NCBI GenBank assembly: GCA_049969855.1
Contig: JBMFOB010000002.1
Coordinates: forward strand, 1 to 64,000
Direction of reading: 5' to 3'
Origin: Candidatus Bathyarchaeia archaeon
Lineage (GTDB): Archaea; Thermoproteota; Bathyarchaeia; Bathyarchaeales; Bathycorpusculaceae
DNA: 64,000 nucleotides
The translations under genes were made by a program, and so were the position numbers. The notes beneath the pieces are model-generated. The model saw nothing but the letters and a program-made list of their open reading frames with translations. It searched no databases and was not told the DNA's origin. Shown here piece after piece: positions 1 through 64,000 of the stretch. Position 1 is the first letter of the stretch. Every line of letters begins with the position of its first letter.

Positions 1-1
1 G

Positions 2-316
2 TATGTTTTCCGCTGCTCTTCCCTGATGTACTGGAATAAAATATTTGAAGCCAAAAATGTCTTTCATCGCCTTCTCAAGTGAATAGTAGCTTTCGCTTCC
101 AGCGTAGGCTTGTGTTGTTGTTATCATGCCAGCCCATTGTTCGTCGCTCATGGCTGAGGTTCCGCTGTCCGTTAGGAGGTCTATGAAGACGTCTTCCACT
201 TTAAGCATAAAGACGTTGTAGCCAGCCTCTCTGATTAGGGCTTCACGTTTTTCTTTGGGGTGAAGTTTTATCTTTTCCACCATTTTTATTCTGAACGGTT
301 CAGGTAAACCAGACAT
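2..316 (-). CDS. tnaA: Tryptophanase / tyrosine phenol-lyase family (beta-eliminating lyase), 5' part; runs off window start
   Basis: Manual translation from ATG at 316: MSGLPEPFRIKMVEKI...VFIDLLTDSGTSAMSDEQWAGM...AYAGSESYY...PVHQGRAAENI, hallmark TnaA/Tpl motifs; not in the ORF track. TnaA vs Tpl not resolvable from this part. Confidence 0.85.
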   Translation of the reverse strand, partial: MSGLPEPFRIKMVEKIKLHPKEKREALIREAGYNVFMLKVEDVFIDLLTDSGTSAMSDEQWAGMITTTQAYAGSESYYSLEKAMKDIFGFKYFIPVHQGRAAENI

Positions 317-388
317 TTTCTTCAATCGTCCCTCTTGCTTAATTCTCAATTAAGGTTTTAGCTTATGTTAAGTTTAATAAAAGTTGAG

Positions 389-1423
389 TTATCCAAACCA
401 TTTTTCTAATGTTGTCTTTCCCCTAAGCTTGGTTATTCCGCTCTGCATTTTCTCTACAGCTTTTCTTACACGCTCTTCCGAGAAGTCTCTTTCTCTGCAG
501 ATGAAATTTATAATGCCTTCCATGTCTGGTTCTTTCCATTCTATTTTGTAGTTGTCAGTAACTTTCGGATGGAGAAAAATCTCCCTAATTTTTTGAGGTT
601 CAACTGGAAACTCTGCATTTTTCAGGTATTGCATGGCGTTTTCTATGTTTCCGTGTTCTTTTATCAGTTTTAAGGCAGTTTTTGGTCCTAAACCTTTAAC
701 GCCGTCTGGATTGAAGTCTGTTCCTATAAGTATTCCTACGTCGATTAACTGTTCATATGTTATGTTGCATTCTCTCAGAACATTTTCTAATTCCACAATT
801 TCTGGGATGACTTCAATGTAAACGTTTTTGCTTGGAAGCTTTCTCTTTCCAGAAATTGTCACGTTTCTTACAAGTCTTGGGGCGCCAAAAAGTAAGCTAT
901 CGTAATCTTGGCTTGCGCAGTAATCGGCATCTCCGCGTTTCACTAGGTGCGCTGCTTGGGCTTCGCCTTCGCTGGGTGCTTGAACCCATGGGATTCCCAT
1001 CAAATCTAGGAGTTTTTTGCTGTCTTCTGCCATGTAATCTTTTAGGCGTGATGTGGCTTGAGCGTACATTCGGGCTTCTTCGATTTTTCCTTCTTTTATG
1101 GCTTGTTCATATCTTATTAGGGCTTCTTCTTTTGCTTTCATGCGCCTCTTTATCTCAACTTCCTTAAGCGTAGGTGGGATTCCATCGAAAACGTAGATTG
1201 GTTTTATTCCCATTTCCACAAGGTTGCTTGTTCTGTAAAGGAGCCCGCTCAGGTGGCTTGTTATTCTTCCCATGGTATCTTTTAATGGTGTGCCGTCTGG
1301 TTGGCGGATTATGGCTAAAAACTGGTATAGGGCGTTATAAGCGTCTATGGCTATGGATTTTCCACTTAAATCTTCAAGTCTAACAATTTTTTTAGGAACC
1401 AAGTCTCGAAGGTTTACTCCCAA
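389..1423 (-). CDS. fen: Flap endonuclease 1
   Basis: IDAYNALYQFL, APSEGEAQAA, SQDYDSLLFG, GTDFN..G.GPKTAL; C-terminal PIP-like TTLEKWF. Confidence 0.97.
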   Translation of the reverse strand: MGVNLRDLVPKKIVRLEDLSGKSIAIDAYNALYQFLAIIRQPDGTPLKDTMGRITSHLSGLLYRTSNLVEMGIKPIYVFDGIPPTLKEVEIKRRMKAKEEALIRYEQAIKEGKIEEARMYAQATSRLKDYMAEDSKKLLDLMGIPWVQAPSEGEAQAAHLVKRGDADYCASQDYDSLLFGAPRLVRNVTISGKRKLPSKNVYIEVIPEIVELENVLRECNITYEQLIDVGILIGTDFNPDGVKGLGPKTALKLIKEHGNIENAMQYLKNAEFPVEPQKIREIFLHPKVTDNYKIEWKEPDMEGIINFICRERDFSEERVRKAVEKMQSGITKLRGKTTLEKWFG

Positions 1424-1529
1424 AACAACCCCGTGAAATATAGCATAAGACTATAATAATAAACTTGCGAAAAGCACACAAAATATAAGGAAGCTTTACA
1501 ATTACAAAAGCTATCAATGAGGAATAATA

Positions 1530-1718
1530 ATGGCGGAAAAAACTGCAACCCTAACCCTAGTAACATGCACAAGCTGTGGTAAACCCATAGCTCCAGGAAC
1601 AGAAGCCACAAAGTTTCTCTGTCCAAACTGTGGCGAAATTTTGATAAGGCGTTGTGGAAAGTGCAGAAAGTTTGGGCGTCCATATAAGTGTCCAAAATGT
1701 GGCTTTACTGGACCATAA
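1530..1718 (+). CDS. Small Zn-ribbon protein (HVO_2753 / DUF1610-like)
   Basis: Four CxxC pairs: [21 protein letters not shown]; family usually found next to aEF-1beta. Confidence 0.9.
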
Positions 1719-1750
1719 CTAAATAAGAAAAAAGTGGAAGTTGAAGCGGG

Positions 1751-3376
1751 CTACTCTGGCGGTATCTCGCTGAGCAGTGTTTTAAGGTCTATACCCATTT
1801 TCTTGTTCTTGTAAGCGTAGTAAATGTATAGGGCTAAGCCTATGCCTAAAACGAGACATGATATGAAAATATCTAAGGGCTGCATGCTCTGTGCGTTGGC
1901 GGCGAAGAAGAATATGCCCAAAGCAAAGGCGGCAACACCACATATGGCTGGAATCGGCACTCCAGCAACCTCAACTTTGATGCTTTCGTATATTTCAGGT
2001 TTTGTGATTGGCAGCAAAGCAAGGGCAAGTCCTGTGAATAAATAGCCAAGCAAATACATGAATGTTGCATTAATTCCGCCTGCCAAAGTTCTCAGTGGAC
2101 CCAACACTGGTGAAGAGATGATTATTCCTATGGCTCCTCCAACTATCATGAATAATATTGCCCATGTGGGTGTGTGGAATCTTTCGCTGACATTAGCAAA
2201 TCTTTCTGGAAATAGCCTATCAAAAGCCAAAGAGAACACTCGCCTTGTTTCCATCATTAATGCTGAGGGGTTTACGTGGTAAAGGCTGAAGGCGCCAGCA
2301 GTAGCTATCAAAAATGCAAGGAACACGTTTCCTCCAGCGAATAGAACGGCGAACATTGGTAGCACTGGTTCAATTTTAGGCGTGATTACAAAGTCGGCTT
2401 TCCCCTTGTAGTATGCCCAGCTATATTTGGCAATGAAATCTCCACCTGCATAAAATGCTGAAGCAGCCATAGTTATGTAAATAACAGCCGTTATGAGCGT
2501 ACCACCAATTATTCCTATCAGCAAGTTTCTCTTTGGATTCTTTATCTCGCCCGACCATTGAGCAGGGTTATGGAATCCAGAATAAGCGAAAAGGGCAGCA
2601 CCAGCCACTGCTCGAATTGTAGCGTCAAAGTTTGGTGCAGCTGGGCTATAATTATATTTTTGAGCTATTGCTAAAATCTCATTGTAAGAGCCAGTGCCCC
2701 AGACTGCATCCCATGCGCTTTGGAAGGATGCTGGATTGAATGGGTTAGCATAATTTAGGGCGATGCAAGCTAAGGCGCCTACTAGTGGAATAAACCATAT
2801 TACCGCTATGTATGCCTTGAATGCTGTTCCTCCTATTGTCAAGAAAAACCATATGGTTAAGAGTAGAAGGAACGCAATAGCCAGCGTTATCAAAGGATCT
2901 GGTGGTGACGCTAAGAATTTGCCAAGATCTAGTATTGCGGCGTTTCCAGTGCCTTTTCCAAGCATTAAAAAGGCGATGCCCCAAAGTCCAACGTCAGTTA
3001 CGAGCAAAAACCCTATTGAGAACCATCTGCCCAGAAAGTTTCCTATTGTTACAACGTAGCCAAGCGCTGGGTTTGTTGTTCTTGATATGAAAACGTAGTC
3101 TCCTCCAGCCCTTGGCATGCATGAGGCAAGCCATGCGTATGATATGGCGAAGAAGAAGGCTGGAATCAATCCGATTATGAAAGCCAGTGTTGGGTCTGAG
3201 CCTGGATAGCTATACGGCATTCTTACTGATAGTCCCCAGATTCCTGCTCCTATCATGTTGTTCATTGCCATCATAAGTGCCATCATTGGACCGAATTCTC
3301 TGACAAGCCCAGTAGCCTCTCTTACAAAAGTTGCTTTAGACAATTTTCTCCTCTCCAGATTGCACAATTTTTTCAT
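1751..3376 (-). CDS. APC-family amino acid permease
   Basis: FVREATGLVRE N-terminus, MPRAGGDYVFISR, GEIKNPKR, R.VFSLAFDR.FP...V..RFHTP; about 12-14 hydrophobic segments. Confidence 0.92.
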   Translation of the reverse strand: MKKLCNLERRKLSKATFVREATGLVREFGPMMALMMAMNNMIGAGIWGLSVRMPYSYPGSDPTLAFIIGLIPAFFFAISYAWLASCMPRAGGDYVFISRTTNPALGYVVTIGNFLGRWFSIGFLLVTDVGLWGIAFLMLGKGTGNAAILDLGKFLASPPDPLITLAIAFLLLLTIWFFLTIGGTAFKAYIAVIWFIPLVGALACIALNYANPFNPASFQSAWDAVWGTGSYNEILAIAQKYNYSPAAPNFDATIRAVAGAALFAYSGFHNPAQWSGEIKNPKRNLLIGIIGGTLITAVIYITMAASAFYAGGDFIAKYSWAYYKGKADFVITPKIEPVLPMFAVLFAGGNVFLAFLIATAGAFSLYHVNPSALMMETRRVFSLAFDRLFPERFANVSERFHTPTWAILFMIVGGAIGIIISSPVLGPLRTLAGGINATFMYLLGYLFTGLALALLPITKPEIYESIKVEVAGVPIPAICGVAAFALGIFFFAANAQSMQPLDIFISCLVLGIGLALYIYYAYKNKKMGIDLKTLLSEIPPE

Positions 3377-3460
3377 TATATATTTGTGTGTTTATAAGCC
3401 TTTTTTAGCAACGTTCACTTTTTATGTAATTTTAAAGGAAACTTTTTATTAAATAGAAAA

Positions 3461-4402
3461 TTAGCAAGCCACCCTCCAGTGTCCCTGAACCGTATCTCCA
3501 CTCAAGAAAACAATGTAACCACGCAAAATACCCTCAGCATATTCGGAACCAGGATTAACACAAAGCGTTCTACCAAACCTTTTGAAACCAGCAGACTCAT
3601 GAATATGCCCATGTAACCCCAAAAGAGGCTTATACTTCTCAATCATGTGTCTCACGGCTTTGCTGCCAATAGGCGCCAAATCCACTCCTCCCCCGAAGCG
3701 AACTTTAACTGAAAAGTCCTCTTTCAGTCTTGGCGCTGTGTCAAGCCCAGAATTGTATGGTGGCGCGTGAAAGTTGCATATGAGCTTCTCATAATTTTCA
3801 GCTTTAGCCATTAACTCCTCTAACATGGGTTCAAGCTTTTCATCTGGCGCCTCTCTAGTGGTTTTCCATGGAGTAGGATTAACCCAACCGCATGTGACCA
3901 TTTGATATCCGTCTGGAAGATGGACAAGTTTCATTTCGCATGCAACTACAGAGTCGCTTTTCTCAAGTATTTCATCAACAACTAAGCGGTCATCATTTCC
4001 AGGAGAAACATAAAGCAGTGATTTTCCCTTGAAGTTTTCAGAGGCGAGGTTCATCCAATGTTGCATGCGTTCCATCATGAGGCGGTTGAAAAGGTCTTTT
4101 TGGGCTTGGGGGTCGTTGTTTAATTGTTCAATTTCTCCTTTTTCGCATGGATATGGATAGTAACCTGAATTTGCTATTTTTGCGCTTTCTTCTTGAAGTT
4201 GATTTGCCGCAATTCTGATGTGTCTGCCAAAAATTTCATATGAATATTCATTTCCTTCCCTAACCATTGGAATAACCATTTTTCCAGTTAAATCTCCGCC
4301 TAAAATTGCTATGTCAACCTTAAAATGTTCAATCACTTTCAAAAACTTCTTCCAACAGACATCGCTTCCGTGAACGTCAGATGCAAAGAAGAGTTTCAGC
4401 AA
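3461..4402 (-). CDS. Calcineurin-like (Icc-related) metallophosphoesterase
   Basis: SDVHGS, GGDLTGK, PGNDD, HAPPY, LHGHIHE, NPGSEY motifs. Confidence 0.9.
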   Translation of the reverse strand: MLKLFFASDVHGSDVCWKKFLKVIEHFKVDIAILGGDLTGKMVIPMVREGNEYSYEIFGRHIRIAANQLQEESAKIANSGYYPYPCEKGEIEQLNNDPQAQKDLFNRLMMERMQHWMNLASENFKGKSLLYVSPGNDDRLVVDEILEKSDSVVACEMKLVHLPDGYQMVTCGWVNPTPWKTTREAPDEKLEPMLEELMAKAENYEKLICNFHAPPYNSGLDTAPRLKEDFSVKVRFGGGVDLAPIGSKAVRHMIEKYKPLLGLHGHIHESAGFKRFGRTLCVNPGSEYAEGILRGYIVFLSGDTVQGHWRVAC

Positions 4403-4534
4403 CCATCTTCATCTCCAGACTTTAGTTCTAATGAGAATTTTCAGTGAAATATACTTTATGGAACAGCAAAATATTGCGTTTGCGACTTGTGGTTTTACCA
4501 ATAACTTTTTCTGTTTTCCCCCATAATGTAATGT

Positions 4535-5629
4535 TTGGGAGACTCAGTGGTGCATTGCATTCTCTTTACGGACTATGATGGCACAACTTACGAAGTTGAA
4601 ACGCCATTAACTTCAAAAATCAGCTACGAAAATATTAGAAAAAGCCTCGAAATCCCAGATTATGTTGATAAATCAAGTTTCACCATGGAAAGGGGTTTAG
4701 TTACTGTTTGGGCAGGGCTTAATGCTCACCGAGTTAAAGAACTTTTTCCAGCCGTAAACCTTCAAAAGCAGATTAAAGAACCCATATCAACGCTGTTTTT
4801 TGGTGGAGCAGCAGTTCGCATGTTATCTCCAAGCGCAAATAACCCCTCAAGCCCATTCTTCCGCGAATTAAATGACATAGACTTAATTGCACCTAAAAGC
4901 CGTGCACAAGACCTATACAAACTGCTGTTGTCTCTGGGTGAACTTTGCGGAACAAGATATTACCATTTTGTAGCTCGTTCCGATTGCAGATTTAATGCTA
5001 TGAGGGCTGGAAAACGCTATCGTGTTAGAACCATCGAGAAAATACTTAAGGATGGCTCCCTGCAGTGTGGCGTACTTGACATATTCACCGATGCAGTGGA
5101 TCTTAGGCATAAAGTTGATATCCGCGAAGAATTCAACGTTCCAAAAGAAAATTTGTACACGATAGGCGTGGACAATGTAATTCTTTCCAAGTGTCAATTC
5201 ATCTTTGACGTTCCAATTTCCGACAGAGATGAACTTGCCAGTCAACATATGAGTTATCGGATTCTAAACTACCCCTACTATAAAAGTGACCGCCTTCTAA
5301 TAGGCATAGAAGAGAAGGACATGAAGGACATATGCGCGTTATTCTTTGACCACGAAATCGGCAATGGAAAAAGTAACATAAACCCAGAAAAAATGCGCAG
5401 GATTCTCGAAAAAGACAAGAAGTTCGCCCTAACCTTTCGGCTTAATTTAGAAAATATACTGAGAAACGAAGCAGTTCTTCAAGAAATAGGGCTTTCCAAG
5501 GCGGATATTACAAAAATCTTCTCCCGCATCCAAAAAGTCTTAGAAATAGTGCCGAAAGTGGAGAAGAAATGGAGCAGTCCATGGTGGAACGTTGATGTTG
5601 AAACTCCGCAAATATTTGGAAAAGCTTGA
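4535..5629 (+). CDS. Putative Pol-beta-superfamily nucleotidyltransferase, uncharacterised
   Basis: FFGGAAV...RELNDIDL (hGG...DxD), later LDIF and EEKDMKD. Confidence 0.6.
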   Translation: MGDSVVHCILFTDYDGTTYEVETPLTSKISYENIRKSLEIPDYVDKSSFTMERGLVTVWAGLNAHRVKELFPAVNLQKQIKEPISTLFFGGAAVRMLSPSANNPSSPFFRELNDIDLIAPKSRAQDLYKLLLSLGELCGTRYYHFVARSDCRFNAMRAGKRYRVRTIEKILKDGSLQCGVLDIFTDAVDLRHKVDIREEFNVPKENLYTIGVDNVILSKCQFIFDVPISDRDELASQHMSYRILNYPYYKSDRLLIGIEEKDMKDICALFFDHEIGNGKSNINPEKMRRILEKDKKFALTFRLNLENILRNEAVLQEIGLSKADITKIFSRIQKVLEIVPKVEKKWSSPWWNVDVETPQIFGKA

Positions 5630-5642
5630 ACCCATAAACTTT

Positions 5643-6902
5643 TTACGTTGCGGATTTTGGTTTCTTGTATATTACGCCCTCTTTCATGACAAACTCTACA
5701 TTCTTAAGAGCGTTGATATCAATTAGGGGGTTACCCTTCACTCCTACCACGTCTGCAAGTTTTCCCTTCTCCACCGTGCCAACGCTTTTCTCGATTCCTA
5801 TGCATTCAGCAGCATTTTTTGTGGCAGCAAGTATTGCATCCATCGGTGTCATACCATACTTAACCATAGTTATGGGTTCAGCAGCATTCTCTCCATGCGC
5901 TCTCATCGGAGGTCCAAAAAAGTCTGATCCTGTGGCGATTTTCACTCCAGCCTTATATGCCATCATGAAGCTTTTCGGCATGGCATCTATGCATTCCTCT
6001 TGTTTTCTAAGTCTCCAAGGAGGCATGTCTAAGGGTTTCTCTAAGGATTTCTTGTAAACTTCCACCAGACATAATGTTGGTACAAAGAAAACATCGTGCT
6101 CAAGCATCATCTGCACTGACTCCTCATCTAAGAAATAACCATGCTCAACAGAGTCAACGCCACCAGCAATTGCAATTTTTACGCCTTCTGCTCCCTCAGC
6201 GTGTGAAGCCACTCTTCTCCCAATTCTATGAGCTTCTTCAGTTATTGCCTTCACTTCCTCCACAGTAAATTGCGGATAACGCGGATCATCCTTCTCAGAG
6301 CCAACGCCGCCTGAAGTCATTATCTTTATCACATCTGCCCCATCTCGCAGGGCTTCTCTGGCAGCACGGCGGCAATCATCTGGTCCGTCAGCCAGTAAAA
6401 CCCCCATTTTTAGGACTTCTTCCCTTGGCAAATAATGAATGTCAGAATGCCCTCCAGTCTGCGAAATTGTTCTTCCGGCTGCAAATATTCTTGGTCCAAT
6501 AATGGTTCCTTCGTTAATTGCCTTTTTAAGAGATAAGGATATTGAGCTTCCAAGATCCCTCACCATTGTGAATCCAGCTTTTAAGAGTTTTTGGCAGTCC
6601 TCGACAGCCCTAATCACTTTGAGGTCATGGGGAACTATTATGTCCTCAGCTGGACTGTAGCTTCTCTCACCTAAAATATGAACGTGTGCGTCTGTTAGTC
6701 CTGGTAAAAGTGTTAAGTCTTCTAGGTCGACAATTTTTGCATCTCCAATTGTTTCAATTTCTCCCTCTTTGCCAACGTCGCTGATTTTGTCTCCTTTGAC
6801 AACGATTACGGGGTTAGCCATAGGGTCTTTTCCTGTGCCGTCGATGAGAAGTTTTGCTTTTATGTAAATTGTTTCTTCTTTCTTTTTCTCCATTTTGTTC
6901 AC
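5643..6902 (-). CDS. Metal-dependent amidohydrolase (Xaa-Pro dipeptidase-like)
   Basis: LPGLTDAHVH, GFT.VRDLG, GADVIK, ASHAEG, SVEHG, GSD motifs. Confidence 0.9.
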   Translation of the reverse strand: MNKMEKKKEETIYIKAKLLIDGTGKDPMANPVIVVKGDKISDVGKEGEIETIGDAKIVDLEDLTLLPGLTDAHVHILGERSYSPAEDIIVPHDLKVIRAVEDCQKLLKAGFTMVRDLGSSISLSLKKAINEGTIIGPRIFAAGRTISQTGGHSDIHYLPREEVLKMGVLLADGPDDCRRAAREALRDGADVIKIMTSGGVGSEKDDPRYPQFTVEEVKAITEEAHRIGRRVASHAEGAEGVKIAIAGGVDSVEHGYFLDEESVQMMLEHDVFFVPTLCLVEVYKKSLEKPLDMPPWRLRKQEECIDAMPKSFMMAYKAGVKIATGSDFFGPPMRAHGENAAEPITMVKYGMTPMDAILAATKNAAECIGIEKSVGTVEKGKLADVVGVKGNPLIDINALKNVEFVMKEGVIYKKPKSAT

Positions 6903-6905
6903 CTC

Positions 6906-8522
6906 CTACGCTTTTTCATGGGTAAGGCGCAAAACTTTTCCAGGTAAGGCTTTCGTGTGTTCTCCATGTTCTATAACTATTTTTCCGTTAACAATTACGT
7001 ACTCCATTCCTTTTGGATAGCGATGGGGTTCCGCATAAGTGGCTTCGTCTGATATAACGTTTGGGTTAAAGGTGACGATGTCTGCGCACATGCCTTTTCT
7101 TATGATTCCTCTGTCAAACAGTTTAAGCTTGTTTGCAGGCAGCGAGGTCATTTTTCTTATGGCTTCTTCAAGCCTTAAAATGCCAAATTCGTTAACGTAT
7201 CTTTTGATGACTCTGGGGAATGTTCCATAAGCTCTTGGATGTGGTTTACCTTTGCTGAGAAGGCCGTATGTTGCTTGGATTGAGGCGTCTGAACCCACCA
7301 TTGACAGTGGATGGCTTAGAACTGTGCAAACATCTCCTTCCCTCATCGTAAACCTTACAACTTCCGTTGAGGCTTCCTCTTCGATTAACAAGTTAAAAAC
7401 GAATTCAAAAGGGTCAACATTAAGCGAATCGCATATTTCCTTAATCATTTTTCCCTCATACTCCGGATGCTTTTTAGAGTATGAAATCATTATAGCATCC
7501 CACCCGGCGCTTATGAAGGGACTTGGCCAATTTGGCAATCCATTAACCATTTCTTCCTTAATCTTTCCTACCCAATCAGAATCTCTAAGCCTCTCCAAAA
7601 TTTTGTCAACACCGCCTTCATGGGCTTCTGGTGGGAGAAGAGCGCTCAACCCAAAGCTGGCTGCAGTATACGGATAAACATCGCAGGTTACATCCACGCC
7701 TCTTTCTCTGGCTTCCTCTATCATCCGCAAAGTTGTTTTAACCTTGCCCCAAGCTAGTTTTCCATGAGCCTTATGATGGGATATCTCCACTGACACGCCA
7801 GCTTTTTCGCCTATTTCAATTGCCTCCCTAACAGAGTTAACGAGTCTCGGTCCGTCTTCGCCTCTAATGTGAGAAGCGTATATTCCGCCATATTTTGCCA
7901 CAACTTTAGCCAACTCTATTATCTCCATTGTGTCAGCATAACTGCTTGGCGGATAAATGAGGCCCGTTGATAAACCGAAGGCTCCAGCCTTCATGGCTTC
8001 CTCCGTATTCCTCCTCATCTCTTCTAATTGCTCTTCTGTAGGAGGCTTGTTCTCATATCCCATGGTGAGCACTCGAATGTTCTGATGCCCAACCAGAGCA
8101 GCCACATTTATGGATAATCCTGGTTCTTCTAAGATTTTAAAGAATTCATCCATTTTTGACCAGTCTAATGCTATTCCAGCTTCCTCTAAGATTGGGGTCT
8201 CTCTTCTAATATCTTTCCTCAACTCATCGTTTAAAGGCGCTGCTGAATTGCCACAGTTTCCTATAACTTCGGTTGTTACTCCCTGTCTCACTTTGCCCTC
8301 AGCATACCTGTTTATGAGTAGGGCAAAATCTGAGTGCGAGTGCATGTCTATAAAACCTGGACAAACTATCATATTATTAGCGTCTAAGACAACATCTGCA
8401 GAATTCGAATTTAAATCGCCAATATCGGTTATTCGTCCCTTTTCAATTGCTATGTCAGCGTTAAACCATGGATTGCCGCTTCCGTCGACAACTTTGCCAC
8501 CCTTTATTAATATATCCCACAT
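6906..8522 (-). CDS. N-acyl-D-amino-acid deacylase (D-aminoacylase) family
   Basis: PGFIDMHSHSD, GVTTEVIGNCG, STGLIYPP, SHIRGE, SHHKA, GSDA, HPRAYGTFPR. Confidence 0.93.
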   Translation of the reverse strand: MWDILIKGGKVVDGSGNPWFNADIAIEKGRITDIGDLNSNSADVVLDANNMIVCPGFIDMHSHSDFALLINRYAEGKVRQGVTTEVIGNCGNSAAPLNDELRKDIRRETPILEEAGIALDWSKMDEFFKILEEPGLSINVAALVGHQNIRVLTMGYENKPPTEEQLEEMRRNTEEAMKAGAFGLSTGLIYPPSSYADTMEIIELAKVVAKYGGIYASHIRGEDGPRLVNSVREAIEIGEKAGVSVEISHHKAHGKLAWGKVKTTLRMIEEARERGVDVTCDVYPYTAASFGLSALLPPEAHEGGVDKILERLRDSDWVGKIKEEMVNGLPNWPSPFISAGWDAIMISYSKKHPEYEGKMIKEICDSLNVDPFEFVFNLLIEEEASTEVVRFTMREGDVCTVLSHPLSMVGSDASIQATYGLLSKGKPHPRAYGTFPRVIKRYVNEFGILRLEEAIRKMTSLPANKLKLFDRGIIRKGMCADIVTFNPNVISDEATYAEPHRYPKGMEYVIVNGKIVIEHGEHTKALPGKVLRLTHEKA

Positions 8523-8663
8523 GAAACCAACCTTCTGAAAGTGGCTTTTTGTACAAACGAGAATTTAAGTTTAAAATGGTTTAGACTTGAAATTTCATGT
8601 TCCTCTAAAGGTTTATAACATTTAATGGCGAAAAGAGTAAAGAATCATGCCATAAAAAGATGA

Positions 8664-9029
8664 ATGCAGATGGAAATTACCGCTGATGAGAAGAAGCTTA
8701 CGATTCAAGACGATAAGTTAATCGTGACAAGCGAGTCTCTGAAGGAAGAGTATAATCTTTCAGAACTTGTTAAAATTGGTTTAAAAAGAAAATTTAGCAA
8801 GCCTCTTTTAGCCTTGGCAGTTATATGTGCAATGCTAAGTTTATTTAACGCTGAAAACCCATTTTATTTGATATTAACACTTCTAATATTCATATCAGCC
8901 ATTTTTTTGAGAGAGGAAAACATAATTTTAGTGTTTAAAGATAAAACCTTAATTCTGAGGCGCTTGGAGAAAAAGAAACGCAAGGAATTTTTGGCATATT
9001 TAAAGAGTTATTTAGGAAAAACATCTTAG
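8664..9029 (+). CDS. Small hypothetical membrane protein (2 TM)
   Basis: 121 aa ORF with two adjacent hydrophobic segments; fills the gap between convergent genes. Confidence 0.6.
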   Translation: MQMEITADEKKLTIQDDKLIVTSESLKEEYNLSELVKIGLKRKFSKPLLALAVICAMLSLFNAENPFYLILTLLIFISAIFLREENIILVFKDKTLILRRLEKKKRKEFLAYLKSYLGKTS

Positions 9030-10180
9030 TCTGCTACAATTTCAACATTGGCTCTTGGAACTAAAACTTTTCTTCCATCTAACAGTTCTATTCTAACAAC
9101 TCTCACGAGGGATTCTGTTTCTATTTTATTCAATTCTATGGGAAGTTCTATGACTTTTCCAACAGCCCCAAAATATGGAAACCTTATTATTCTAACTATG
9201 CTTCCAACTTTCATTTTTCCTTCTTCAAGTTCTTTTTCTCTTCTGGCACGTTCGCTGACTTCTAATGGTATTATTATTTCTGGTCTCAGAACGCCTGCTC
9301 TAACCTGAGTTGTGCCGTTAATTGCCGCTATTCTTCCTTCATTTTCTTTTAATATTCTGAAAGTGTTTTCAGACATTGGCAGTTTTCCAAATCCTTCTGT
9401 GAGAATTAACGTGAAATCTATGTCTTCTCTACCTGTTATGGCTACTCCTATCCTTGTTTTGAGAATGTTCTCCAAATCTTCCATTCTGGCTCCTCCCACA
9501 ACTATTCCATTCACTTTTATTTTTCTGGCTTTTTCTAGGGCTTCATAGGTTACGAGGGAGCCTCCAACAATTATTTTTCCAGCATCATTCTCCGTTATCA
9601 TGTCAGCCTCAAGAACTTGCTCCGGGTTTGACACAGCCATCTTGAGCTCTCCGAATCTTTCTCCGGAGAAGCCTATTATTCCTTGAATGAAGGCTGCGTA
9701 AGTTCCTATTACGGCTGCCTCGTTAGGCATTACTTCGTCAACTTTTCCTTTAATGTAGGCTTTAACTTCCACATTTTTTGGGGGTTCCCTTATTGTTAAG
9801 TGGCCTGTAATCTCGTTTATTCGTTCTATTACGCCGCTTACTTCTGCGGTTACTTTCTTGTTTATTAGTCCGAATAAGGATGTGTGTCTTGCTAAGAGTT
9901 CTCCTTTACTTACGTTTTCTCCTTCCTTCTTTAGTATGTAGCGTACGGTTTCTTCTGGGTCTACATCTAAGAGTTCTGCTATCTTAACGATGTATGGTGC
10001 TCCTTCTATGCAGCATGTGGCGACGGTTGTGTCGAAATTGACGTTTTCTCCCTTTTTAACGAGGATTTCGCCTTTTAAGGGTAGGCTGCGTATTCTCCTT
10101 ATGTAGGTGCATGGGGTTACCTTTAATCCTGGAGTGTAAGCGAAGCTTTCTTTGGAAGTTTTCATAGTTGGCTTCTCCAT
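9026..10180 (-). CDS. Conserved hypothetical protein with barrel-sandwich-hybrid (lipoyl/RnfC/NqrA-N-like) repeats; partner of GlmL-like protein
   Basis: AYTPGLKV; LVKKGENV and ILKKEGENVSKGELLA...TAEVSGVIE hybrid motifs; GVAITGRE, TEGFG, INGTTQVRAGVLRPE, C-terminal VPRANVE; overlaps the glmL-like stop. Confidence 0.75.
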   Translation of the reverse strand: MEKPTMKTSKESFAYTPGLKVTPCTYIRRIRSLPLKGEILVKKGENVNFDTTVATCCIEGAPYIVKIAELLDVDPEETVRYILKKEGENVSKGELLARHTSLFGLINKKVTAEVSGVIERINEITGHLTIREPPKNVEVKAYIKGKVDEVMPNEAAVIGTYAAFIQGIIGFSGERFGELKMAVSNPEQVLEADMITENDAGKIIVGGSLVTYEALEKARKIKVNGIVVGGARMEDLENILKTRIGVAITGREDIDFTLILTEGFGKLPMSENTFRILKENEGRIAAINGTTQVRAGVLRPEIIIPLEVSERARREKELEEGKMKVGSIVRIIRFPYFGAVGKVIELPIELNKIETESLVRVVRIELLDGRKVLVPRANVEIVAD

Positions 10181-11994
10181 TTTTCTATTTTTTCTTTGGG
10201 GTAAAGGTTCATGGAGGAATACCAGTCTAATATTGTGTTGAATCTTTCTTTTTCGTCTTCAGGTATGTGTATTGGTCTTCCTCTTCCATCAAACACTAAA
10301 CCAACTACTCCGCCTCTTACGGTTTTTTCAACATTTCTTCCGAAGCCCGCTCCGAAGTTAAATTCGCTGGATGGGGATACTTTGACGTTTACGGTTTTTT
10401 CGTATGGGATTTCAACTTTTACTATTTTGCTGAATTGTAGTTCAAAATTGTCTTTCTTTCCATTTTCATATTCTATTGTGATATCGGCTACTTTGGCGCC
10501 TGGTTTGCTTATGCCTGCTCCGGCTATTAGTGTTCCAAGGTATATGAGGCATTCTTTTTCGAATATGTGTAGGGCTATTTCTGGGTGGATTGTGGAGAGT
10601 ACGCCTAAATGCGGCATCATGAAGACGCTGTCTTGAGCTAGGGATGTGAAACCTACTGGTTGGAAAGCGTCTGTCAGCATCATCATTGATTGGCTTCTTC
10701 TTGGAGCTCTTGAGAGTAGCCCTCCAGTGCCTATTATATAGTTAATTCTGTATACGTCTAGGTAAGTGTCTTCGGTTTTTACTTCTTCGAAAATGTCGGA
10801 GATTGTTCTTTCCTTTTTTACGCCTTTGAGTTCTCTTGCAAGGTATTTGTGGTGATTGAAGGCCATTCTTATTGATTCTCTGGCGAGGGCATGTTCTACG
10901 ACTAAGTCTTCAAAAGTCATGGGGATGGTTGTTGGTCTTATCATTTTGTTGTAGACTATGCCCATTATTTCTTCTTCGCTTATTTGGAATGGGGTCCACT
11001 TTTTCACGTTTTTAATGCTTGCTTCTTTTAGGACGTTGCCTACGCTGTAGCTCATTCCCAAGTTTGCGCTGACGGTTCTTAGGAATCTTCCGTCAAAGTA
11101 TGAGTACACGTTTGTTGTGGCTCCTCCGAGTCCTACGCCGATGCTGTTTACACACTTTAGTTCAGAGAATTTTCTAACCATCATTCCTTCAGCGGCTGGT
11201 GTTGGCATAATGTTTGTTGAAACTAATTTTTTGAGTTTTTCATATCCTGGGGCGTGCGCCATTACGTGTTCCATAAATAATCCTAAAATGGCGTCTCTTG
11301 CTGGTTCTACCTTTTCAACTTCTAACATGGGTCTAAGGTTGTCTGTTATTCTAACGTCGAAATTTTCGCATAATGTTTTCTTTACATCTTCCCTTGCATC
11401 TTTGTTTCCAGCATAGACTACTGGTAGAAGAAATTCTATTTCAAATCTTGGGCGGGGTTTAGCCATGGCTAATATTTCAGCCATTTCCAACACATGCGAT
11501 TTCGTTCCTCCATCTATCCCGCCTGCAAGCAATACTATGTCTGGTCTCAGAAACCTTAGGGCGCTTATTTTTTCATAAGTGTCTCGTCCGTCGTCTACTG
11601 AAAGGACATCCATTACTATGGCTCCGGCTCCAAGGGCTGCTCTTTGGGCGCTTTCTGCGGTTATGCTTTTGACTACTCCTTGAACGAGCATTTGGAGTCC
11701 TCCGCCGGCGCTGCTTGTTGAAACGTAAACGTCTATTCCGGTGTTTTCTCCTTTGTGGGGCATTAGGAACCGCAATTCTTCACATTCGTAATCTATTATT
11801 TTATGGCCTGTGAGTTCTTCCACTTCTCTTACGGCGTTTCTTATTCCCATTGTAACGTCTTCCACGGGTTTTTCAACTGTTGTGGGTGCTTCGCCGCTGG
11901 ATAGAAATTTCCATTCACCACTAACTTTGCCGAAAAATCTGGCTTTGGTTGTGGTGCTTCCCACGTCGGTTGCTAGGATGAATTTTGGTTCCAT
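10162..11994 (-). CDS. GlmL/MutL (glutamate mutase L)-family ASKHA ATPase-like protein
   Basis: TDVGSTTTKA (phosphate 1), TSSAGGGL, LLAGGIDGG, MPTPAA, GLGGATTNVYS (phosphate 2), RTVSANLGMSYS, IGTGG. Confidence 0.85.
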   Translation of the reverse strand: MEPKFILATDVGSTTTKARFFGKVSGEWKFLSSGEAPTTVEKPVEDVTMGIRNAVREVEELTGHKIIDYECEELRFLMPHKGENTGIDVYVSTSSAGGGLQMLVQGVVKSITAESAQRAALGAGAIVMDVLSVDDGRDTYEKISALRFLRPDIVLLAGGIDGGTKSHVLEMAEILAMAKPRPRFEIEFLLPVVYAGNKDAREDVKKTLCENFDVRITDNLRPMLEVEKVEPARDAILGLFMEHVMAHAPGYEKLKKLVSTNIMPTPAAEGMMVRKFSELKCVNSIGVGLGGATTNVYSYFDGRFLRTVSANLGMSYSVGNVLKEASIKNVKKWTPFQISEEEIMGIVYNKMIRPTTIPMTFEDLVVEHALARESIRMAFNHHKYLARELKGVKKERTISDIFEEVKTEDTYLDVYRINYIIGTGGLLSRAPRRSQSMMMLTDAFQPVGFTSLAQDSVFMMPHLGVLSTIHPEIALHIFEKECLIYLGTLIAGAGISKPGAKVADITIEYENGKKDNFELQFSKIVKVEIPYEKTVNVKVSPSSEFNFGAGFGRNVEKTVRGGVVGLVFDGRGRPIHIPEDEKERFNTILDWYSSMNLYPKEKIEKWRSQL

Positions 11995-12243
11995 TTTGAC
12001 CAGCGTTTTCTGAGTTATAAGAATTTGGAGAGTTATATATGTTATTTCTGAAAGTATTGGAATATTAATGAAAATGTCATTACTCGATGAAGTGGGGTTC
12101 TTTTGTGAATAGCTTCCACTTGCGTTTGGTTTTTGTCTTTAAAGGCTTTTTCTGTTCTTTTCTTTTATGGCATCTGGAAAATCTTATATAATAAATGCTT
12201 CCTATATGGAACATTGTTTTTCAAAAATGGAAAAAGGAGAAAA

Positions 12244-13035
12244 ATGTCGATGGATATCATTTATTCGAAAGCTGGAGTGGTTCCTTTTGCTTTGCTAGTG
12301 TTTCTTATGCTTGCGGGCTACTATTTCATGCGGAAAGCTAAGGGAGGCAAACCGATTCCTGTTAGGAAGATGGCCGCTTTTGACGCTATAGAAGAGGGTG
12401 TTGCGAGGTCTGTTGAGATGGGCAGACCTGTCCATTTCACTCTTGGATATGGTCCACTATCTACTTCTATGGCTCCTCAATATCTTGCTGGTTTAGGAGT
12501 GCTAAATCACGTGGCAAAGCTTTGCGGCAAATACGGTGCGAATCTCGTTTCAACCCTTGGGGTTCCAGAGCTCATAGCAGCAGAAGAAGAGGTCATCCGT
12601 GACGCTTATTACTCTGCTGGAAAACCAGAACTTTACAATGTTACATACAATGTAAGGTATTTGACAGACCAGCAGTTCGCTTATGCTTCAGCTGTACAGG
12701 CAACAATACAGCGAGAAAATGCTGGAACAAACATAATGGTTGGGCCTTTCTGGGCTGAATCGCTAATATTTGTTGAGGCAGGTGCTGCTGGCGGAGCTTT
12801 TCAAGTTGCTGGAACAGCCCGTGAAACTCAAATTCCCTTCTTCGTCTTGGCTGCTGACTATTCCTTCATAGGGGAGGAGATATTCGCTGCTGGTGCTATG
12901 GCTTCTGGAGACAATGTGACATTAGCGTCTATAAGAGGACAGGACGTAGGAAAACTGCTTTCATGGGTTCTAATCGTGGTGGGTCTTGTGTTGCTGCCGT
13001 TGGGCATTAAACTGGCGACTTATCTGGTGATGTAA
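12244..13035 (+). CDS. DUF6754-like membrane protein
   Basis: PVRKMAAFDAIEEGVARSVEMGRPVHF, QFAYAS, FWAESL, QIPFF..ADY..IGEEIFAAGA, SIRGQD; start moved to ATG 12244 after an AGGAG SD (ORF track 12133). Confidence 0.75.
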   Translation: MSMDIIYSKAGVVPFALLVFLMLAGYYFMRKAKGGKPIPVRKMAAFDAIEEGVARSVEMGRPVHFTLGYGPLSTSMAPQYLAGLGVLNHVAKLCGKYGANLVSTLGVPELIAAEEEVIRDAYYSAGKPELYNVTYNVRYLTDQQFAYASAVQATIQRENAGTNIMVGPFWAESLIFVEAGAAGGAFQVAGTARETQIPFFVLAADYSFIGEEIFAAGAMASGDNVTLASIRGQDVGKLLSWVLIVVGLVLLPLGIKLATYLVM

Positions 13036-13048
13036 GGGGTGAAATGAA

Positions 13049-13717
13049 ATGGGTGCTGTAGTAAGGAGAAATATTCCGCAAATAATCGTGACAATAATAA
13101 TACTGTTGATGGTGATCTTTTACTTCTTCTACATAAGCAGCGAAGTGAGAACAGCATTTAACACTTGGGATAAAGCTCTGACTGATTGGGTTGTTGTAAT
13201 AACTGCTATGGCCGCCATTGTTGGAGGCGTAGACATATTACGATACCACGTAAATCAGAGCCGAAAGAAGGAGCCTAAACAAGTGTTCTTTAGTGGCATA
13301 GTAATGATTATGGAAGTAATAATGGTTGCCTTTGCAGTTATAGCCTTGTCTTCAGGAATTTCGATACCGACACAGCCAAACTTTCAATGGCTTTACACAT
13401 ACATCTATGCGCCTTCTGATGCTGCAATGTATTCAATACTAATCTTTTACATAGCTTCAGCCTCTTACAGAGCCTTTCGAGTTAGAAACCCACCAGCGCT
13501 TCTCTTACTGGTAGTGGCTATTCTTGTAATGATCGGAAATACAAGCCTAGGGGAATTACTGTGGAGTGGTTTGCTTCCTATCAGAGACTGGATAATGACT
13601 GTTCCGAACACTGCAGCATTTAGACCCATTACTATGGGTTTAGGCTTTGGAATCATCATATTGGGGCTTAGGCTTCTGTTGGGCAAAGAAACCACTTGGA
13701 TGGGGAGGAGGGAATAG
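13049..13717 (+). CDS. Uncharacterised integral membrane protein (about 6 TM)
   Basis: FYIASASYRAFRVRN, W..VPNTAAFR, LRLLLGKE; GGGGTGA SD upstream. Confidence 0.8.
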   Translation: MGAVVRRNIPQIIVTIIILLMVIFYFFYISSEVRTAFNTWDKALTDWVVVITAMAAIVGGVDILRYHVNQSRKKEPKQVFFSGIVMIMEVIMVAFAVIALSSGISIPTQPNFQWLYTYIYAPSDAAMYSILIFYIASASYRAFRVRNPPALLLLVVAILVMIGNTSLGELLWSGLLPIRDWIMTVPNTAAFRPITMGLGFGIIILGLRLLLGKETTWMGRRE

Positions 13718-13719
13718 AC

Positions 13720-14574
13720 ATGACGGCAATAGAAAAAATTGATAAAATCTTAAGCACACGGCAGCTATTGTACACGTTGCTCGTCATCGCAATAATACTT
13801 CCTCTGATTTATCCAGTTGGTCTTCCAATAGGAATTTCATCACGCACAAGGGCAGTTTACGACTACATACAAGATGATAGCAAAGTTCCGCCAGGTTCGC
13901 ACATTCTTATAGACATATATTATGAGGTTGCTGCAAGAGCCGAATTGGAGCCGCAAGTCATAGCCCTCACGAAACAATTATTTGAGAAAGGGTGTAAGCT
14001 AGTGTTCCTTTCAACGATAAACTATGGTCCAATTGTGTTTCAATTTTTGCAAGCTTCAGCTCCTGACGTGTTTGAAGGTAAGACGTATGGAGAGGACTAC
14101 GTTTTCTTGGGATACATTGCAGGTCAAGAGTCAGCAGTAGCCTCTTTAGCAAAGAGTATTACTGGAACTGTTGCAAGGGATAATTATGACCATCCAACTT
14201 CAAGTTTGCCATTACTACAAGAAGCTAATGATGCCTCAGCTTATGAGCTAGTTATTGTTGCATCATCTGGAACAGACACTTTTGGATGGTATGTCCGCCA
14301 GTGGTACACCCCCTACCACACGCCTCTCCTATTTGGAGCACTCAGCGTCATTGCTCCATCAATCGAACCATACGTTAACGCTGGACAAGCAGTCGGCATG
14401 CTTACTGGACAAAGGGCAGCAGCAGAATACGAACTATTGGTAGGAAGAAAAGGTTTAGGCATTGCTTCAATGGATGCTCAAAGCTTCGCCCATGGACTCA
14501 TTCTGGTATTCATCATCGTGGGAAACATAGTGTTTGCCTACACAAAACTCTCTAAGAGGGGTGAGAAGAAATGA
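13720..14574 (+). CDS. Uncharacterised membrane-anchored protein with a soluble alpha/beta domain
   Basis: N- and C-terminal TMs; AELEP, YGEDYVFLGYIAG, PYVNAGQ..G...G.RAAAEYE, MDAQS.AH; start ATG 13720 (ORF track 13696). Confidence 0.8.
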   Translation: MTAIEKIDKILSTRQLLYTLLVIAIILPLIYPVGLPIGISSRTRAVYDYIQDDSKVPPGSHILIDIYYEVAARAELEPQVIALTKQLFEKGCKLVFLSTINYGPIVFQFLQASAPDVFEGKTYGEDYVFLGYIAGQESAVASLAKSITGTVARDNYDHPTSSLPLLQEANDASAYELVIVASSGTDTFGWYVRQWYTPYHTPLLFGALSVIAPSIEPYVNAGQAVGMLTGQRAAAEYELLVGRKGLGIASMDAQSFAHGLILVFIIVGNIVFAYTKLSKRGEKK

Positions 14575-15281
14575 GCGAAATAGAAGTAATGGGTGCTTGG
14601 CTTGCAGCCGTAGTAGTAGTGTGGATTTACAGCTTTGTATACAAAGACAACGTGTTATATCGCTTTGCTGAACACTTATTCGTTGGAACAGCAGCAGGCT
14701 ATTCCATAGCACTTTCATTAGATAGCTTAAACAAAACTGCCTTCGTTCCATTAGGCAAAGACATTTTGGCAAATTGGCATCTAATAATACCATTGCTGTT
14801 AGGGCTTACATTCTTCATGAAATACTCAAAGAAGTATTATTGGGTTGCAAGGTATGGCATAGGCGTAAACGTTGCCGTAGGCGCAGCCTTAGCTTTAAGA
14901 ACAGCTCCAATGGCTAACATAATAAAGCAGGTAAACGCTGCCATAGTGCCCCTTTGGACGCCCACAGATTTGCTGACAACCTTTAACAACTGGCTCATGG
15001 TTCTAATAACCTTAGGCGGGTTAACCTACTTTATATTTACACTGTTTCCAAAGGCAGAAGGAAAATCAACATCTATGCATAAGATATACAGAGCATTCTT
15101 CCTAATAGGAATATATGGAATGATGGTTGGCTTCGGAGCCCTATTCGCAAACACAATAATGACAAGGGTTGGGTTCTTAATAGGAATATACTTGCAATAC
15201 TTTCAGCCGCAACCATACGCTGCCATAATAGCAGTTGTGCTAGCTGTGATTGCAATAGCCTACGCCATGAGGCGAAAATAA
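14571..15281 (+). CDS. Uncharacterised integral membrane protein (about 7 TM)
   Basis: YSFVYKDNVLYRFAEHLFVGTAAGY, YFIFT, MVGFGALFANTIMTRV; ATGA overlap with the previous gene. Confidence 0.8.
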   Translation: MSEIEVMGAWLAAVVVVWIYSFVYKDNVLYRFAEHLFVGTAAGYSIALSLDSLNKTAFVPLGKDILANWHLIIPLLLGLTFFMKYSKKYYWVARYGIGVNVAVGAALALRTAPMANIIKQVNAAIVPLWTPTDLLTTFNNWLMVLITLGGLTYFIFTLFPKAEGKSTSMHKIYRAFFLIGIYGMMVGFGALFANTIMTRVGFLIGIYLQYFQPQPYAAIIAVVLAVIAIAYAMRRK

Positions 15282-15297
15282 CAAAGGGTAAACTTCC

Positions 15298-15579
15298 ATG
15301 AGCTTGGAACCAAAAACCGTAGAAAACGCTGAAGATGAAGAGTGGCTTCAAAAAATAGCCAAAAAAATAGTTGACTCAAAAATGGACGGCATTGTCTTAC
15401 TCTTCCTAGAAACAATTGGACCAACAAGCCATGTTTGGTCCCAACTTGCCCGCCTTTACCTCCAACCCCTTTTTATCCTTATTGGACCAGACAGCGAGAA
15501 ACTTTTGGCATTTGCTGAAAAACCTGAAAACGTGGAAAAGCTTGTCAAAAAAATAGAAGAATGTCGTGAACATTCTTAA
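15298..15579 (+). CDS. Small hypothetical protein at end of membrane operon
   Basis: 93 aa, 16 bp after the previous stop; KIAKKIV...LFLETIGP.S...SQL. Confidence 0.7.
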   Translation: MSLEPKTVENAEDEEWLQKIAKKIVDSKMDGIVLLFLETIGPTSHVWSQLARLYLQPLFILIGPDSEKLLAFAEKPENVEKLVKKIEECREHS

Positions 15580-15714
15580 AGCTTCCAATTTTTATATTTT
15601 CTTTTTCTTTAAAATGCTTATAACATTATTATCATTTAGAAAATTGGATGAGCAAAGCTTAAATTGTGTTCGTCGATTGTTAAAGGGCAAAAGATTCGCA
15701 AAGGAGAATGTTAA

Positions 15715-15990
15715 ATGGGCAACGTGATAATATCGTACAAAATATTTCCAACAGACATAATTGTCGACTTTACTGATTTGAAAAAGAAAATTGAGGAATG
15801 CTTACCTGAGTTTGCATCAATTTATGGATACGGTGAAGAACCCATAGCTTTTGGCTTGAAGGCTTTGATAGCGCATATAAAATTTCCAGAAGACAAGAGT
15901 GGCATGTTGGACGAGTTTGAAAAGAAGCTTGAAACAGTGAGCGAAATAAGTCAAGTGCAAACGATTATGGTGCGTAGGGTGAGCAGATAA
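15715..15990 (+). CDS. ef1b: Translation elongation factor aEF-1beta
   Basis: YKIFP..., EEPIAFGLKAL motif, 91 aa; AGGAG SD. Confidence 0.95.
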   Translation: MGNVIISYKIFPTDIIVDFTDLKKKIEECLPEFASIYGYGEEPIAFGLKALIAHIKFPEDKSGMLDEFEKKLETVSEISQVQTIMVRRVSR

Positions 15991-16076
15991 CCTTAAACGG
16001 TTGTTTTAAACATTTATATATGAATGAATCTTTGCTTTGAAACGTATTATGGTAATAATAACGGAGGGAATTCTGA

Positions 16077-18248
16077 TTGAGTGAAGTGCAATTGCGTGTT
16101 GGCGATGCAAGACAAAGAGATGTCGGCAGAGGCATAGCCCGCATAGACCAGAAAACAATGGAGAAGCTGGGCATTTCAGCAGGAGACGTCATAGAAATAG
16201 TGGGTAAAAGGTCAACTTCAGCCATAGCTTGGCCAGCCTACAGCGAAGACCAAAACCGAGACATTATACGGATAGACGGTTTCACCCGCAAAAACGCTGG
16301 AGTAGCCATAAACGAGTACGTCATTGCAAGACCAGCCAAAGTTAAAAATGCTCTAAGCATAACATTGGCGCCTGTGGACATGCGATTAAATGTTGACGAG
16401 GATTTCACAAACTTTGTTAAAAACCGCCTTATGGAAAGAACCCTAGTTGAGGGCGACACCACATTGGTTATGATGCTTGGACACGCCATACCCTTCACCG
16501 TTTCCAAAACCCGCCCTCACGGCATAGTTAAAGTTACAGCAGAAACAAGACTAACAATCCTAAACGAACCAGCGCCAGAGGGAAAGGGACTTCCAAGAAC
16601 AACATACGAAGACATTGGCGGACTACAAGAGGAAATCCAAAGAGTAAGGGAAATGGTTGAACTTCCGCTGAGGCATCCGGAGCTTTTCCAGAGGCTTGGA
16701 ATAGAACCACCAAAAGGAGTACTGCTCCATGGGCCGCCTGGCTGCGGCAAGACCTTGCTTGCTAGGGCTGTAGCAAACGAGTCGGAAGCAAATTTCTTCT
16801 CAATAAACGGACCTGAAATAATGAGCAAATTCTACGGCGAATCTGAAGCCAGACTTAGAGAAATCTTCCAACAAGCCCAACAGAACGCTCCAAGCATAAT
16901 ATTCATCGACGAGCTTGATGCTATAGCGCCGAAACGGGAAGAAGTCACTGGAGAGGTTGAAAGGCGTGTTGTTGCCCAACTCTTAGCCCTAATGGACGGT
17001 TTATCTGGAAGGGGAAACGTCATAGTTATAGGCGCAACCAACAGACCTGGCGCCCTTGACCCGGCTCTTCGCAGACCGGGCAGATTTGACAGAGAAATTG
17101 AGATAGGTGTTCCAGACAAGCGTGGAAGGTATGAAATCCTGCAGATTCACACGCGTGGGATGCCTTTGGCTGAAGATGTTGACCTTAAGAAGCTTTCTGA
17201 AATAACCCATGGATATACAGGCGCAGATTTGGCGGCTCTCTGCAGAGAAACAGCCATGAAAGCCCTCCGCAGATACTTGCCCCAAATAAACCTTGAAGAA
17301 GAGCGCATACCACCAAGCGTTTTAGAGAAAATGGAAGTGAAAATGGAAGACTTCATAAACGCCTACAAAGAAGTGACGCCCACAGCCATGCGTGAAGTCT
17401 ACATAGAAGTGCCAACAATCCACTGGGACGACATCGGCGGACTTGAAGAAGTCAAACAAGAACTTAAAGAAGCAGTGGAATGGCCGCTTAAGAATCCTGA
17501 AATTTTCAAGAGACTTGGCATAAAACCTCCAAAGGGCATACTCCTTTATGGTCCTCCTGGCTGTGGCAAGACATTGTTGGCTAGGGCTGTGGCTACTGAA
17601 AGCGAAGCAAACTTCATTACAATTAAGGGTCCAGAAGTGTTTTCAAAATGGGTCGGCGAGTCTGAAAAAGCCATAAGAGAAGTTTTCAGAAAAGCCAGAA
17701 TGGCAGCGCCGGCCGTAATCTTCTTTGATGAGATGGATTCGCTTGTTCCTCGGAGAGGCTTAGGCTTTGCAGACAGCGGCGTAACAGAACGGGTCATCAG
17801 TCAACTCTTAACTGAGATGGATGGAATTTTAACCTTGGAGGATGTTGTTGTTATAGCGGCTACAAACAGACCGGACATTATTGACCCTGCAGTGCTTCGC
17901 CCTGGAAGGTTTGATAGGCTAATATATGTGCCTGAACCCGATGATAAAACTCGGCTTCAAATATTTAAAATTCACACGAGAAACATGCCTTTAGCAAAAG
18001 ACGTAAGCCTAGAACAGTTAGCTGCTATAGCCAAGAATTATTCTGGTGCAGACATAGAAGCCCTTTGCAGAGAAGCAGCCATGCATGCCTTAAGGAGAGA
18101 TGTGAACGCTAAAGAAGTCACGCTGGGTGACTTTCAAGAAGCGATGAAAAGGATTGGTCCTTCCATAACGCCTGACATGGAAAAATGGTATAAAGGGTTC
18201 ATGCAGCAAGTTCGGCAAGTTCAAAAACCAGCAACACCAGTTGCTTAA
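16077..18248 (+). CDS. cdc48: CDC48/VAT AAA+ ATPase
   Basis: N-domain [11 protein letters not shown]; two AAA modules ([23 protein letters not shown]). Confidence 0.97.
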
Positions 18249-18489
18249 GGAGCGTAAAGCTTTGCCAGTTAAAACTTGGAAAACGCATCCAGCCTACTAC
18301 TTTTTGTTGGAAATCCTAAAAAAGAAGGGCGCCATGACAGATGCTGAGCTTTTTGAAGCGTTAAGCGAGGAATTTAATGATTTAGGCTTTAAGGACTTTA
18401 ACGAGTTTCTCATGCGATTGGAGATTGCTGGAAAGATACGTACAACTTCTATGGTTCGTGGAAAAAGACGGGTTGAGCTTCTAACATAA
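18241..18489 (+). CDS. Small winged-helix-like hypothetical protein
   Basis: 82 aa, overlaps the cdc48 stop; [10 protein letters not shown] wHTH-like pattern. Confidence 0.7.
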
Positions 18490-18522
18490 GCGTTTAATTT
18501 CAAACTCTTTTAATGTGTAATC

Positions 18523-19746
18523 ATGGAAAACATTTCAGACGCCATTATCATTGGAGGCGGACCTTGCGGCTCCTTCACAGCGCTGAACCTTGCAAAATTT
18601 GGAGTTAACGTAAAAGTTTTTGAGGAACACGCAGAAATTGGCTTTCCAACACATTGTCCAGGTCATGTGGCAATTAATAGTCTTAAAAGTTTAGGTTTGT
18701 ATCCGCTTCCAGCGAAAATTGTTGAAAACACCTTTTACGGAGTTACTTTTCACTCGCCGAAGGGTTGCGAATTTTCTGTCCGTTTCTCTTCTCCCATAAC
18801 TTGTGTTGTTGACCGTTCTCTTTTTGACAAATACATCGCGGGAATAGCAAAAAAAAGAGGAGCGTCTTATCATCTAAATGCTCATGTTAATTCTCTAATT
18901 TTCGAAAATGGTTTTGTGAAAGGAGTATATGCCAAACACGAGGGGGAAGTTGAAAAATTTTTCGCCAAAATTGTGGTGGATGCCGAAGGAATCTCTTCAA
19001 GAATTCTAAAACAAACCCGCCTATTGCCCCTAAACCGCCACATGCTTATCAACGGTGTGCACGCTGAAGTTGAAAATGTTAAGGATGTTGAGCAAGACAC
19101 TGTTGAAGTCTTCCTTGGAAATGATTATGCGCCTGGCTTTTATGCTTGGCTAATTCCAAAGGGCGAAGGCAAAGCGAAAGTTGGATTAGCCGTTAAAAGT
19201 GGGAATCCGAAAGAGTTTTTGCAAAGGTTTATGCTTAAACATCCAATAGCGTCAAAAAAATTGTGCAAAGCAAAAATCTTGCAGACTACTTTTCATCCCA
19301 TATCTCTTGGAGGACCAATCTTAAAAACTTATTCGGATGGTTTTTTAGCTGTTGGCGATGTTGCTTCTCAAGTGAAACCCACAACTGGAGGCGGTTTAAT
19401 CTTCGGCTTGTCTTGTGCAAGAGTTGTAGCTGAAGTTATTCATGAAGCTTTGCACAGAAATGATTTTTCATCAAATTTTCTCATTACATATCAGAGGCGA
19501 TGCGAAGAAATTTTGGGTTTTGATGTGAAGTTTATGCTTACCTTTAGGAAAATGCTTAATGGCATGTCAGACGAAAAAATCCACGAAATCATCAGCCTAT
19601 GCAGAAAACTAAATCTGAACAAGACACTCCGCAACGTTAAGGACATAGATTTTCAGGGAAAATCCCTTCTATATCTTTTGCGAAGCCCGAGAATTTTGCC
19701 AGCCCTCTTCTACTTCTTTTTCCTTTGCATATCTGCAAATCCTTAA
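18523..19746 (+). CDS. Geranylgeranyl reductase family FAD oxidoreductase
   Basis: IIGGGPCG, VVDAEG, YAWLIP, VGDVASQVKPTTGGG. Confidence 0.9.
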   Translation: MENISDAIIIGGGPCGSFTALNLAKFGVNVKVFEEHAEIGFPTHCPGHVAINSLKSLGLYPLPAKIVENTFYGVTFHSPKGCEFSVRFSSPITCVVDRSLFDKYIAGIAKKRGASYHLNAHVNSLIFENGFVKGVYAKHEGEVEKFFAKIVVDAEGISSRILKQTRLLPLNRHMLINGVHAEVENVKDVEQDTVEVFLGNDYAPGFYAWLIPKGEGKAKVGLAVKSGNPKEFLQRFMLKHPIASKKLCKAKILQTTFHPISLGGPILKTYSDGFLAVGDVASQVKPTTGGGLIFGLSCARVVAEVIHEALHRNDFSSNFLITYQRRCEEILGFDVKFMLTFRKMLNGMSDEKIHEIISLCRKLNLNKTLRNVKDIDFQGKSLLYLLRSPRILPALFYFFFLCISANP

Positions 19747-19788
19747 AATCTTAGAGTGATAAAAGTGGAGTAGACGGTTGAAATTGGC

Positions 19789-20151
19789 ATGTCGGAATTT
19801 CGTTACAAACAAGTGATTGTTTTTCGCTCCGATTTAAAATTAAGTAAGGGTAAGATTGCAGCCCAAGCTGGACATGGCGCTGTTTCCGCTGCTGAAGAGG
19901 CTCGCAAGCGCAATAGAGAATGGTGGAAGGCTTGGATGGATGAAGGGCAATGCAAGATTGTCGTCAAAGTCAAAAACGAAGAAGAGCTGTTGGCTTTAGA
20001 GAAACAAGCGAAGAATTTAGCCCTACCATATGCATTAATTATAGACAGAGGGTTAACAGAAGTTCCTCCCGGAACAATAACGTGTTTGGGAATCGGTCCT
20101 GCGCCTTCAGAAATTATTGACAAACTAACGGGCAAGCTTCCCCTCCTCTAA
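19789..20151 (+). CDS. pth2: Peptidyl-tRNA hydrolase Pth2
   Basis: KQVIV.R.DLKLSKGKIAAQAGH, D.GLTEV.PGT.TCLGIGP. Confidence 0.96.
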   Translation: MSEFRYKQVIVFRSDLKLSKGKIAAQAGHGAVSAAEEARKRNREWWKAWMDEGQCKIVVKVKNEEELLALEKQAKNLALPYALIIDRGLTEVPPGTITCLGIGPAPSEIIDKLTGKLPLL

Positions 20152-20165
20152 GCGGGGCGAAACAC

Positions 20166-21551
20166 TTGTTTGTTCCCAGATTGGAGAAACTCATGGGCAT
20201 GGAGGTTTATGCAACCAGTTCTTTAGGCATTGGCGGAGTTATACGGCAGTTTGTTGACGATTTTGTTGTTGAAGAAATTCTTGTTGATGGTTCTAAAGCA
20301 GAAATAAAACGAGAAGGAAGCCATAGTGAGCCTAAAGTTTTGGGTTCTTCTGCAGAGAGGAAAAGTTATCTTTTATGCGTTTTGGCTAAGCGAAATTGGG
20401 ACACATTTCTAGCAATCGAAACAATAGCCAGACAACTTGGCATAAACACTGGTGGCATTCAGTTTGCAGGCATAAAGGACGCTAAGGCAGTTACCGCCCA
20501 ATACATTACAGTTGACGGCATTTCAGCTGATGATATTCTGAAAGTTCATGTTAAAGACGTAGAAATCCGTCCAGTTGGCTATATTCGGAACAGGCTTTCT
20601 TCCTACTATCTTTTAGGAAATAGCTTTAACATAACCATCAGAGCCATAAGCCGTTCAAAACCAACAATTAGAAAACGAATAAGAAAAACCATAGAAGAGC
20701 TCATGGCTACAGGCGGAGTTCCAAATTTTTTCGGTCACCAACGTTTCGGCACTGTTCGTCCCATAACGCATTTTGTTGGAAAAGCCCTTGTAAAAGGAAA
20801 CTTCAAAAAAGCTGTGATGCTGTTTTTGGCTAAACCAAGCCCTTATGAACATCCAGAATCAAGAAAAGCCCGGGAGCAACTGCAAAAGACACAGAATTTC
20901 CAGCAAGCTTTGAAAACGTTTCCAAAGCAATTATATTATGAACGTTTAATGCTTAAGCACTTAGCAAGAAAGCAAGAGGATTTTGTGGGAGCCTTTAGGC
21001 GTTTGCCGATTAAACTTCGAGAGCTTTTTCCCCAAGCCTATCAAGCTTATCTCTTCAACAAGTTCTTGAGCAAAAGAATTGCAGTTGGTCTTCCATTAAA
21101 TAAGGCAGAAGTTGGCGATTACGTTGTTAGTGTGCAACGTTCTGGGCTACCATTATTAACTATGTATAAGATTGTGAAGACTGAAAACCATGCAGAAGTT
21201 AGTAATGCGATAAAAGCTGGAAGAATGCTGTTAGCCCTTCCCCTAATAGGTTTTAAACAGAAGACTTCCCAAGGTTTTCAAGGAGAAATTGAAAGGCAAA
21301 TCCTAGAAGAGGAGGGCATAACGCCAGCAAGCTTCAAAATCAATTTGATGCCAGAAATAAGCCCGAAAGGAGAACTGCGAGCAGCCTTAACTTCGCTAAA
21401 CAATTTTCAACTAAAAGAGATTTCCGCTGACTTGGCTAATCCATCCAAAAATATGGCAAAAATAAGTTTTACGCTGCATCGTGGCTCTTATGCAACCGTA
21501 CTCTTAAGAGAGATAATGAAACCACGCAGCCTATTAAAGGCAGGATTTTAA
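20166..21551 (+). CDS. truD: tRNA pseudouridine(13) synthase TruD
   Basis: DFVVEE, FAGIKDAKAVT.Q, GNSF.I, PNFFGHQRFG, F.L.RGSYAT..LRE. Confidence 0.95.
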   Translation: MFVPRLEKLMGMEVYATSSLGIGGVIRQFVDDFVVEEILVDGSKAEIKREGSHSEPKVLGSSAERKSYLLCVLAKRNWDTFLAIETIARQLGINTGGIQFAGIKDAKAVTAQYITVDGISADDILKVHVKDVEIRPVGYIRNRLSSYYLLGNSFNITIRAISRSKPTIRKRIRKTIEELMATGGVPNFFGHQRFGTVRPITHFVGKALVKGNFKKAVMLFLAKPSPYEHPESRKAREQLQKTQNFQQALKTFPKQLYYERLMLKHLARKQEDFVGAFRRLPIKLRELFPQAYQAYLFNKFLSKRIAVGLPLNKAEVGDYVVSVQRSGLPLLTMYKIVKTENHAEVSNAIKAGRMLLALPLIGFKQKTSQGFQGEIERQILEEEGITPASFKINLMPEISPKGELRAALTSLNNFQLKEISADLANPSKNMAKISFTLHRGSYATVLLREIMKPRSLLKAGF

Positions 21552-22315
21552 AATAATATGGACAAGCATGTTAATGCGCCTTCTCCTTTGCGAAATTCTG
21601 AAATTTCCATTTCTTTCACGGAAAAACCCGCCACTTCTATCATCTTCTTAGTTCTGGGGTAACCCTTAGCCATTAAAACAGTTCCATCTATAGCAAGGCA
21701 ATCTGCAGCATACGCTTCTTCTTTCGGAACCAAAATTTTCTCATAACCCCGCAATAGATTCACATCAAAGTGTCCCTTTGAAAGGATAACATGGTTATTT
21801 CTAAGATATGTGCATGCAGACTTTAAGTGAAGCACATTTTTAACTTTCACTGGAACTACTTCTACATCGCTGTTGTTCAAAATTTTTTTGAGTTGATGCA
21901 CAGCTTGCATGTTGGTTCTTTCAGAAATTCCAACAAAAATTTTGTTTTCAACTTTGAGAACATCTCCGCCGTCGATGGTGGCTGGAGGCTTAATGTAATA
22001 AGTTTCCTTTAGTTTTTCGAGCACCTTTGCAACTTCAATTACCTCTCGGGCTCGCGATTTTACTTTCATGTTACATATTATTGCTTTTTCCCCAATTATT
22101 ATGGCTGTATCTTCAACAAAGCAGCTGTCGGGAAGCGTGTCATCGCCTTTCACCCAAATAAGCTTCAAACCGAGGTTCTCTAATGCTTTGCAGTATTCTG
22201 TATGCTGTTTTTTTGCGAGGGCAACATCTATTTTCTCCACGTTTGTTCTTACACAGTGGTCATAGGAATTTGGTACTGGTCGGACAATGGCATGCTTAAC
22301 TGTAAGGTTACTCAT
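21548..22315 (-). CDS. Dimethylarginine dimethylaminohydrolase / amidinotransferase family
   Basis: PDSCFVEDTA, DGGDVL, LHLKS, GALTCLS (catalytic Cys). Confidence 0.9.
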   Translation of the reverse strand: MSNLTVKHAIVRPVPNSYDHCVRTNVEKIDVALAKKQHTEYCKALENLGLKLIWVKGDDTLPDSCFVEDTAIIIGEKAIICNMKVKSRAREVIEVAKVLEKLKETYYIKPPATIDGGDVLKVENKIFVGISERTNMQAVHQLKKILNNSDVEVVPVKVKNVLHLKSACTYLRNNHVILSKGHFDVNLLRGYEKILVPKEEAYAADCLAIDGTVLMAKGYPRTKKMIEVAGFSVKEMEISEFRKGEGALTCLSILF

Positions 22316-22324
22316 GGCTTTTCA

Positions 22325-23509
22325 TCAGTCTTTGATTGCTTTTTCTGCGTTTTCAATTAATGTTTGTTTCTTGTCGATTGGAACTATTACGCTGGCTGCG
22401 TACTGATGCCCATCGGCTATGCCAAAACCTTCGGATGCTTTATCTAAAAGGTTCACAGCGCCTGGAAGCTTTCCGTTATCAATTGGAGATTGCATGCTTT
22501 TTGGCACTCGAACTGAAGCTTTAACAAACTTTTCCTTTAATTTTCCCCGGTTTGGAATTTCTGCTGGAACATTTACGAATCCCAAAATGTATTTGTTCGG
22601 TTTTATCAAACGTGTTTGGTAAGCCAAAAATGAACAGAATTGTCCAATAACTTTCGTTCCCATGCCCGTATACGTGTCTCCAGCGTCAAACCATTGAATA
22701 TGCGCTGTTTCTTTAAGCCTTTCACGATAAAGCCTTCCCAAAAGGCGGCGGTTAGCCTCTTTACGCTTGTTCTCTAACGCATTAATTTTCTCTTCGGCTT
22801 CCTTGTTTAATCCATCCAAGCAAGCGTTTATGCCAATTTCTGGACCGCCCTCATAGTATCCTACAGCGCCTAAAATTTGAAGCTTGGAGAAGAAGGTGTC
22901 CAAGCGTGTTTTGAATTTTGTTATTTCGAAGCTTTTGCCTTTCTGCTGAATTGTCCCGTTTTTGCAAGCTTCTTCTAACACTATTTTATTTATTCCCATG
23001 AAGCCTTCTGGAATTTCGCAGCTTCCAACCAAAGCCAAATAGCTCAAATCCACATTGGTTTCGCTTAGTGCTTTTGCAAACAAGTAGCAGCATGTTGCTC
23101 CTGAAAAGTCAGTTTCACCCCTAAACCCGTAGTTTTCAAGGTTTAAGTCCAAAACTTTTGGGTCTTTGGATGGTTTTGGGTCGTGATGGTCCAATATTAT
23201 TGTTAGGTTTTTGCCTTTATTGTATTCAGATATCATGTCTGCATGGGATGAGCCGATATCCACATAAAAAATTGTTTGTCCAGTCTTTGAGTGTAGGTCT
23301 TCGATGACTTCTGTGTAAACTTTTTCGAGGCAGAATGTTTTAGGCTTTATGCCTTCGCGTTCCAAAGCCTTTTTTGTTATTGCTGCTGAGCATAATCCGT
23401 CTGCATCGTCATGATGAACTATTATGGCTTCTTTGGGTTTCTCTGCCTTCAATTCTGTAATAGCTTGGTTTGCTTTTCTTTCAAACTCTTGGAGTTGCAT
23501 TGGCAACAC
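22325..23509 (-). CDS. DHH-family phosphoesterase (RecJ-like)
   Basis: HHDDADG, VDIGS, ILDHH, C-terminal DGHQYAAS (GGH variant). Confidence 0.85.
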   Translation of the reverse strand: MLPMQLQEFERKANQAITELKAEKPKEAIIVHHDDADGLCSAAITKKALEREGIKPKTFCLEKVYTEVIEDLHSKTGQTIFYVDIGSSHADMISEYNKGKNLTIILDHHDPKPSKDPKVLDLNLENYGFRGETDFSGATCCYLFAKALSETNVDLSYLALVGSCEIPEGFMGINKIVLEEACKNGTIQQKGKSFEITKFKTRLDTFFSKLQILGAVGYYEGGPEIGINACLDGLNKEAEEKINALENKRKEANRRLLGRLYRERLKETAHIQWFDAGDTYTGMGTKVIGQFCSFLAYQTRLIKPNKYILGFVNVPAEIPNRGKLKEKFVKASVRVPKSMQSPIDNGKLPGAVNLLDKASEGFGIADGHQYAASVIVPIDKKQTLIENAEKAIKD

Positions 23510-23513
23510 CCTT

Positions 23514-24047
23514 TTAGCCTATTGTTTTTAGGAGGTCTGACCGTGTTATTATTCCCACAATTTCTCTGTCCCTTGCAACTAATATTCCTTGGTGTCTTTC
23601 AAGTAATGGGCGGATGGTGTCTATTGGCATTTCTTCTGAAACTGTTGGCAGGGGTGGACCCATGATGTTTTTGACTTTTTCTTTTGCTATGTTTGAGCTC
23701 AAGTTTCTGATTATGCTTTCCTCGGTTATTGTTCCAACAACCCTGTTTCCATTCAGCACGGGCATCTGTGAAATTGCATTTTTCACCATAATTTCGCTTA
23801 CTTTTAGAATGTTGTTGTTTGGTCTTGCGAAGAGGACGCCTTTGGTCATTATGTCTTTACATTTCCTCTTTTTCCCTTCCGTTAGGACTTCTAATATTTT
23901 GTTGATTGTGGAAAGTCTCGGGTCAACCTTTTCTTGTTCTATTTTTGCTATATGCGCTTGAGACACACCTACAATTTCTGCCAGTTTTTTCTGGGTTAAG
24001 CCAGCCTCTAATCTCAACCTTCTAATTAGTGAACCCGTCACCGCCAA
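23514..24047 (-). CDS. XRE HTH + CBS-pair transcriptional regulator
   Basis: LTQKKLAEIVGVSQAHIAKIE..KVDPRLST followed by two CBS repeats. Confidence 0.92.
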   Translation of the reverse strand: MAVTGSLIRRLRLEAGLTQKKLAEIVGVSQAHIAKIEQEKVDPRLSTINKILEVLTEGKKRKCKDIMTKGVLFARPNNNILKVSEIMVKNAISQMPVLNGNRVVGTITEESIIRNLSSNIAKEKVKNIMGPPLPTVSEEMPIDTIRPLLERHQGILVARDREIVGIITRSDLLKTIG

Positions 24048-24145
24048 AATATAACCACCAGTTATTTTCTAATATAAATTAATACAGTAAATTATATATT
24101 TGTTTTGTGCATACATCCCTAAACTTCACAGTGGAAAGGTTTACC

Positions 24146-25354
24146 ATGCGAAACATAATAGTAGAAGACCTAAAACAGACACCTCTTGAAAAACAACGCA
24201 TAGAAATAGTGGAAAGAAAAGGGCTTGGGCATCCTGACTATATTTGCGATGCAGTGATGGACCAAATTTCCATAAACTTAAGCAAAGAATACTTGGAAAA
24301 GGCTGGTTCAATCTTACACCATAACGTTGACAAATCCCTCCTTGTGGCTGGAGAAGCTGAACCGAGATTCGGCGGAGGCATAGTTAAACAACCAATGCTC
24401 TTCGTGTTTGGCGACAGGGCAACATCAGAATTTAACGGCACAAAAATAGACATTAAAGAAATAGCTATACGAGTTGCCAAAGACTGGTTCAGAAAAAACC
24501 TGCGCTTCGTAGACCCAGAAAAGCACGTGAAATATCAAGTGGAACTGAAGCCAGGTTCCGCTGGGCTTATTGACATTTTTAAGCGGAAAGGAAAAGTTTT
24601 GGGAGCCAACGACACATCCGCCGCAGTGGGATATGCACCAATGACAAGAACAGAAAAAATGGTGCTAGAAACGGAAAAATTCCTAAACTCCAAAAACTTT
24701 AAACAGCGTTTCCCCGAATCCGGCGAAGACATAAAAGTCATGGGATTCAGAGCAAACAACAGCCTAAACTTGACAATTTCCATGGCTTTCGTTGACCGCT
24801 TCATAAACAATGAAGAAGAATACTTCGAAAAGAAGGCAAAAATCCTTGAAGAAACCGAAAGGTTCGTCAAGGCAAATACGGATTTTGAAAAAGTCAACAT
24901 CCAACTCAACACTTTGGATGCCCATGGAAGAGGCTTAGGAGGCTTATACCTAACCGTTCTTGGCACAAGCGCAGACAGCGGCGACTCAGGGCAAGTTGGA
25001 AGGGGAAACCGTGTAAACGGCTTAATATCCCTTAACAGACCCTTCTGTTCCGAAGCCGCAGCAGGCAAAAATCCAGTGAGCCATGTTGGAAAAATCTACA
25101 ACGTTCTAACCTACAAAATAGCCCAGCATGTCTACGAAGAGGTGCCAGAAGTTGAAGAAGTCTACATTTGGTTACTGAGCAAAATTGGAAGCCCAATAGA
25201 CCAGCCAGAAGTGGCAGCAGCTCAAGTTATAATGAAGGGCAACAACGCCATAGAAAAAGTCAGACGCGAAATAAGCGATGTGCTAAATTATGAACTTGAA
25301 AATATAGATAAATTCTGCATGGAGCTTGCCAAAGGAAAAATCCAAACCTATTAA
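24146..25354 (+). CDS. mat: Archaeal S-adenosylmethionine synthetase
   Basis: EIVERKGLGHPD, ANDTS, GEDIKVMG, DSGQVGRGNR, AAGKNPVSHVGKIYN; start at MRNIIVE (ORF track 24107). Confidence 0.95.
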   Translation: MRNIIVEDLKQTPLEKQRIEIVERKGLGHPDYICDAVMDQISINLSKEYLEKAGSILHHNVDKSLLVAGEAEPRFGGGIVKQPMLFVFGDRATSEFNGTKIDIKEIAIRVAKDWFRKNLRFVDPEKHVKYQVELKPGSAGLIDIFKRKGKVLGANDTSAAVGYAPMTRTEKMVLETEKFLNSKNFKQRFPESGEDIKVMGFRANNSLNLTISMAFVDRFINNEEEYFEKKAKILEETERFVKANTDFEKVNIQLNTLDAHGRGLGGLYLTVLGTSADSGDSGQVGRGNRVNGLISLNRPFCSEAAAGKNPVSHVGKIYNVLTYKIAQHVYEEVPEVEEVYIWLLSKIGSPIDQPEVAAAQVIMKGNNAIEKVRREISDVLNYELENIDKFCMELAKGKIQTY

Positions 25355-25411
25355 CATGAAAATTTTACAATTCGAATTGTAAGGCTTATTACTATCCATT
25401 TCTAGTTATGA

Positions 25412-26437
25412 TTGGAGTTTGACCTGATGGATGCTTGGGAAGCTGCTCGAAACGCTTTAGAATGCGTGTTAGAAGCCAAAAATGGCGAAAGTCTAATCAT
25501 TTTTTGCGATTACGAAAAATTCAATGTTGGCGAAGCTTTTGCAAATGGCGCCCTAAAGCTTGGTTTACAAACAAGACTAATACCGCTAAAAGCTGATGCA
25601 AATGTTTTCCGAAAAGAAATTCCACCGCAAATCATGAAAATCTTAACAAAGTAAAAATCAGACATTTACATTAACCTTCTCCGTGGTTCTCGTGAAGAAA
25701 CACCCTTCAGAATAGCACTTATAAAAATGGAGACAAGCGAACGCAAAGCCCGTTTAGGTCATTGTCCCGGCGTCACCTTGGACATGCTTACTGATGGAGC
25801 CTTAGCCCTGACAGTTAAAGAACACAGGGAAATGCAAAACTTTGCAAAAAACCTAATCAAAAAATTAAGCGCTGCCGTGCGAATAGAAATTACAAATCCT
25901 GCTGGCACCAAAGTTTCCTTGAATGTTGAGGGAAGACCATTCTACACCGACACCATAATTGATTGGGAAACAATGAAGTGGATGAACCTCCCAACGGGCG
26001 AAGTTATTGTTGCGCCGGTTGAAGATTCTCTTGAAGGCACATTAGTATGCGACATGGCTGTGGGTGGAATAGGACCGCTGAGAGCTCCAGTTAAATTGAC
26101 TGTCCATAATGGTAGAGTTGAAGATTCCTTTTCTGAAGATTCATCAACACTGGAAAGGATTAGGGATTCCTTTAACACTGACGAGTGGTCAAGTGTGGTT
26201 GGCGAATTTGCTTTTGGAATAAACAAAAAGGCAAGATTTGTCGAAGGGTTTCTTGAAGCGGAAAAGATGTTTGGCACAATTCACATAGCCTTTGGCAACA
26301 ACTCCGACATGCCAAGCGGCAAAAACAAATCCAAAAACCACATGGATTTCCTCATATCAAAGCCTACTGTGAAAGTTTTTGACAAAAAGGGCTCATGCGT
26401 GGCCATTCTTGTTGATGGGGTTTTTCAGCGTTTGTAG
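25412..26437 (+). pseudogene. M29-like (thermophilic metalloprotease) aminopeptidase interrupted by an in-frame TAA at 25652-25654
   Basis: ORFs 25412..25654 and 25727..26437 share a frame; the interval reads KSDIYINLLRGSREETPFRIALIK without stops; C-terminal NLPTGEV, GEFAFG.N, EAEK..GTIHIAFG.N, NHMD motifs. Confidence 0.8.
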
Positions 26438-26500
26438 CGTGCGATTGTTAAAACACTTAAAAAGCTGAAGGTTAAACTTAGAAAGGAAAGGTGATGGCGG

Positions 26501-26761
26501 TTGAGTGAAGCAGAGGAAAAACTTCCCATATCCGGTTTTTACAAAGTTGTTGATTACGTTAACATTTTCAAAAGCGAAAAATGGTGGGAAGCCATAGTTG
26601 TCTTCGAATCTTTTGGAAGGCGATCCATTGGTTTGTATTTGTGGCAGAACAGAAATGGAACTTGGAAAAGAAAGCACAAGTTTAACATAAGAAACCTTGA
26701 AGAATGGAACAAACTTAAAAATGCCATAGAACAATTAACGCCAAAACTGGTTTCAAAATAG
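26501..26761 (+). CDS. Small basic/aromatic hypothetical protein
   Basis: 86 aa, AGGTGA SD upstream; W-rich beta strands plus a C-terminal helix. Confidence 0.75.
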   Translation: MSEAEEKLPISGFYKVVDYVNIFKSEKWWEAIVVFESFGRRSIGLYLWQNRNGTWKRKHKFNIRNLEEWNKLKNAIEQLTPKLVSK

Positions 26762-26871
26762 TCACATTTTCATCCATTTATGTATTTTTAATTCTTATTC
26801 TTAATTAGAATCCAAAATTGAATAATTTTATTAATTCACACCAACACAAAACACAAGAAGGGCGAACATTT

Positions 26872-27291
26872 ATGGAAGCCGAACAAGAAACACAAGAAGT
26901 TGAACTTCAAGAGGCAACAAACGAGGAGGAAATCCAGCAAGAACCAGAGCAAGAGTTGGAACAAGAAGAATATCAAGCCGCAGAAGAAACAGCAACGCAA
27001 AAAGAAGAGGTAAAGGAAGAAGAGGTAAAACATGAAAACCAAAAGACAAACAATCAAAACGAAGACAGAAGCGGCTTCATCCATGGACTCTCCGTTGGCT
27101 TAGGAATAGGATGCATCGCAACCTTCGTCATAGTTTGGATTTCAATATTCTTCGCTCCCCAGCTGCCATCCGTCACTTACGAAAATTTACTTGCAATATT
27201 CATTTACCCACTTGTCTACTTATTAACAGTGGGTTTGATAGCTTTGACTGCAGGCATAGTTAGAGAATACTATGCAAAAAGCAAATTCTAA
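26872..27291 (+). CDS. Membrane protein with Glu/Gln-rich disordered N-terminus and 2 TMs
   Basis: MEAEQETQEVELQE... acidic low-complexity tract followed by two hydrophobic helices. Confidence 0.7.
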   Translation: MEAEQETQEVELQEATNEEEIQQEPEQELEQEEYQAAEETATQKEEVKEEEVKHENQKTNNQNEDRSGFIHGLSVGLGIGCIATFVIVWISIFFAPQLPSVTYENLLAIFIYPLVYLLTVGLIALTAGIVREYYAKSKF

Positions 27292-27401
27292 ATCCAAAAT
27301 TTTCAGTGCAACAATCGCCAGTTGACTACTTTCTTTATATGGGAAATTTTGGGGAAGGCAACAATTTAATAATTGATGGTTTAATCTATGATTGTGAAAC
27401 C

Positions 27402-28025
27402 ATGTCCTACACGTTTAAACAAATTTTGGAAAAAATTGCTGGTGAAAAAGCGCCAGGACCGTCTGCGACATTTTCGCTTTTCCACATTTTGATGGCAATG
27501 GAGATTATGGCTAAACAGCCCATTGGTCGTGGTATGTTGGCTGACAATTTGAAGGTTGGGGAAGGCGCTGTGCGCACGATGATTAATCGATTGCAAAAGG
27601 CTGGTTTAATTGCAACTTCTAAGGCTGGTTGTGTTCTCACAAAAAAGGGTTTAAGTCTCTGGAAGGAGTATAAATCAGTTTTTAAAGAGAAAACTGAGAT
27701 TGATAGAAATGAGTTAACTCTCGCAGAGTATAATTTTGCAATTTTAGTCAAAAATCATGGGCATAAGGTTCAGTCGGGCATGGAGCAGCGGGATGCTGCT
27801 GTGATGGCTGGTGCTAAAAGTGCCACAACCCTAATTTTTAGGGGAAAACGCTTAATCATTCCATCCGTGAGCAGTAATGTGGCTGAGGATTTTCCAAAGG
27901 CTGCAAATCAGGTTTTTAGACTTCTAAAGCCAGAGGAAAACGACGTTATAATTATTGTGAGCGCCAGCAGCCCTGAAAAAGCATGGTATAGCGCTTTGGC
28001 GGCGGCGTGGGCTTTGCTTAATTAG
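27402..28025 (+). CDS. wHTH + DUF4443-like domain protein
   Basis: PIGR..LA..L..GEGAVRT, GMEQRDAAV.AGA..ATT; start moved to ATG 27402 (ORF track 27306). Confidence 0.75.
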   Translation: MSYTFKQILEKIAGEKAPGPSATFSLFHILMAMEIMAKQPIGRGMLADNLKVGEGAVRTMINRLQKAGLIATSKAGCVLTKKGLSLWKEYKSVFKEKTEIDRNELTLAEYNFAILVKNHGHKVQSGMEQRDAAVMAGAKSATTLIFRGKRLIIPSVSSNVAEDFPKAANQVFRLLKPEENDVIIIVSASSPEKAWYSALAAAWALLN

Positions 28026-28783
28026 TATGTGTATTTTTCTCCTCCGGCTAGGATACGTTCTAATGCCATGTTAAAGTTTATCATTCCCTCATTTGTTTTC
28101 GCCGAAACTGGAATCAGCAAAAATCTTAAACCAAGTTTGTGAATTGCCAGCATCATGTTTCTGCTGAGTAAGCGTTTTGTTCCTTCAAGTTTTTGTTCAA
28201 TTGCATTTTCTAAAACCTTAGGATTAGCCGACCAATCCACAATCTTGTCAACTTCCTCTTTTGGAAGCAAGTCGCATTTTGAAAGAAGATGCACTTGGGG
28301 TAGAAGGAAGCGATTGTAGACTGCGGCTGAGAGGAAAAGGTTTGAAACATAATTAAGCGGATTAACAGAGAAAACAGCATCAAACAAGTAAACTATGGCT
28401 TTGTTTTCCTTTGTAAGTTCACTTGCAATGTAAGGTCCGCTTGCCCTAAAAGCGAATAATTCCATCTGTCCAGGCGTGTCAACCAAAACTATGTCTGACC
28501 TTAAATCCTCAATTTCTTTAGAGATTTCTTCAATTTTGTCTGCAATCAAATCTGCAGCCATTATTAAGGCGCCGTTTGGTCCTAAACCGTACTCTTCCAT
28601 TAAGCTTTCAATGTCTACGTAATCCCTAATATCCACGTCTGGCGAATATGGAAGTGTTAATACTCCAGGGTCGAGGTTTACCACTGAAACGTCTTGTTTT
28701 GACATTTTTAGCCATTCGTTGAAGGCTGATGTGAGCGTTGACTTTCCAGAGCCAGCTGTTCCTATGATGAAAACTGTAAACAT
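28022..28783 (-). CDS. GPN-loop GTPase
   Basis: GTAGSGKS, NLDPG, GLGPNG, DTPGQME, SKCD. Confidence 0.95.
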   Translation of the reverse strand: MFTVFIIGTAGSGKSTLTSAFNEWLKMSKQDVSVVNLDPGVLTLPYSPDVDIRDYVDIESLMEEYGLGPNGALIMAADLIADKIEEISKEIEDLRSDIVLVDTPGQMELFAFRASGPYIASELTKENKAIVYLFDAVFSVNPLNYVSNLFLSAAVYNRFLLPQVHLLSKCDLLPKEEVDKIVDWSANPKVLENAIEQKLEGTKRLLSRNMMLAIHKLGLRFLLIPVSAKTNEGMINFNMALERILAGGEKYTY

Positions 28784-28811
28784 TATTATTCCCTTTTTGG
28801 CTGTTTTAATA

Positions 28812-29984
28812 TCAATGCGTCGGTTGGTTGGTAAAAGTTTTTTCTGTTAATGATGGAACTTCTGGTGGTTGTGGTTCTTGTATTTTTGGCTGGTTCTGCC
28901 TTGACATGACAAACACAATTACGCCCATGCAAACTAAAATCATGGTAACCGCTAACAACAAAACAAAGAATGTAGATAATATTGTTACTGTTTGAATAGG
29001 GCTGTCCGCTCCAGCATAATCATAATCTCCAGACCAGCTGGCACGAATAAAACAAACCCCAGCAGAAGTTTCCACATTCCAAACATACGTGAACCGTCCG
29101 TTTGAATCTGTCGTGGTTGTGCCCAATACTTGCCATGGCGCGTTGTTTACGCTTATGTAAATTGTTACGGTTTTGTTTTGTAGGGCTGGTGAAATCTGTC
29201 CAGAAAGTGTGACAGTGCCTTGGTTGACAAGATATGTGGGCGACGCTGTTAAGGATATTGTTGAGGACATTAGGGTTTTGTAGCTTGCAGAAACCTGTCC
29301 CGGAGACCATTGTTCACAGTTTTCAAGAGTAATAACTTCTGGAGAAGCTTGCTTTAAACTGTCTGGGCATTCGCCAACCCGCCAACCATTTTGGAAGTAA
29401 CCCGTGCATTCTGCTATGTAGTATTTGATGCTGTTGTAAATTATGTAGTAAACCTGTCCTCTTACATCATGTGGTGTATGTGAGAGGCTGACGCCAACGT
29501 TCATGTGCGACTCATCCTTGTAGTATAATAGCACAACGTCGAGTCCGCCAGCCTTCATAATTGATGCTGCAATGAAAGAGAATAGGTCGCAGTCTCCCGT
29601 GTTTTCTACCATTGTTTCTATTGGATATTCTGGTGGTTCGGTCACTTTGTATGGTATTTGATGCACAATCATTAGCGCTCCATTTGCGAAATCTTCATCA
29701 TCTGAATAAATTTTCCAGAGGTTATCTGCAATAGGCTTCAGAGCGTAAGGCGTAACAAATTTTGCAAAGTCGTTGTCTGAGTTTAGTTTGTGGCTTTTTC
29801 CAAGATAATACTCGTATAGTGATTGTTGGATTGTAACGTTTAGCCCATAATACGTTGAACCGTTGGGTTTGTTTAAAATTTGATATGAAATGCTGTAGGT
29901 TTCTGCCAAACAATATGGAAATAGGTATGAAAGTGTGAGTAAAATTGTTACTATCACGAGGGTTTTTGAAAGCTTCTGTTTCAT
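28812..29984 (-). CDS. Secreted/surface protein with transglutaminase-like Cys domain, Ig-like domain and C-terminal TM anchor
   Basis: Signal peptide; GDCD...HMNVGV...YIAECT putative Cys-His-Glu triad; TTTDSNGRF Ig-like strand; C-terminal TM plus Pro-rich tail. Confidence 0.7.
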   Translation of the reverse strand: MKQKLSKTLVIVTILLTLSYLFPYCLAETYSISYQILNKPNGSTYYGLNVTIQQSLYEYYLGKSHKLNSDNDFAKFVTPYALKPIADNLWKIYSDDEDFANGALMIVHQIPYKVTEPPEYPIETMVENTGDCDLFSFIAASIMKAGGLDVVLLYYKDESHMNVGVSLSHTPHDVRGQVYYIIYNSIKYYIAECTGYFQNGWRVGECPDSLKQASPEVITLENCEQWSPGQVSASYKTLMSSTISLTASPTYLVNQGTVTLSGQISPALQNKTVTIYISVNNAPWQVLGTTTTDSNGRFTYVWNVETSAGVCFIRASWSGDYDYAGADSPIQTVTILSTFFVLLLAVTMILVCMGVIVFVMSRQNQPKIQEPQPPEVPSLTEKTFTNQPTH

Positions 29985-30054
29985 TTTTCTCTCGAAAAAT
30001 TGTTATTTACCTAATTTATGGCTCTTATGAACCCATAATCAATAGCAGAAAAGT

Positions 30055-30840
30055 TCAAATTTTCACAAACTCCCTTTCTCTACGTTCAAAAACGCACGCT
30101 TGAGTATAACCCACCCTCTTTGCCAATTTTACGGCATCTGCGAAATCTCTGCCAACATCGTCTGGTTCATGGGCGTCTGAGCCGAAAACTATTGGAACAT
30201 TATGGTTGTGTAATATTTTCAAAAATTGTTCGCTTGGGTAAATTTCACGGCACGGCCTCCTTAATCCGCTAGTGTTAATTTCGGCGCAAACGTTAGACTT
30301 TGCCATTGCTTCAGCAGTTTCTATAAGAATATATGAAAAATCAGTTTTGGGCTTAAACCCGAAAATTTTTATCAAATCCGGATGAGCCAAAATGTCAAAA
30401 AGCTGACTTTCGCACATTTTTTTGACGAGGCTGAAATATTCTTCATAAGTTTTTAGGATGTCTCTTTTTGAGTATTCATTAATCTGCGATGGCGAGTCAA
30501 CAGACCAGTTGTCAATAAAATGGACAGCCCCAATAACATAGTCAAATGGTTGTTTCTGAATGAAATCTCTAATTTTTTGAGCAAAACTTGGAATGAAATC
30601 CACTTCGGCACCCAACTTCAGTTGCAATTCTGCTATTGCTTTTAAATCGAGAAAATGTTGAAGGTATGTTGGCATAGACTTGATGGGTGTAAATGGATGA
30701 CCCTCAATGTTGTGTAATTTTGTGTGTTCTGAAAAGCCTATTTCGCCCAACCTCTTTTCCTTTGCTTTTCTAATGTATTCTTCCATTGAGCCTTTGGCGT
30801 CCATCGAAGCCTCCGTGTGAATGTGGTAATCAGCAATCAT
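30055..30840 (-). CDS. PHP-family histidinol-phosphatase (HisJ-like)
   Basis: DYHIHT, SEH, GAE.D, DYVIGAVH, AHPD, EINTSG, GSDAH. Confidence 0.88.
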   Translation of the reverse strand: MIADYHIHTEASMDAKGSMEEYIRKAKEKRLGEIGFSEHTKLHNIEGHPFTPIKSMPTYLQHFLDLKAIAELQLKLGAEVDFIPSFAQKIRDFIQKQPFDYVIGAVHFIDNWSVDSPSQINEYSKRDILKTYEEYFSLVKKMCESQLFDILAHPDLIKIFGFKPKTDFSYILIETAEAMAKSNVCAEINTSGLRRPCREIYPSEQFLKILHNHNVPIVFGSDAHEPDDVGRDFADAVKLAKRVGYTQACVFERREREFVKI

Positions 30841-31666
30841 TTAATTCACTTTTCCTTAAGGTCCTGATTTTTCCACCGTTTTTCTGCACAAGCTCTGACA
30901 ACTGAATTATGGCTTTTCCAATGCGGTCCTTTGCGATTTTAGAGTTTTCCGCAGTTGTTGAAAAGTGAATTTCTATATGCGGCTTTTTCTCTTCGCCTTT
31001 TGGGTGGGATTTTATGTAAACGTATGGGTTGTCATGCATTGCCTTGTCTATTAATGGAGCTAAAGAGGATTCCATAATGTTGTCAGCGTAAATGCTTGTT
31101 TCAAAAAACACAGCCTTTCCAGCTTCCCTTTTTAGGAGAGGCGCAACAGATTCTTCAAAGATGGCTTCCATTTCTGATGGGACGCCTGGCAATGCTATTA
31201 AAATTGTTTTTTCAATTTCAATCATTACTCCTGGAGCAGTGCCGACTGGGTTTGGTATTGGTTCTGTCCCTTCTGGAAGCGTTGCCATCTTTATTCTTGG
31301 TGGTGTCAACTCCACCTGTTCGATTCTTCTAGCTTTGGCGTAGGCTTCATATTTTTCCCTAACCATTTTCAAAGCCTTTTCGTTAACCTCCAATTTGCGG
31401 TTTAGAGCCTTGGCTATTCCTTCCAAAGTTTTGTCATCAAAGGTTGGTCCCAATCCGCCTGTCGTTATTATGAACCGTGGTTTTCGCTGCAAGGCTTCTT
31501 TGACGATTTTGGCAATCTCTTCAACGTCATCGCTTACAACCGTTATCCGCTTAACCGTTACCCCAAACGCTGTGGCACGTTTAGCAAGCCAATGGGCGTT
31601 CGTGTTTAAAGTCTTGCCAATTAACAACTCATTGCCCACGCAGATTATTTCCATTTGCTGAACCAT
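30830..31666 (-). CDS. CinA-like molybdopterin-binding domain protein
   Basis: VGNELLIG.TLNTN, TTGGLGPTFDD.T, NPVGTAPG, LPGVP.EM. Confidence 0.9.
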   Translation of the reverse strand: MVQQMEIICVGNELLIGKTLNTNAHWLAKRATAFGVTVKRITVVSDDVEEIAKIVKEALQRKPRFIITTGGLGPTFDDKTLEGIAKALNRKLEVNEKALKMVREKYEAYAKARRIEQVELTPPRIKMATLPEGTEPIPNPVGTAPGVMIEIEKTILIALPGVPSEMEAIFEESVAPLLKREAGKAVFFETSIYADNIMESSLAPLIDKAMHDNPYVYIKSHPKGEEKKPHIEIHFSTTAENSKIAKDRIGKAIIQLSELVQKNGGKIRTLRKSELNDC

Positions 31667-31757
31667 ATTTTCACGTTTCCCGTTTTAGACGTTAAAAAAT
31701 AAATTATTTGCTTTTATGCTGTTTGCTAATTTACCGTTAAAAACGGTTGAACAGCGT

Positions 31758-31964
31758 TTATTTTTTCTTGCTAAGCCACCACTTCAAATATTCCTTTTTC
31801 TGCTTTTCCTGCTCTTCTTCCTTTGTCTCAAAGGTTGGTCTCAGCTTTTCTCGCAGTTCCATCAACTCTTGCTGCGTCACAGATAATCCGCAGCTTTTGC
31901 AGACATAATGTTTGGTGGCTAATATATACTGCATCTCGCCTCCACATTCTGGACAATATGGCAT
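31758..31964 (-). CDS. Small Zn-ribbon protein
   Basis: MPYCPECGGEM...YVCKSCG; C-terminal EYLKWWL. Confidence 0.8.
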   Translation of the reverse strand: MPYCPECGGEMQYILATKHYVCKSCGLSVTQQELMELREKLRPTFETKEEEQEKQKKEYLKWWLSKKK

Positions 31965-32067
31965 TTTAACCCCATTCAACCTAGTCTTAAAGAATTGAAT
32001 GTGTGCCGTCAAATAAAAGGGTTTTTAAAAGAAAACCAACGTTAGCACGCAACAATTTCACAATTTG

Positions 32068-32234
32068 TTATTGTGAACTTTCCAATAGTTCGCATATCAT
32101 ATGAATGCAATTAGCACAATACACTTGTCAAGTTGCAATATGTAAACAGTATAGGCGTCTTTTCTGCAAATGTCACATTTATGCCAACGAACAATTAAGT
32201 CATCATTGAAGACTTGTTTAGGCGTCTTTTCCAT
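32068..32234 (-). pseudogene. Possible small Zn-finger gene with a 1-nt frameshift
   Basis: ATG 32234 reads MEKTPKQVF...KCDICRK...LQLD; the second CxxC (VYCANCIHMICELLESSQ*) is in the adjacent frame; span 167 nt, one short of an intact frame. Confidence 0.4.
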
Positions 32235-32315
32235 CTCCAGTTTCAACCATGAAGAGCACCCTTTAAAACAAGCGGGTGAAATATATGTTTCGTAAAAATT
32301 TCAATGATACACTTA

Positions 32316-33407
32316 TTATGTGATAAAGTTTGTCAACTTCGCTTCCTTAGCAAAATGCAACGCCTTCTCCATCTCTTCTCTAGTAAGCCTTCTGCGCAAT
32401 TCAGGAATCTCATAAGCTCGCCATTCTGGTCTATACTGAAACATCACATTAACCCTTGTTTCCACGCCCAAATTTTCAGCTATCCAGCTTAAAATAGGCT
32501 TTGTGCAGCATTCCAAATGGTTTGGCAAAACCAATATGCGAATTATTAATTCGCCATAATTTTTTGCTTCCAAATGATTGCGTGTACACACATCCCAATA
32601 GTTTGGTGCTTCAGAAATCTTTTCAGCACATTCGCCTGGACCATACTTAAAATCTAAAAGGTAAACATCAGCAAACCCAGCTAAAAGTTGTGCTGTTTCT
32701 GGACTGTAATAAGTGTTTGAGTTCCAAACAACCGGTATGTTTACATTCACATGCTTAAAAGTTTCAAGCCATTGGTGAAGCCATGGCGTTGGTTCTCCAC
32801 CCACAAGGTTGGCGTTTCTGCAACCGCTTAAACGCAAATTTTCCACTTCCCTAGCCAAATCTTCCACTTTGTAGGCTTCTCCTTTCTCCATCCATTGAGA
32901 AATTGTCCAATTCTGACAATGCTTACAGCGCATAGTGCACCCCATAGTGAAAATTGTTCCAGAAGGCACAAGCTCCGGTTCCTCGCCAACATGCTCAAAA
33001 ATACTTGAAACCGTTATCTTGGTGCCACATCTGCAGAAACCCAGCTTACCTTCGTTTCTGTTCACTCCACATCTGCGAGTACAAAAATGACAGTTGGAAA
33101 GAATCTTTTTGGCAATTTCAATTTTCAAATCAAGATAAGACTTCTCCGGAATCGGCACTTCCTTAAAACTCTCTTTTTCAGCATCAATTTCTCCCTGAAG
33201 TTTATAAAATTCCTCCGTAAGTTTCGCATGTTTCCGCCAAAGCTCCTTTAAAGAATCGTCTCCGCCAAAATCAACGCCAAGTTTTTTCGCTATCAAAAAT
33301 TTCGCCGGCTTCTCATTATGCGCAACAGCAAAATACCTACTCAAACTTTTCCTCGCCATCTCATCACTAAGCACACTCATTGCGTCTGGACGAAGAAGTC
33401 TCCACAT
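32316..33407 (-). CDS. PflX-like radical SAM protein
   Basis: CHFCTRRCGVNR, H.GEE.ELVPSGTIF, GCTMRCKHCQNW.ISQ, GGEPTP, DFKYG. Confidence 0.9.
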   Translation of the reverse strand: MWRLLRPDAMSVLSDEMARKSLSRYFAVAHNEKPAKFLIAKKLGVDFGGDDSLKELWRKHAKLTEEFYKLQGEIDAEKESFKEVPIPEKSYLDLKIEIAKKILSNCHFCTRRCGVNRNEGKLGFCRCGTKITVSSIFEHVGEEPELVPSGTIFTMGCTMRCKHCQNWTISQWMEKGEAYKVEDLAREVENLRLSGCRNANLVGGEPTPWLHQWLETFKHVNVNIPVVWNSNTYYSPETAQLLAGFADVYLLDFKYGPGECAEKISEAPNYWDVCTRNHLEAKNYGELIIRILVLPNHLECCTKPILSWIAENLGVETRVNVMFQYRPEWRAYEIPELRRRLTREEMEKALHFAKEAKLTNFIT

Positions 33408-33459
33408 TTCTCTTCAACAACTATTTTACTCACAGAATTATTAAAACAAGACGCACCAA

Positions 33460-33513
33460 AACCAAACGCCTATTTGGCTTCAAATAGACGGGCTATTAGT
33501 CGTTGCGCACACA
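33460..33513 (-). repeat. 54-bp dispersed hairpin repeat, copy 1
   Basis: Reverse complement matches 41147..41200 at 47/54 positions (manual alignment); internal stem CGTCTATTTG/CAAATAGGCG. Confidence 0.8.
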
Positions 33514-33586
33514 AACACTCAGCAACAAAAGACGAAACATTCATAAATAAGTAACGTCAACTTTGTGCATTTGACGGGTGAGGCTA

Positions 33587-33967
33587 ATGTCAAAACCCTT
33601 TTACGTAAAATTCGAAGTTCCAAAAGAAATTGCAGATGCAGCCTATGAAGCCCTCCAAATAGCCGCAAAAACAGGCACAGTTAGAAAAGGAACAAACGAA
33701 ACCACAAAAGCCATAGAGAGAGCCCAAGCAAAGCTTGTCATAATAGCCGAAGATGTTGACCCACCAGAAGTCGTAGCCCATTTGCCACTGCTCTGCGAAG
33801 AAAGAAAAATCCCATACATATTTGTTCCAAGCAAAGAAAAAATAGGCAACGCCATAGGCATAGACGTTTCAGCCGCCTCTGCATGCATAGTCAAGGAAGG
33901 AGACGCCGCTGGACTAGTTAAAGAAATAGTTACAAGAATTGAAACCCTGAAAAGAGGAGCCAAATGA
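33587..33967 (+). CDS. rpl7ae: 50S ribosomal protein L7Ae
   Basis: [31 protein letters not shown]. Confidence 0.97.
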
Positions 33968-34194
33968 TGAGCAAAGAGGAAAAAGAAGCAGCGGAAGAAA
34001 TAACACCTGCAGAAGTAATTCAGATAATCGGACGCACAGGTGTAACAGGCGAAATCACCCAAGTACGGGTTCGCATATTAGAAGGAAAAGACAAGGGACG
34101 CATCATAACACGAAACGTCAAAGGACCAGTGCGGGTTCAAGACATACTAATGCTTAGAGAAACCGAAAGAGAAGCCAAAAAAATCACCAGATAA
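33964..34194 (+). CDS. rps28e: 30S ribosomal protein S28e
   Basis: [35 protein letters not shown]. Confidence 0.97.
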
Positions 34195-34224
34195 TCGATT
34201 CAAATCTTTAAAAGAGGGTCAAAT

Positions 34225-34422
34225 TTGCCTAAGCCAAGGAAATGTTCATTTTGCGGCAACGAATTCCCAGCCGGCACCGGCATAATGTACGTTAAAAATG
34301 ACGGTTCAACTTTATGGTTCTGTTCAAGCAAATGCAGAAAAAGTTCCCTAAAATTCGGACGAGACGCACGAAAACTTAAATGGACAACCTATTTCGGCAA
34401 AGAAGAGAAAGGAAAAGCCTAA
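34225..34422 (+). CDS. rpl24e: 50S ribosomal protein L24e
   Basis: CSFCG...PAGTG.MYV..DG....[12 protein letters not shown]. Confidence 0.97.
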
Positions 34423-34430
34423 CTTTAAAA

Positions 34431-35957
34431 TTATCTCTTATTTCCAACCATTTTTTCCCATAAAGGCTTGTTGCGGATGCAGCCGATATCTGGCGTGTTC
34501 ACGTTTCCATTGAAGTAGCTGTAGGCTCTTGCTCGGCATCCTCCGCAGATATATTTGTCTGGGCAACTTCCGCAACCAACCCTTTTTCCATCAACAATGT
34601 AGTCTTCAAGGTTTTCTCTTATGCGAAGTTTCCATAAAAGCGGATGTTTGTCCCATATTTCTTTGAAACTGTCTTTAAGTATGTTGCCTAAAACTGTGTT
34701 TTTGTTTGTGGGGAAGAAGACGCATGGTTTTATGTCTCCGTTGGGCTCTATCGCGCAGTATAAGCGTCCAGCACCGCATCCGCCTAAAAAGTTTGCGACG
34801 CTTTCCACGCCCTTCTTCGCCGCGTAGTGGGCTTCAACCATGAATTTTTCGCCGAACTGTTTCGAAAGCTCTCTTGTTACGCTTGCGTATTGGGGGCACG
34901 TGCTAAAAAATCTGTCAACTTTCACGTTTGACTTTCCATGCTTTAACTCTTCTTCTTTTGCTTGCAAGTATAATCCAATTATCTCTTTTCCTATTGTTTC
35001 TAGCACATGAAGCCTCTCGTCTGGAGAGAGGTCTAATTCAACATAAGTCTTCGCCCTTCCGGTTGGGATATAATTAAAATGCATGAATCTCACGCCTAAC
35101 TGTTTCGACATTTCTATTAGCTTGTCAAGTTCGGATAAGTTGTCTCTGTGTATGGTTGTTGCAATGCATGTGTCTATGCCCATTTCTACGCAATTTTTGA
35201 CGCCTTCCATGGCTCTTTCAAATGCGCCCGGTATGCCCCTAAACTCATCATGCACTCCAGGCGTGGCGCCGTCGATGCTTATTTCCGCATAATCAATTCC
35301 AGCATCCTTAATCCTTTTCGCATTATCTTTAGTGATGAGTGTCCCGTTAGAGGCTATGCTCACGTAGCCTATGCGTTTTTTGGCGTAGGCTGCAAGTTCA
35401 AAGAAATCCTTTCTTGCGAGGGGTTCGCCTCCGCTGAAGGATAGCGCTGGCAAGCCTATTCCCGCAATTTTTGAGAGAATATCCAAGACTTGTTTGGCTT
35501 CTTCTGTTGAAAGTTCTGGACGTTTTATGCCGCCAGCATTTTCATAGCAGTGCTTACATCTTAAATTGCATTGGTAAGTGAAGTTCCAAACAATTTCGAA
35601 GGGGCCAGCAGGCGTGAAGGGGATACGCACGCCATACTTTTCTATACCCTTCATCATTAAGCCGAAGCCTCTAAGCCAAGCCTCACCATACTCTTGGTTA
35701 AAAAACTGGTTTCTCATAAAGTTCTTATCTGCCTTTAAAAGGCGGCTTCCAATTTCATAAAAAGGCTTGGCTATATTATTGCTTATATGTTGGCATGAGG
35801 GACAAAGAGTGAGTTGGGCATCTAAAAATTCCTTTAGAGAGTTTAGAAGCAAGTTGCCATCTATTGTGCATTCGTTATCAAAACGACTAATTAAGGATTT
35901 AAGAAGAGGGTTTACAGCTACTGAGAAAAATGCGTTTTCGATAGTTTCGATTTGCAT
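34431..35957 (-). CDS. Radical SAM / SPASM domain protein
   Basis: CNLRCKHC, SGGEPL, SIDG; SPASM GCGAG...C...G.IKPC...CGSC....CGGCRARA. Confidence 0.9.
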   Translation of the reverse strand: MQIETIENAFFSVAVNPLLKSLISRFDNECTIDGNLLLNSLKEFLDAQLTLCPSCQHISNNIAKPFYEIGSRLLKADKNFMRNQFFNQEYGEAWLRGFGLMMKGIEKYGVRIPFTPAGPFEIVWNFTYQCNLRCKHCYENAGGIKRPELSTEEAKQVLDILSKIAGIGLPALSFSGGEPLARKDFFELAAYAKKRIGYVSIASNGTLITKDNAKRIKDAGIDYAEISIDGATPGVHDEFRGIPGAFERAMEGVKNCVEMGIDTCIATTIHRDNLSELDKLIEMSKQLGVRFMHFNYIPTGRAKTYVELDLSPDERLHVLETIGKEIIGLYLQAKEEELKHGKSNVKVDRFFSTCPQYASVTRELSKQFGEKFMVEAHYAAKKGVESVANFLGGCGAGRLYCAIEPNGDIKPCVFFPTNKNTVLGNILKDSFKEIWDKHPLLWKLRIRENLEDYIVDGKRVGCGSCPDKYICGGCRARAYSYFNGNVNTPDIGCIRNKPLWEKMVGNKR

Positions 35958-36050
35958 AGGAGTTTGCCTCCTTTTTTGTTTAAAACTTCTTAGATAATAT
36001 TTTTTTGTTTGGGTAGTGAAAAAGAAAGGGGGATGTGAAGGTTTGTGCTG

Positions 36051-37529
36051 TTAGATTGCACCACTGGGTGCTTTTGTGTATCCTTTTCCTCGCGTGTAAA
36101 TGAAGGCGGCGAATAATGCTTCGTCTGCTGTGAGCCATCCTGCGCCTGCGTCATGGTCGTTGTTGGGAAACGCCGGGCCATAGTAGGGATCTACTACCCA
36201 CTTTGTTTCCGATGACAGTGGAATATTAGAGGCGGCCTTTTTGAGCACCCATTCCATGTTGTTCTGAGTGAAGCTTGGATAGTTCTGTGCCACTATTGCG
36301 GCTACACCTGCTACGTGTGGTGTCGCCATGCTTGTGCCCCACAGACCGTAGTAGGCTGTTGGAGCCCACAGGTTAACCCATGCTGCACCGTTCCAGGCTG
36401 CTTCTGGTTTGTATGGCCCGACAACGTAACATCCAGGTGCACACACGTCTAGGTCCTTCCAACTTTGGCCCAGTTCTGGGTTCGGTCTGCCGCTGAACTC
36501 TGCTAGGTATATCTGCCAGTGGTTGTCGTAGTAGTTGTCGGGAACTCCATAATATTGCTCGATTGGGTTGTTATTTGTGTTAAGGTTTTCCGGAACGTCG
36601 CTTAAGTACCATCTGTAGGGTGATGGTGGGTTCGATGGCGGATAGCCTACCATTTGCATTGTCCAGCCGCCAGCTGCGCATGAAATTACTTCTGGGTATG
36701 CTCCCGGCCAGTCCATTTGAGCCTCTCCTGAATTGCCAGCAGCGAACGTGAAGATTACGCCTTTGCTTATTGCATAGTCTATGGCTTCTCGTATGGCTGG
36801 TGTAGGTTCATAAGATCCCCAGCTGTTGGTGCAGATCATTGGGTGGTAGGTTTCGGCAAGTTCCGCCACATAGTATATGGCTGAACAAAGCATCCAGTCG
36901 TCTCCCCCTCTGAATAGTACTTTTCCTGCGTGGTAGCCTGGGTAGGTTGGGTCGGGGCAGTCGAGCAGCCATGTGTCAAGCCCAAGTATCGGTATTATTG
37001 TTGCCTTAGGCGCAACCCCTCTAACTATGTGCGGGGTCACGCCAATCGTGCTGCGGTAGTATCCAACTATTGTGCTTACCACATGTGTACCGTGGCCTGA
37101 CCCCTCATATGCTTTTGTGATGAAGCCTCTGTCTGGGTTTTGCGTCCATTCAAAGTCATCTATGCTTGGGTTCCAAGAAACATTGTAGCTCCAACCTCTG
37201 CCTAAATCTGTTCTAATGTTTGCTGTTGGCGGGAGAAACTGTTGCCAGTTCTCAACTAGGCCTGTGTCTATTACGGCGATGTAGACTCCTTCACCACCAT
37301 TTGCAAAGTACTCAGCGTTCACCATGTCTATATCATAACCCAAATATACGCCTGCAGGATCAGGCAAAGGTTCACCAAAGCTTGCTTCCTCCACAAATAG
37401 TTCGTGAACAGGCTCTACGGTGTATTTAAGGGCAGGCTTATTCGACGCTTGCACAGACTTCGTACTCATTGGCATACAAGTCAAAGCAAGCATTGCAAGA
37501 ATTAAAATAGATACTAACATCTTTCTCAT
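36051..37529 (-). CDS. Secreted S8 subtilisin-like serine protease
   Basis: Signal peptide; VIDTG (Asp), HGTHV (His), AAGN, GTSMATPHV (Ser). Confidence 0.93.
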   Translation of the reverse strand: MRKMLVSILILAMLALTCMPMSTKSVQASNKPALKYTVEPVHELFVEEASFGEPLPDPAGVYLGYDIDMVNAEYFANGGEGVYIAVIDTGLVENWQQFLPPTANIRTDLGRGWSYNVSWNPSIDDFEWTQNPDRGFITKAYEGSGHGTHVVSTIVGYYRSTIGVTPHIVRGVAPKATIIPILGLDTWLLDCPDPTYPGYHAGKVLFRGGDDWMLCSAIYYVAELAETYHPMICTNSWGSYEPTPAIREAIDYAISKGVIFTFAAGNSGEAQMDWPGAYPEVISCAAGGWTMQMVGYPPSNPPSPYRWYLSDVPENLNTNNNPIEQYYGVPDNYYDNHWQIYLAEFSGRPNPELGQSWKDLDVCAPGCYVVGPYKPEAAWNGAAWVNLWAPTAYYGLWGTSMATPHVAGVAAIVAQNYPSFTQNNMEWVLKKAASNIPLSSETKWVVDPYYGPAFPNNDHDAGAGWLTADEALFAAFIYTRGKGYTKAPSGAI

Positions 37530-37850
37530 TTTTCCTTTTCTCCTTTCAAATTAAGCAAAATATATGTCATATTTGTTCTAATATTAAACTTGTGGAAGTT
37601 TGTTCTATCACTTATTACATCTGAAACAAATCAGAATCGCTTGAAAATTCACCATCTTTCACTCACATTGGCTTATCACTTATTTTGATTGGAGTTGGCA
37701 TAATAAGTTTCCTTTTGCTTTCAGAACACTCCATGAAAGATGGAAGAATTGTAGATTGCTTTTGTATATCATTTTTCGATATATAACCAACATAGAAAAA
37801 ACTGATTTATTAAGAAATGCGATAGAATTCATTAAAAAGAGGAACACAAT

Positions 37851-38075
37851 ATGGTTACAAAAAACAAAAAATCACAGAAAAAAATCAACTTGTTGAACAT
37901 GTCTGACATCGAAAAAGGTAAAGTTTTACGCGAGCTTAGACAAAACTTGCGGCAAAAAATCATTGAAGCAAAATTGTGGCAATCCTTCATAAATGCAGAA
38001 AACATAACCATAAACGGCGAGACTATCCAATGGAAAAACATTGACCTCAAAGGACTTACCCTTAACGAATTTTAA
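37851..38075 (+). CDS. Small hypothetical protein
   Basis: 74 aa with a GAGGA SD and an upstream AT-rich TTTATTAA element. Confidence 0.5.
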   Translation: MVTKNKKSQKKINLLNMSDIEKGKVLRELRQNLRQKIIEAKLWQSFINAENITINGETIQWKNIDLKGLTLNEF

Positions 38076-38137
38076 GATACGTCTTAACAACCACAATTTC
38101 TTCTTTCCAAAATGAAAGACAGCCATAGGACAAGTTT

Positions 38138-38245
38138 TGGTAGCGGGGGGTCGACTTTCAGGAGGTCAGACACTTGATCTCCTTTTGAACGACCGATCTC
38201 TGGGTTATGAGCCCAGCGGGTTAATCCTGGCTACCCCACCCCGCT
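38138..38245 (-). tRNA. Initiator tRNA-Met (CAT) with a 29-nt intron (38155..38183) at position 59/60
   Basis: AGCGGGG/CCCCGCT acceptor stem with A1-U72, CTGGG-CTCATAA-CCCAG anticodon arm with three G-C pairs, encoded CCA; T-loop interrupted by a BHB motif. Confidence 0.93.
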
Positions 38246-38339
38246 ACTTTATTGCTGGTTGAAGCCTTTCTTAAATCTTTTTGGGAACTGCCTTTAGTAA
38301 AAGATTTTAGTAGCGGAATCCTTTTATGGGCTTTGGCTG

Positions 38340-38990
38340 ATGCTTATGGATAAGCCCTATTTCCGTCAAACATTTAATCCCGTCCTTGAGAGTCCAGTTT
38401 TTGTTGAGGGGCTTCCGGGTTTTGGGAATGTTGGAAAGATTGCGGCACATCTTTTGATAAAGTTTTGTGGAGCAAAACCTTTTGCTGAGTTGTATTCGCC
38501 TTCTTTTCCAGATTATGTTTCTGTAAATTCTAGGGGGATTTGCCACTTGCCCCGTTATGAGTTTTATGCTGCACCAATGGAGAAAAACGACTTCATAATA
38601 ATGACTGGGGACACGCAGCCATCCTTTGATGATGTCGTTGCACATTATATGCTGTGTAATGAAATATTGGATTTTGTTGAAAAATATGGTTGCAGCTTCA
38701 TTGCAACACTCGGCGGAGTTCCAATGACAGGCGAGAAAGCGCAGGTTTATGTGGCTGCAACTTCGCATAGGCTTGCGACAGAGTTTATGGAGAAAGGCGC
38801 AGTAATATATGGCAAAGGCAGAATTGTAGGCGCTACAGGCTTATTGTTGGGGCTTGCAAAGGAACGCGGCTTAGAAGGCATATGCCTTTTAGGTGCCACA
38901 ACAGGTTTTAGGGCTGACCGCGGAGCAGGCTTTTCCGTTTTCAAGTTTCTCATGAAAGCACTTGGCAATGAAGTAAAGGAAGGGTTATAA
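38340..38990 (+). CDS. PAC2 family (proteasome assembly chaperone-like) protein
   Basis: VEGLPGFGNVGKIAA, YSPSFP, GDTQP, TLGG, IVGATGLLLG. Confidence 0.88.
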   Translation: MLMDKPYFRQTFNPVLESPVFVEGLPGFGNVGKIAAHLLIKFCGAKPFAELYSPSFPDYVSVNSRGICHLPRYEFYAAPMEKNDFIIMTGDTQPSFDDVVAHYMLCNEILDFVEKYGCSFIATLGGVPMTGEKAQVYVAATSHRLATEFMEKGAVIYGKGRIVGATGLLLGLAKERGLEGICLLGATTGFRADRGAGFSVFKFLMKALGNEVKEGL

Positions 38991-39032
38991 GAGAAAACCC
39001 TAATTTTAAATCGTTACAAGGAAAGTGAATAC

Positions 39033-39275
39033 ATGAGCGAAGAAAAAAAGACAATAAAAGAAGCTCGCAAGTTTGATTTAAGCTCAAAGTTTTGGAGAAC
39101 ACTTCTGCTTGTGTTAGCAGCCTTCCTAGTTTTTGCTGGACCAACATATTTTGTTTACGTGCTCAATATAGTTCTTGAAATAAACTATGCCGTTTCAATG
39201 GTTTCAGGTTTCGCCCTTTTCATAGTTGGTTTGGTGCTCATATGGTATTTGATTAAGAAAGGAGCTATTTCTTAA
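39033..39275 (+). CDS. Small membrane protein (2 TM)
   Basis: 80 aa, two hydrophobic helices, LVFAGPTY. Confidence 0.7.
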   Translation: MSEEKKTIKEARKFDLSSKFWRTLLLVLAAFLVFAGPTYFVYVLNIVLEINYAVSMVSGFALFIVGLVLIWYLIKKGAIS

Positions 39276-39276
39276 A

Positions 39277-39332
39277 GCCTCAGATACCCCAGGGTGCATC
39301 ATCTTTTTCAGACGAGTATGTTCTTCATCGGC
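39277..39332 (-). ncRNA. C/D-box guide sRNA
   Basis: Minus strand GCCG-ATGAAGA(C)-ACATACTCGT-CTGA(D')-AAAAG-ATGATGC(C')-ACCCTGGGGTAT-CTGA(D)-GGC; terminal GCC/GGC stem; 56 nt; intergenic. Confidence 0.8.
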
Positions 39333-39424
39333 AAGTGTAAAGTGTTTTTGCTATGTTAAAAATTGTTCGGTTGCTTATGGCAAGTTAGCAAAGCATATAA
39401 GATATGCCATAAGATATAATAAGT

Positions 39425-40018
39425 ATGCAAGAAAATGAAAAGAAAAAAATTGAAGAAATCATGAAAAAAAATGAAGAAACAACAAAAAGGACAACAATAA
39501 TTTTGGAAAAAGAAGAAAGAGAATTCATCGACTCACTAATTAGAGAGGGAAAGGAGCCAGGCATAAAACCCTTAATCTCAAAAATGCTTGACGTTTACAG
39601 AAGCATGATGATTTATGACTGGCGGTTTCCAGGCGAATGCTATTGCGGCATAAGCCGAATGGCATTCATAAACGTGGAACTAATCAACATACTCATAAAC
39701 AACGTTCCAAAAGAAAAATGGCGCCAAATCGGAGTGAAAATGGGTGAAGCCGCAAAAGTTTCTATGGAAGCAACCTTGGGAATACAAACCGCAAACAGCG
39801 AGAAATGGCAAGAAGTTTTTAAACGCTTAAGAGTGCAGGGATTCGGCGACTTCTACCTAAGAGACAAGTACATTCTCATAAAAGCACCATTTATTAACGA
39901 AGCAGACATTTGGGCTGGTTTTTTGGAAGGCTTACTCAACATAGAAATCGACATAAAAACCTCCACTCCACCCTTTGTTTTCGAAGTCAAGGAAAAAATC
40001 CCACAGCAAACAAAATAA
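39425..40018 (+). CDS. Conserved hypothetical protein, possible regulator (RHH-like N-terminus)
   Basis: KRTTIIL strand-helix-helix start; GVKMGE...L...GFG pattern reminiscent of V4R/HNOB domains. Confidence 0.6.
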   Translation: MQENEKKKIEEIMKKNEETTKRTTIILEKEEREFIDSLIREGKEPGIKPLISKMLDVYRSMMIYDWRFPGECYCGISRMAFINVELINILINNVPKEKWRQIGVKMGEAAKVSMEATLGIQTANSEKWQEVFKRLRVQGFGDFYLRDKYILIKAPFINEADIWAGFLEGLLNIEIDIKTSTPPFVFEVKEKIPQQTK

Positions 40019-40077
40019 ACCACGCTAAAACTAAGGTTTACATGAGGCTAAAGCCTAAATTTAATGGAGAGAAATTA

Positions 40078-41139
40078 ATGGCATCACCTTTACATGAGGC
40101 AATGCTATACGAAAAATTAGAAAACAAGAAAGTTAAATGTAACTTATGCGGAAGAAGATGCATCATAAATGATGGGGGAACAGGTTTCTGTCTCGTGAGA
40201 AAAAATATTGGTGGAACCCTTTTTTCGCTTGTTTATGCTAAGGCTATATCAGCATGCATAGACCCTATAGAAAAGAAACCTCTTTCGCACTTTAATCCAG
40301 GAGCCCTAGTCATGTCAATTGCGACTGTTGGCTGCAACTTTCGCTGTCAGTTTTGTGACAACTGGATGATAAGCCAAGAGAAAAAAATAGCTGGCAAAGA
40401 TTTTCCAGCAGAAGAGGTTGTTAAAGCAGCAAGAGACAACGGTTGTCAAGGAATAAGCTATACCTATACAGAACCCACAGTATTTTTTGAATACGCCTAT
40501 GACACGGCTAAGTTGGCACATCAAGTGGGGTTTTTCAACACTTTTGTAACAAATGGTTACATGACGCCGGAAGCTGTTAAAACGATAGCGCCATATTTGG
40601 ACGCTGCCACAGTGGATTTTAAAGGCGGTGGAGACTCAGAATTTTATAAGTCTTTTTCGTCTGTTCCTTCTGTTGAGCCTATTTATGATTCTTTGAAGGA
40701 AATGAAAAGGAATGATATTCACGTTGAAATAACAAATCTTGTCGTGCCCAAGATTGGAGATTCCATTGAAAGAATAAAGGAGCTTGCAGCTTGGATAAGG
40801 GAAAATCTTGGCAAGGACACGCCTTTTCATCTATTACGCTTTCATCCAGACTATCAGTTGACAACAATTCCGTCAACTTCCATTGAAACTTTAGAGAAGG
40901 CTTATGCTGCTGCAAAGGATGAGGGATTAAATTATGTCTATATTGGTAATGCGCCGGGGCACCCTTGGGAAAACACTTATTGTCCAAACTGTAACGAGTT
41001 GTTGATTAAGCGTTTCAGTTTTGAGATTACAAGGTGGAATTTGACGAAGGATATGCGCTGTCCAGTTTGCGGACAAGAAATTCCAATTAGGGGCAAATTG
41101 CATCCAAGCGGATATGCTTATCCTTATGCTTTGTTTTAA
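40078..41139 (+). CDS. amrS: AmmeMemoRadiSam system radical SAM enzyme
   Basis: C.LC.RRC, DPIEKKPL.HF.PG, GCNFRCQFCDNW.ISQ, YTYTEP, RFHPDY, YVYIGN, T.CP.C; start ATG 40078 (ORF track 39910). Confidence 0.9.
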   Translation: MASPLHEAMLYEKLENKKVKCNLCGRRCIINDGGTGFCLVRKNIGGTLFSLVYAKAISACIDPIEKKPLSHFNPGALVMSIATVGCNFRCQFCDNWMISQEKKIAGKDFPAEEVVKAARDNGCQGISYTYTEPTVFFEYAYDTAKLAHQVGFFNTFVTNGYMTPEAVKTIAPYLDAATVDFKGGGDSEFYKSFSSVPSVEPIYDSLKEMKRNDIHVEITNLVVPKIGDSIERIKELAAWIRENLGKDTPFHLLRFHPDYQLTTIPSTSIETLEKAYAAAKDEGLNYVYIGNAPGHPWENTYCPNCNELLIKRFSFEITRWNLTKDMRCPVCGQEIPIRGKLHPSGYAYPYALF

Positions 41140-41146
41140 TGGTTTA

Positions 41147-41200
41147 TGTGTGTGCGACGGCTGATAGCCCGTCTATTTGGAGCTTAATAGGCGTTTGGTT
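41147..41200 (+). repeat. 54-bp dispersed hairpin repeat, copy 2
   Basis: TGTGTGTGCGACGGCTGATAGCCCGTCTATTTGGAGCTTAATAGGCGTTTGGTT; inverted copy at 33460..33513. Confidence 0.8.
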
Positions 41201-41362
41201 GTGGGGTGAATGTGTGTTTATTGGTTATTTTGGATAGGGAAAGCGTCGCCTTTTGTTGTTAGGTTCTAATCATACTCTCTGTCTCGCATATCATTGTAGA
41301 AAGGTTTAAATATACTGCTTCGTTTGAACCATTCTGCTTTTCCGTGAGGGGAATCTAAGAAT

Positions 41363-41608
41363 TTGCAGAGAATAGGTCGAGTTCTCCACTTAAGTTCAAG
41401 CCGAAACCTTATAGTGAAAATTGAAAACACTCCAAGAATTGGCGAAACAGTCGTCGACGAAAATTTAACGACCGTTGGAAAGGTTTTCGACATATTTGGT
41501 CCAGTTTCCTCGCCCTACGCAGCAATAAAGCCAACCTTGCCAGAAGCTGGGAAATTGGCGGGTAAGGTGTTGTATGTTTTCCCCTCAAAAGGAGAAAGGA
41601 GAAGATAA
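41363..41608 (+). CDS. gar1: H/ACA RNP component Gar1
   Basis: [20 protein letters not shown]; directly upstream of tfb. Confidence 0.9.
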
Positions 41609-41610
41609 AA

Positions 41611-42585
41611 GTGAGCGATGATAGTGAAGGGCATGAGGATTCTGACCCTGCATTAGAAGCGCAGCATGTTGAGCCTTCAAAGGTTCAGCGTTGCCCAGAA
41701 TGTGGCAGTACAAGGCTTATGCGGGATTATGAATGCGCCGAAATAGTTTGTATGGACTGCGGTTTCGTGGTAGCAGCAAAAATAGCTGATAGGGGACCGG
41801 AATGGCGGGCTTTTGATGATGAGCAGAGGGCTAAAAGGACAAGGGTTGGGGCTCCCCTAACTTATACAATACATGATAAGGGCTTATCAACGATGATTGA
41901 TTGGCATGACCGAGACATTTATGGAAAAAGTTTGTCGCCTGGACAAAAGGCACAGGTTTATAGGCTTAGAAAATGGCAGCGGCGCATAAGAGTTTCTGAT
42001 GCAACTGAACGCAACCTTGCCTTTGCACTGTCTGAAATAACAAAATTCGCCAATAACTTAAGTCTTCCAAAAAACATTCTTGAAACAGCCTCCGTCATCT
42101 ATAGAAAAGCTGTGAAAGAAAGACTGATTCGGGGAAGGTCCATTCAAGGCGTAACTGCTGCAGCAATTTATTTGGCTTGTAGGCAGTGCGGATTGGCTAG
42201 AACTTTGGAAGAGATAGCGCAAGCGTCCAATGTGAATAAGAAGGAGGTTGGTCGCAGTTACCGTTTCCTCATAAAAGAGCTTGACTATTCTATTCCTCCT
42301 CTTAAGCCAAGCCAATACATAACCAAGTTTTCAAATCAGTTAACAATGCAGGGGAAAGTTGAAGAAATTGCCCATAAAATTTTAACTGCGGCAAAAGAGC
42401 TTAAACTAACCTCTGGGCGCGGTCCCACGGGCATTGCTGCAGCTGCAAGTTACATAGCTTCTGTGTTGACTGGTGAGCGAAAAACGCAGAGGGAAATAGC
42501 TGAAATAGCGCAGGTGACAGAAGTTACTATTCGAAACCGCTACAAGGAACTCGTTGAGAGGTTAATGTTTCAAATAACTATCTAA
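41611..42585 (+). CDS. tfb: Transcription initiation factor TFB
   Basis: CPECG..C.DCG Zn ribbon, GPEWRAF, HDKGLST, two cyclin repeats, [12 protein letters not shown]. Confidence 0.97.
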
Positions 42586-42661
42586 ACCTTCTCTTCCCTT
42601 TTTCTGAATTTTACTCAGCTTTGTGCAAGTGTGTCTTTAAAGGAGTTCTTCTTCTTCGCAG

Positions 42662-42937
42662 CTAGTGCATTCTTCGCTGGAATTTCTCCTCTTCTTTTTC
42701 TTCCAATAAAGGAGTTGTAGCCTCTAGGAGTTCTTGGAGAAATTCCTGTGGAATCTTCTCTTTTAATGTTTTTGCTTCTTTTTTCAACTTGTTTACTTCA
42801 TTTTCTAAATCCTTTGCTTTTTCACTTAACTCCACAATTTCTTTAAGTTGTCCTATTTCCTCCAAAAGTGTGCTTTTCTCCTTTTCTAACGCCCTAATTC
42901 TTTCTTCCAACTTAGTTTTCATTTCAGTGGCTTTCAT
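42662..42937 (-). CDS. Coiled-coil hypothetical protein (C-terminus possibly frameshifted; alternative stop at 42637)
   Basis: Heptad E/K-rich 91 aa; AGGTGAGG SD. Confidence 0.7.
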   Translation of the reverse strand: MKATEMKTKLEERIRALEKEKSTLLEEIGQLKEIVELSEKAKDLENEVNKLKKEAKTLKEKIPQEFLQELLEATTPLLEEKEEEKFQRRMH

Positions 42938-43059
42938 AACTCCCTCACCTTTCTCATTTTACATTTCAAGGGTTTGCAATTAATAATTTATTCTTTGGTT
43001 ATACTTTTTTGCAAAACACATTTTAACTTTAAATGACAATTATTATAGAGGGTTTATAT

Positions 43060-43488
43060 TTGGTTAAATGTCCAAAATGTGGCTTTGAAGTAGCTGCCCC
43101 AATTAAGACTTGGCCTATTCCTTCGAGGAAACCATTAAAGGAGGGCGAAGCTGAACTTGTTATGGGAATATTTGAATGTCCAAGTTGTAAAGCGAGATTT
43201 AGGTCTGCCTTAACCGTTGAAACTGGGGTTGAGGAGAGAGTAAGTATTAAAAATATGGTTGAAAGAATTAAGGGTATAAAGGGAGAGCTTATGCAGACTT
43301 TAAAGAATCTCCGCGAAAAAATAAAGACTTTGGAAACTGAACGGGCAAATTTGATGATTGAAATTGAAAAATTGAAGAAAGTTGCTGAGTCGAGGGTTAA
43401 TGCCCTTGAAAGCGAAGTAAGCATGCTTCGGGAAGAAGTGAAATCTCTAAGAGACCTTCTTGGGTATTCGGAGGAAACCGAAAAATAA
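43060..43488 (+). CDS. Cren7-like Zn-ribbon domain fused to a long coiled coil
   Basis: KCPKCG...PIKTWPI...MGIFECPSCKARFR resembles the Cren7 pattern P.K.W....IGLF..P..G..FR; about 85-aa heptad C-terminus; TTG start 43060 (ORF track 43033). Confidence 0.65.
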   Translation: MVKCPKCGFEVAAPIKTWPIPSRKPLKEGEAELVMGIFECPSCKARFRSALTVETGVEERVSIKNMVERIKGIKGELMQTLKNLREKIKTLETERANLMIEIEKLKKVAESRVNALESEVSMLREEVKSLRDLLGYSEETEK

Positions 43489-43519
43489 CGCTGACGTTCA
43501 GTTAAAGGGCTTTTTAAAA

Positions 43520-43924
43520 TTAGGCTTTCAAATACTTTTTATAATATTCTTGAGCTTTGGCTACGGCTTTCTCTGGGTTTTTCAATATTGAATATTTTGT
43601 GTTTGGCGAAATCTTTTCGCATTCGCTGAAATATTCTACAACTTTTTTTACGTTTCCTTCATAAATGGCTAAGCCGCCTGCAATTTCATACCATGTTTTG
43701 GCTCTGATGAAATCCTTTTCTTTCTCAAATTTTTTGGCATTTTCAGCAGCTTCCTTCATTGAGGTTGTTATTTTTCTGGGGTCAAGGAACATCGTGTTAT
43801 GTAGTGCTTCGTATGTTTCTTTGTCGTCTCCGCAGATTTGTTCAAGTTCAGTTGTTGTTTTTGCAGTTTCGGTATCCGTTTTCTTTTCTTCTTTTTTCTT
43901 TCTAAATCTGTCAAGTATACCCAA
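43520..43924 (-). CDS. Hypothetical protein (TPR-like helix)
   Basis: 134 aa, MGILDRFRKKK start, GAGGAGG SD. Confidence 0.7.
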   Translation of the reverse strand: MGILDRFRKKKEEKKTDTETAKTTTELEQICGDDKETYEALHNTMFLDPRKITTSMKEAAENAKKFEKEKDFIRAKTWYEIAGGLAIYEGNVKKVVEYFSECEKISPNTKYSILKNPEKAVAKAQEYYKKYLKA

Positions 43925-44027
43925 TATTGTTCCTCCTCTATTTTCGACATTTTCGTGTTTTATCTATTTTGAGACATTAGTATGAGTAACAGTTAATTTT
44001 AAAGGTTTGTTGCCTATAAAGTATTTT

Positions 44028-44642
44028 ATGCCATACAAGTTCACCTTTGACCTTTCGAGGGTTCCTCGCTTCTTTTTTACGGAAGTTGCTAGAGTTGGAT
44101 TTGAGAAGGGTGTTCATAAAAAGGTTAGCAAAACAATGCAGGATATGATTAAAAAGTTTAGAATTCAGGAGATAACGGGTCTCAACTTGTCTGATGCTGT
44201 TTTTCTTCTCCAAGACCTTATAGACATGCAGGCTAGAAACCTTTTAGAGAGGGAAAGGTTTGAGCAAGCGAGAAAAAGGGCTCTTTTTCTGCCGCATTGT
44301 TCTAGGAAGTATATGGATAATCGTTGTAAGGCAAATTTTGACCCTACCATTCCATCTTACAGTTGTGCGCATTGCTCCCCAGACTGCCTAATTAATAAGG
44401 CGGTGCTTCTGGCTGAGAAAAAAGGTTATGACGTTTACATATTGCCTGGTGGTTCTTGTGTTCAGAAAATTTTAAAAAGTAGGCATTATGATGGTGTCGT
44501 TGGAGTTGCTTGTGGCGAAGAAATAAGGTTAAGCGGAGAAACATTGAGCGATTTAAAGGTTGCTGGTCAAGCGGTTCCTCTAATAAAGAATGGCTGTGCA
44601 AACACCATTTTTAACCTTGAAACTTTGTCAAACATTCTTTGA
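44028..44642 (+). CDS. DUF116 family protein
   Basis: LFLPHC.R...C.A, C..C..DC, YILPGGS, GVAC, GC.NT. Confidence 0.85.
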   Translation: MPYKFTFDLSRVPRFFFTEVARVGFEKGVHKKVSKTMQDMIKKFRIQEITGLNLSDAVFLLQDLIDMQARNLLERERFEQARKRALFLPHCSRKYMDNRCKANFDPTIPSYSCAHCSPDCLINKAVLLAEKKGYDVYILPGGSCVQKILKSRHYDGVVGVACGEEIRLSGETLSDLKVAGQAVPLIKNGCANTIFNLETLSNIL

Positions 44643-44711
44643 TAGCATATGAAGAGAATGCCCGTTTCCTTCAAAAAAGGAAGGGGGTCGGAAGGAGATA
44701 CCAGTGTGATT

Positions 44712-44762
44712 TTACTTTGTCTTCTTTGTCTTTTTAGTTGTCTTCTTGGTCTTACAAGCCAC
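44712..44762 (-). CDS. Putative 16-aa Lys/Thr-rich micropeptide MACKTKKTTKKTKKTK
   Basis: GTG start 6 nt after a GAGGTG SD; TAA stop; downstream pyrimidine/T-tract; upstream CGAAAG-TTACATATA promoter-like element. Confidence 0.5.
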   Translation of the reverse strand: MACKTKKTTKKTKKTK

Positions 44763-44870
44763 TGCTTACACCTCAAAACTGCATTTATAAGTATGGATTT
44801 TTCGGTATATGTAACTTTCGCATTCAATGGCAAGATAACTTTAATGGATAAATTAAGGTTTATAAGAAAA

Positions 44871-45032
44871 TTACTTTACAAGTTCTCTTTTCTTCCAGCG
44901 CAAGTTTTTGCTTCGGCATTTTCTGCATTTAACTGCAGTTGCAGCATTTCTGGCGCCGCATTCTCTGCATATTTTCATGTATAATCTGTGTTTTTGTGCG
45001 AGAGTTTTTTTAAGTGGGTCCATTATTGGCAT
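44871..45032 (-). CDS. rpl40e: 50S ribosomal protein L40e
   Basis: Manual translation MPIMDPLKKTLAQKHRLYMKICRECGARNAATAVKCRKCRSKNLRWKKRELVK; below the ORF-track length cutoff. Confidence 0.95.
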   Translation of the reverse strand: MPIMDPLKKTLAQKHRLYMKICRECGARNAATAVKCRKCRSKNLRWKKRELVK

Positions 45033-45109
45033 TTTGTTAGCCTCTGTTTGGATGGCTAAGACTGAGATACTATACTGGAAAATATACTTTTTGCATTTTA
45101 CAAGCTGTT

Positions 45110-45994
45110 TTACAGCCTTTTCAAACTGTGAATTTCCGTTAACAACTCGGCTGCGTCGCTTGGTTTTTCAGCAACTTTCACTTTGGCTTTCTTGAAGGCT
45201 TCTATTTTGCTTTCTGCAGTTCCAGCTTTTCCCATAACTATTGCTCCGGCGTGTCCCATGCGTTTTCCAGGTGGGGCGGAACGTCCAGCTATGAAGGCTA
45301 CGACTGGTTTTGGATACTTTTCTTTTTGTATGTATTCTGCAGCGAGTTCTTCGAGGTTGCCGCCTATTTCCCCTATCAAAACAACGGCGTCTGTTTGCGG
45401 GTCTTCATTGAACATTTTTAGTGCGTCTATGAAGTTTAAACCTGTTATTGGGTCTCCTCCCAAGCCGAGGCATGTGGATTGTCCAAAGCCTTTTCTTGTT
45501 AGGCTTGCTGCGATTTCATATGTCAGGGTTCCGCTTCTTGAAACCATTCCTATGTTGCCTTTTTTGAAAATGTGGGCTGGCATTATTCCAAGTTTGCTTT
45601 CTTCGGGCGTGATTATTCCAGGCGTGTTGGGTCCAATTATTGTTGCTTTTAGCTGCTTTGCCGTTGCCATCAGGTTTATTGCGTCTTTTATTGGGATATG
45701 CTCCGTTATTATTACAATGGTTTTTATTCCATTTTCTAATGATTCTAAAGCGGCGTCTGCCGCAAATGGGGCTGGAACAAAAATTATTGAGGCGTTTGCT
45801 GAATGTTTTTCTTTGGCTTCTTCCACAGTGTCATAAACCGGAATGTCATGGACTTGGGTTCCGCCTTTTCCTGGGGTTACTCCCGCCACTATTTTTGTTC
45901 CGTATTCTAGCATGAGTTTTGTGTGGAAGCTTCCTTGGGTTCCAGTTATGCCTTGAACTATGGCTTTTGTGTTTTTTCCGATTATTATTCCCAA
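45110..45994 (-). CDS. sucD: Succinyl-CoA ligase alpha subunit
   Basis: [37 protein letters not shown]; TTG start just after sucC (ORF track 46027). Confidence 0.95.
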
Positions 45995-45995
45995 A

Positions 45996-47144
45996 TTATT
46001 CTCCTCCATGTCTTGAGATTTCGACAACTTTCTGCGCTGCTTCTTCCATGCTTTCTAAAACGTGGATTCCAGCTTCTTTCAGTATCCTTTTTCCTTCTTC
46101 TTCGTTTGTGCCCACAAGCCTAATAACCATGGGTTTTGTTACGCCAACTTTTGTTTTTGCTTCTAGGATTCCCTTTGCAACTTCGTCGCATCTTGTTATT
46201 CCGCCTAAAATGTTTATGAATAATGCCTTAACATTTTTGTCTGAAAGCACTATTTTTAGGGCTGTGGCTATTTTCTCTGCTGGTGCTCCTCCGCCTACGT
46301 CTAAGAAGTTGGCTGGTTTTCCGCCGTAATATTGGATTGTGTCTAAGGTTGCCATTACCAAGCCTGCGCCGTTGCCTATGACGCCTATATTTCCGTTCAG
46401 TTTTACGTAGGCTAAATCGTTTTTTATGGCTTCTATTTCTTCTGGCGTGAGTTCGCTTTCGCCTTCTAACAGTCTCTTTTTGTATTCTTGGTGGCGGAAT
46501 AAGGCATTATCGTCAATTATTATGCGGGCGTCTGCTGCCACAAATTTTCCATCACCAGTCTCCACGAGCGGGTTCATTTCGATTAATTCTGCATCATAAT
46601 CCATGCCAATCTTATACAATGTTTCAAAGATTCTTGCAATTTCTGAAAGTTGACCGCCAGCATATCCCATTTTTCTTGCTATTTGTCTGGCGTGAAAAGA
46701 ATGAAAGCCTTGTTGCGGATTTATGGGGAATTTTATGACTTTTTCTGGAGATTGTTGAGCTACTTCTTCTATTTCCATTCCGCCGACAGAAGAGGCTATT
46801 GCAACATAGCTTTGGTTAAATCTGTCTGTTGTTATGCCAAAATAAAGTTCCCTTTTTATCTTTATTTGCTCTTCAATCCACACGCTTTTTACTGGTATAC
46901 CCTTTATCTGCATGTTAAGCAATTTCTCAGCAGCCTTCTCAACCCCTTCAATGGAGTCTGTGAAAAGGATTCCGCCGGCTTTTCCCCTTCCAGCAACCAG
47001 CACTTGTGCCTTAACTGCGAATGGTGGTTTTATTTGGCTTGCCACTTCTCTGGCTTGGCTTGGGCTTGTGGCTAATCCTCCTTTTGGTGTTGGTATTCCG
47101 TATTTGGCGAGGATGTTTTTTGCTTCATATTCAAATAGTTTCAT
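45996..47144 (-). CDS. sucC: Succinyl-CoA ligase beta subunit
   Basis: MKLFEYEAK, KAQV..GRGKAGG, EMNPL, GNGAGL.MAT.D, PANFLDVGGG. Confidence 0.96.
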   Translation of the reverse strand: MKLFEYEAKNILAKYGIPTPKGGLATSPSQAREVASQIKPPFAVKAQVLVAGRGKAGGILFTDSIEGVEKAAEKLLNMQIKGIPVKSVWIEEQIKIKRELYFGITTDRFNQSYVAIASSVGGMEIEEVAQQSPEKVIKFPINPQQGFHSFHARQIARKMGYAGGQLSEIARIFETLYKIGMDYDAELIEMNPLVETGDGKFVAADARIIIDDNALFRHQEYKKRLLEGESELTPEEIEAIKNDLAYVKLNGNIGVIGNGAGLVMATLDTIQYYGGKPANFLDVGGGAPAEKIATALKIVLSDKNVKALFINILGGITRCDEVAKGILEAKTKVGVTKPMVIRLVGTNEEEGKRILKEAGIHVLESMEEAAQKVVEISRHGGE

Positions 47145-47157
47145 TTTGGCTTTTCCC

Positions 47158-47631
47158 TCACTTTATTGCTTCTATTGTGACGTAGGATTTTGTGTCTTGT
47201 ATACCATCAATAGCAGACAGCTTTTTTAAAACTTCGTCGAGTTTTCCTCTGTCAACTATTAATAAAGCGTCAACATCGCCTGCAATTCTGAAGGCTCTTT
47301 GGAGTGTGAGTTCTTTAACTTTCTCGTAAGCGTACATTCGCTTGTGGGGTGAAACCTTAAGTAAAACAAACGCTGGATTTGACGATATTCCAAGCGCATC
47401 TAACCCTTTTTCGGTTACATCTATGAAGCCTCTTCCAGTGCGTATATAGTTCAAGTCTCGGAGTTTTCGAAGGTGAATGTTTAAGGCTTGTCTGCTTATT
47501 CCAAGCTGTTTTGCCAACTCATCCTGTTTTACATGTAGAGTGTATGTGTTTGTGGATTTTCCTCTCTCGTAAAGCATCCGCAACAGTTGAACGGAACGCC
47601 TCGTAAGCGCTTCCAAAGATAATTCCTTCAT
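47158..47631 (-). CDS. Lrp/AsnC-like wHTH transcriptional regulator
   Basis: QDELAKQLGISRQALN.HLRKL HTH; C-terminal RIAGDVD...TKSYV RAM-like domain. Confidence 0.8.
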   Translation of the reverse strand: MKELSLEALTRRSVQLLRMLYERGKSTNTYTLHVKQDELAKQLGISRQALNIHLRKLRDLNYIRTGRGFIDVTEKGLDALGISSNPAFVLLKVSPHKRMYAYEKVKELTLQRAFRIAGDVDALLIVDRGKLDEVLKKLSAIDGIQDTKSYVTIEAIK

Positions 47632-47829
47632 TTTTAGTATTTTGTTAAGTTGAAGCTTTACAATAGTACCGCTTATTTAAAAGTTTAGCAAAAAGAAAGT
47701 GCAAAATTACATTATTTTTTGGGTTTTTATTTTATTGAATAGAAGTAAAAACCGTAACATATTTATTTATCGATAAAAAAGGTTATGAAGCCATAGAAAA
47801 TGTGAAAAATAGGAGTGAGGCGGTCCAAA

Positions 47830-48108
47830 ATGTCAGAAAGCAACTCAGTGCTGATCGGGAGAAAGCCAGTAATGAACTATGTACTGGCTTGCATAACCCT
47901 CTTTCACGGCGGAGCAAAAGAAGTGAATATTAAAGCAAGGGGAAGAGCCATAAGCCGAGCAGTTGACGTCGTTGAAGTTGTCAGACGCCGATTTCTACCC
48001 GACGTGAAAATCAAGAAAGTTGGTGTGGGAACAGAGCAGGTGGCACCCAGAGAAGAGGGTGGCACGCCCACAAACGTCAGCACCATCGAGATAACGCTGG
48101 AACGCTAA
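47830..48108 (+). CDS. albA: DNA/RNA-binding protein Alba
   Basis: [33 protein letters not shown]. Confidence 0.96.
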
Positions 48109-48177
48109 AGCAGTAGTTCGCGCAAAATTTGCAATGCTCCGCCGCCCCTCCTTTATTTGTGGAGGGCGCATTTCTAG

Positions 48178-48687
48178 GTGAAAACAGAATTATGCAGTTT
48201 CTGTTTAAAGAGCGGGATACTGTGCCAAAAGTGTTTAGCTAAAGTTAAGTCTGGCGAAATAACAGAATTAGATTTGAAAATTGCCCGTTTGTTGTTGGCT
48301 TTAGAGGAAAAGTATCCTTCCCTTCAGAATGTTTATTTTCATAAGGCTGTTGATGCCGACAAAACTTTGGCAGTAATCGTTGGACCAGGCGATGTTCCCC
48401 GTCTTTTAGGTTATGGCGGCAAAATAATAAAGGCATTGGGCGAAGAAGTTGGCAGAAGTATTCGTGTTTTGGAGTATGGGGTTGATGATAGGAAATTTTT
48501 GGAGGATTTGTTTGCGCCTCTGAGCATAGTGACTATTAACACTATTTGGCTGCCTGATGGAACCACTGAAACCAGGGTAATCCTAAAAAAGAGGCGTGGT
48601 TCGCAGCCGCCTTTTGATGTAAAAGCTTTAAAGGAGATTGCTCGTAAAGTTCGCAACATAACTTTGCGAGTTGAATTTGCAGATTAG
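48178..48687 (+). CDS. NusA-like KH-domain protein with N-terminal Cys cluster
   Basis: C..C.KSG.LC..C, LLGYGGKII (KH GxxG), IN.IWLPDG. Confidence 0.8.
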   Translation: MKTELCSFCLKSGILCQKCLAKVKSGEITELDLKIARLLLALEEKYPSLQNVYFHKAVDADKTLAVIVGPGDVPRLLGYGGKIIKALGEEVGRSIRVLEYGVDDRKFLEDLFAPLSIVTINTIWLPDGTTETRVILKKRRGSQPPFDVKALKEIARKVRNITLRVEFAD

Positions 48688-48704
48688 AGGTTTGGCGATA
48701 AGCT

Positions 48705-50024
48705 ATGAAGTTGGATTCCATTGGTGATTGGCGTAGGACGCATTATTCGGTTGATGTTAAACCTGAAATGGATGGTTTAGAAGTTACGCTTTTCGGTTGG
48801 GTTCAAGAGATTAGGGATTTGGGTGGAATCCGCTTTATAATATTGCAGGATAGAGAAGGCACAATTCAAGTTACTATTCCACGGAAAAAGGTTACGAGCG
48901 AAGTTTTATCGAAATCTGATGTTTTGCAGAAAAGGTATAGCATAGGCGTGAAGGGAACTGTGAAGAAAACTGAAGTAACCCCAAGAGGAGTCGAAGTTAT
49001 ACCGAAGGAGATTAAAATTTTCGGCACAGCTGCTCCTCAATTACCCATCGACATTACTGGAAAGACGCCTGCAAGTTTGGAAACGCGGTTGGATGCCAGA
49101 GCCTTAGACCTTTGTCAAGACAAAAATTTGGCAGTTTTCAAAATTCAACACACAGCGGTAGAAGCCATTCGAAATTTCCTATTTGAGAGAGGCTTCATAG
49201 AAGTGCATACGCCACGGATTATTGCCTCCGCAACTGAAGGCGGCGCAGCCCTTTTCCCAGTTGATTATTTTGGCAGAAAGACTTTTCTCGCCCAAAGTCC
49301 GCAATTGTATAAAGAACAACTTGTCATGAGTCTTGAAAAAGTTTTTGAAGTGGGTCCATTTTTTAGGGCTGAAGAATCTCATACAAGATTTCACACCAGC
49401 GAGTTCGTTTCAATTGATATCGAGCAAGCTTTTGCGAATGCTGAAGATGTAATGCAACTGCTTGAAAAGTTGATACAGCATGTTTGCAAAGTTGTAAATG
49501 AAAAATGCAGGAAAGAGTTGGCTTTGCTTAAGCATAAAATTGAGGTTCCAACGGTTCCGTTTAAACGTTTGACTTACGATGAGGTTCTCCAAGAGTTAAA
49601 AAGTGAAGGAGTAAACATTCCATGGGGAGAAGACATTCCAACTCCAGCCCTAAGAACTCTCGGCAAAATTCACCCATACTTTTACTTCATAATTGACTGG
49701 CCCACCCACTCCAAAGCCTTCTACATAAAGCCCCGTGATGATAATCCGGAAATTTGCGAAGGCTTTGATTTGATGTGGCGTTGGCTTGAGCTTGTTTCTG
49801 GTGGCACAAGGATTGCAATAAAAGAGCTGTTAATAAAGCGTTTACAAGAGAAGGGGTTAAACCCAGAAGCGTTCAAGTTTCATTTGCAGGCTTTTGATTA
49901 TGGTATGCCTCCGCATGCTGGTTGGGCTATTGGCTTGGAACGTTTAACTATGATGTTGACTGGTAAAAGGAACATTAGAGAAGTGACGCTTTATCCGAGG
50001 GACAAGTTTAGAGTAACCCCATAA
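48705..50024 (+). CDS. aspS: Aspartyl-tRNA synthetase (archaeal type)
   Basis: RTHYS, GWV..IRDLG, ATEGGA, LAQSPQLYK, FRAE, GMPPHAG..IG.ERL. Confidence 0.96.
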   Translation: MKLDSIGDWRRTHYSVDVKPEMDGLEVTLFGWVQEIRDLGGIRFIILQDREGTIQVTIPRKKVTSEVLSKSDVLQKRYSIGVKGTVKKTEVTPRGVEVIPKEIKIFGTAAPQLPIDITGKTPASLETRLDARALDLCQDKNLAVFKIQHTAVEAIRNFLFERGFIEVHTPRIIASATEGGAALFPVDYFGRKTFLAQSPQLYKEQLVMSLEKVFEVGPFFRAEESHTRFHTSEFVSIDIEQAFANAEDVMQLLEKLIQHVCKVVNEKCRKELALLKHKIEVPTVPFKRLTYDEVLQELKSEGVNIPWGEDIPTPALRTLGKIHPYFYFIIDWPTHSKAFYIKPRDDNPEICEGFDLMWRWLELVSGGTRIAIKELLIKRLQEKGLNPEAFKFHLQAFDYGMPPHAGWAIGLERLTMMLTGKRNIREVTLYPRDKFRVTP

Positions 50025-50164
50025 AATTCTCCATACTTTTGGAGCTTTTCTTTTCCAATAGAACCCTACCCTCTCTAGGATTTTTCTGGTTTTATCTTAT
50101 AGAAGCATCCTACAGAATGGATAAAGAGGTGTCTGCGAATTATCTATAGTGGAGGAAGGAAAGC

Positions 50165-50602
50165 GTGAAGAAAAAATATTCCTTGTTGTCTCTTGCCATA
50201 GTTGCCTTGTTTCTCACCATTAGCCTTTCAACAATACGTTCAGAAGAAACGCAGTGGCTTTGTTTTGCATGCGAAGACGGCGGCGTTGTTGACAAAGTAC
50301 CATGTGAAGCTTTCACAGTGAAAATAGCTTTCAAAAACACTGGCAAATGTGAAGGCACATGGTCTATTAACATAGCCTTTGAAGGCGAAGCTTGGACTTG
50401 GAGTGGGACACCGCAAACATTAACTCTTAAACCGTGTAAAACAAAAACTTTGACATGGAATGGAACTGTTCCATGTGACGCTCCAATAAATTCCGTAGCA
50501 CGCTTAATAGTTTATTACAATGATTCTTTTGTGGCGCTGAACTGGTGGGTTCACATAATTTCTGGAGCGGAACTGGCAATAACCTCAAGCACTGTGGAAT
50601 AA
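50165..50602 (+). CDS. Small secreted Ig-like protein
   Basis: Signal peptide; F.V.IAFKNTG..EG.W CARDB-like strand pattern; several Cys. Confidence 0.6.
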   Translation: MKKKYSLLSLAIVALFLTISLSTIRSEETQWLCFACEDGGVVDKVPCEAFTVKIAFKNTGKCEGTWSINIAFEGEAWTWSGTPQTLTLKPCKTKTLTWNGTVPCDAPINSVARLIVYYNDSFVALNWWVHIISGAELAITSSTVE

Positions 50603-50728
50603 AGCAGCAGCAATGCAACAATCGCTTCGCATCGGTTCTGTAAAATTTAACATATTTTTTAGTTAAAAATGTCATAAAAACTGATAAACACCAACTTCTC
50701 TATTCGCAACAAGAGGAGAAAAACCAAA

Positions 50729-52216
50729 ATGGGCTGCGGAGTATTTGGAGCAATAAACTTCGAAGAACAGCCCATATTCCCATACATATACTGGGGCATG
50801 AGAGCCCAAAACCACAGGGGACACCAATCTCACGGATTCCTAACATTTGATAATGGAAAGTTCCACGTTCACAGAAGCCTAGACCTCATACCAAAAATAA
50901 AAACAAGCGCCATCCAAGAATGGTTTGGGCGTTTACCAGGGCGTGTGGGCATAGCAAATGTTAGATACACAACTTCTGGAAAATGCGACGAAAAATCGTT
51001 AATAAAGGGTACTCAACCTGTAACAGTCTCAAAAAACGGATTGGAATTGGCTGTTTCCTTTAATGGTAACGTTGTCAATGTATTCCAAGTTAAAGAGGAA
51101 ATAAGCAAATATTTCCCGAAATTTTCCTATGAATGTGACGCCGACCTCATCTCCCACAAACTCCTTATAGAATTATTAAAGAAAAAAGACATTGCATCAG
51201 CAGCAAAAACATGCATGAAAGAAATTGAAGGTGCCTTTTCAGTGGCTGGCATAACAAAAAACGGCGAATTTTTCGCCTTCAAAGACCCAAATGGAATAAG
51301 ACCATTGTGCGCTGGACACAGCGAAGACAAAACAACATACGCCTTCTCCTCAGAAACCGTGGGTTTAGACATAAACGGCTTCAAAAAAGCCTTTGAAATT
51401 GAGCCAGGCGAACTCGTAACCATTTCAAAGGATGGATTTCAAAGAGAGAAATTAGTGAATGGAGGCTGCAAGGCTTTCTGCGCCTTTGAATTTGCATATT
51501 TCGCCAGACCAGACTCATGTTTTGACGACAGATATGTTTATGAAGTCAGAGAGGAGTTCGGAAGAAATCTTGTTAGAGAAAACCCAGAGATAGCCAAAAA
51601 CGCAGACATAGTCATCTCCATTCCAGAAACAGGCGACGACGCAGCCTTTGGAGTTCATGAAGAATCTGGCTTAAAATGGGAAAGGGCTTCACGAAGGCAT
51701 CGTTTCGTAACTGAGAGAGCCTTCATTTTGCTGAATAGGGAGCGTTATGCAACCATAGACCGCAAAATTAACATTATAGCCTCAAAAGTTAATGGAAAAC
51801 GTGTCATAGTCACAGAAGACAGCATCGTGCGCGGCGACACAACAAAAATTGTTATAGAGAAACTCCGCAGAATGGGAGCAAAAAAGGTTTACCTTTTCGT
51901 AACTTTTCCACGCATAATTGGACCATGCTTCTATGGAATAGACATGGCAACATACGGTCAACTAATAGGCTCTAAACATACGGCTGAAGAAATAGCAAAA
52001 ATAATAGGTGCAGACGCAGTCTGCTACCAGTCCATAGATGGTTTCGTAAAAGCCACGGGATTCCGCCGTGACCAACTTTGTTTAGCATGCGTAACTGGCA
52101 AATATCCAACACCACTGGCACAAAAAATAGCAGATGAGATGAAAAAGAAATTCCTTGAAGGCTACGAGGAAAAGGGAAGGCTTTACGAGATAGCTGAAGC
52201 CGTCCAAAAAGCCTAG
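50729..52216 (+). CDS. purF: Amidophosphoribosyltransferase
   Basis: N-terminal CGVFG, HRG, RYTT.G, NGN, D..GIRPL, CAFEFAYFARPDS, EDSIVRG.T, GID, CLAC. Confidence 0.95.
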   Translation: MGCGVFGAINFEEQPIFPYIYWGMRAQNHRGHQSHGFLTFDNGKFHVHRSLDLIPKIKTSAIQEWFGRLPGRVGIANVRYTTSGKCDEKSLIKGTQPVTVSKNGLELAVSFNGNVVNVFQVKEEISKYFPKFSYECDADLISHKLLIELLKKKDIASAAKTCMKEIEGAFSVAGITKNGEFFAFKDPNGIRPLCAGHSEDKTTYAFSSETVGLDINGFKKAFEIEPGELVTISKDGFQREKLVNGGCKAFCAFEFAYFARPDSCFDDRYVYEVREEFGRNLVRENPEIAKNADIVISIPETGDDAAFGVHEESGLKWERASRRHRFVTERAFILLNRERYATIDRKINIIASKVNGKRVIVTEDSIVRGDTTKIVIEKLRRMGAKKVYLFVTFPRIIGPCFYGIDMATYGQLIGSKHTAEEIAKIIGADAVCYQSIDGFVKATGFRRDQLCLACVTGKYPTPLAQKIADEMKKKFLEGYEEKGRLYEIAEAVQKA

Positions 52217-52271
52217 CGCCAAAAATAAAATAGGCTTCAAACTTACTTCCATAACTAAAGGGACGCATGAC

Positions 52272-53681
52272 ATGGAGAAAGTTGGCATACTCGTGGTTTC
52301 TTATGGCGCAAGAGAAGTAGCCATGATAGACGCTTTTACACGCAGCACAAAATATGATGTGAAAGTTTATGTTGTTGATAAACAACGCAACCCCTTCAAC
52401 GTCAAAAAAGCAGCAGAGCACGTTGTCGTGCCAGACTTAAATGTTGATGAAATATGCAAGTTTGCAGAAAACAATAAGGATGAGATCGCCTTTGGCATAG
52501 TTGGACCAGAAAAACCAATAATTGAAGGCGTCCGCGACCTATTGGAAAAGCGGACTGGCATACCCATCATTTGTCCAAAAAAGGAATATGCCATAGAAGC
52601 AAGCAAAGTGCAGCAGCGCTTATTATTCCAAAAAATAGTGCCAGAAGTGAATCCACGCTTCAAAATTTTCAACCCAAAAGATTACAAAAGCCAAGAAGAT
52701 GCGAAGAAGGCTGTTTACAAATGGCTGGATGAGCTTGGGGATATGGCTGTTGTTAAACCAGACCAGCCAGCAGCAGGAAAAGGCGTTGGCGTTTGGGGAG
52801 ACCATTTTACAACCCGCGAGGAATTGTTTGAGCATTTTATGGCAAATTTCCAGCATGGCTCAGTAATAATTGAAGAAAAAATCGATGGCGAAGAATCGAG
52901 TTTTCAAGCCTTCTGTGATGGCAAACACTTGGTGCCCTTACCAGAAACGAGGGATTATAAGCGAGCCTTTGACGGTGACAAGGGTCCGAACACTGGTGGA
53001 ATGGGTTCTTATAAGAATGTTGGCGATGTTTTGCCCTTTATGACTGATGCTGATAGGGCTAGGGAAGTTGAGATTGTTAAGCGAATCTTTGAAAAGTGGG
53101 AGGTTAAAGATAAAAGCGGCTTAAGGGGTATCCCGTTCTATGTGGCTTTCATGCACACAAGCGAAGAACCAAAAATCCTTGAGAACAACAGCAGACCCGG
53201 AGACCCAGAAATAATCAACATATTGCCAATTTTAAAGGATGATTTTGTGGACATTTGCTTCAAAATTTTGGAAGGAAACCTAACAAAAATCGAATTAGAA
53301 AAAACTGCAACAGTCGTAACCTACAAGGTTCCACCAAACTACGGCGGATACATTGATGCTTTTCCACAACTTGTGGACAAGAACGAAATTGGCACACCAG
53401 TCAACCTAACAGAAGCTTACGAACTAACAAAAAAGTATGGTGAAAAAATCAGCATCTACCCAGCATCCATGGAACTCCGCAACAACGAAACCTACGCTCT
53501 CAAATCTAGAGCTGTTGGCGTTGTGGGCATAGGCGAAAACATAGAGGCTGCTAGAAGAGTTTCTTGGGAAGGCATAAAAGCCATTAAAGGCGGAGCATTG
53601 TGGCATAGGAAAGACATAGCCTCAAAAAGGCATATAACAAAAAGCATTAAGCATATGAAGCGTTTGAGGCTTAAAAAGTGA
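52272..53681 (+). CDS. purD: Phosphoribosylamine--glycine ligase
   Basis: GARE, VGPE, EASK, AAGKGV, DYKR.FDGD.GPNTGGMG, NSRPGDPE. Confidence 0.93.
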   Translation: MEKVGILVVSYGAREVAMIDAFTRSTKYDVKVYVVDKQRNPFNVKKAAEHVVVPDLNVDEICKFAENNKDEIAFGIVGPEKPIIEGVRDLLEKRTGIPIICPKKEYAIEASKVQQRLLFQKIVPEVNPRFKIFNPKDYKSQEDAKKAVYKWLDELGDMAVVKPDQPAAGKGVGVWGDHFTTREELFEHFMANFQHGSVIIEEKIDGEESSFQAFCDGKHLVPLPETRDYKRAFDGDKGPNTGGMGSYKNVGDVLPFMTDADRAREVEIVKRIFEKWEVKDKSGLRGIPFYVAFMHTSEEPKILENNSRPGDPEIINILPILKDDFVDICFKILEGNLTKIELEKTATVVTYKVPPNYGGYIDAFPQLVDKNEIGTPVNLTEAYELTKKYGEKISIYPASMELRNNETYALKSRAVGVVGIGENIEAARRVSWEGIKAIKGGALWHRKDIASKRHITKSIKHMKRLRLKK

Positions 53682-54760
53682 AAAGAGTTTTCATATCAGA
53701 CTGTGAAGGACCAATCTCAAAAAATGATAATGCCTTTGAAATAACATCCCATTACGTTCCACACGGCGACAAACTTTTCACGGTAATAAGTAAATATGAC
53801 GATGTTTTGGCAGAAGTCCTAAAAAGACCAAATTATAAGGCTGGAGACACTTTAAAACTTATACTGCCTTTCTTGAAGGCTTATGATGTTACAGACGCCA
53901 AAATGCGGGAATTTTCTGCCAAAAGCCTACTTTTAATTGCTAATGTTAAGGATATGCTGTCACATGTGAGAAATGCAGCCCACGCTTTTATCGTTAGCAC
54001 AAGCTATCAGCATTACATAGAGGCTTTATGTCAAGCCTTGAATTTTCCATACGAGAACACCTACTGCACAAGGCTATGCCTTGACAAATACCCCATAACC
54101 GAGAAAGAAAGAAGTGAACTGAAAGAATTGGCGAGAGAAATTGCAGAAATGCCCCTAATTAAAATCCCACCAAACGCAAAAACCATGAGCGACTTTTCCA
54201 AAAAAGACCAAGAGTTAATTGATCGGCTGGACGAAATTTTCTGGAATACCATAACAAAAATGGACATTGGCAAAATTTTCTCCGAAGTTAATCCAGTTGG
54301 AGGAAGCGAGAAAGCCGAAGCCGTGAAAGATGCAGCTAAAAAGGTTGGTGTTGAGCTAAGCGATGTGATGTATGTGGGCGACAGCATAACAGATGTAGAA
54401 GCATTTAGGCTTGTGAAACAAAATGGCGGCTTAGCCGTCTCCTTCAATGGTAACGAGTATGCCGTAAGAAATGCTGAAATTGCCATACTATCCGAAAATA
54501 GCATAGCCACTGCGATAATTGCAGAATTATTTAGCAAATTTGGGAAACAAGAAACCCTAAAGATTGTTGAAAATTGGAGTCATGAAACACTAAAGAAAAG
54601 CTCCATAAACCAGACATTACTTAACAACCTTTCCGGTTTGTATCCTAAAAAATTGCCCAAAGTTAAAATAATAACAAAAGAGAATATGAAGACTCTGGCA
54701 AAAGAAAGTAGCAAATTCAGAAAAAGGGTTAGAGGCGAAGCCATAGGAAGGCTGGGATAA
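53678..54760 (+). CDS. HAD-superfamily hydrolase (COG4030 / EhaR-like)
   Basis: SDCEGP.SKNDNA.E (motif I variant), [20 protein letters not shown]; GTGA overlap with purD. Confidence 0.8.
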
Positions 54761-54761
54761 A

Positions 54762-55673
54762 ATGGTAAAGAAGGCTGAAGTTGAAGACGCTTATGCAGAG
54801 GCCTTTGAAGGAATATTCACCAGAATAATAGTTACCGCTGATGGTGAAGAAACACTACGAAAAGCAGCAGAAGACGCAACAGCAACACCATCCATAGTCA
54901 TTGGCAGAGTTGAAGGAGGAATAGAAAAATGGCTAAGCAAAAAAGAAACCCCAGACAAACGCCAAGGCGCTTTGCTCCAGTTTTGGGGTGGAATAGACCC
55001 AAAAAAGCCCTTTTCAGACTCTGTTAAAAAATTTGAGGTTGAGCTTTCCTACAGAATCCGCCAAGACATTCTCGTTAAACCTTTTACGGCAGTTTTTGAC
55101 GCAACGCAAAAGGCTGAAGGGAAAATTGACATGATGGAGCGTGTAGGACATTGCGGAGATGGTTATGAGTGGGTTGAAAAACGTTTTGGACGCGAAGTTA
55201 TTGTCGTTCCCATAATGGTTCCGGACTTCATTATCGAACGCTATTTAGGCTATGCCCATGGAGTTATGGGTGCGAATTTTTGGGTTATGTGCAAAACAAA
55301 AGAAGCCTTGAAAAAGGCTGGAGAAAAAGCCTTAGAAGCAATTCACAAAATTGATGGTGTAATAACGCCTTTTGATGTTTGTTCTGCGGGTTCTAAGCCT
55401 GAAACAAGTTTTCCATGGATTGGACCGACAACAAACCATCCATACTGTCCGTCCCTAAAAAAGAAGTTAGGCAAAGAATCTAAAGTTCCCGAAGGCGTCA
55501 ACTACATTCCAGAAATCGTAATCAATGGGGTTTCACTGGAAGCTGTGAAAAAGGCTATGCGGGCTGGCATAGACGCAGCATTAGGCGTTGAGGGTGTTGT
55601 GAAGGTTTCTGCTGGAAATTATGGTGGAAAACTTGGCAATTATAAGATTTATTTGCGTGAGCTGTTTTCATGA
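54762..55673 (+). CDS. ftr: Formylmethanofuran--H4MPT formyltransferase (Ftr) family protein, divergent
   Basis: [43 protein letters not shown]. Confidence 0.85.
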
Positions 55674-56584
55674 ACACTTTTGACGTTATAGGATTCGGCG
55701 CCTTAAACGTCGACAAACTTTTCAAAGTGAATAAAATAGCTGGGGCTGAAGAAGAAGGCTTCATTATGAACTGTGAAGAATGGTGTGGGGGCTCAGCGGC
55801 AAACACTATCGTCGGCTTGGCAAAGCTAGGTTGCAAAGTTGGTTTTATAGGAAAAATAGCCAAGGATAGGGAAGGAAAAATGCTCATTGAAGATTTTCGT
55901 AAGGAAGGCGTTGACACAAACGGCATAGTCTACGCAAAAGGTGGCAGAAGCGGAACAGTCATGGGTTTCGTGGATGAAAAGGGCGAAAGAGCCTTATATG
56001 TGGACCCAGGCGTGAACGATACGATAGAGTTTAACGAAATAAGCAAGGATTACGCTTTTAGCACGCAATTTTTGCATTTAAGCTCCTTTGTTGGAGAAAA
56101 GTCCTTCCAAACCCAAAAAAGGCTTGTTGAAATATTGCCCGAAAATGTTAAGGTAAGCCTTGACCCTGGAGAATTATACGCCAGAAAAGGACTAGCCGCG
56201 TTAGAGCCCATGATAAAGCGCACTTTTGTTTTGATGCCAAATCAAAGAGAACTCCAACTTCTAACCAAAGCGAAAGATTACAAAAAAGGCGCTGAGGTTC
56301 TGCTTGAAAATGGCGTTAAAATAGTTGCTGTAAAACTTGGCAATAAAGGCTGTTATGTTACGGATGGAAAGGAAAACCACCAGATAAACCGCTTTAACGT
56401 AAAAGTTGTTGACACCACGGGTGCTGGTGATGCCTTCTGTGCAGGCTTCCTATACGGCTTAATTAATGGTAAAAGTTTGTACGAATGCGGAAGGCTGGGT
56501 AATTTTGTAGCTTCAAGGTGCATAATGAAAATGGGTGCCAGAACAGGACTTCCACACATTGAAGATTTAAAGCTTCTTCGTTAA
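55670..56584 (+). CDS. PfkB/ribokinase-family kinase (nucleoside-kinase-like)
   Basis: [29 protein letters not shown]; ATGA overlap with ftr. Confidence 0.9.
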
Positions 56585-57385
56585 GTATTCAATTAAACTT
56601 TCAAAGATTAGTTTTCCATCGCCATATTGGGGCATTTGCTTTTGTCTTGTCCAGTCTGGCTGTTGCCACCAATAAAATGCTCTTTCTGGATGCGGCATCA
56701 AACCAAAAATTGTCCCTTCTGGATTGCATATTCCAGCTATGTCATGGAAAGAGCCATTTGGGTTTGTTGGAAAACATCCATTAGCATATTCGCCACTTTT
56801 ATCACAATAGCGGAAGACTAGTTGGTCATTGTCGTAAAGTCTTTCCAGAAACGGTTTTTCCTTTTCCTTTGCAAACATGAATCTGCCTTCTGAATGGGCA
56901 ACGGGAATCCGCAAAACTTTTCCCTGAGGAATCTTCCAAGTAAATGCACATTTTCCCTTGTTTTCATGCCTAATGTAAATCCATCGACAATTATATCCAG
57001 GCGGAAAATTAGGCGCCAAAACCGCTTCAGGATAGGGACTTATTCCATCAAATCCCGGAAGAAAACCAGCCTCAACAAGCACTTGAAAGCCATTACAAAT
57101 GCCAAGGATTAAGCGATTTTCATTAACGAAAACTTTAAGCTCCTTGCCCAACTTTGCCATAATCCACTTCGCCCATATGGCGCCAGCCCGCACATAATCC
57201 CCATAAGAGAAGCCTCCTGGAAAAACCAGAACATGATATTCCAAAAGGTTTCCGCGCTTAACCAATTCACTTGCATGCAAAATTTCAGTTTGAACACTCA
57301 ACTCCTCAAAAGCCCGTTTTGTTTCTGCGTCGCAGTTTGTTCCGCCAACCCTTAAAACGCAGACTTTAATCTCTTCCCGTTTCAT
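56567..57385 (-). CDS. purQ: FGAM synthase glutaminase subunit PurQ
   Basis: GTNCD.ET, PGGFSYGDY, GICNGFQ.L, AHSEG, NPNGS, MPHPER; start ATG 57385 (ORF track 57418). Confidence 0.95.
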   Translation of the reverse strand: MKREEIKVCVLRVGGTNCDAETKRAFEELSVQTEILHASELVKRGNLLEYHVLVFPGGFSYGDYVRAGAIWAKWIMAKLGKELKVFVNENRLILGICNGFQVLVEAGFLPGFDGISPYPEAVLAPNFPPGYNCRWIYIRHENKGKCAFTWKIPQGKVLRIPVAHSEGRFMFAKEKEKPFLERLYDNDQLVFRYCDKSGEYANGCFPTNPNGSFHDIAGICNPEGTIFGLMPHPERAFYWWQQPDWTRQKQMPQYGDGKLIFESLIEYLTKKL

Positions 57386-57387
57386 GC

Positions 57388-59769
57388 TTAAACCCCGCTG
57401 CTTAGGGTTCTTTTCCAACTTGCCAACAAATCCTTCAACGAAGCATCCACAACAACTTCATCGGCTAATCCGTAAACGCATAACCTTGGAGCCTTTGCGA
57501 CTTTACCTATTTCAGCATACGCAACACCTTTAAACAGTGCCTCAAACTCTTTTTTCGCCTTTTGTGAAACTTCCACCAAAAAGCGACTGTTAGACTCCGA
57601 AAACAAAACGAAATCATTACGATTCACATTTTCTCTTGGAACCTTTCGCAATTGCAATTCCATTCCATATCCGCCAGCAAAAGCCATCTCCGCAGCCGCC
57701 ACGCCTAAACCGCCTTCAGATAAATCGTGGCAAGCCTTAACCAATCCTAAATCAACAGCCTTAGTAATTGCCCTAAAAGTTTTCATGGCTTGTTTTGCCC
57801 GCACTTTCGGCACAGAGTTTCCAACAAAACCCTTAAGCCTATAATATTCTGAACCGCCCAGCTCGTTATAGGTTTGTCCAACAATGTAGATTAAGTCGTC
57901 AACATCTTTAACATCTATGGACACAACCAAACGAACATCTGGAACTATGCCCAAAGCAGTAATTAAAAGCGTAGGCGTAACCGTTCCAAGCGGAGATTCA
58001 TTGTAAAGGCTGTCCTTTCCAGAAATAAATGGTGTTTTAAAGGCTGTTGCAAAATCATAACATGCTTCACAAGCCCTAACAAGACTGCCAAGGATTTCGG
58101 GCTTTTCCGGGTTGCCCCAAGTGAAATTATCAAGTAAGGCTATTCTTCTTCCGCCAACAGCCACATTATTTCTTATAGCTTCATCTATTGCTGAGGCAGC
58201 CATCCAATAAACATCAATTTTTCCGTAATTTGGATTCATCCCACATGAAATGGCTAAGCCTTTCCACGAATCCATCAATGGTTTAAGCACAGCCGCATCA
58301 TTAGGTCCAGCAAACTCACCATGCAACGGCTTGAGCAAAGTGTTCCCTTTAACCTCATGGTCGTAAGTGCGTATCACACTTTCTTTGCTTGCAATATTGG
58401 GCGAAGATAAAAGTTGCATAAACGTTTCAGTTAAGTTTTCTGGTTCTTGAAAGGATGGCTCCTCAAAAATTTTCGGCTTATAATGGGCGGTTCTTATAAC
58501 TTTGGGCGGTTCAAAGAGAAATGGAATCTCTATTTCCGCAACCTTTTCGCTTTGAAAATAAACCCTTAAAACCTTATCCTCTGTATATTTTCCAATAGCA
58601 TTAGCCTCCACATCCTCACTCCTGAAAACTTCTAAGACTTCTTCCAAATTTTCAGGAGAAACAGCCAAAAGCATCCGCTCTTGCGATTCAGAAACATAAA
58701 TTTCCCAAGGCGCCAAACCAGAATACTTCAAAGGAACCTTATCCAACTCAACAACAGCGCCACAACCAAAACGCTTTGCTGTTTCGCCAATAGCAGATGA
58801 TAAGCCGCCTCCGCCTAAGTCCGTTATTGCCGATGCAATCTCCAAATCTCGAATCTTAATTATCGCCCTCTTCAGCTTCTCCTCCTCAATCGGATTTGCA
58901 ATTTGAACCGCTGGTCTCGAAACCTCTTCTGACTTTTCAGTCAACACAGCAGATGCAAAAGTTACGCCGTGAATGCCATCCCGACCGGTTCTTCCTCCAG
59001 CCAAAACTATAATATCATCTGGTTTGGCGTTTCTCCTAAACTTTTTCAATGGAAGCAATCCGACGCATCCACAGTAGACAACCACATTCCCAACATAGCT
59101 TTCATCAAAGTATATGGCTCCATTAACCGTTGGAATGCCCATGTTATTGCCATAACTCCCTATACCCGCAACCACCCCCATGTAAACATATTTCGGATGC
59201 TTAACCCCAGACGGAAGCTTTTCAAATTCAAAATTTAATGGACCAAAACCCAAAACATCCATGCACGCTATCGGGTCAGCCCAAACCCCCAAAACATCAC
59301 GAATCACCCCACCAACCCCAGTGGCTGCACCACCAAAAGGCTCCACAGCAGAAGGATGGTTATGAGTTTCAACTTTAACTGCAACTCCATAACCCTTATC
59401 AAAACGGATTATGCCAGCATTATCCTCAAAAATTGAAAAACACCATCTTGGCTTAACCTCATTGGTTGCCTTTGCAATATACGTTCTAAAAAGGCTATCA
59501 ATATCTTTCCCATCAAACTTTACCTTACCCTTAAAGGTTTTGTGAAAACAATGCTCAGACCACGTTTGTCCAATTGTTTGAAGTTCCACATCTGTTGGAT
59601 TTCGCCCTTTCCGCCTAAAATATTCTTTAATACTCTTCATTTCCTGCAAATTTAATCCTATGCCAAGTTCAAGGCTTAATTCTAAAAGTTGTTGTTCAGA
59701 AGCTTCAAGAATGTTAACTTCAAAAAGTGGAAAAGGAGTTTTTCTGCGAATGTAAAGGCTTTCAGTCAT
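57388..59769 (-). CDS. purL: FGAM synthase subunit PurL
   Basis: WSEHCFHK, ETHNHPS..EP.GGA.TG, D.GGGG, SESQERM, HD.SEGG. Confidence 0.97.
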   Translation of the reverse strand: MTESLYIRRKTPFPLFEVNILEASEQQLLELSLELGIGLNLQEMKSIKEYFRRKGRNPTDVELQTIGQTWSEHCFHKTFKGKVKFDGKDIDSLFRTYIAKATNEVKPRWCFSIFEDNAGIIRFDKGYGVAVKVETHNHPSAVEPFGGAATGVGGVIRDVLGVWADPIACMDVLGFGPLNFEFEKLPSGVKHPKYVYMGVVAGIGSYGNNMGIPTVNGAIYFDESYVGNVVVYCGCVGLLPLKKFRRNAKPDDIIVLAGGRTGRDGIHGVTFASAVLTEKSEEVSRPAVQIANPIEEEKLKRAIIKIRDLEIASAITDLGGGGLSSAIGETAKRFGCGAVVELDKVPLKYSGLAPWEIYVSESQERMLLAVSPENLEEVLEVFRSEDVEANAIGKYTEDKVLRVYFQSEKVAEIEIPFLFEPPKVIRTAHYKPKIFEEPSFQEPENLTETFMQLLSSPNIASKESVIRTYDHEVKGNTLLKPLHGEFAGPNDAAVLKPLMDSWKGLAISCGMNPNYGKIDVYWMAASAIDEAIRNNVAVGGRRIALLDNFTWGNPEKPEILGSLVRACEACYDFATAFKTPFISGKDSLYNESPLGTVTPTLLITALGIVPDVRLVVSIDVKDVDDLIYIVGQTYNELGGSEYYRLKGFVGNSVPKVRAKQAMKTFRAITKAVDLGLVKACHDLSEGGLGVAAAEMAFAGGYGMELQLRKVPRENVNRNDFVLFSESNSRFLVEVSQKAKKEFEALFKGVAYAEIGKVAKAPRLCVYGLADEVVVDASLKDLLASWKRTLSSGV

Positions 59770-60017
59770 CTTTCTTCCTCAACCGTAATCACATAATCAT
59801 CCTTTGTTGGATTTGCCAAAAGTCTCCTACACATTTCATCCGCCTTCACATTGGCTTCTTCCTTGGATTCTGCTTCAAGAACTACGCTGTAAACTTTACT
59901 AACATTCGCAGCATCAACTCCATAGCCAAGCTCTCTAAGTAAACGCGCTGTGGTCTCACCCTCAGGGTCGCTGTGTCCAGGCTTTAACCTAACTTCAATT
60001 TTTAAACGGTATTTCAT
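59766..60017 (-). CDS. purS: FGAM synthase subunit PurS
   Basis: LKPG.SDPEG, LLANP. Confidence 0.93.
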   Translation of the reverse strand: MKYRLKIEVRLKPGHSDPEGETTARLLRELGYGVDAANVSKVYSVVLEAESKEEANVKADEMCRRLLANPTKDDYVITVEEER

Positions 60018-60071
60018 AGGCTAAGTTTGAGTTTTAAAAGATTTAAACACTTTTATCAGCAAAAACTAAAA

Positions 60072-61154
60072 TCATTTCAAAACGATCTTCCTATCCCTAT
60101 AAAGAATCCTGATTCCTCTGGAATCCGTTACAAAGCCTATCGGTTCAACTTGTACACCATTTTTCTCCAAGACATCTATTGCCTTGTCCTCATCCTCTTT
60201 GTCAACCACCACCGCAAAACCCCATCCCATGTTAAACGTCTTAAACATCTCCTCATCCGTTATTTTTCCACCCAATTCCGAAGCGGTTTTCTGAATTAAC
60301 TCAAAAATCGGCTGCGGTTTGAAATTGTCAAACTTGAAACCTATACCCTTCGAAAACTCCGTCAACCTATCAAATTTTAAATATGCATCGCCAGTAATGT
60401 GCACCGCAGCCCTAACCCTAACCTCTTCAGCAACCCTAAGCAATGGCGTAACATATATCCTAGTAGGTTCCAAAACTTCGTAAACAACTTCCCTATTCAA
60501 TCCCTCTGGAACATCGTAAGGCTCATATTTTCCACCCCAACGCTTAAAAAGAACTTTCCTCGCCAAAGAAACACCATTACTGTGAATTCCAGAACTTCTC
60601 AATCCAACAACAACATCGCCAGCCTTTATGTCTCTTCCATAAATTATTTTCTCACCAGAAACCACCCCAATAGCTGCCACAACCAAGTCAAACCCTTTAC
60701 CCTCCACCAAACCCTTCACTACCTCGGCAACATCACCAATCTCCCCACTAGGCACAACGCATCCAGCCTCAACAGCCCCTTTGGCTATTCCCTTCAACAA
60801 TTCCCTAATTAAGCTCGGATCAGAAACTTGAGCGTGAATGTTATCTGCAACCGCCAAAGGCTTAGCTCCAGACCTAATAACGTCATTAACAGCCATAGCA
60901 ACGCCATCAACACCTATCGTATTGTATTTTCCAGCCAACTGCGCAACAAGAACCTTAGTGCCCACACCCTCAATAACCAAATCCAAAAAACGCCCATTCT
61001 CCAAGGGAAAAATGTTTCCATAAGGAAGCTTAACAACTCTACCATAACAACTAAACTTATAAGTTTCCATTAAAATCCGCAAAGCCCCCTTAGATTGGCT
61101 TCTAAGTCTTCTGTTAACGCCAGCTTGAGCATACGTGATTTTTTTAACCATCAT
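60072..61154 (-). CDS. purM: AIR synthase PurM
   Basis: TYAQAGV, EGVGTK, AM.VND, SSGIHSNG.SL.RK, HITG, TFNMG.G; start 61154 (ORF track 61337). Confidence 0.94.
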   Translation of the reverse strand: MMVKKITYAQAGVNRRLRSQSKGALRILMETYKFSCYGRVVKLPYGNIFPLENGRFLDLVIEGVGTKVLVAQLAGKYNTIGVDGVAMAVNDVIRSGAKPLAVADNIHAQVSDPSLIRELLKGIAKGAVEAGCVVPSGEIGDVAEVVKGLVEGKGFDLVVAAIGVVSGEKIIYGRDIKAGDVVVGLRSSGIHSNGVSLARKVLFKRWGGKYEPYDVPEGLNREVVYEVLEPTRIYVTPLLRVAEEVRVRAAVHITGDAYLKFDRLTEFSKGIGFKFDNFKPQPIFELIQKTASELGGKITDEEMFKTFNMGWGFAVVVDKEDEDKAIDVLEKNGVQVEPIGFVTDSRGIRILYRDRKIVLK

Positions 61155-61312
61155 TTTTGGTGCTCCTCCATTAATTAATAAATGACCAATTAACATACGA
61201 TGGCTTAGAAAATAACGTTTTTGGGACAGTTCACCATGAATTACAAACTTATTGAACATGGTAAGAAAAATTTTTATTCTAATTAAACAATAATTGGTTT
61301 TGAAGGAGAAGT

Positions 61313-61606
61313 ATGCTGAACTTAATATATTCTTCATATTCTCTTCTAAATGCTTTCAAATACAGAGATAGAATGACTATAATTGGAGATATCTTAAAGA
61401 GTATTAAAGAGTCCAGAAATGGAAGGAAACTGTCTCAAATAATGCAGAGTGCAAACCTAAACTACATTCAGACAAAAAAGTATTTGAATTATCTCCTTAA
61501 CTGCGGTTTCCTTGTAGTTACTGAAAAGGAAACGTACACTATAACAAGTAATGGTTTAAAGTTTTTGCAGTTTGTCGAAATACAAAGAATACACATGATA
61601 CGCTAA
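61313..61606 (+). CDS. Winged-helix (ArnR1/HTH_45-like) regulator
   Basis: YRDR..II.DIL, IMQSANLN...KKYL..L...G, Y.IT..G..FL. Confidence 0.8.
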   Translation: MLNLIYSSYSLLNAFKYRDRMTIIGDILKSIKESRNGRKLSQIMQSANLNYIQTKKYLNYLLNCGFLVVTEKETYTITSNGLKFLQFVEIQRIHMIR

Positions 61607-61687
61607 TTATGTTATCTAAAATAAAATGTCAAATTTCAGCGAAGATGATTAAACTTAATTATTTTTAACCATCTTTTATATCTTGAT

Positions 61688-61764
61688 GCGGTCGTAGTCT
61701 AGTTTGGTTAGGACATCAGCCTCCCACGCTGACGACCCGGGTTCAAATCCCGGCGACCGCACCA
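61688..61764 (+). tRNA. tRNA-Gly (CCC)
   Basis: GCGGTCG/CGACCGC acceptor stem, TCAGC-CTCCCAC-GCTGA anticodon arm, CCGGG-TTCAAAT-CCCGG T arm, encoded CCA. Confidence 0.96.
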
Positions 61765-61839
61765 AAGCTAATTGGTTAATGCCATGTCGTGGTTGTTGTT
61801 TTTCAAAAATGAAGCTTATTAAAGGATGGAATTTGGTTT

Positions 61840-64000
61840 TTAGGCTTCTTCGTAGAATTCTTCTGGTTTTGGTGGTGTTGGGCTTAGGCCTCTGCGTTTG
61901 CGTATTTGGGCTATTATTTCTGTTTGCATTGATTCTGGAACTGGGGCCCATCGGCTGAATTGTGTTGCCCAGAAGGCTCTTCCTTGGGTTGATGAGCGTA
62001 GTTCGTCTGCTAGTCCGAAGGATTCGGCTACTGGCATTTCGGCTTTTATGATTACCATGTCTTCTTCGTTTGTCATGTCTAATATTTTTCCTCGGCGTTT
62101 TTGTACTATGGCAATGACGTTGCTTACGAATTGGTTTGGAACTTTGCATTCAAAGTTTAGGATTGGTTCTAGAAGTTTCGGGTCGCTTAGGAGGAAACAG
62201 CACCATATTGGACGCCATGTCATTGGGAGTATCTGGGCTGGGCCTCTGTGGACTGGGTCTTCGTGGACTAGTATGTCTTCTAAGTTAACTTTTAATCCGT
62301 AGGCTGGTTCTTTTGCTAAAACTGATGTGTAGACGGCTTCGCGGAAGCCTGATTTTACGTGGTCTATTATTTCTTCTACGTATTGTCTTCCTTTTATTCT
62401 GTTGACTAGTATGTTTGTGCCTTCTATGGCGATGACGTTGCGGGCGTCGTCGGTTGACCATCCGAACTGTTTTAGAATTTTTTGTCTTTCGTCTCGGGTT
62501 TGCATTTCGTTGATTTTTCCTGTTCTTATGGCTTCGATGACTTCTTCTGGTAGTTTTTCTATTGTTACCCATAGGCGGTTGTGTTTGTTTGGGCTTTTGC
62601 CCATTATGGGTGGTCCTTTGTAGTCGTGGCTTATTGTTTCGCGGTAGATTACTATGGGTTTGCTTATTTTGACTTTTAATCCTGCTTCTTGCATTCTGTA
62701 GGCTGTAACTTCTAGGTGGAGTTCGCCCATGCCGCTTAGGAGGTATTCTCCGCTTTCTTTGTTTATTATGAAGTGGAGGTTTGGGTCTTCCAGGGTTAGT
62801 TTGTGGATTACCTTGTCGAAGAGAGGCAAGTCTTTCACGTCTTCCGGTTCAACTGCAACAGTGACTACGGGGTCTGAAACATATTTTAGTCCTTCAAAGG
62901 GTTGGGTTTCTACGCCTTCTTCTGCTATGGTTTCGCCCACGTGGATTGATGGTAACCCTGATAATGCGGCTATGTTTCCAGCTGGGATTTCGTCTACGAT
63001 TACTCTGTCTGCGGCCATGCTCATGTAAACTTGCTGGATTGTTCCTTTTTGGCGACTGTTTACGAGGCTGACGGTTTTTCCCTTCTTGACTGTGCCGCTG
63101 AAAACTCTTCCTATGGCGATGACTCCGCTGTGAGGGTCCACTTCGATGGTTGTTATGCACATGAGGAGGGGTCCGTTTGGGTCAACTTTTGCCATGGCTT
63201 TGCCTACTGGACTGTTCACGTCTCCAGGCCATATTTGAGTTTGTCTGTATGGTTGTGCGTCTAGTGGGTTTGGCAAGTGTTCGCAGAACATGTCCAGTAT
63301 CGGCTCGTATAATGGTGCTTTTTTGCTTAGGGCATCCACCTTCTTTGCGATTTCGTCTGTTTCTCCTGCGTATGCGTCGATGATTTCTTGGAATGTTATG
63401 CCCTTTGCCTTCATGTGCGGTAGGTTTAGTCCCCATTTGTGGAGGGCTGAGCCGAAGGCTACTCTGCCATCTTCAACTTTGACTTGCCAATCTTTTTTGT
63501 GTTCTGGCGGCGCATATTTTTCTATGAGGTTGTTTATGCGTAGGATTATTTTTGCAAATTTTCTTTGGATTTCTTCTGGGGTTAGTTTTATCTCTTTTAT
63601 GAGTCTGTCAACTTTGTTTATGAAGAGAATTGGTTTAACCCTTTCTCGGAGGGCTTGCATCAGAACTGTTTCAGTCTGCGTCATTGGGCCTTCTACAGCG
63701 TCTACAACTACAAGTGCGCCGTCTACTGCGCGGAGGCTTCTCGTTACTGCTCCGCTGAAGTCTATGTGTCCAGGCGTGTCAATTAGGTTTATTAGGTGTT
63801 CTTTTCCGTTGTATGTGTGGACCATGCTTATGTTGGATGCGAAAACGGTCATCTGTCTTTTTTGCTCCAGTTCCCAACTGTCAAGGTAGAGTTGTTGTCC
63901 AGCTCTTTGTTCGCTTATTATTCCCGCCGCAGCTAAAAGGCTGTCTGAAAGTGTTGTTTTTCCATGGTCTACGTGGGCTATTATGCTTGTGTTTCTAATT
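61840..64000 (-). CDS. fusA: Translation elongation factor aEF-2, 5' end beyond the window
   Basis: IRNTSIIAHVDHGKTT at the window edge, INLIDTPGH.DF, NKVD, GMGELHLE, diphthamide loop HEDPVHRGPAQ. Confidence 0.97.
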   Translation of the reverse strand, partial: IRNTSIIAHVDHGKTTLSDSLLAAAGIISEQRAGQQLYLDSWELEQKRQMTVFASNISMVHTYNGKEHLINLIDTPGHIDFSGAVTRSLRAVDGALVVVDAVEGPMTQTETVLMQALRERVKPILFINKVDRLIKEIKLTPEEIQRKFAKIILRINNLIEKYAPPEHKKDWQVKVEDGRVAFGSALHKWGLNLPHMKAKGITFQEIIDAYAGETDEIAKKVDALSKKAPLYEPILDMFCEHLPNPLDAQPYRQTQIWPGDVNSPVGKAMAKVDPNGPLLMCITTIEVDPHSGVIAIGRVFSGTVKKGKTVSLVNSRQKGTIQQVYMSMAADRVIVDEIPAGNIAALSGLPSIHVGETIAEEGVETQPFEGLKYVSDPVVTVAVEPEDVKDLPLFDKVIHKLTLEDPNLHFIINKESGEYLLSGMGELHLEVTAYRMQEAGLKVKISKPIVIYRETISHDYKGPPIMGKSPNKHNRLWVTIEKLPEEVIEAIRTGKINEMQTRDERQKILKQFGWSTDDARNVIAIEGTNILVNRIKGRQYVEEIIDHVKSGFREAVYTSVLAKEPAYGLKVNLEDILVHEDPVHRGPAQILPMTWRPIWCCFLLSDPKLLEPILNFECKVPNQFVSNVIAIVQKRRGKILDMTNEEDMVIIKAEMPVAESFGLADELRSSTQGRAFWATQFSRWAPVPESMQTEIIAQIRKRRGLSPTPPKPEEFYEEA

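Follow-up and report, generated by a model that had tools for sequence, protein, structure and literature searches.

Organization of the locus

The seven-gene locus spans 9026..15579 of the window, the whole 64,000-nt stretch of DNA that was analyzed, and all coordinates given here are positions in that window (Table 1). The genes form two modules: a soluble set, consisting of a long GlmL/MutL-family ATPase, a barrel-sandwich/KOW partner, and a 93-aa protein (S93), and a fixed-order membrane cassette of four genes, which encode a DUF6754 protein and three proteins without a Pfam family (M2, M3, and M4). The preliminary description had presented the locus as a divergent pair of operons with four membrane proteins on the plus arm. 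The list of open reading frames places all seven frames where that description put them and confirms the plus-arm spacing (a 13-bp gap, a 2-bp gap, and a 4-bp overlap). All four cassette proteins are membrane-bound, but two of them are two-helix anchors with a soluble domain of ~200 residues. The divergent arrangement is local to this locus; in relatives, the same genes are arranged in tandem or convergently, or are not linked at all.

Table 1. Genes of the locus, in window coordinates
Feature	Length	Position	Strand	Remarks
Long GlmL/MutL-family ASKHA (actin/Hsp70-fold) ATPase	610 aa	10162..11994	-	PF13941, E 6e-116
ATPase partner	384 aa	9026..10180	-	Overlaps the ATPase gene; weak RnfC_N/biotin-lipoyl and KOW-protein matches
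DUF6754 subunit	263 aa	12244..13035	+	PF20539, E 1e-68
Membrane subunit M2	222 aa	13049..13717	+	Six predicted helices; no consistent Pfam family
Membrane subunit M3	284 aa	13720..14574	+	Two helices around an alpha/beta domain (topology prediction)
Membrane subunit M4	236 aa	14571..15281	+	Six to seven long predicted helices
S93, small conserved helical protein	93 aa	15298..15579	+	Assigned to the soluble module from its copy number

The DUF6754 start was taken as the ATG at 12244; a 300-aa frame from the TTG at 12133 is probably an over-extension. M3 starts at the ATG at 13720, and some reference sequences begin one codon in, at 13723. Each of the seven genes is single-copy in its own genome (tblastn), and for M2, M3, M4, and S93 of this locus Pfam gave no match over the cut-off. 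A Pfam scan of the 16 proteins encoded in 389-18248 found no mutase, ABC ATPase, or solute-binding families, as had been stated earlier.

Membrane subunits

In DUF6754, a Rossmann-like domain on the cytoplasmic side (residues ~41-223) is predicted to be flanked by two membrane helices (AF2 pLDDT 93). Its model returned generic Rossmann matches only (VIA-align; the top match had a Z of 10.1 and an rmsd of 3.1 for 139 residues), and its alignment contains invariant acidic residues as well as a conserved helix with R41, E51, R55, and E58. Thirty-five DUF6754 ORFs longer than 340 aa carry N-terminal extensions, many of which begin, as judged by eye, like signal peptides. M2 is predicted to have six helices, with the N-terminus inside and a conserved basic cytoplasmic loop (Y140-R146). 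Its 103 members share no consistent Pfam family: a weak TMD0 match appears in at most 5 of them and other families in 1-2 members. In M3, two predicted membrane helices flank an alpha/beta domain (residues ~35-254) that is probably extracytoplasmic according to topology prediction, and M3 is a candidate for the substrate-facing subunit. HHalign aligned DUF6754 with M3 at E 9.5e-5 from shallow alignments and 2.2e-3 from deep ones, the match becoming weaker with depth; M3 is thus a possible distant homologue of DUF6754 in the opposite orientation. No Pfam family is consistent among the 102 M3 members.

M4 is predicted to have six to seven long helices with the N-terminus outside, and conserved polar residues (E34, R94, Q120, T195, and R199) lie in or beside them. 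Its AF2 model has a pLDDT of 84.5 but a pTM of 0.53, with a best structural match of Z 6.3 (VIA-align). Profile comparison detected no homology between M2 and M4, and no fusion of M4 to another subunit occurred among 8000 longer candidates, which is weak evidence. Sequence searches of the PDB with DUF6754, M2, M3, and M4 gave nothing at E<=0.001, nor did Foldseek with the DUF6754 and M4 models, a result that does not prove new folds. In the Pfam and PDB sequence searches, and in the fold searches with the DUF6754 and M4 models, no match to a known transporter family appeared. Conservation in these subunits does not exceed 65% for any Cys or 90% for any His.

The long ATPase, its partner, and S93

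The ATPase shares its Pfam family with GlmL/MutL and Or-4 over residues 6-482 and scores below the NCBIfam cut-offs of GlmL, Or-4, and TIGR01319 (223 bits with NF040745, cut-off 475; 222 bits with NF040744, cut-off 600). At ~610 aa it exceeds the 450-490 aa of GlmL and Or-4, and it carries a C-terminal extension of ~130 aa that mutase-linked GlmL lacks. In a quick tree of 62 rows, the long forms branch separately from mutase-linked GlmL (SH-aLRT 100). Unlike GlmL, the long ATPase always adjoins the barrel-sandwich partner rather than mutase subunits. A PDB sequence search with it gave nothing at E<=0.001. Homologues of the long ATPase carry the database labels "glutamate mutase L" or "methylaspartate mutase."

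The phosphate-1, connect, and adenosine motifs are conserved in the long ATPase, with D10 and G12-K17 of phosphate-1 invariant in 71 sequences. Both phosphate-2 aspartates, however, are replaced (by G and N) in 19/19 rows of the archaeal-containing subclade, this ATPase included, unlike in GlmL; 13 of the 14 remaining long rows keep them. Work on Hsc70 indicates that the equivalent residues there matter for ATP binding and hydrolysis (PMC3137890), the putative equivalence being drawn from the motif. Published work describes GlmL/MutL as a chaperone that reactivates glutamate mutase (PMC4682846).

The partner combines a barrel-sandwich-like N half, an alpha/beta middle, and a KOW-like C end. 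Its Pfam matches are weak (RnfC_N, E 0.005; biotin-lipoyl, E 0.04), a PDB sequence search gave KOW-type matches only, at E>=0.004 (with NqrA at E 0.57), and its ESM Atlas clusters are only hypothetical or RnfC_N/lipoyl/KOW-named. No His or Cys is conserved above 40% in 115 partner sequences. In some organisms the ATPase and partner are naturally fused (P0136, P0187). S93 often lies immediately upstream of the ATPase. It occurs once per genome in four of five multi-cassette genomes, a copy number that places it with the ATPase pair.

Co-occurrence and copy ratios

The order DUF6754-M2-M3-M4 was found in 97 of the 103 DUF6754 genes with room downstream, and four of the six exceptions were complete on other inspection. 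Among 301 genomes of the archaeon's own phylum, DUF6754 occurs in 8, and full-length MutL and the partner occur in the same 7, the eighth being a contig-end fragment. Among 201 Bacillota-group genomes, DUF6754 occurs in 14, the partner in 13, and both in 12. The genes thus co-occur as a unit in 7/8 and 12/14 cassette-bearing genomes, respectively.

Copy numbers separate the two modules. Five archaeal genomes (G080, G206, G266, G272, and G278) have 7, 6, 7, 4, and 8 DUF6754 matches, with one MutL and one partner each; S93 is likewise single-copy in the three of these genomes that were searched for it. A bacterial genome (G301) holds 18 complete cassettes with a median pairwise identity of 35-43%. 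Tandem triple cassettes occur in L102, L113, L118, L124, and L126, and in L102 and L124 they lie directly behind the partner gene. The ratio is reversed in some Bacillota, where ATPase pairs outnumber detected cassettes (5 vs. 1 in G386, 7 vs. 2 in G499, and 5 vs. 2 in G473); these divergent extra pairs had no constant neighbor. In one genome (G313), the partner occurs with a truncated ATPase and no cassette was found, and another (G322) has a canonical cassette with no ATPase pair found. It seems that an ATPase pair serves one or many four-protein membrane units.

G406, a single contig of 2.83 Mb, has a cassette and no detectable partner. Its cassette stays open-reading without the ATPase pair and retains 20/47, 4/16, 14/22, and 10/20 of the conserved positions, below every alignment member. 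Its DUF6754 is 35-40% identical to the DUF6754 of relatives, which are 70-98% identical to one another. This cassette, from one genome only, may be a foreign copy.

Immediate cassette flanks held peptidase/amidohydrolase genes in 17 of 65 cases, compared with 12 of 98 for distal genes (p 0.035; p 0.13 when DUF885 is left out). The tally was manual and used E-value cut-offs that were not uniform and genomes that are not independent. No transcription factor, kinase, or cyclase was constant among the neighbors scanned, and neither was any cargo gene.

Predicted complex and proposed mechanism

We modeled a complex of MutL(5-600), partner(162-382), and DUF6754(41-223). The complex scored 0.57 vs. 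0.00 for the best control, including one with MutL replaced; runs agreed in >=92% of contacts, and the partner had a pLDDT of >=83. The mark applied was reached by 116 of 157 solved pairs and 2 of 215 mismatched pairs, and at scores <=0.60 there were only 18 solved pairs along with both mismatched ones. The prediction weakly suggests that DUF6754 docks on the ATPase and makes DUF6754 a candidate docking site.

The archaeal locus is one copy of a widespread machine that has apparently gone unstudied, for which we judge the chances about even that it is a modular ATP-coupled solute importer of an undescribed kind. We infer ATP hydrolysis, transport, its direction, and its substrates in the following model. 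The four plus-strand cassette proteins would assemble into a single unit with about 16 membrane helices, with M2 and M4 forming the pore region, the M3 alpha/beta domain outside, and the Rossmann-like domain of DUF6754 inside. The ATPase, its partner, and S93 would dock on the DUF6754 domain, and the nucleotide cycle of the ATPase would drive or reset the membrane unit, in a manner akin to the remodeling of B12 mutases attributed to related GlmL-type proteins. A single ATPase module would serve many divergent units, and these probably differ in substrate, each taking its own amino-acid derivative, peptide, or amide that nearby hydrolases process; uptake of amino-acid or peptide compounds is the most likely function on this model. 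In favor of an ATP-driven transporter are the pattern of many cassettes per ATPase and the weak complex prediction. Against an ATP-driven importer are the missing phosphate-2 aspartates in the archaeal subclade, the modest enrichment of peptidase neighbors, the extra ATPase pairs, and the exceptions G313 and G322. The more specific proposal of an ASKHA-powered class of primary active transporters, in which the four-subunit membrane unit bears alpha/beta domains at its two opposite faces, one soluble module energizes as many as ~18 substrate-specific units, and the archaeal nucleotide site is rewired, we hold tentatively, at somewhat less than an even chance.

Two known arrangements bear comparison. 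Group II ECF transporters couple a shared energizing module to many substrate-specific membrane components, and the present system likewise has a single putative energizing module alongside many dispersed and divergent membrane units with catabolic genes close by. Unlike ECF transporters, it has no ABC ATPase and no match to the EcfT or S-component families, its specific unit has four subunits, and its ATPase has the actin/Hsp70 fold. In DdrAB, the diol/glycerol dehydratase reactivase, an ASKHA ATPase remodels a partner. The present system resembles it in pairing an ASKHA ATPase with a partner of its own that would act on a further protein complex. It differs in that a membrane unit is the predicted target, no dehydratase lies nearby, and the ATPase has no sequence match to solved structures.

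Alternative explanations

Membership in PF13941 and a methylmalonyl-CoA mutase (PF01642) encoded in its own genome would fit an ATPase that reactivates a B12 mutase encoded elsewhere, with the membrane genes as unrelated neighbors. However, that mutase is absent from the other four of the five genomes tested, and glutamate mutase E (PF06368) is absent from all five; a search for PF09043 (lysine-aminomutase), with 0/5 matches, carries no weight, since its control matched nowhere either. Moreover, the long forms are a separate clade, 65 of 78 PF13941-positive Bacillota-group genomes lack DUF6754, and short MutL forms adjoin mutase subunits in five of seven loci scanned. These results largely refute this role, to which we give almost no credence; in the genome searches and the tree, the long ATPase does not follow the distribution of B12 mutases. 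Slightly less remote, although very improbable, is a redox or ion-pumping energy-conserving complex resembling Rnf/Nqr. The partner has a weak RnfC_N-like (RnfC/NqrA) barrel-sandwich, and two small subunits of about six helices have opposite orientations, as in RnfA/E and NqrD/E. Unlike Rnf/Nqr, the system shows no cofactor ligands (neither the membrane subunits, at the levels given above, nor the partner), no Rnf/Nqr family match in 103+89 members, and high paralogue numbers, reaching 18 in one genome. The "energy-coupling complex" offered as an alternative in the preliminary description accordingly finds little support, because well-conserved Cys and His residues that could serve redox cofactors do not occur as a set.

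A more serious rival, if an unlikely one, is that the membrane unit transports by facilitation or on an ion gradient, and that the ATPase module, as a nucleotide switch or chaperone instead of the motor, does no more than regulate, gate, or assemble it. The subunit pairs are predicted to have opposite orientations, a feature reminiscent of secondary carriers, and the archaeal subclade without both phosphate-2 aspartates and the open-reading G406 cassette point the same way. Yet the modules co-occur almost obligately across archaea and bacteria, bacterial long ATPases keep the full motifs, and conserved residues have been lost from each of the four G406 subunits. A transmembrane sensor, in which ligand binding by the M3 outer domain would signal through the DUF6754 inner domain to an ATPase-partner output switch, would account for the predicted alpha/beta domains of ligand-binding type at either face of the membrane, the many paralogous cassettes with extra ATPase pairs in variable contexts, and the KOW-like end of the partner. 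Twelve M2/M4 helices with conserved polar residues exceed the need of a relay, however, and the neighbors hold no constant output gene of the kinds scanned, so that we consider a sensor distinctly unlikely. The phosphotransferase system (PTS) combines general components with many specific units, and once-per-genome components serving many four-gene units, together with the invariant acidic residues of DUF6754, would suit a similar group translocation with an ASKHA kinase, the partner as phosphoryl carrier, and each cassette importing and modifying its substrate. The chance of this is slim, given the partner's lack of conserved His/Cys and neighbors that are hydrolases, not enzymes for phosphorylated products. 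Slimmer still is that of an envelope machine for export, secretion, or membrane-protein or lipid extraction: the extended DUF6754 ORFs and the established remodeling of proteins by Hsp70-fold ATPases favor it, against the lack of a constant cargo gene and the catabolic amide hydrolases that flank many cassettes.

Significance

The earlier proposal of an undescribed membrane machine gains support, because none of the three tests named for refuting it did so: the genes co-occur as a unit, the ATPase does not follow B12 mutases, and the searches described above matched the membrane proteins to no known transporter family. A literature search, whose coverage excluded subscription papers and bioRxiv supplements, found no paper on DUF6754 and, among the entries listed, no description of this system. 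To our knowledge, the known classes of primary solute transporter are covered by ABC/ECF, P-type, and rotary ATPases, and we know of none driven by an ASKHA-fold ATPase. The single-copy, seven-gene locus offers a compact unit for expression and structural work. If the importer reading is true, it would add a class of primary transporter and would correct thousands of "glutamate mutase L" and "methylaspartate mutase" labels that imply a B12 pathway that the organisms lack. It would also explain how sediment archaea that ferment proteins, and anaerobic bacteria, may acquire their substrates.

A Seven-Gene Unit

The divergent operons with seven ORFs claimed in the preliminary description are present in the sequence, with their sizes, overlap and spacings (table). 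A Pfam search of the seven proteins named only the 610-aa protein (the ATPase) and the DUF6754 protein (E 1e-68), and the ATPase scored far under the NCBIfam GlmL and Or-4 cut-offs. Each of the seven genes is single-copy in the source genome, and the closest named relatives are Candidatus Bathyarchaeia.

Features of the system and its neighbors (window coordinates unless a locus, L, is named)
Feature	Position	Strand	Remark
APC permease, metallophosphoesterase, 364-aa protein	1751-5629		364-aa protein without Pfam family, nucleotidyltransferase-like by eye
D-aminoacylase-like (538 aa) and Xaa-Pro-dipeptidase-like (419 aa) amidohydrolases	5643-8522	minus	sub-cut-off matches
121-aa two-helix protein	8664-9029	plus	convergent with partner gene, 4-bp overlap; no Pfam family
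Partner, 384 aa	9026-10180	minus	overlaps ATPase ORF
ATPase, 610 aa	10162-11994	minus	PF13941 MutL, E 6e-116
DUF6754, M2, M3, M4 (the cassette) and S93: 263, 222, 284, 236 and 93 aa		plus	spacings 13 bp, 2 bp, -4 bp, 16 bp
~140-aa hairpin protein	L104:825-1259, L108:12899-13315, L120, L140, L141
Diverged cassette of G406	L228:6511-9269
M2 homologue, 617 aa	L142:2941-4794		~400-residue insertion in predicted outer loop

The genes co-occur as a unit, as had been proposed. The order DUF6754-M2-M3-M4 held in 18/18 genome loci (M3 is split in one), and the ATPase pair (ATPase and partner) lies ≤10 kb from the cassette in 13 of them, in divergent, tandem or convergent layouts. For four of the remaining five (all but L012), a search located the ATPase elsewhere in the genome. 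M2, M3 and M4 lie downstream of 97 of the 103 DUF6754 genes with 3.3 kb of downstream sequence, a count that leaves out short loci L019-L048 and the L001 near-copy; among the six misses, four were complete with earlier profiles, one lacked the genes and one was rearranged. Across 301 genomes of the archaeon's own phylum, DUF6754 occurred in 8; full-length ATPase and partner were confined to 7 of these, and the remaining one is a contig-end fragment; weaker partial matches belong to other proteins. In 201 genomes from the phylum of G301, a Bacillota-group bacterium, DUF6754 was found in 14, the partner in 13 and both in 12. We attach no p value to co-occurrence because related genomes are not independent. 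Two draft genomes are exceptions: a cassette but no ATPase pair was found in G322, and the partner but no cassette in G313. Two natural ATPase-partner fusions appeared among the best 150 partner homologues, and in G387, G428 and G463 the PF13941 domain sits within open frames of ~1240 aa, which represent another type of fusion.

The ATPase and B12-Mutase Helpers

MutL/GlmL is termed a chaperone reactivating glutamate mutase in one paper (PMC4682846). PF13941 occurs in 78 of the 201 genomes, 65 of them without DUF6754. A mutase-helper role for this ATPase is largely refuted, since the long forms (~610 aa, partner-linked) form a clade apart and mutase subunits adjoin most scanned short forms (~450-490 aa) instead. 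Long and short forms separated with SH-aLRT 100 in a quick tree of 62 sequences, from which ten near-duplicates were left out and in which long branches meet (a tool warning); the single "short" row within the long-form clade is cut by a contig end. Glutamate-mutase or ornithine-aminomutase subunits adjoin 5/7 short-form loci with scanned neighbors, and glutamate mutase E was found in 0/5 system-bearing archaeal genomes (91-99% complete). Methylmalonyl-CoA mutase is present in the source genome and was not found in the other four; its B12-binding subunit adjoins what is apparently its own GTPase, which we take to be MeaB-type.

Phosphate-1 of the nucleotide site is invariant in ATPase sequences. 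Both phosphate-2 aspartates are lost in 19/19 sequences of the subclade holding the archaeal ATPases and kept in 13/14 other long-form rows. According to PMC3137890, mutating D199 or D206 of Hsc70 impairs both the binding and the hydrolysis of ATP, and MreB D162G is viable; we infer that these residues are equivalent to the phosphate-2 positions. The loss is the chief reservation about the system: the archaeal ATPase might turn over slowly, work through a rewired site or act as a switch.

Membrane Proteins

M2, M3 and M4 members share no recurring Pfam family, and no match to a known transporter family emerged in Pfam, PDB-sequence or fold searches (fold searches covering DUF6754 and M4). We predicted topology by averaging hydropathy and charge across 89-112 homologues. 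DUF6754 is predicted to have two helices flanking a basic, cytoplasmic domain; M3 has two helices with basic ends, which would probably place its intervening domain outside. M2 is predicted to have six helices, N-in, and M4 six or seven, N-out, the seventh being a polar second helix added by manual reading. Thirty-five DUF6754 ORFs exceed 340 aa and carry N-terminal extensions, many with signal-peptide-like starts by eye, in agreement with N-out. In the AlphaFold2 model of DUF6754, a Rossmann-like domain is predicted with confidence (pLDDT 93), but its fold matches are generic only (best Z 10.1; RCK, SIS, SDR and sirtuin folds score almost equally). The M4 model has long helices, low pTM (0.53) and no match in a fold search, as would be expected of a subunit needing partners. 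An inverted-repeat design is only suggested, because the DUF6754-M3 alignment is weak (E 9.5e-5, weakening to 2.2e-3 when the alignments were deepened) and none was found between M2 and M4.

Linking the Soluble Pair to the Cassette

Predicted together as three chains, the ATPase, the C half of the partner and the DUF6754 domain scored 0.57, and all three controls, including one with the ATPase replaced, scored 0.00; contact agreement between runs was ≥92% and partner pLDDT ≥83. The score mark was reached by 116/157 solved and 2/215 mismatched pairs, but scores ≤0.60 comprised only 18 solved pairs and both mismatches, and the three-chain job differs from this calibration. The tool grades this as weak support for DUF6754 docking on the ATPase.

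G406, a single 2.83-Mb contig, has short forms only and no partner that we could find. Its cassette is complete and intact-reading but strongly diverged: it keeps 20/47, 4/16, 14/22 and 10/20 conserved positions, fewer than any alignment member, with the R41-G60 helix of DUF6754 and the basic loop of M2 among the losses. Among 41 surrounding genomes, nine have both DUF6754 and partner; DUF6754 is 70-98% identical among eight relatives and 35-40% identical to that of G406. This natural control, a single case, points the same way as the docking prediction.

In G080, G206, G266, G272 and G278, DUF6754 gave 7, 6, 7, 4 and 8 matches (minimum values where candidates were only partly scored), against one ATPase and one partner each, standing apart from the cassettes; S93 was single-copy in 3/3 multi-cassette genomes tested. 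G301 carries 18 complete cassettes, whose median pairwise identity is 35-43%, alongside four long ATPase pairs and a single copy each of a short form and S93. Tandem triple cassettes occur on metagenome contigs. The ratio is not universal: ATPase matches outnumber detected cassettes in G386, G499 and G473. Several divergent long-ATPase/partner pairs per genome were seen at L209-L226 (G473, G499, G396, G386, G436), L153, L168 and L169. No constant neighbor of these extra pairs was found; downstream of some lie recurrent proteins of 280-335 aa that belong to no Pfam family, and some adjoin MFS and FtsX-type permeases.

Neighbors and Possible Substrates

The 538-aa and 419-aa amidohydrolases are kept with the system in 7/18 and 11/18 loci, the latter despite rearrangement, and are candidate users of an imported substrate. 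In G278, G272, G301 and G302, peptidases and amidohydrolases made up 17/65 immediate flanking genes versus 12/98 distal genes (p 0.035; 0.13 without DUF885, presumably a peptidase). The tally, made by hand with unequal cut-offs and some genes named via a cluster representative, counted M14, M20, M24, M28, M81, S9, TldD, gamma-glutamyltransferase, amidohydrolase and DUF885; 98 of 130 sampled control genes were scanned, after removal of repeats from G080 and of most ORFs at locus edges. Many of the cassettes are flanked by unrelated genes.

Homologues of the 121-aa protein lie at the same place in 11 archaeal loci, and none were seen in bacterial loci. The trio at 1751-5629 is repeated on contig C11, adjoining corrinoid and methyltransferase-like genes. 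In five bacterial loci, S93 is immediately preceded by a ~140-aa protein that has a hydrophobic hairpin at its N-terminus and is possibly an eighth component.

Literature searches, in the source portions available, returned no description of the system. New from our tests are the pattern of copy ratios, the degraded cassette in a genome lacking the ATPase pair, the weakly supported prediction of docking and the loss of the phosphate-2 motif. The system is real, conserved and in composition unlike known systems; its most likely role, to which we give about an even chance, is that of an ATP-coupled importer with a shared energizing module.

Follow-up and report, generated by a model that had tools for sequence, protein, structure and literature searches.

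The known enzymes for step 3 of purine synthesis, the conversion of GAR to FGAR, have been missing from several archaea: Brown 2011 (PMC3261824) detected neither PurN nor PurT in two Archaeoglobi, four Methanobacteriales-type species and M. kandleri, and the relevant portions of Chadwick 2022 (PMC9012536) describe ANME-1 as lacking both. The same portions mention that Archaeoglobales, M. kandleri, Methanothermobacter and ANME-1 have paralogues named "Ftr2", still to be characterised, and an extract of Kaster 2011 (PMC3087415) describes an Ftr-like and a ribokinase-like gene that close the eha operon and are transcribed together. A paralogue of Ftr, here called Ftr2, is encoded within a purine cluster in Bathyarchaeia, and its link to the euryarchaeal "Ftr2/EhaS" is suggested by published descriptions only. 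The comparisons below make it rather probable, on sequence grounds, that Ftr2 is a GAR formyltransferase of a third type, using formyl groups carried by methanofuran or H4MPT.

The window, i.e. the whole stretch of 64,000 nt that was analysed, belongs to a Bathyarchaeia assembly of 1.28 Mb in 49 contigs that is 93.2% complete. The ORFs of the purine cluster were assigned to families by Pfam and NCBIfam profile searches (Table 1). From 50729 to 61337, purF, purD, a HAD gene, the Ftr paralogue and a PfkB gene converge with purQLS and purM, so that the ORFs and family matches bear out the two convergent gene sets proposed by a previous sequence-only reading of this DNA. The tight junctions that it described were also found in the sequence, with a GTGA overlap between purD and HAD (53678-53681), TAA-A-ATG leaving a 1-nt gap between HAD and Ftr2 (54758-54764) and an ATGA overlap between Ftr2 and PfkB (55670-55673).

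Table 1. Features of the purine cluster in the window and their family matches
Feature	Coordinates	Strand	Evidence
purF, amidophosphoribosyltransferase (step 1)	50729..52216	+	TIGR01134 317 bits, below the 350 cut-off yet full length; GATase_7
purD, GAR synthetase (step 2), low-scoring type	52272..53681	+	GARS_N/A/C domains; TIGR00877 274.7 bits vs cut-off 288
HAD-IB-like hydrolase, AF1437 family	53678..54760	+	HAD Pfam/NCBIfam matches; 4-nt overlap with purD stop
Ftr paralogue Ftr2 (P0001, 303 aa), candidate GAR formyltransferase	54762..55673	+	FTR 149.8 bits; FTR_C 196.4 bits
PfkB-family ribokinase/nucleoside-kinase-like kinase	55670..56584	+	PfkB 185.8 bits; start overlaps Ftr2 stop
purQ (step 4, glutaminase subunit)	56567..57418	-	NF002252 303.6 bits, above cut-off
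purL (step 4, FGAR consumer)	57388..59769	-	TIGR01736 695 bits
purS (step 4)	59766..60017	-	TIGR00302 74.1 bits, above cut-off
purM (step 5)	60072..61337	-	TIGR00878 254.4 bits, above cut-off
Small winged-helix protein, divergent from purM	61313..61606	+	HTH_45 63.9 bits

The absence of step 3 noted in the cluster extends to the whole assembly, in which no match was obtained for PurN-type proteins (PF00551; 5 candidates scored, 0 passed), for PurT (TIGR01142/PurT) or for PurH-type proteins. The genes purE, purC, purB and purP are present outside the window, the single purP covering step 9, and step 3 is the only purine step of this genome for which there is no candidate other than Ftr2. The assembly contains two Ftr genes, the window copy not being the sole one. 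The genome encodes FwdA (contig C25), Mch (contig C35), an Mtd-type dehydrogenase and a canonical Ftr1 (contig C17) that is 39% identical to Ftr2 and follows a gene with an Mpt_N methylene-H4MPT dehydrogenase domain. The H4MPT-pathway families searched (Ftr1, Mch and FwdA) all lie outside the window, in agreement with the earlier remark that none is nearby.

Ftr2 retains the Ftr fold, the catalytic Glu251 and the shared core residues of the family. It scores above the cut-off of the NCBIfam Ftr subfamily (NF002554, 349.8 bits vs 297) and below that of the equivalog (TIGR03119, 233.6 bits vs 292.6). The deviant motifs singled out from the sequence are indeed present, PSIVIGR (residue 43) aligning opposite TSVIMCP and QDILVKP (residue 101) opposite QCVLTAP of solved Ftr. 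In the alignment, R49 and R100 are invariant across Ftr2 and do not occur in Ftr1, while four glycines invariant in Ftr1 are lost. The phylogeny that had been called for separates Ftr2 from all characterised Ftr: in a tree of 53 rows, Ftr2 (11 rows) and an Asgard-type clade (7 rows) stand apart with support of 100/99 from the other 35 rows, which include Ftr1 of the source genome and P0133, a protein that matches each of the three solved archaeal Ftr with 285-290 bits. Given this separate clade and the second copy beside the Mpt_N gene, Ftr2 is not the housekeeping Ftr; because it exceeds the subfamily cut-off and keeps the core residues, it may nevertheless retain ordinary Ftr activity. A distant member of the Ftr2 clade, P0134 (40% identical), is encoded between genes for a PRPP synthetase and another HAD hydrolase.

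Linkage to pur genes proved to be conserved. Among 80 Bathyarchaeia GTDB loci, Ftr2 is accompanied by PfkB in 67, HAD in 66, purD in 60 and purF, as upstream neighbour, in 55; in 80 metagenome loci, many of them on short contigs, PfkB is a neighbour in 53, HAD in 44 and purD in 33. A 4-nt overlap occurs in 63 of the 68 detected Ftr2/PfkB pairs. Among the genomes listed, those bearing the module have a low-scoring purD (ca. 220-275 bits), and a type scoring 340-510 bits is found in the PurT and most PurN-type lineages. The operon, including this purD type, appears to move as a block (see G011 and G035 in family f11), which would alone yield co-occurrence and thus counts against a GAR formyltransferase.

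The anticorrelation with purN and purT was examined in 201 Bathyarchaeia genomes, all at least 80% complete. Among the 172 that are PurD-positive, the systems are nearly mutually exclusive: 70 have only Ftr2, 84 only PF00551 (PurN-type) and 11 only a PurT-like protein, while two systems occur in 2 (G130, and G001 with a weak PurT-like match of 175 bits) and none in 5, in two of which (G153 and G193) the contig ends at the HAD gene. Ftr2 is absent from all 22 genomes devoid of both PurD and a step-3 candidate, 20 of which have an Ftr1-type match; Ftr2 follows purine synthesis, not the H4MPT pathway. Switches between step-3 systems were seen within families f11, f20 and f21. Since the genomes are related and independent switches are limited to these three families plus the stand-alone lineage described below, the 70/84/11 figures overstate the number of events, and the Ftr2-only families may be one clade.

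Two further situations had not been foreseen by the sequence-only reading. In five genomes (G002, G010, G034, G028 and G124), a PurN-like protein of 281-330 aa is encoded after purD, the HAD orthologue is kept and Ftr2 is absent; in G034 and G028 the order purD-X-HAD-PfkB is contiguous, X being the PurN-like gene. This protein retains the N-x-H...D catalytic residues and matches TIGR00639 with 73-75 bits (two tested), suggesting that it has replaced Ftr2 in situ. Closed genomes also exist with PurD and a stand-alone Ftr2 and without PurN or PurT: in this lineage (n=10, four labelled chromosome), PurD is found in 10/10, PurT in 0/10 and PF00551 in 0/10. It has the same Ftr2 (74-77% identical, five genomes searched), and its PurD is of the canonical, high-scoring type (421-438 bits in nine genomes, 325 in the tenth). 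These genomes have lost the HAD orthologue, with a relic of 51 residues left upstream of Ftr2 in G201 and other HAD paralogues just 31-33% identical (five genomes tested). Their closest PfkB shares 43-47% identity and is not linked to Ftr2.

Ftr2 thus occurs across the class where PurN and PurT do not and probably fills the step 3 gap, which would close a gap in archaeal purine synthesis open since 2011. All refutation tests named by the sequence-only reading that could be run in silico turned out in favour of this function, and to that extent support it. Ftr2 would be a neofunctionalised paralogue of the formylmethanofuran:H4MPT formyltransferase, converting GAR to FGAR in Bathyarchaeia that lack PurN and PurT. 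The GAR glycyl amine, which like the amine of methanofuran is a primary aminomethyl amine, would take the place of one natural Ftr substrate, with R49 and R100 as candidate binders of the GAR 5'-phosphate, and, as in Ftr and FhcD, Glu251 would stabilise the oxyanion of the tetrahedral intermediate. The formyl group would come from the cell's own C1 carriers, as formyl-methanofuran via Fwd or N5-formyl-H4MPT via Ftr1/Mch; FwdA occurs in the source genome and in 69/75 Ftr2-positive genomes, which therefore have a formyl source. The roughly isoenergetic transfer would be pulled by the ATP-dependent PurLQS encoded opposite, and step 9 would be left to the formate-dependent PurP, making the pathway folate-free. 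The donor literature counts against this function: according to Brown 2011 (PMC3261824), N10-formyl-H4MPT is not believed to act as a formyl donor, and formyl transfer from formyl-H4MPT to methylofuran is given as +4.4 kJ/mol in part of PMC6926001, which makes N5-formyl-H4MPT the weaker donor.

The co-inherited HAD and PfkB proteins probably aid step 3 or ribose-phosphate supply, and a simple GAR formyltransferase model leaves unaccounted for both their co-inheritance with Ftr2 and their retention beside the PurN-like replacement. The HAD orthologue occurs in 82/201 genomes of the class, including 75/75 Ftr2-positive ones, and in none of the PurN/PurT lineages f18 (0/50) and f28 (0/26). A PfkB orthologue (at least 53% identity, or partial) is present in 69/75 Ftr2-positive and 0/126 Ftr2-negative genomes, while in the other six a more divergent PfkB gene is adjacent or the contig breaks off. 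Both retain catalytic motifs, with D8, S/T107-109, K212, D235 and D239 invariant in 20 HAD orthologues (motif I being D-x-E) and the GG, NxxE and GAGD motifs intact in PfkB. In the PDB, HAD has a single relative, 1Y8A (AF1437 of A. fulgidus), with a Foldseek TM of 0.91 normalised to target length. PfkB matches ribokinase best in NCBIfam (169.8 bits, below the cut-off of 299.65), and the solved structures closest to it are adenosine kinase 3UBO and ribokinases, enzymes that transfer phosphate to the 5'-OH of ribose or ribosides. The three proteins could accordingly act as one unit on step 3, HAD stripping the GAR 5'-phosphate, Ftr2 formylating the riboside and PfkB re-phosphorylating it to FGAR, so that one ATP would be spent, as by PurT, and the step would become irreversible. 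The purD-HAD-Ftr2-PfkB order with its overlapping stops and starts, the HAD hydrolase gene after that of P0134 and an Ftr2-PfkB fusion of 598 aa speak for this scheme, although the fusion occurs in 1/75 genomes and 0/160 loci and could stem from an indel that assembly introduced at the ATGA overlap. It is nonetheless considered unlikely: Ftr2 occurs without its partners in the ten stand-alone genomes, HAD and PfkB remain in genomes in which a PurN-like enzyme has displaced it, so that they are not bound to Ftr chemistry, and no pathway via GAR riboside is known to us.

A comparably small chance is given to Ftr2 serving purine synthesis on a substrate other than GAR, either by releasing formate from formyl-MFR for PurP in a PurU-like role, by making N-formylglycine for ligation to phosphoribosylamine by the low-scoring PurD, or by formylating AICAR. 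Formate-needing PurP does co-occur with Ftr2 in 73/75 genomes, the type of purD varies together with the module and glycine also carries an aminomethyl amine. However, formate supply or AICAR formylation would leave 70 PurD-positive genomes without any step 3 enzyme, PurP occurs without Ftr2 in 10/11 PurT-lineage genomes, step 9 is already covered in the source genome, and the canonical PurD paired with stand-alone Ftr2 argues against a special formylglycine-using PurD. It is quite improbable that Ftr2 is simply a second isoenzyme performing normal formyl-MFR:H4MPT transfer, for instance to feed C1 units to biosynthesis, with an incidental or only regulatory placement in the cluster and an unknown enzyme for step 3. 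Such a role would agree with the full-length match to Ftr models and to solved Ftr (183 bits to 1M5S), the conserved catalytic Glu, the Ftr paralogues without known role in many archaea mentioned in part of PMC9012536, and the single Ftr-family match of eight Ftr2-positive genomes (G123, G135, G159, G180, G189, G031, G035 and G062), in which Ftr2 might be the sole Ftr. It leaves unexplained the near-exclusive pattern with PurN/PurT, the lack of Ftr2 in PurD-less genomes that retain Ftr1, the PurN-like swap within the same cluster, and the loss of four glycines with the gain of R49 and R100; moreover, long Ftr1-type proteins (P0174 and P0162) are fused to Fwd/Fhc parts, and no Ftr2 was seen beside Fwd/Fhc-type genes in the loci examined. 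Very improbable, finally, is a gap left unfilled, in purine auxotrophs with a decaying pathway or through PurN/PurT genes that escaped assembly: the source genome is a fragmented MAG and Brown 2011, in the part concerned (PMC3261824), raises auxotrophy for gut methanogens, but the remaining pathway genes are all intact and tightly packed, and the same pattern recurs in 70 genomes and in the four records labelled chromosome.

At the far end of the cluster, position 61154, previously taken as the limit of the region, lies within the purM frame as an internal start, the long ORF running to 61337. The purM profile match starts at residue 67 of this ORF, and an internal Met near 61154 may be the true start. 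The winged-helix protein encoded next to it is, from its placement alone, a possible regulator.

The right end of the window consists of two convergent operons, as delimited by ORF calls and by Pfam and NCBIfam matches, and the purine cluster with an embedded Ftr paralogue that had been described from the sequence alone is real (see table). This paralogue, P0001, hereafter Ftr2, is the candidate GAR formyltransferase of purine step 3 and lies between purD and the convergent purQLS genes. The tight coupling of purD, HAD hydrolase, ftr and pfkB genes could be read directly from the DNA as a GTGA overlap, a single-base gap and an ATGA overlap, the latter joining Ftr2 to the PfkB gene located directly 3' of it. 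Two further ORFs border the cluster. One is located between aspS and purF, lacks any Pfam match and has counterparts in 15 of the 80 related loci; the other, divergent from purM and overlapping its long frame, encodes a winged-helix protein (HTH_45) that may be a regulator of the purine cluster.

Features of the purine locus in the window, and associated features in the host and in other genomes
Feature	Location	Strand	Remarks
ORF of 145 aa	window 50165-50602	+	between aspS and purF
purF	window 50729-52216	+	ORF + Pfam/NCBIfam
purD	window 52272-53681	+	ORF + Pfam/NCBIfam
HAD-family hydrolase (AF1437-type), 360 aa	window 53678-54760	+	ORF + Pfam/NCBIfam
Ftr2 (P0001), 303 aa, both Ftr domains	window 54762-55673	+	ORF + Pfam/NCBIfam
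PfkB-family kinase	window 55670-56584	+	ORF + Pfam/NCBIfam
purQ, purL, purS, purM	window 56567-61337	-	ORF + Pfam/NCBIfam
HTH_45 winged-helix gene, 97 aa	window 61313-61606	+	divergent from purM
PurP ORF of the host, 477 aa	G000:C17:3026-3790	-	DUF1297 matched in two pieces
PurN-like gene	L086 (G034:C8) 2860-3705	-	after purD
PurN-like gene	L087 2841-3833	-	after purD
PurN-like gene	L088 923-1822	-	after purD
PurN-like gene	L090 366-1223	-	after purD
Ftr2-PfkB fusion, 598 aa	L183 (G183:C1) 3255-5051	+	single ORF
ORF with partial HAD, 604 aa	L184 (G052:C1) 1393-3207	+	upstream of Ftr2
Open frame similar to the HAD C-terminus, 85 aa	G201:C1:2417718-2417870		Ftr2 at 2417877

The host assembly (1.28 Mb in 49 contigs, 93% complete) encodes purE, purC, purB and a single PurP gene, and gave no match to the profiles of Formyl_trans_N (PF00551, PurN-type) and PurT (TIGR01142) or to a PurH-type gene. 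For step 9 the host relies on the formate-dependent PurP, and step 3 is therefore the gap in its pathway. The H4MPT/methanofuran pathway is represented by FwdA, Mch and a second Ftr. This second copy, of the canonical type (Ftr1), is found on contig C17 after a gene with an Mpt_N methylene-H4MPT dehydrogenase domain and shares 39% identity with Ftr2; the host thus has a canonical ftr apart from the one in the purine cluster. The DUF1297 match of the host PurP ORF is split in two, implying an insertion, and many relatives carry two tandem PurP paralogues of ca. 365 aa, in both Ftr2 and PurT lineages. A second PurP paralogue was rejected as the step-3 enzyme because the tandem arrangement is common to these two types of lineages and because the host has a single PurP ORF.

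By Pfam, P0001 is a two-lobe protein of ca. 300 residues composed of FTR domains only (PF01913, 149.8 bits, residues 3-151; PF02741, 196.4 bits, residues 154-301), with no Formyl_trans_N. It passes the subfamily cut-off of NF002554 (349.8 bits for a threshold of 297) and misses the equivalog cut-off of TIGR03119 (233.6 bits for 292.6). Alignments to three solved archaeal Ftr extend over the full length with 176-183 bits, against 107 bits to the bacterial FhcD (6S6Y), and the deviant motifs recognised by the sequence-only reading, at residues 43 and 101, indeed face the canonical motifs in these alignments. For the Ftr1-type protein P0133, the corresponding values are 285-290 bits with each of the three archaeal structures and 218 bits with FhcD, so that FhcD groups with Ftr1 by score. 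The catalytic glutamate of P0001 is E251, in the motif EIVING; its counterpart is Glu245 in the M. kandleri Ftr, as counted on the P0001 alignment, and Glu252 is the catalytic residue of FhcD in the cited passages of PMC6926001. According to the same passages, the active site of the Ftr family is at the dimer interface and a protonated glutamate stabilises the oxyanion; this mechanism, proposed for FhcD of the bacterial formyltransferase/hydrolase complex, is the one that would operate in Ftr2.

Comparison of 38 non-redundant Ftr2 with 30 Ftr1 sequences indicated that the shared core residues are kept in both groups, including the catalytic glutamate, which occurs in at least 85% of each. Four glycines found in at least 90% of Ftr1 (G41, G125, G205 and G214) are A, M, D and E in P0001, and residue 131 is F in Ftr1 and an invariant C in Ftr2. 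Ftr2 has in addition gained invariant R49, R100, Q73, W75 and W174 and a 4-residue insert at 79-82.

A tree was built from 51 near-full-length matches found among 1.84 billion representatives and from the two host copies (53 rows). P0001 falls in a clade of 11 rows apart from canonical Ftr, in line with its earlier description as a divergent paralogue, and its near relatives bear the source names Bathyarchaeia or Bathyarchaeota. This clade and another one of 7 rows are split from the other 35 rows, host Ftr1 and P0133 included, with an ultrafast bootstrap of 100 and an SH-aLRT of 99; the two clades are themselves separated at 99/95, and a quick tree agrees. The 7-row clade was first suspected to be EhaS-like, a view abandoned since its names (Lokiarchaeia, Hodarchaeota, Thorarchaeota and Promethearchaeota) identify an Asgard clade. 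Its members (P0143, P0183, P0190, P0204, P0231, P0251 and P0260) are strongly diverged, with 66-122 bits to solved Ftr in the two tested, and group with the Bathyarchaeia Ftr2 against canonical Ftr. Overall, Ftr2 shares with Ftr (EC 2.3.1.101; PDB 1FTR/2FHJ, 1M5H, 1M5S) the FTR plus FTR_C architecture, the length and the catalytic glutamate, and differs from it by the separate clade (100/99), by scoring below the equivalog cut-off and by its gene being part of a purine operon instead of neighbouring H4MPT genes.

The linkage of Ftr2 to purine genes is conserved. In 80 GTDB loci with an Ftr2 orthologue 71-94% identical, searched by tblastn with the window proteins, purD was found in 60, purF in 55, purQ in 60 and purL in 57, with PfkB directly downstream of Ftr2 in 67 and HAD upstream in 66. 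Eleven loci have no such neighbour, one being a 1.2-kb contig and ten having Ftr2 amid unrelated genes. Among 80 metagenome loci, 79 are of the P0001 type (59-80% identical), with PfkB after Ftr2 in 53/80, HAD before it in 44/80 and purD in 33/80, many of the contigs being only 1-5 kb long. A 4-nt overlap joins 63 of the 68 Ftr2/PfkB pairs that passed a strict motif filter. P0134, a distant member of the Ftr2 clade, sits between a PRPP synthetase gene and a gene for a different HAD hydrolase. Four loci with a Bathyarchaeia-type Ftr2 (L027, L050, L064 and L078; 75-80% identical) come from MAGs labelled Desulfobacterales, Thorarchaeota, Acidiferrales and Limnocylindrales, which likely reflects mis-binning or mislabelling; the same doubt extends to several similar loci labelled "Euryarchaeota", "Methanobacteriota" or "Methanomicrobia".

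The distribution of step-3 candidates was analysed in 201 Bathyarchaeia species, each represented by one genome of 80% completeness or more, using P0001, PF00551 and the PurT and PurD models as queries; matches to P0001 were bimodal, with at least 52% identity defining Ftr2 and at most 44% defining Ftr1. The anticorrelation between this paralogue and purN/purT, expected if it formylates GAR, is nearly complete: among the 172 PurD-positive genomes, 70 have Ftr2 only, 84 PF00551 only and 11 a PurT-like gene only, the latter with full-length matches of 225-303 bits that are below the curated cut-off. Two others have two systems and five have none, with the HAD gene at a contig end in two of these five. 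As for the 29 PurD-negative genomes, 22 lack Ftr2, PF00551 and PurT-like genes alike, 20 of these 22 having an Ftr1-type match and none an Ftr2. Ftr2 is present despite the lack of PurD in three genomes (G052, G063 and G070), with two of the three matches near contig ends. Because the genomes are related, these counts greatly exceed the number of independent events: the step-3 state is uniform in 24 of the 27 PurD-bearing families and mixed in three. In the first of these (f11), seven genomes have a PurT-like gene, two have Ftr2 (G011 and G035) and one has PF00551 (G060). The second (f21) has Ftr2 in three genomes and a PurN-like gene in two, and the third (f20) has Ftr2 in 7/9, including G130 that is also PF00551-positive, G193 being devoid of both.

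PurP occurs in 73/75 genomes of Ftr2 lineages and in 10/11 of PurT lineages, and is absent from the folate-type lineages (0/50 in f18, 0/3 in f8, 0/4 in f15) and from G028 and G124. The class is thus split between a folate route, PurN-like and devoid of PurP, and a folate-free route that combines PurP with either PurT or Ftr2. The PurD proteins among the match rows listed fall into two score classes. The lower one (ca. 220-275 bits) is that of genomes carrying the HAD module and of families f8 and f15; the higher one (340-510 bits) is that of most PurN lineages, of the PurT lineages and of genomes having a stand-alone Ftr2. In f11, low-scoring PurD is confined, among these rows, to the two Ftr2 genomes, a pattern suggestive of whole-operon transfer.

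Five genomes (G002, G010, G034, G028 and G124) have kept the HAD orthologue and have, instead of Ftr2, a PurN-like gene of 281-330 aa directly after purD. The product is elongated and divergent, with 42-66 bits to PF00551 and, in the two cases tested, 73-75 bits to TIGR00639, which is short of the PurN equivalog threshold; the residues of the catalytic site, N-x-H and D, are kept. The genomes with the PurN-like loci L086, L087, L088 and L090 have kept PfkB genes as well as HAD. In G034, the genes are tightly packed in the order purD, PurN-like, HAD, PfkB and FolD, the last one at the cluster end. A transferase of different fold therefore replaces Ftr2 within the purD/HAD/PfkB cluster, and this swap is regarded as the strongest single argument for Ftr2 as the formyltransferase of that cluster.

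Ten genomes behind the context-free Ftr2 loci, four of them with records labelled chromosome, were also inspected. PurD is present and high-scoring in all ten (nine at 421-438 bits, one at 325 bits), and none has a PurT-like gene or PF00551, so the absence of PurN and PurT is not an assembly artefact. Each of the five that were checked further carries a single Ftr2 (74-77% identical) alongside a single Ftr1, and has lost the HAD orthologue, only paralogues 31-33% identical being found elsewhere; the closest PfkB in the stand-alone genomes is 43-47% identical and unlinked. Ftr2 can therefore do its job without the flanking genes. In G201, directly upstream of Ftr2, an open frame has 59% identity to the last 51 HAD residues and looks like a relic of an ancestral HAD-Ftr2 arrangement in a lineage that no longer has the HAD gene.

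The proposal of the sequence-only reading, that Ftr2 formylates GAR, was supported by every available computational test, all of them comparative. Ftr2 is probably a third, non-homologous type of GAR formyltransferase, fed by methanofuran (MFR)- or H4MPT-bound formyl. It would catalyse the same reaction as PurN (EC 2.1.2.2), the transfer of a cofactor-bound formyl to the GAR amine without ATP, from the same pathway position adjoining purD, and related genomes carry one in place of the other in the same cluster; they are unrelated in sequence and fold, and the donor is 10-formyl-H4F for PurN versus formyl-MFR or formyl-H4MPT as proposed for Ftr2. PurT also performs step 3 independently of folate, goes together in archaea with PurP as the step-9 enzyme and is mutually exclusive with Ftr2 in f11; it is an ATP-grasp enzyme using free formate via formyl phosphate, whereas Ftr2 has no ATP-binding domain.

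The genes flanking Ftr2 raise a further, rather unlikely, reading in which step 3 would be run by a three-gene module via GAR riboside. The AF1437-type HAD phosphatase would dephosphorylate GAR, Ftr2 would formylate the riboside from methanofuran- or H4MPT-bound formyl, and the ribokinase-like PfkB would re-phosphorylate the product, with one ATP spent to render irreversible a formyl transfer that is close to equilibrium; an Ftr-type or a PurN-like transferase could be accommodated in the same phosphatase/kinase frame. HAD orthologues (at least 43% identical, no background) occur in 82/201 genomes, namely all 75 Ftr2-positive ones and seven others, five of which are those with the PurN-like gene after purD, and were not found in PurN or PurT families (0/50 in f18, 0/26 in f28, 0/3 in f17). 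A PfkB orthologue (at least 53% identical, or a partial copy) is present in 69/75 Ftr2-positive versus 0/126 other genomes, the six exceptions having a contig break or an adjacent, more distant PfkB gene. The HAD catalytic set is intact, with a D-x-E motif I (D-C-E-G-P) that has Glu at the second Asp position of most HAD phosphatases. Its AlphaFold model (pLDDT 94) has as sole close match AF1437 of Archaeoglobus fulgidus (TM 0.91 on target length), an uncharacterised protein (1Y8A) that is the only close solved relative, followed by phosphoserine-phosphatase-type HADs. PfkB has kept the GG, NxxE and GAGD motifs and is nearest to adenosine kinase and ribokinases. These features suggest that a phosphatase and a ribose/riboside kinase cooperate in some way with the Ftr2 transferase. 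The riboside route, if true, would be the first de novo purine route through a nucleoside-level intermediate and would tie methanogenic C1 carriers directly to nucleotide synthesis.

Two loci have unusual ORFs in this region. In G183, Ftr2 (FTR, FTR_C) is fused to PfkB; no second case turned up in the 160 loci or in any other genome inspected, and the single ORF may thus reflect either a rare but genuine fusion or an indel error at the ATGA overlap that normally links the two genes. In G052, the ORF upstream of Ftr2 combines a FAD/4Fe-4S-like N-terminal part with the C-terminal two thirds of HAD, a composition that rules out a purD-HAD fusion; PurD had no match at E <= 1e-30 in this single-contig genome. 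Long Ftr-family proteins were considered as Ftr-kinase fusions and rejected, as no PfkB domain is present in P0174, P0162, P0178, P0142, P0168 or P0202. P0174 and P0162, of Ftr1 type, are fused to Fwd/Fhc parts, FhcD itself acting in complex with Fwd-like subunits, and the other four have FTR domains only.

The locus represents a concrete, cloneable candidate for step 3, and the statistical pattern together with the natural gene swap makes the question directly testable. Confirmation would establish a third, non-homologous class of GAR formyltransferase and would mean that methanofuran/H4MPT-bound formyl feeds biosynthesis directly, although long held to be catabolic or unsuitable as a donor. 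It would also correct the annotation of thousands of "Ftr" genes now used as Wood-Ljungdahl/methanogenesis markers in Bathyarchaeia and other MAGs, and could account for the presence of an Ftr-like gene in the methanogens' Eha operon, which encodes an anaplerotic hydrogenase.

Archaeoglobi, Methanobacteriales-type methanogens, Methanopyrus and ANME-1 make their own purines and are reported to lack both PurN and PurT. In the cited passages, the enzyme of GAR formylation is missing from these groups since the 2011 curation (PMC3261824; PMC9012536): for seven archaea otherwise equipped to make purines, Brown et al. 2011 could identify neither PurN nor PurT and called for a new enzyme (PMC3261824), and Chadwick et al. 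2022 list ANME-1 as devoid of both (PMC9012536). The latter authors also describe uncharacterised Ftr2 paralogues in ANME-1, ANME-2a/b, Archaeoglobales, M. kandleri and M. marburgensis, and the passages concerned treat the two subjects separately and draw no connection (PMC9012536). As described there, the euryarchaeal "Ftr2" of Archaeoglobales, Methanopyrus, Methanothermobacter and ANME-1 is a paralogue beside canonical Ftr, as here. The overlap between the lineages without PurN/PurT and those with a euryarchaeal "Ftr2" is striking. Purine C8 in Methanothermobacter is not known to derive from free formate, a point given no weight as evidence here. In the main texts of openly accessible papers, no connection was found between a GAR formyltransferase and methanofuran, H4MPT or any Ftr paralogue; the genes concerned may themselves appear in the supplementary tables of PMC9012536 and PMC3261824. 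Finally, the cited part of Kaster et al. 2011 reports a second "Ftr" and a "ribokinase" as the last genes of the Methanothermobacter eha operon and doubts their annotated functions (PMC3087415). By this published description, EhaS/EhaT have the same order as in the window, an Ftr-like then a ribokinase-like gene, the pair being attached to a hydrogenase operon in Methanothermobacter and to pur genes in Bathyarchaeia.
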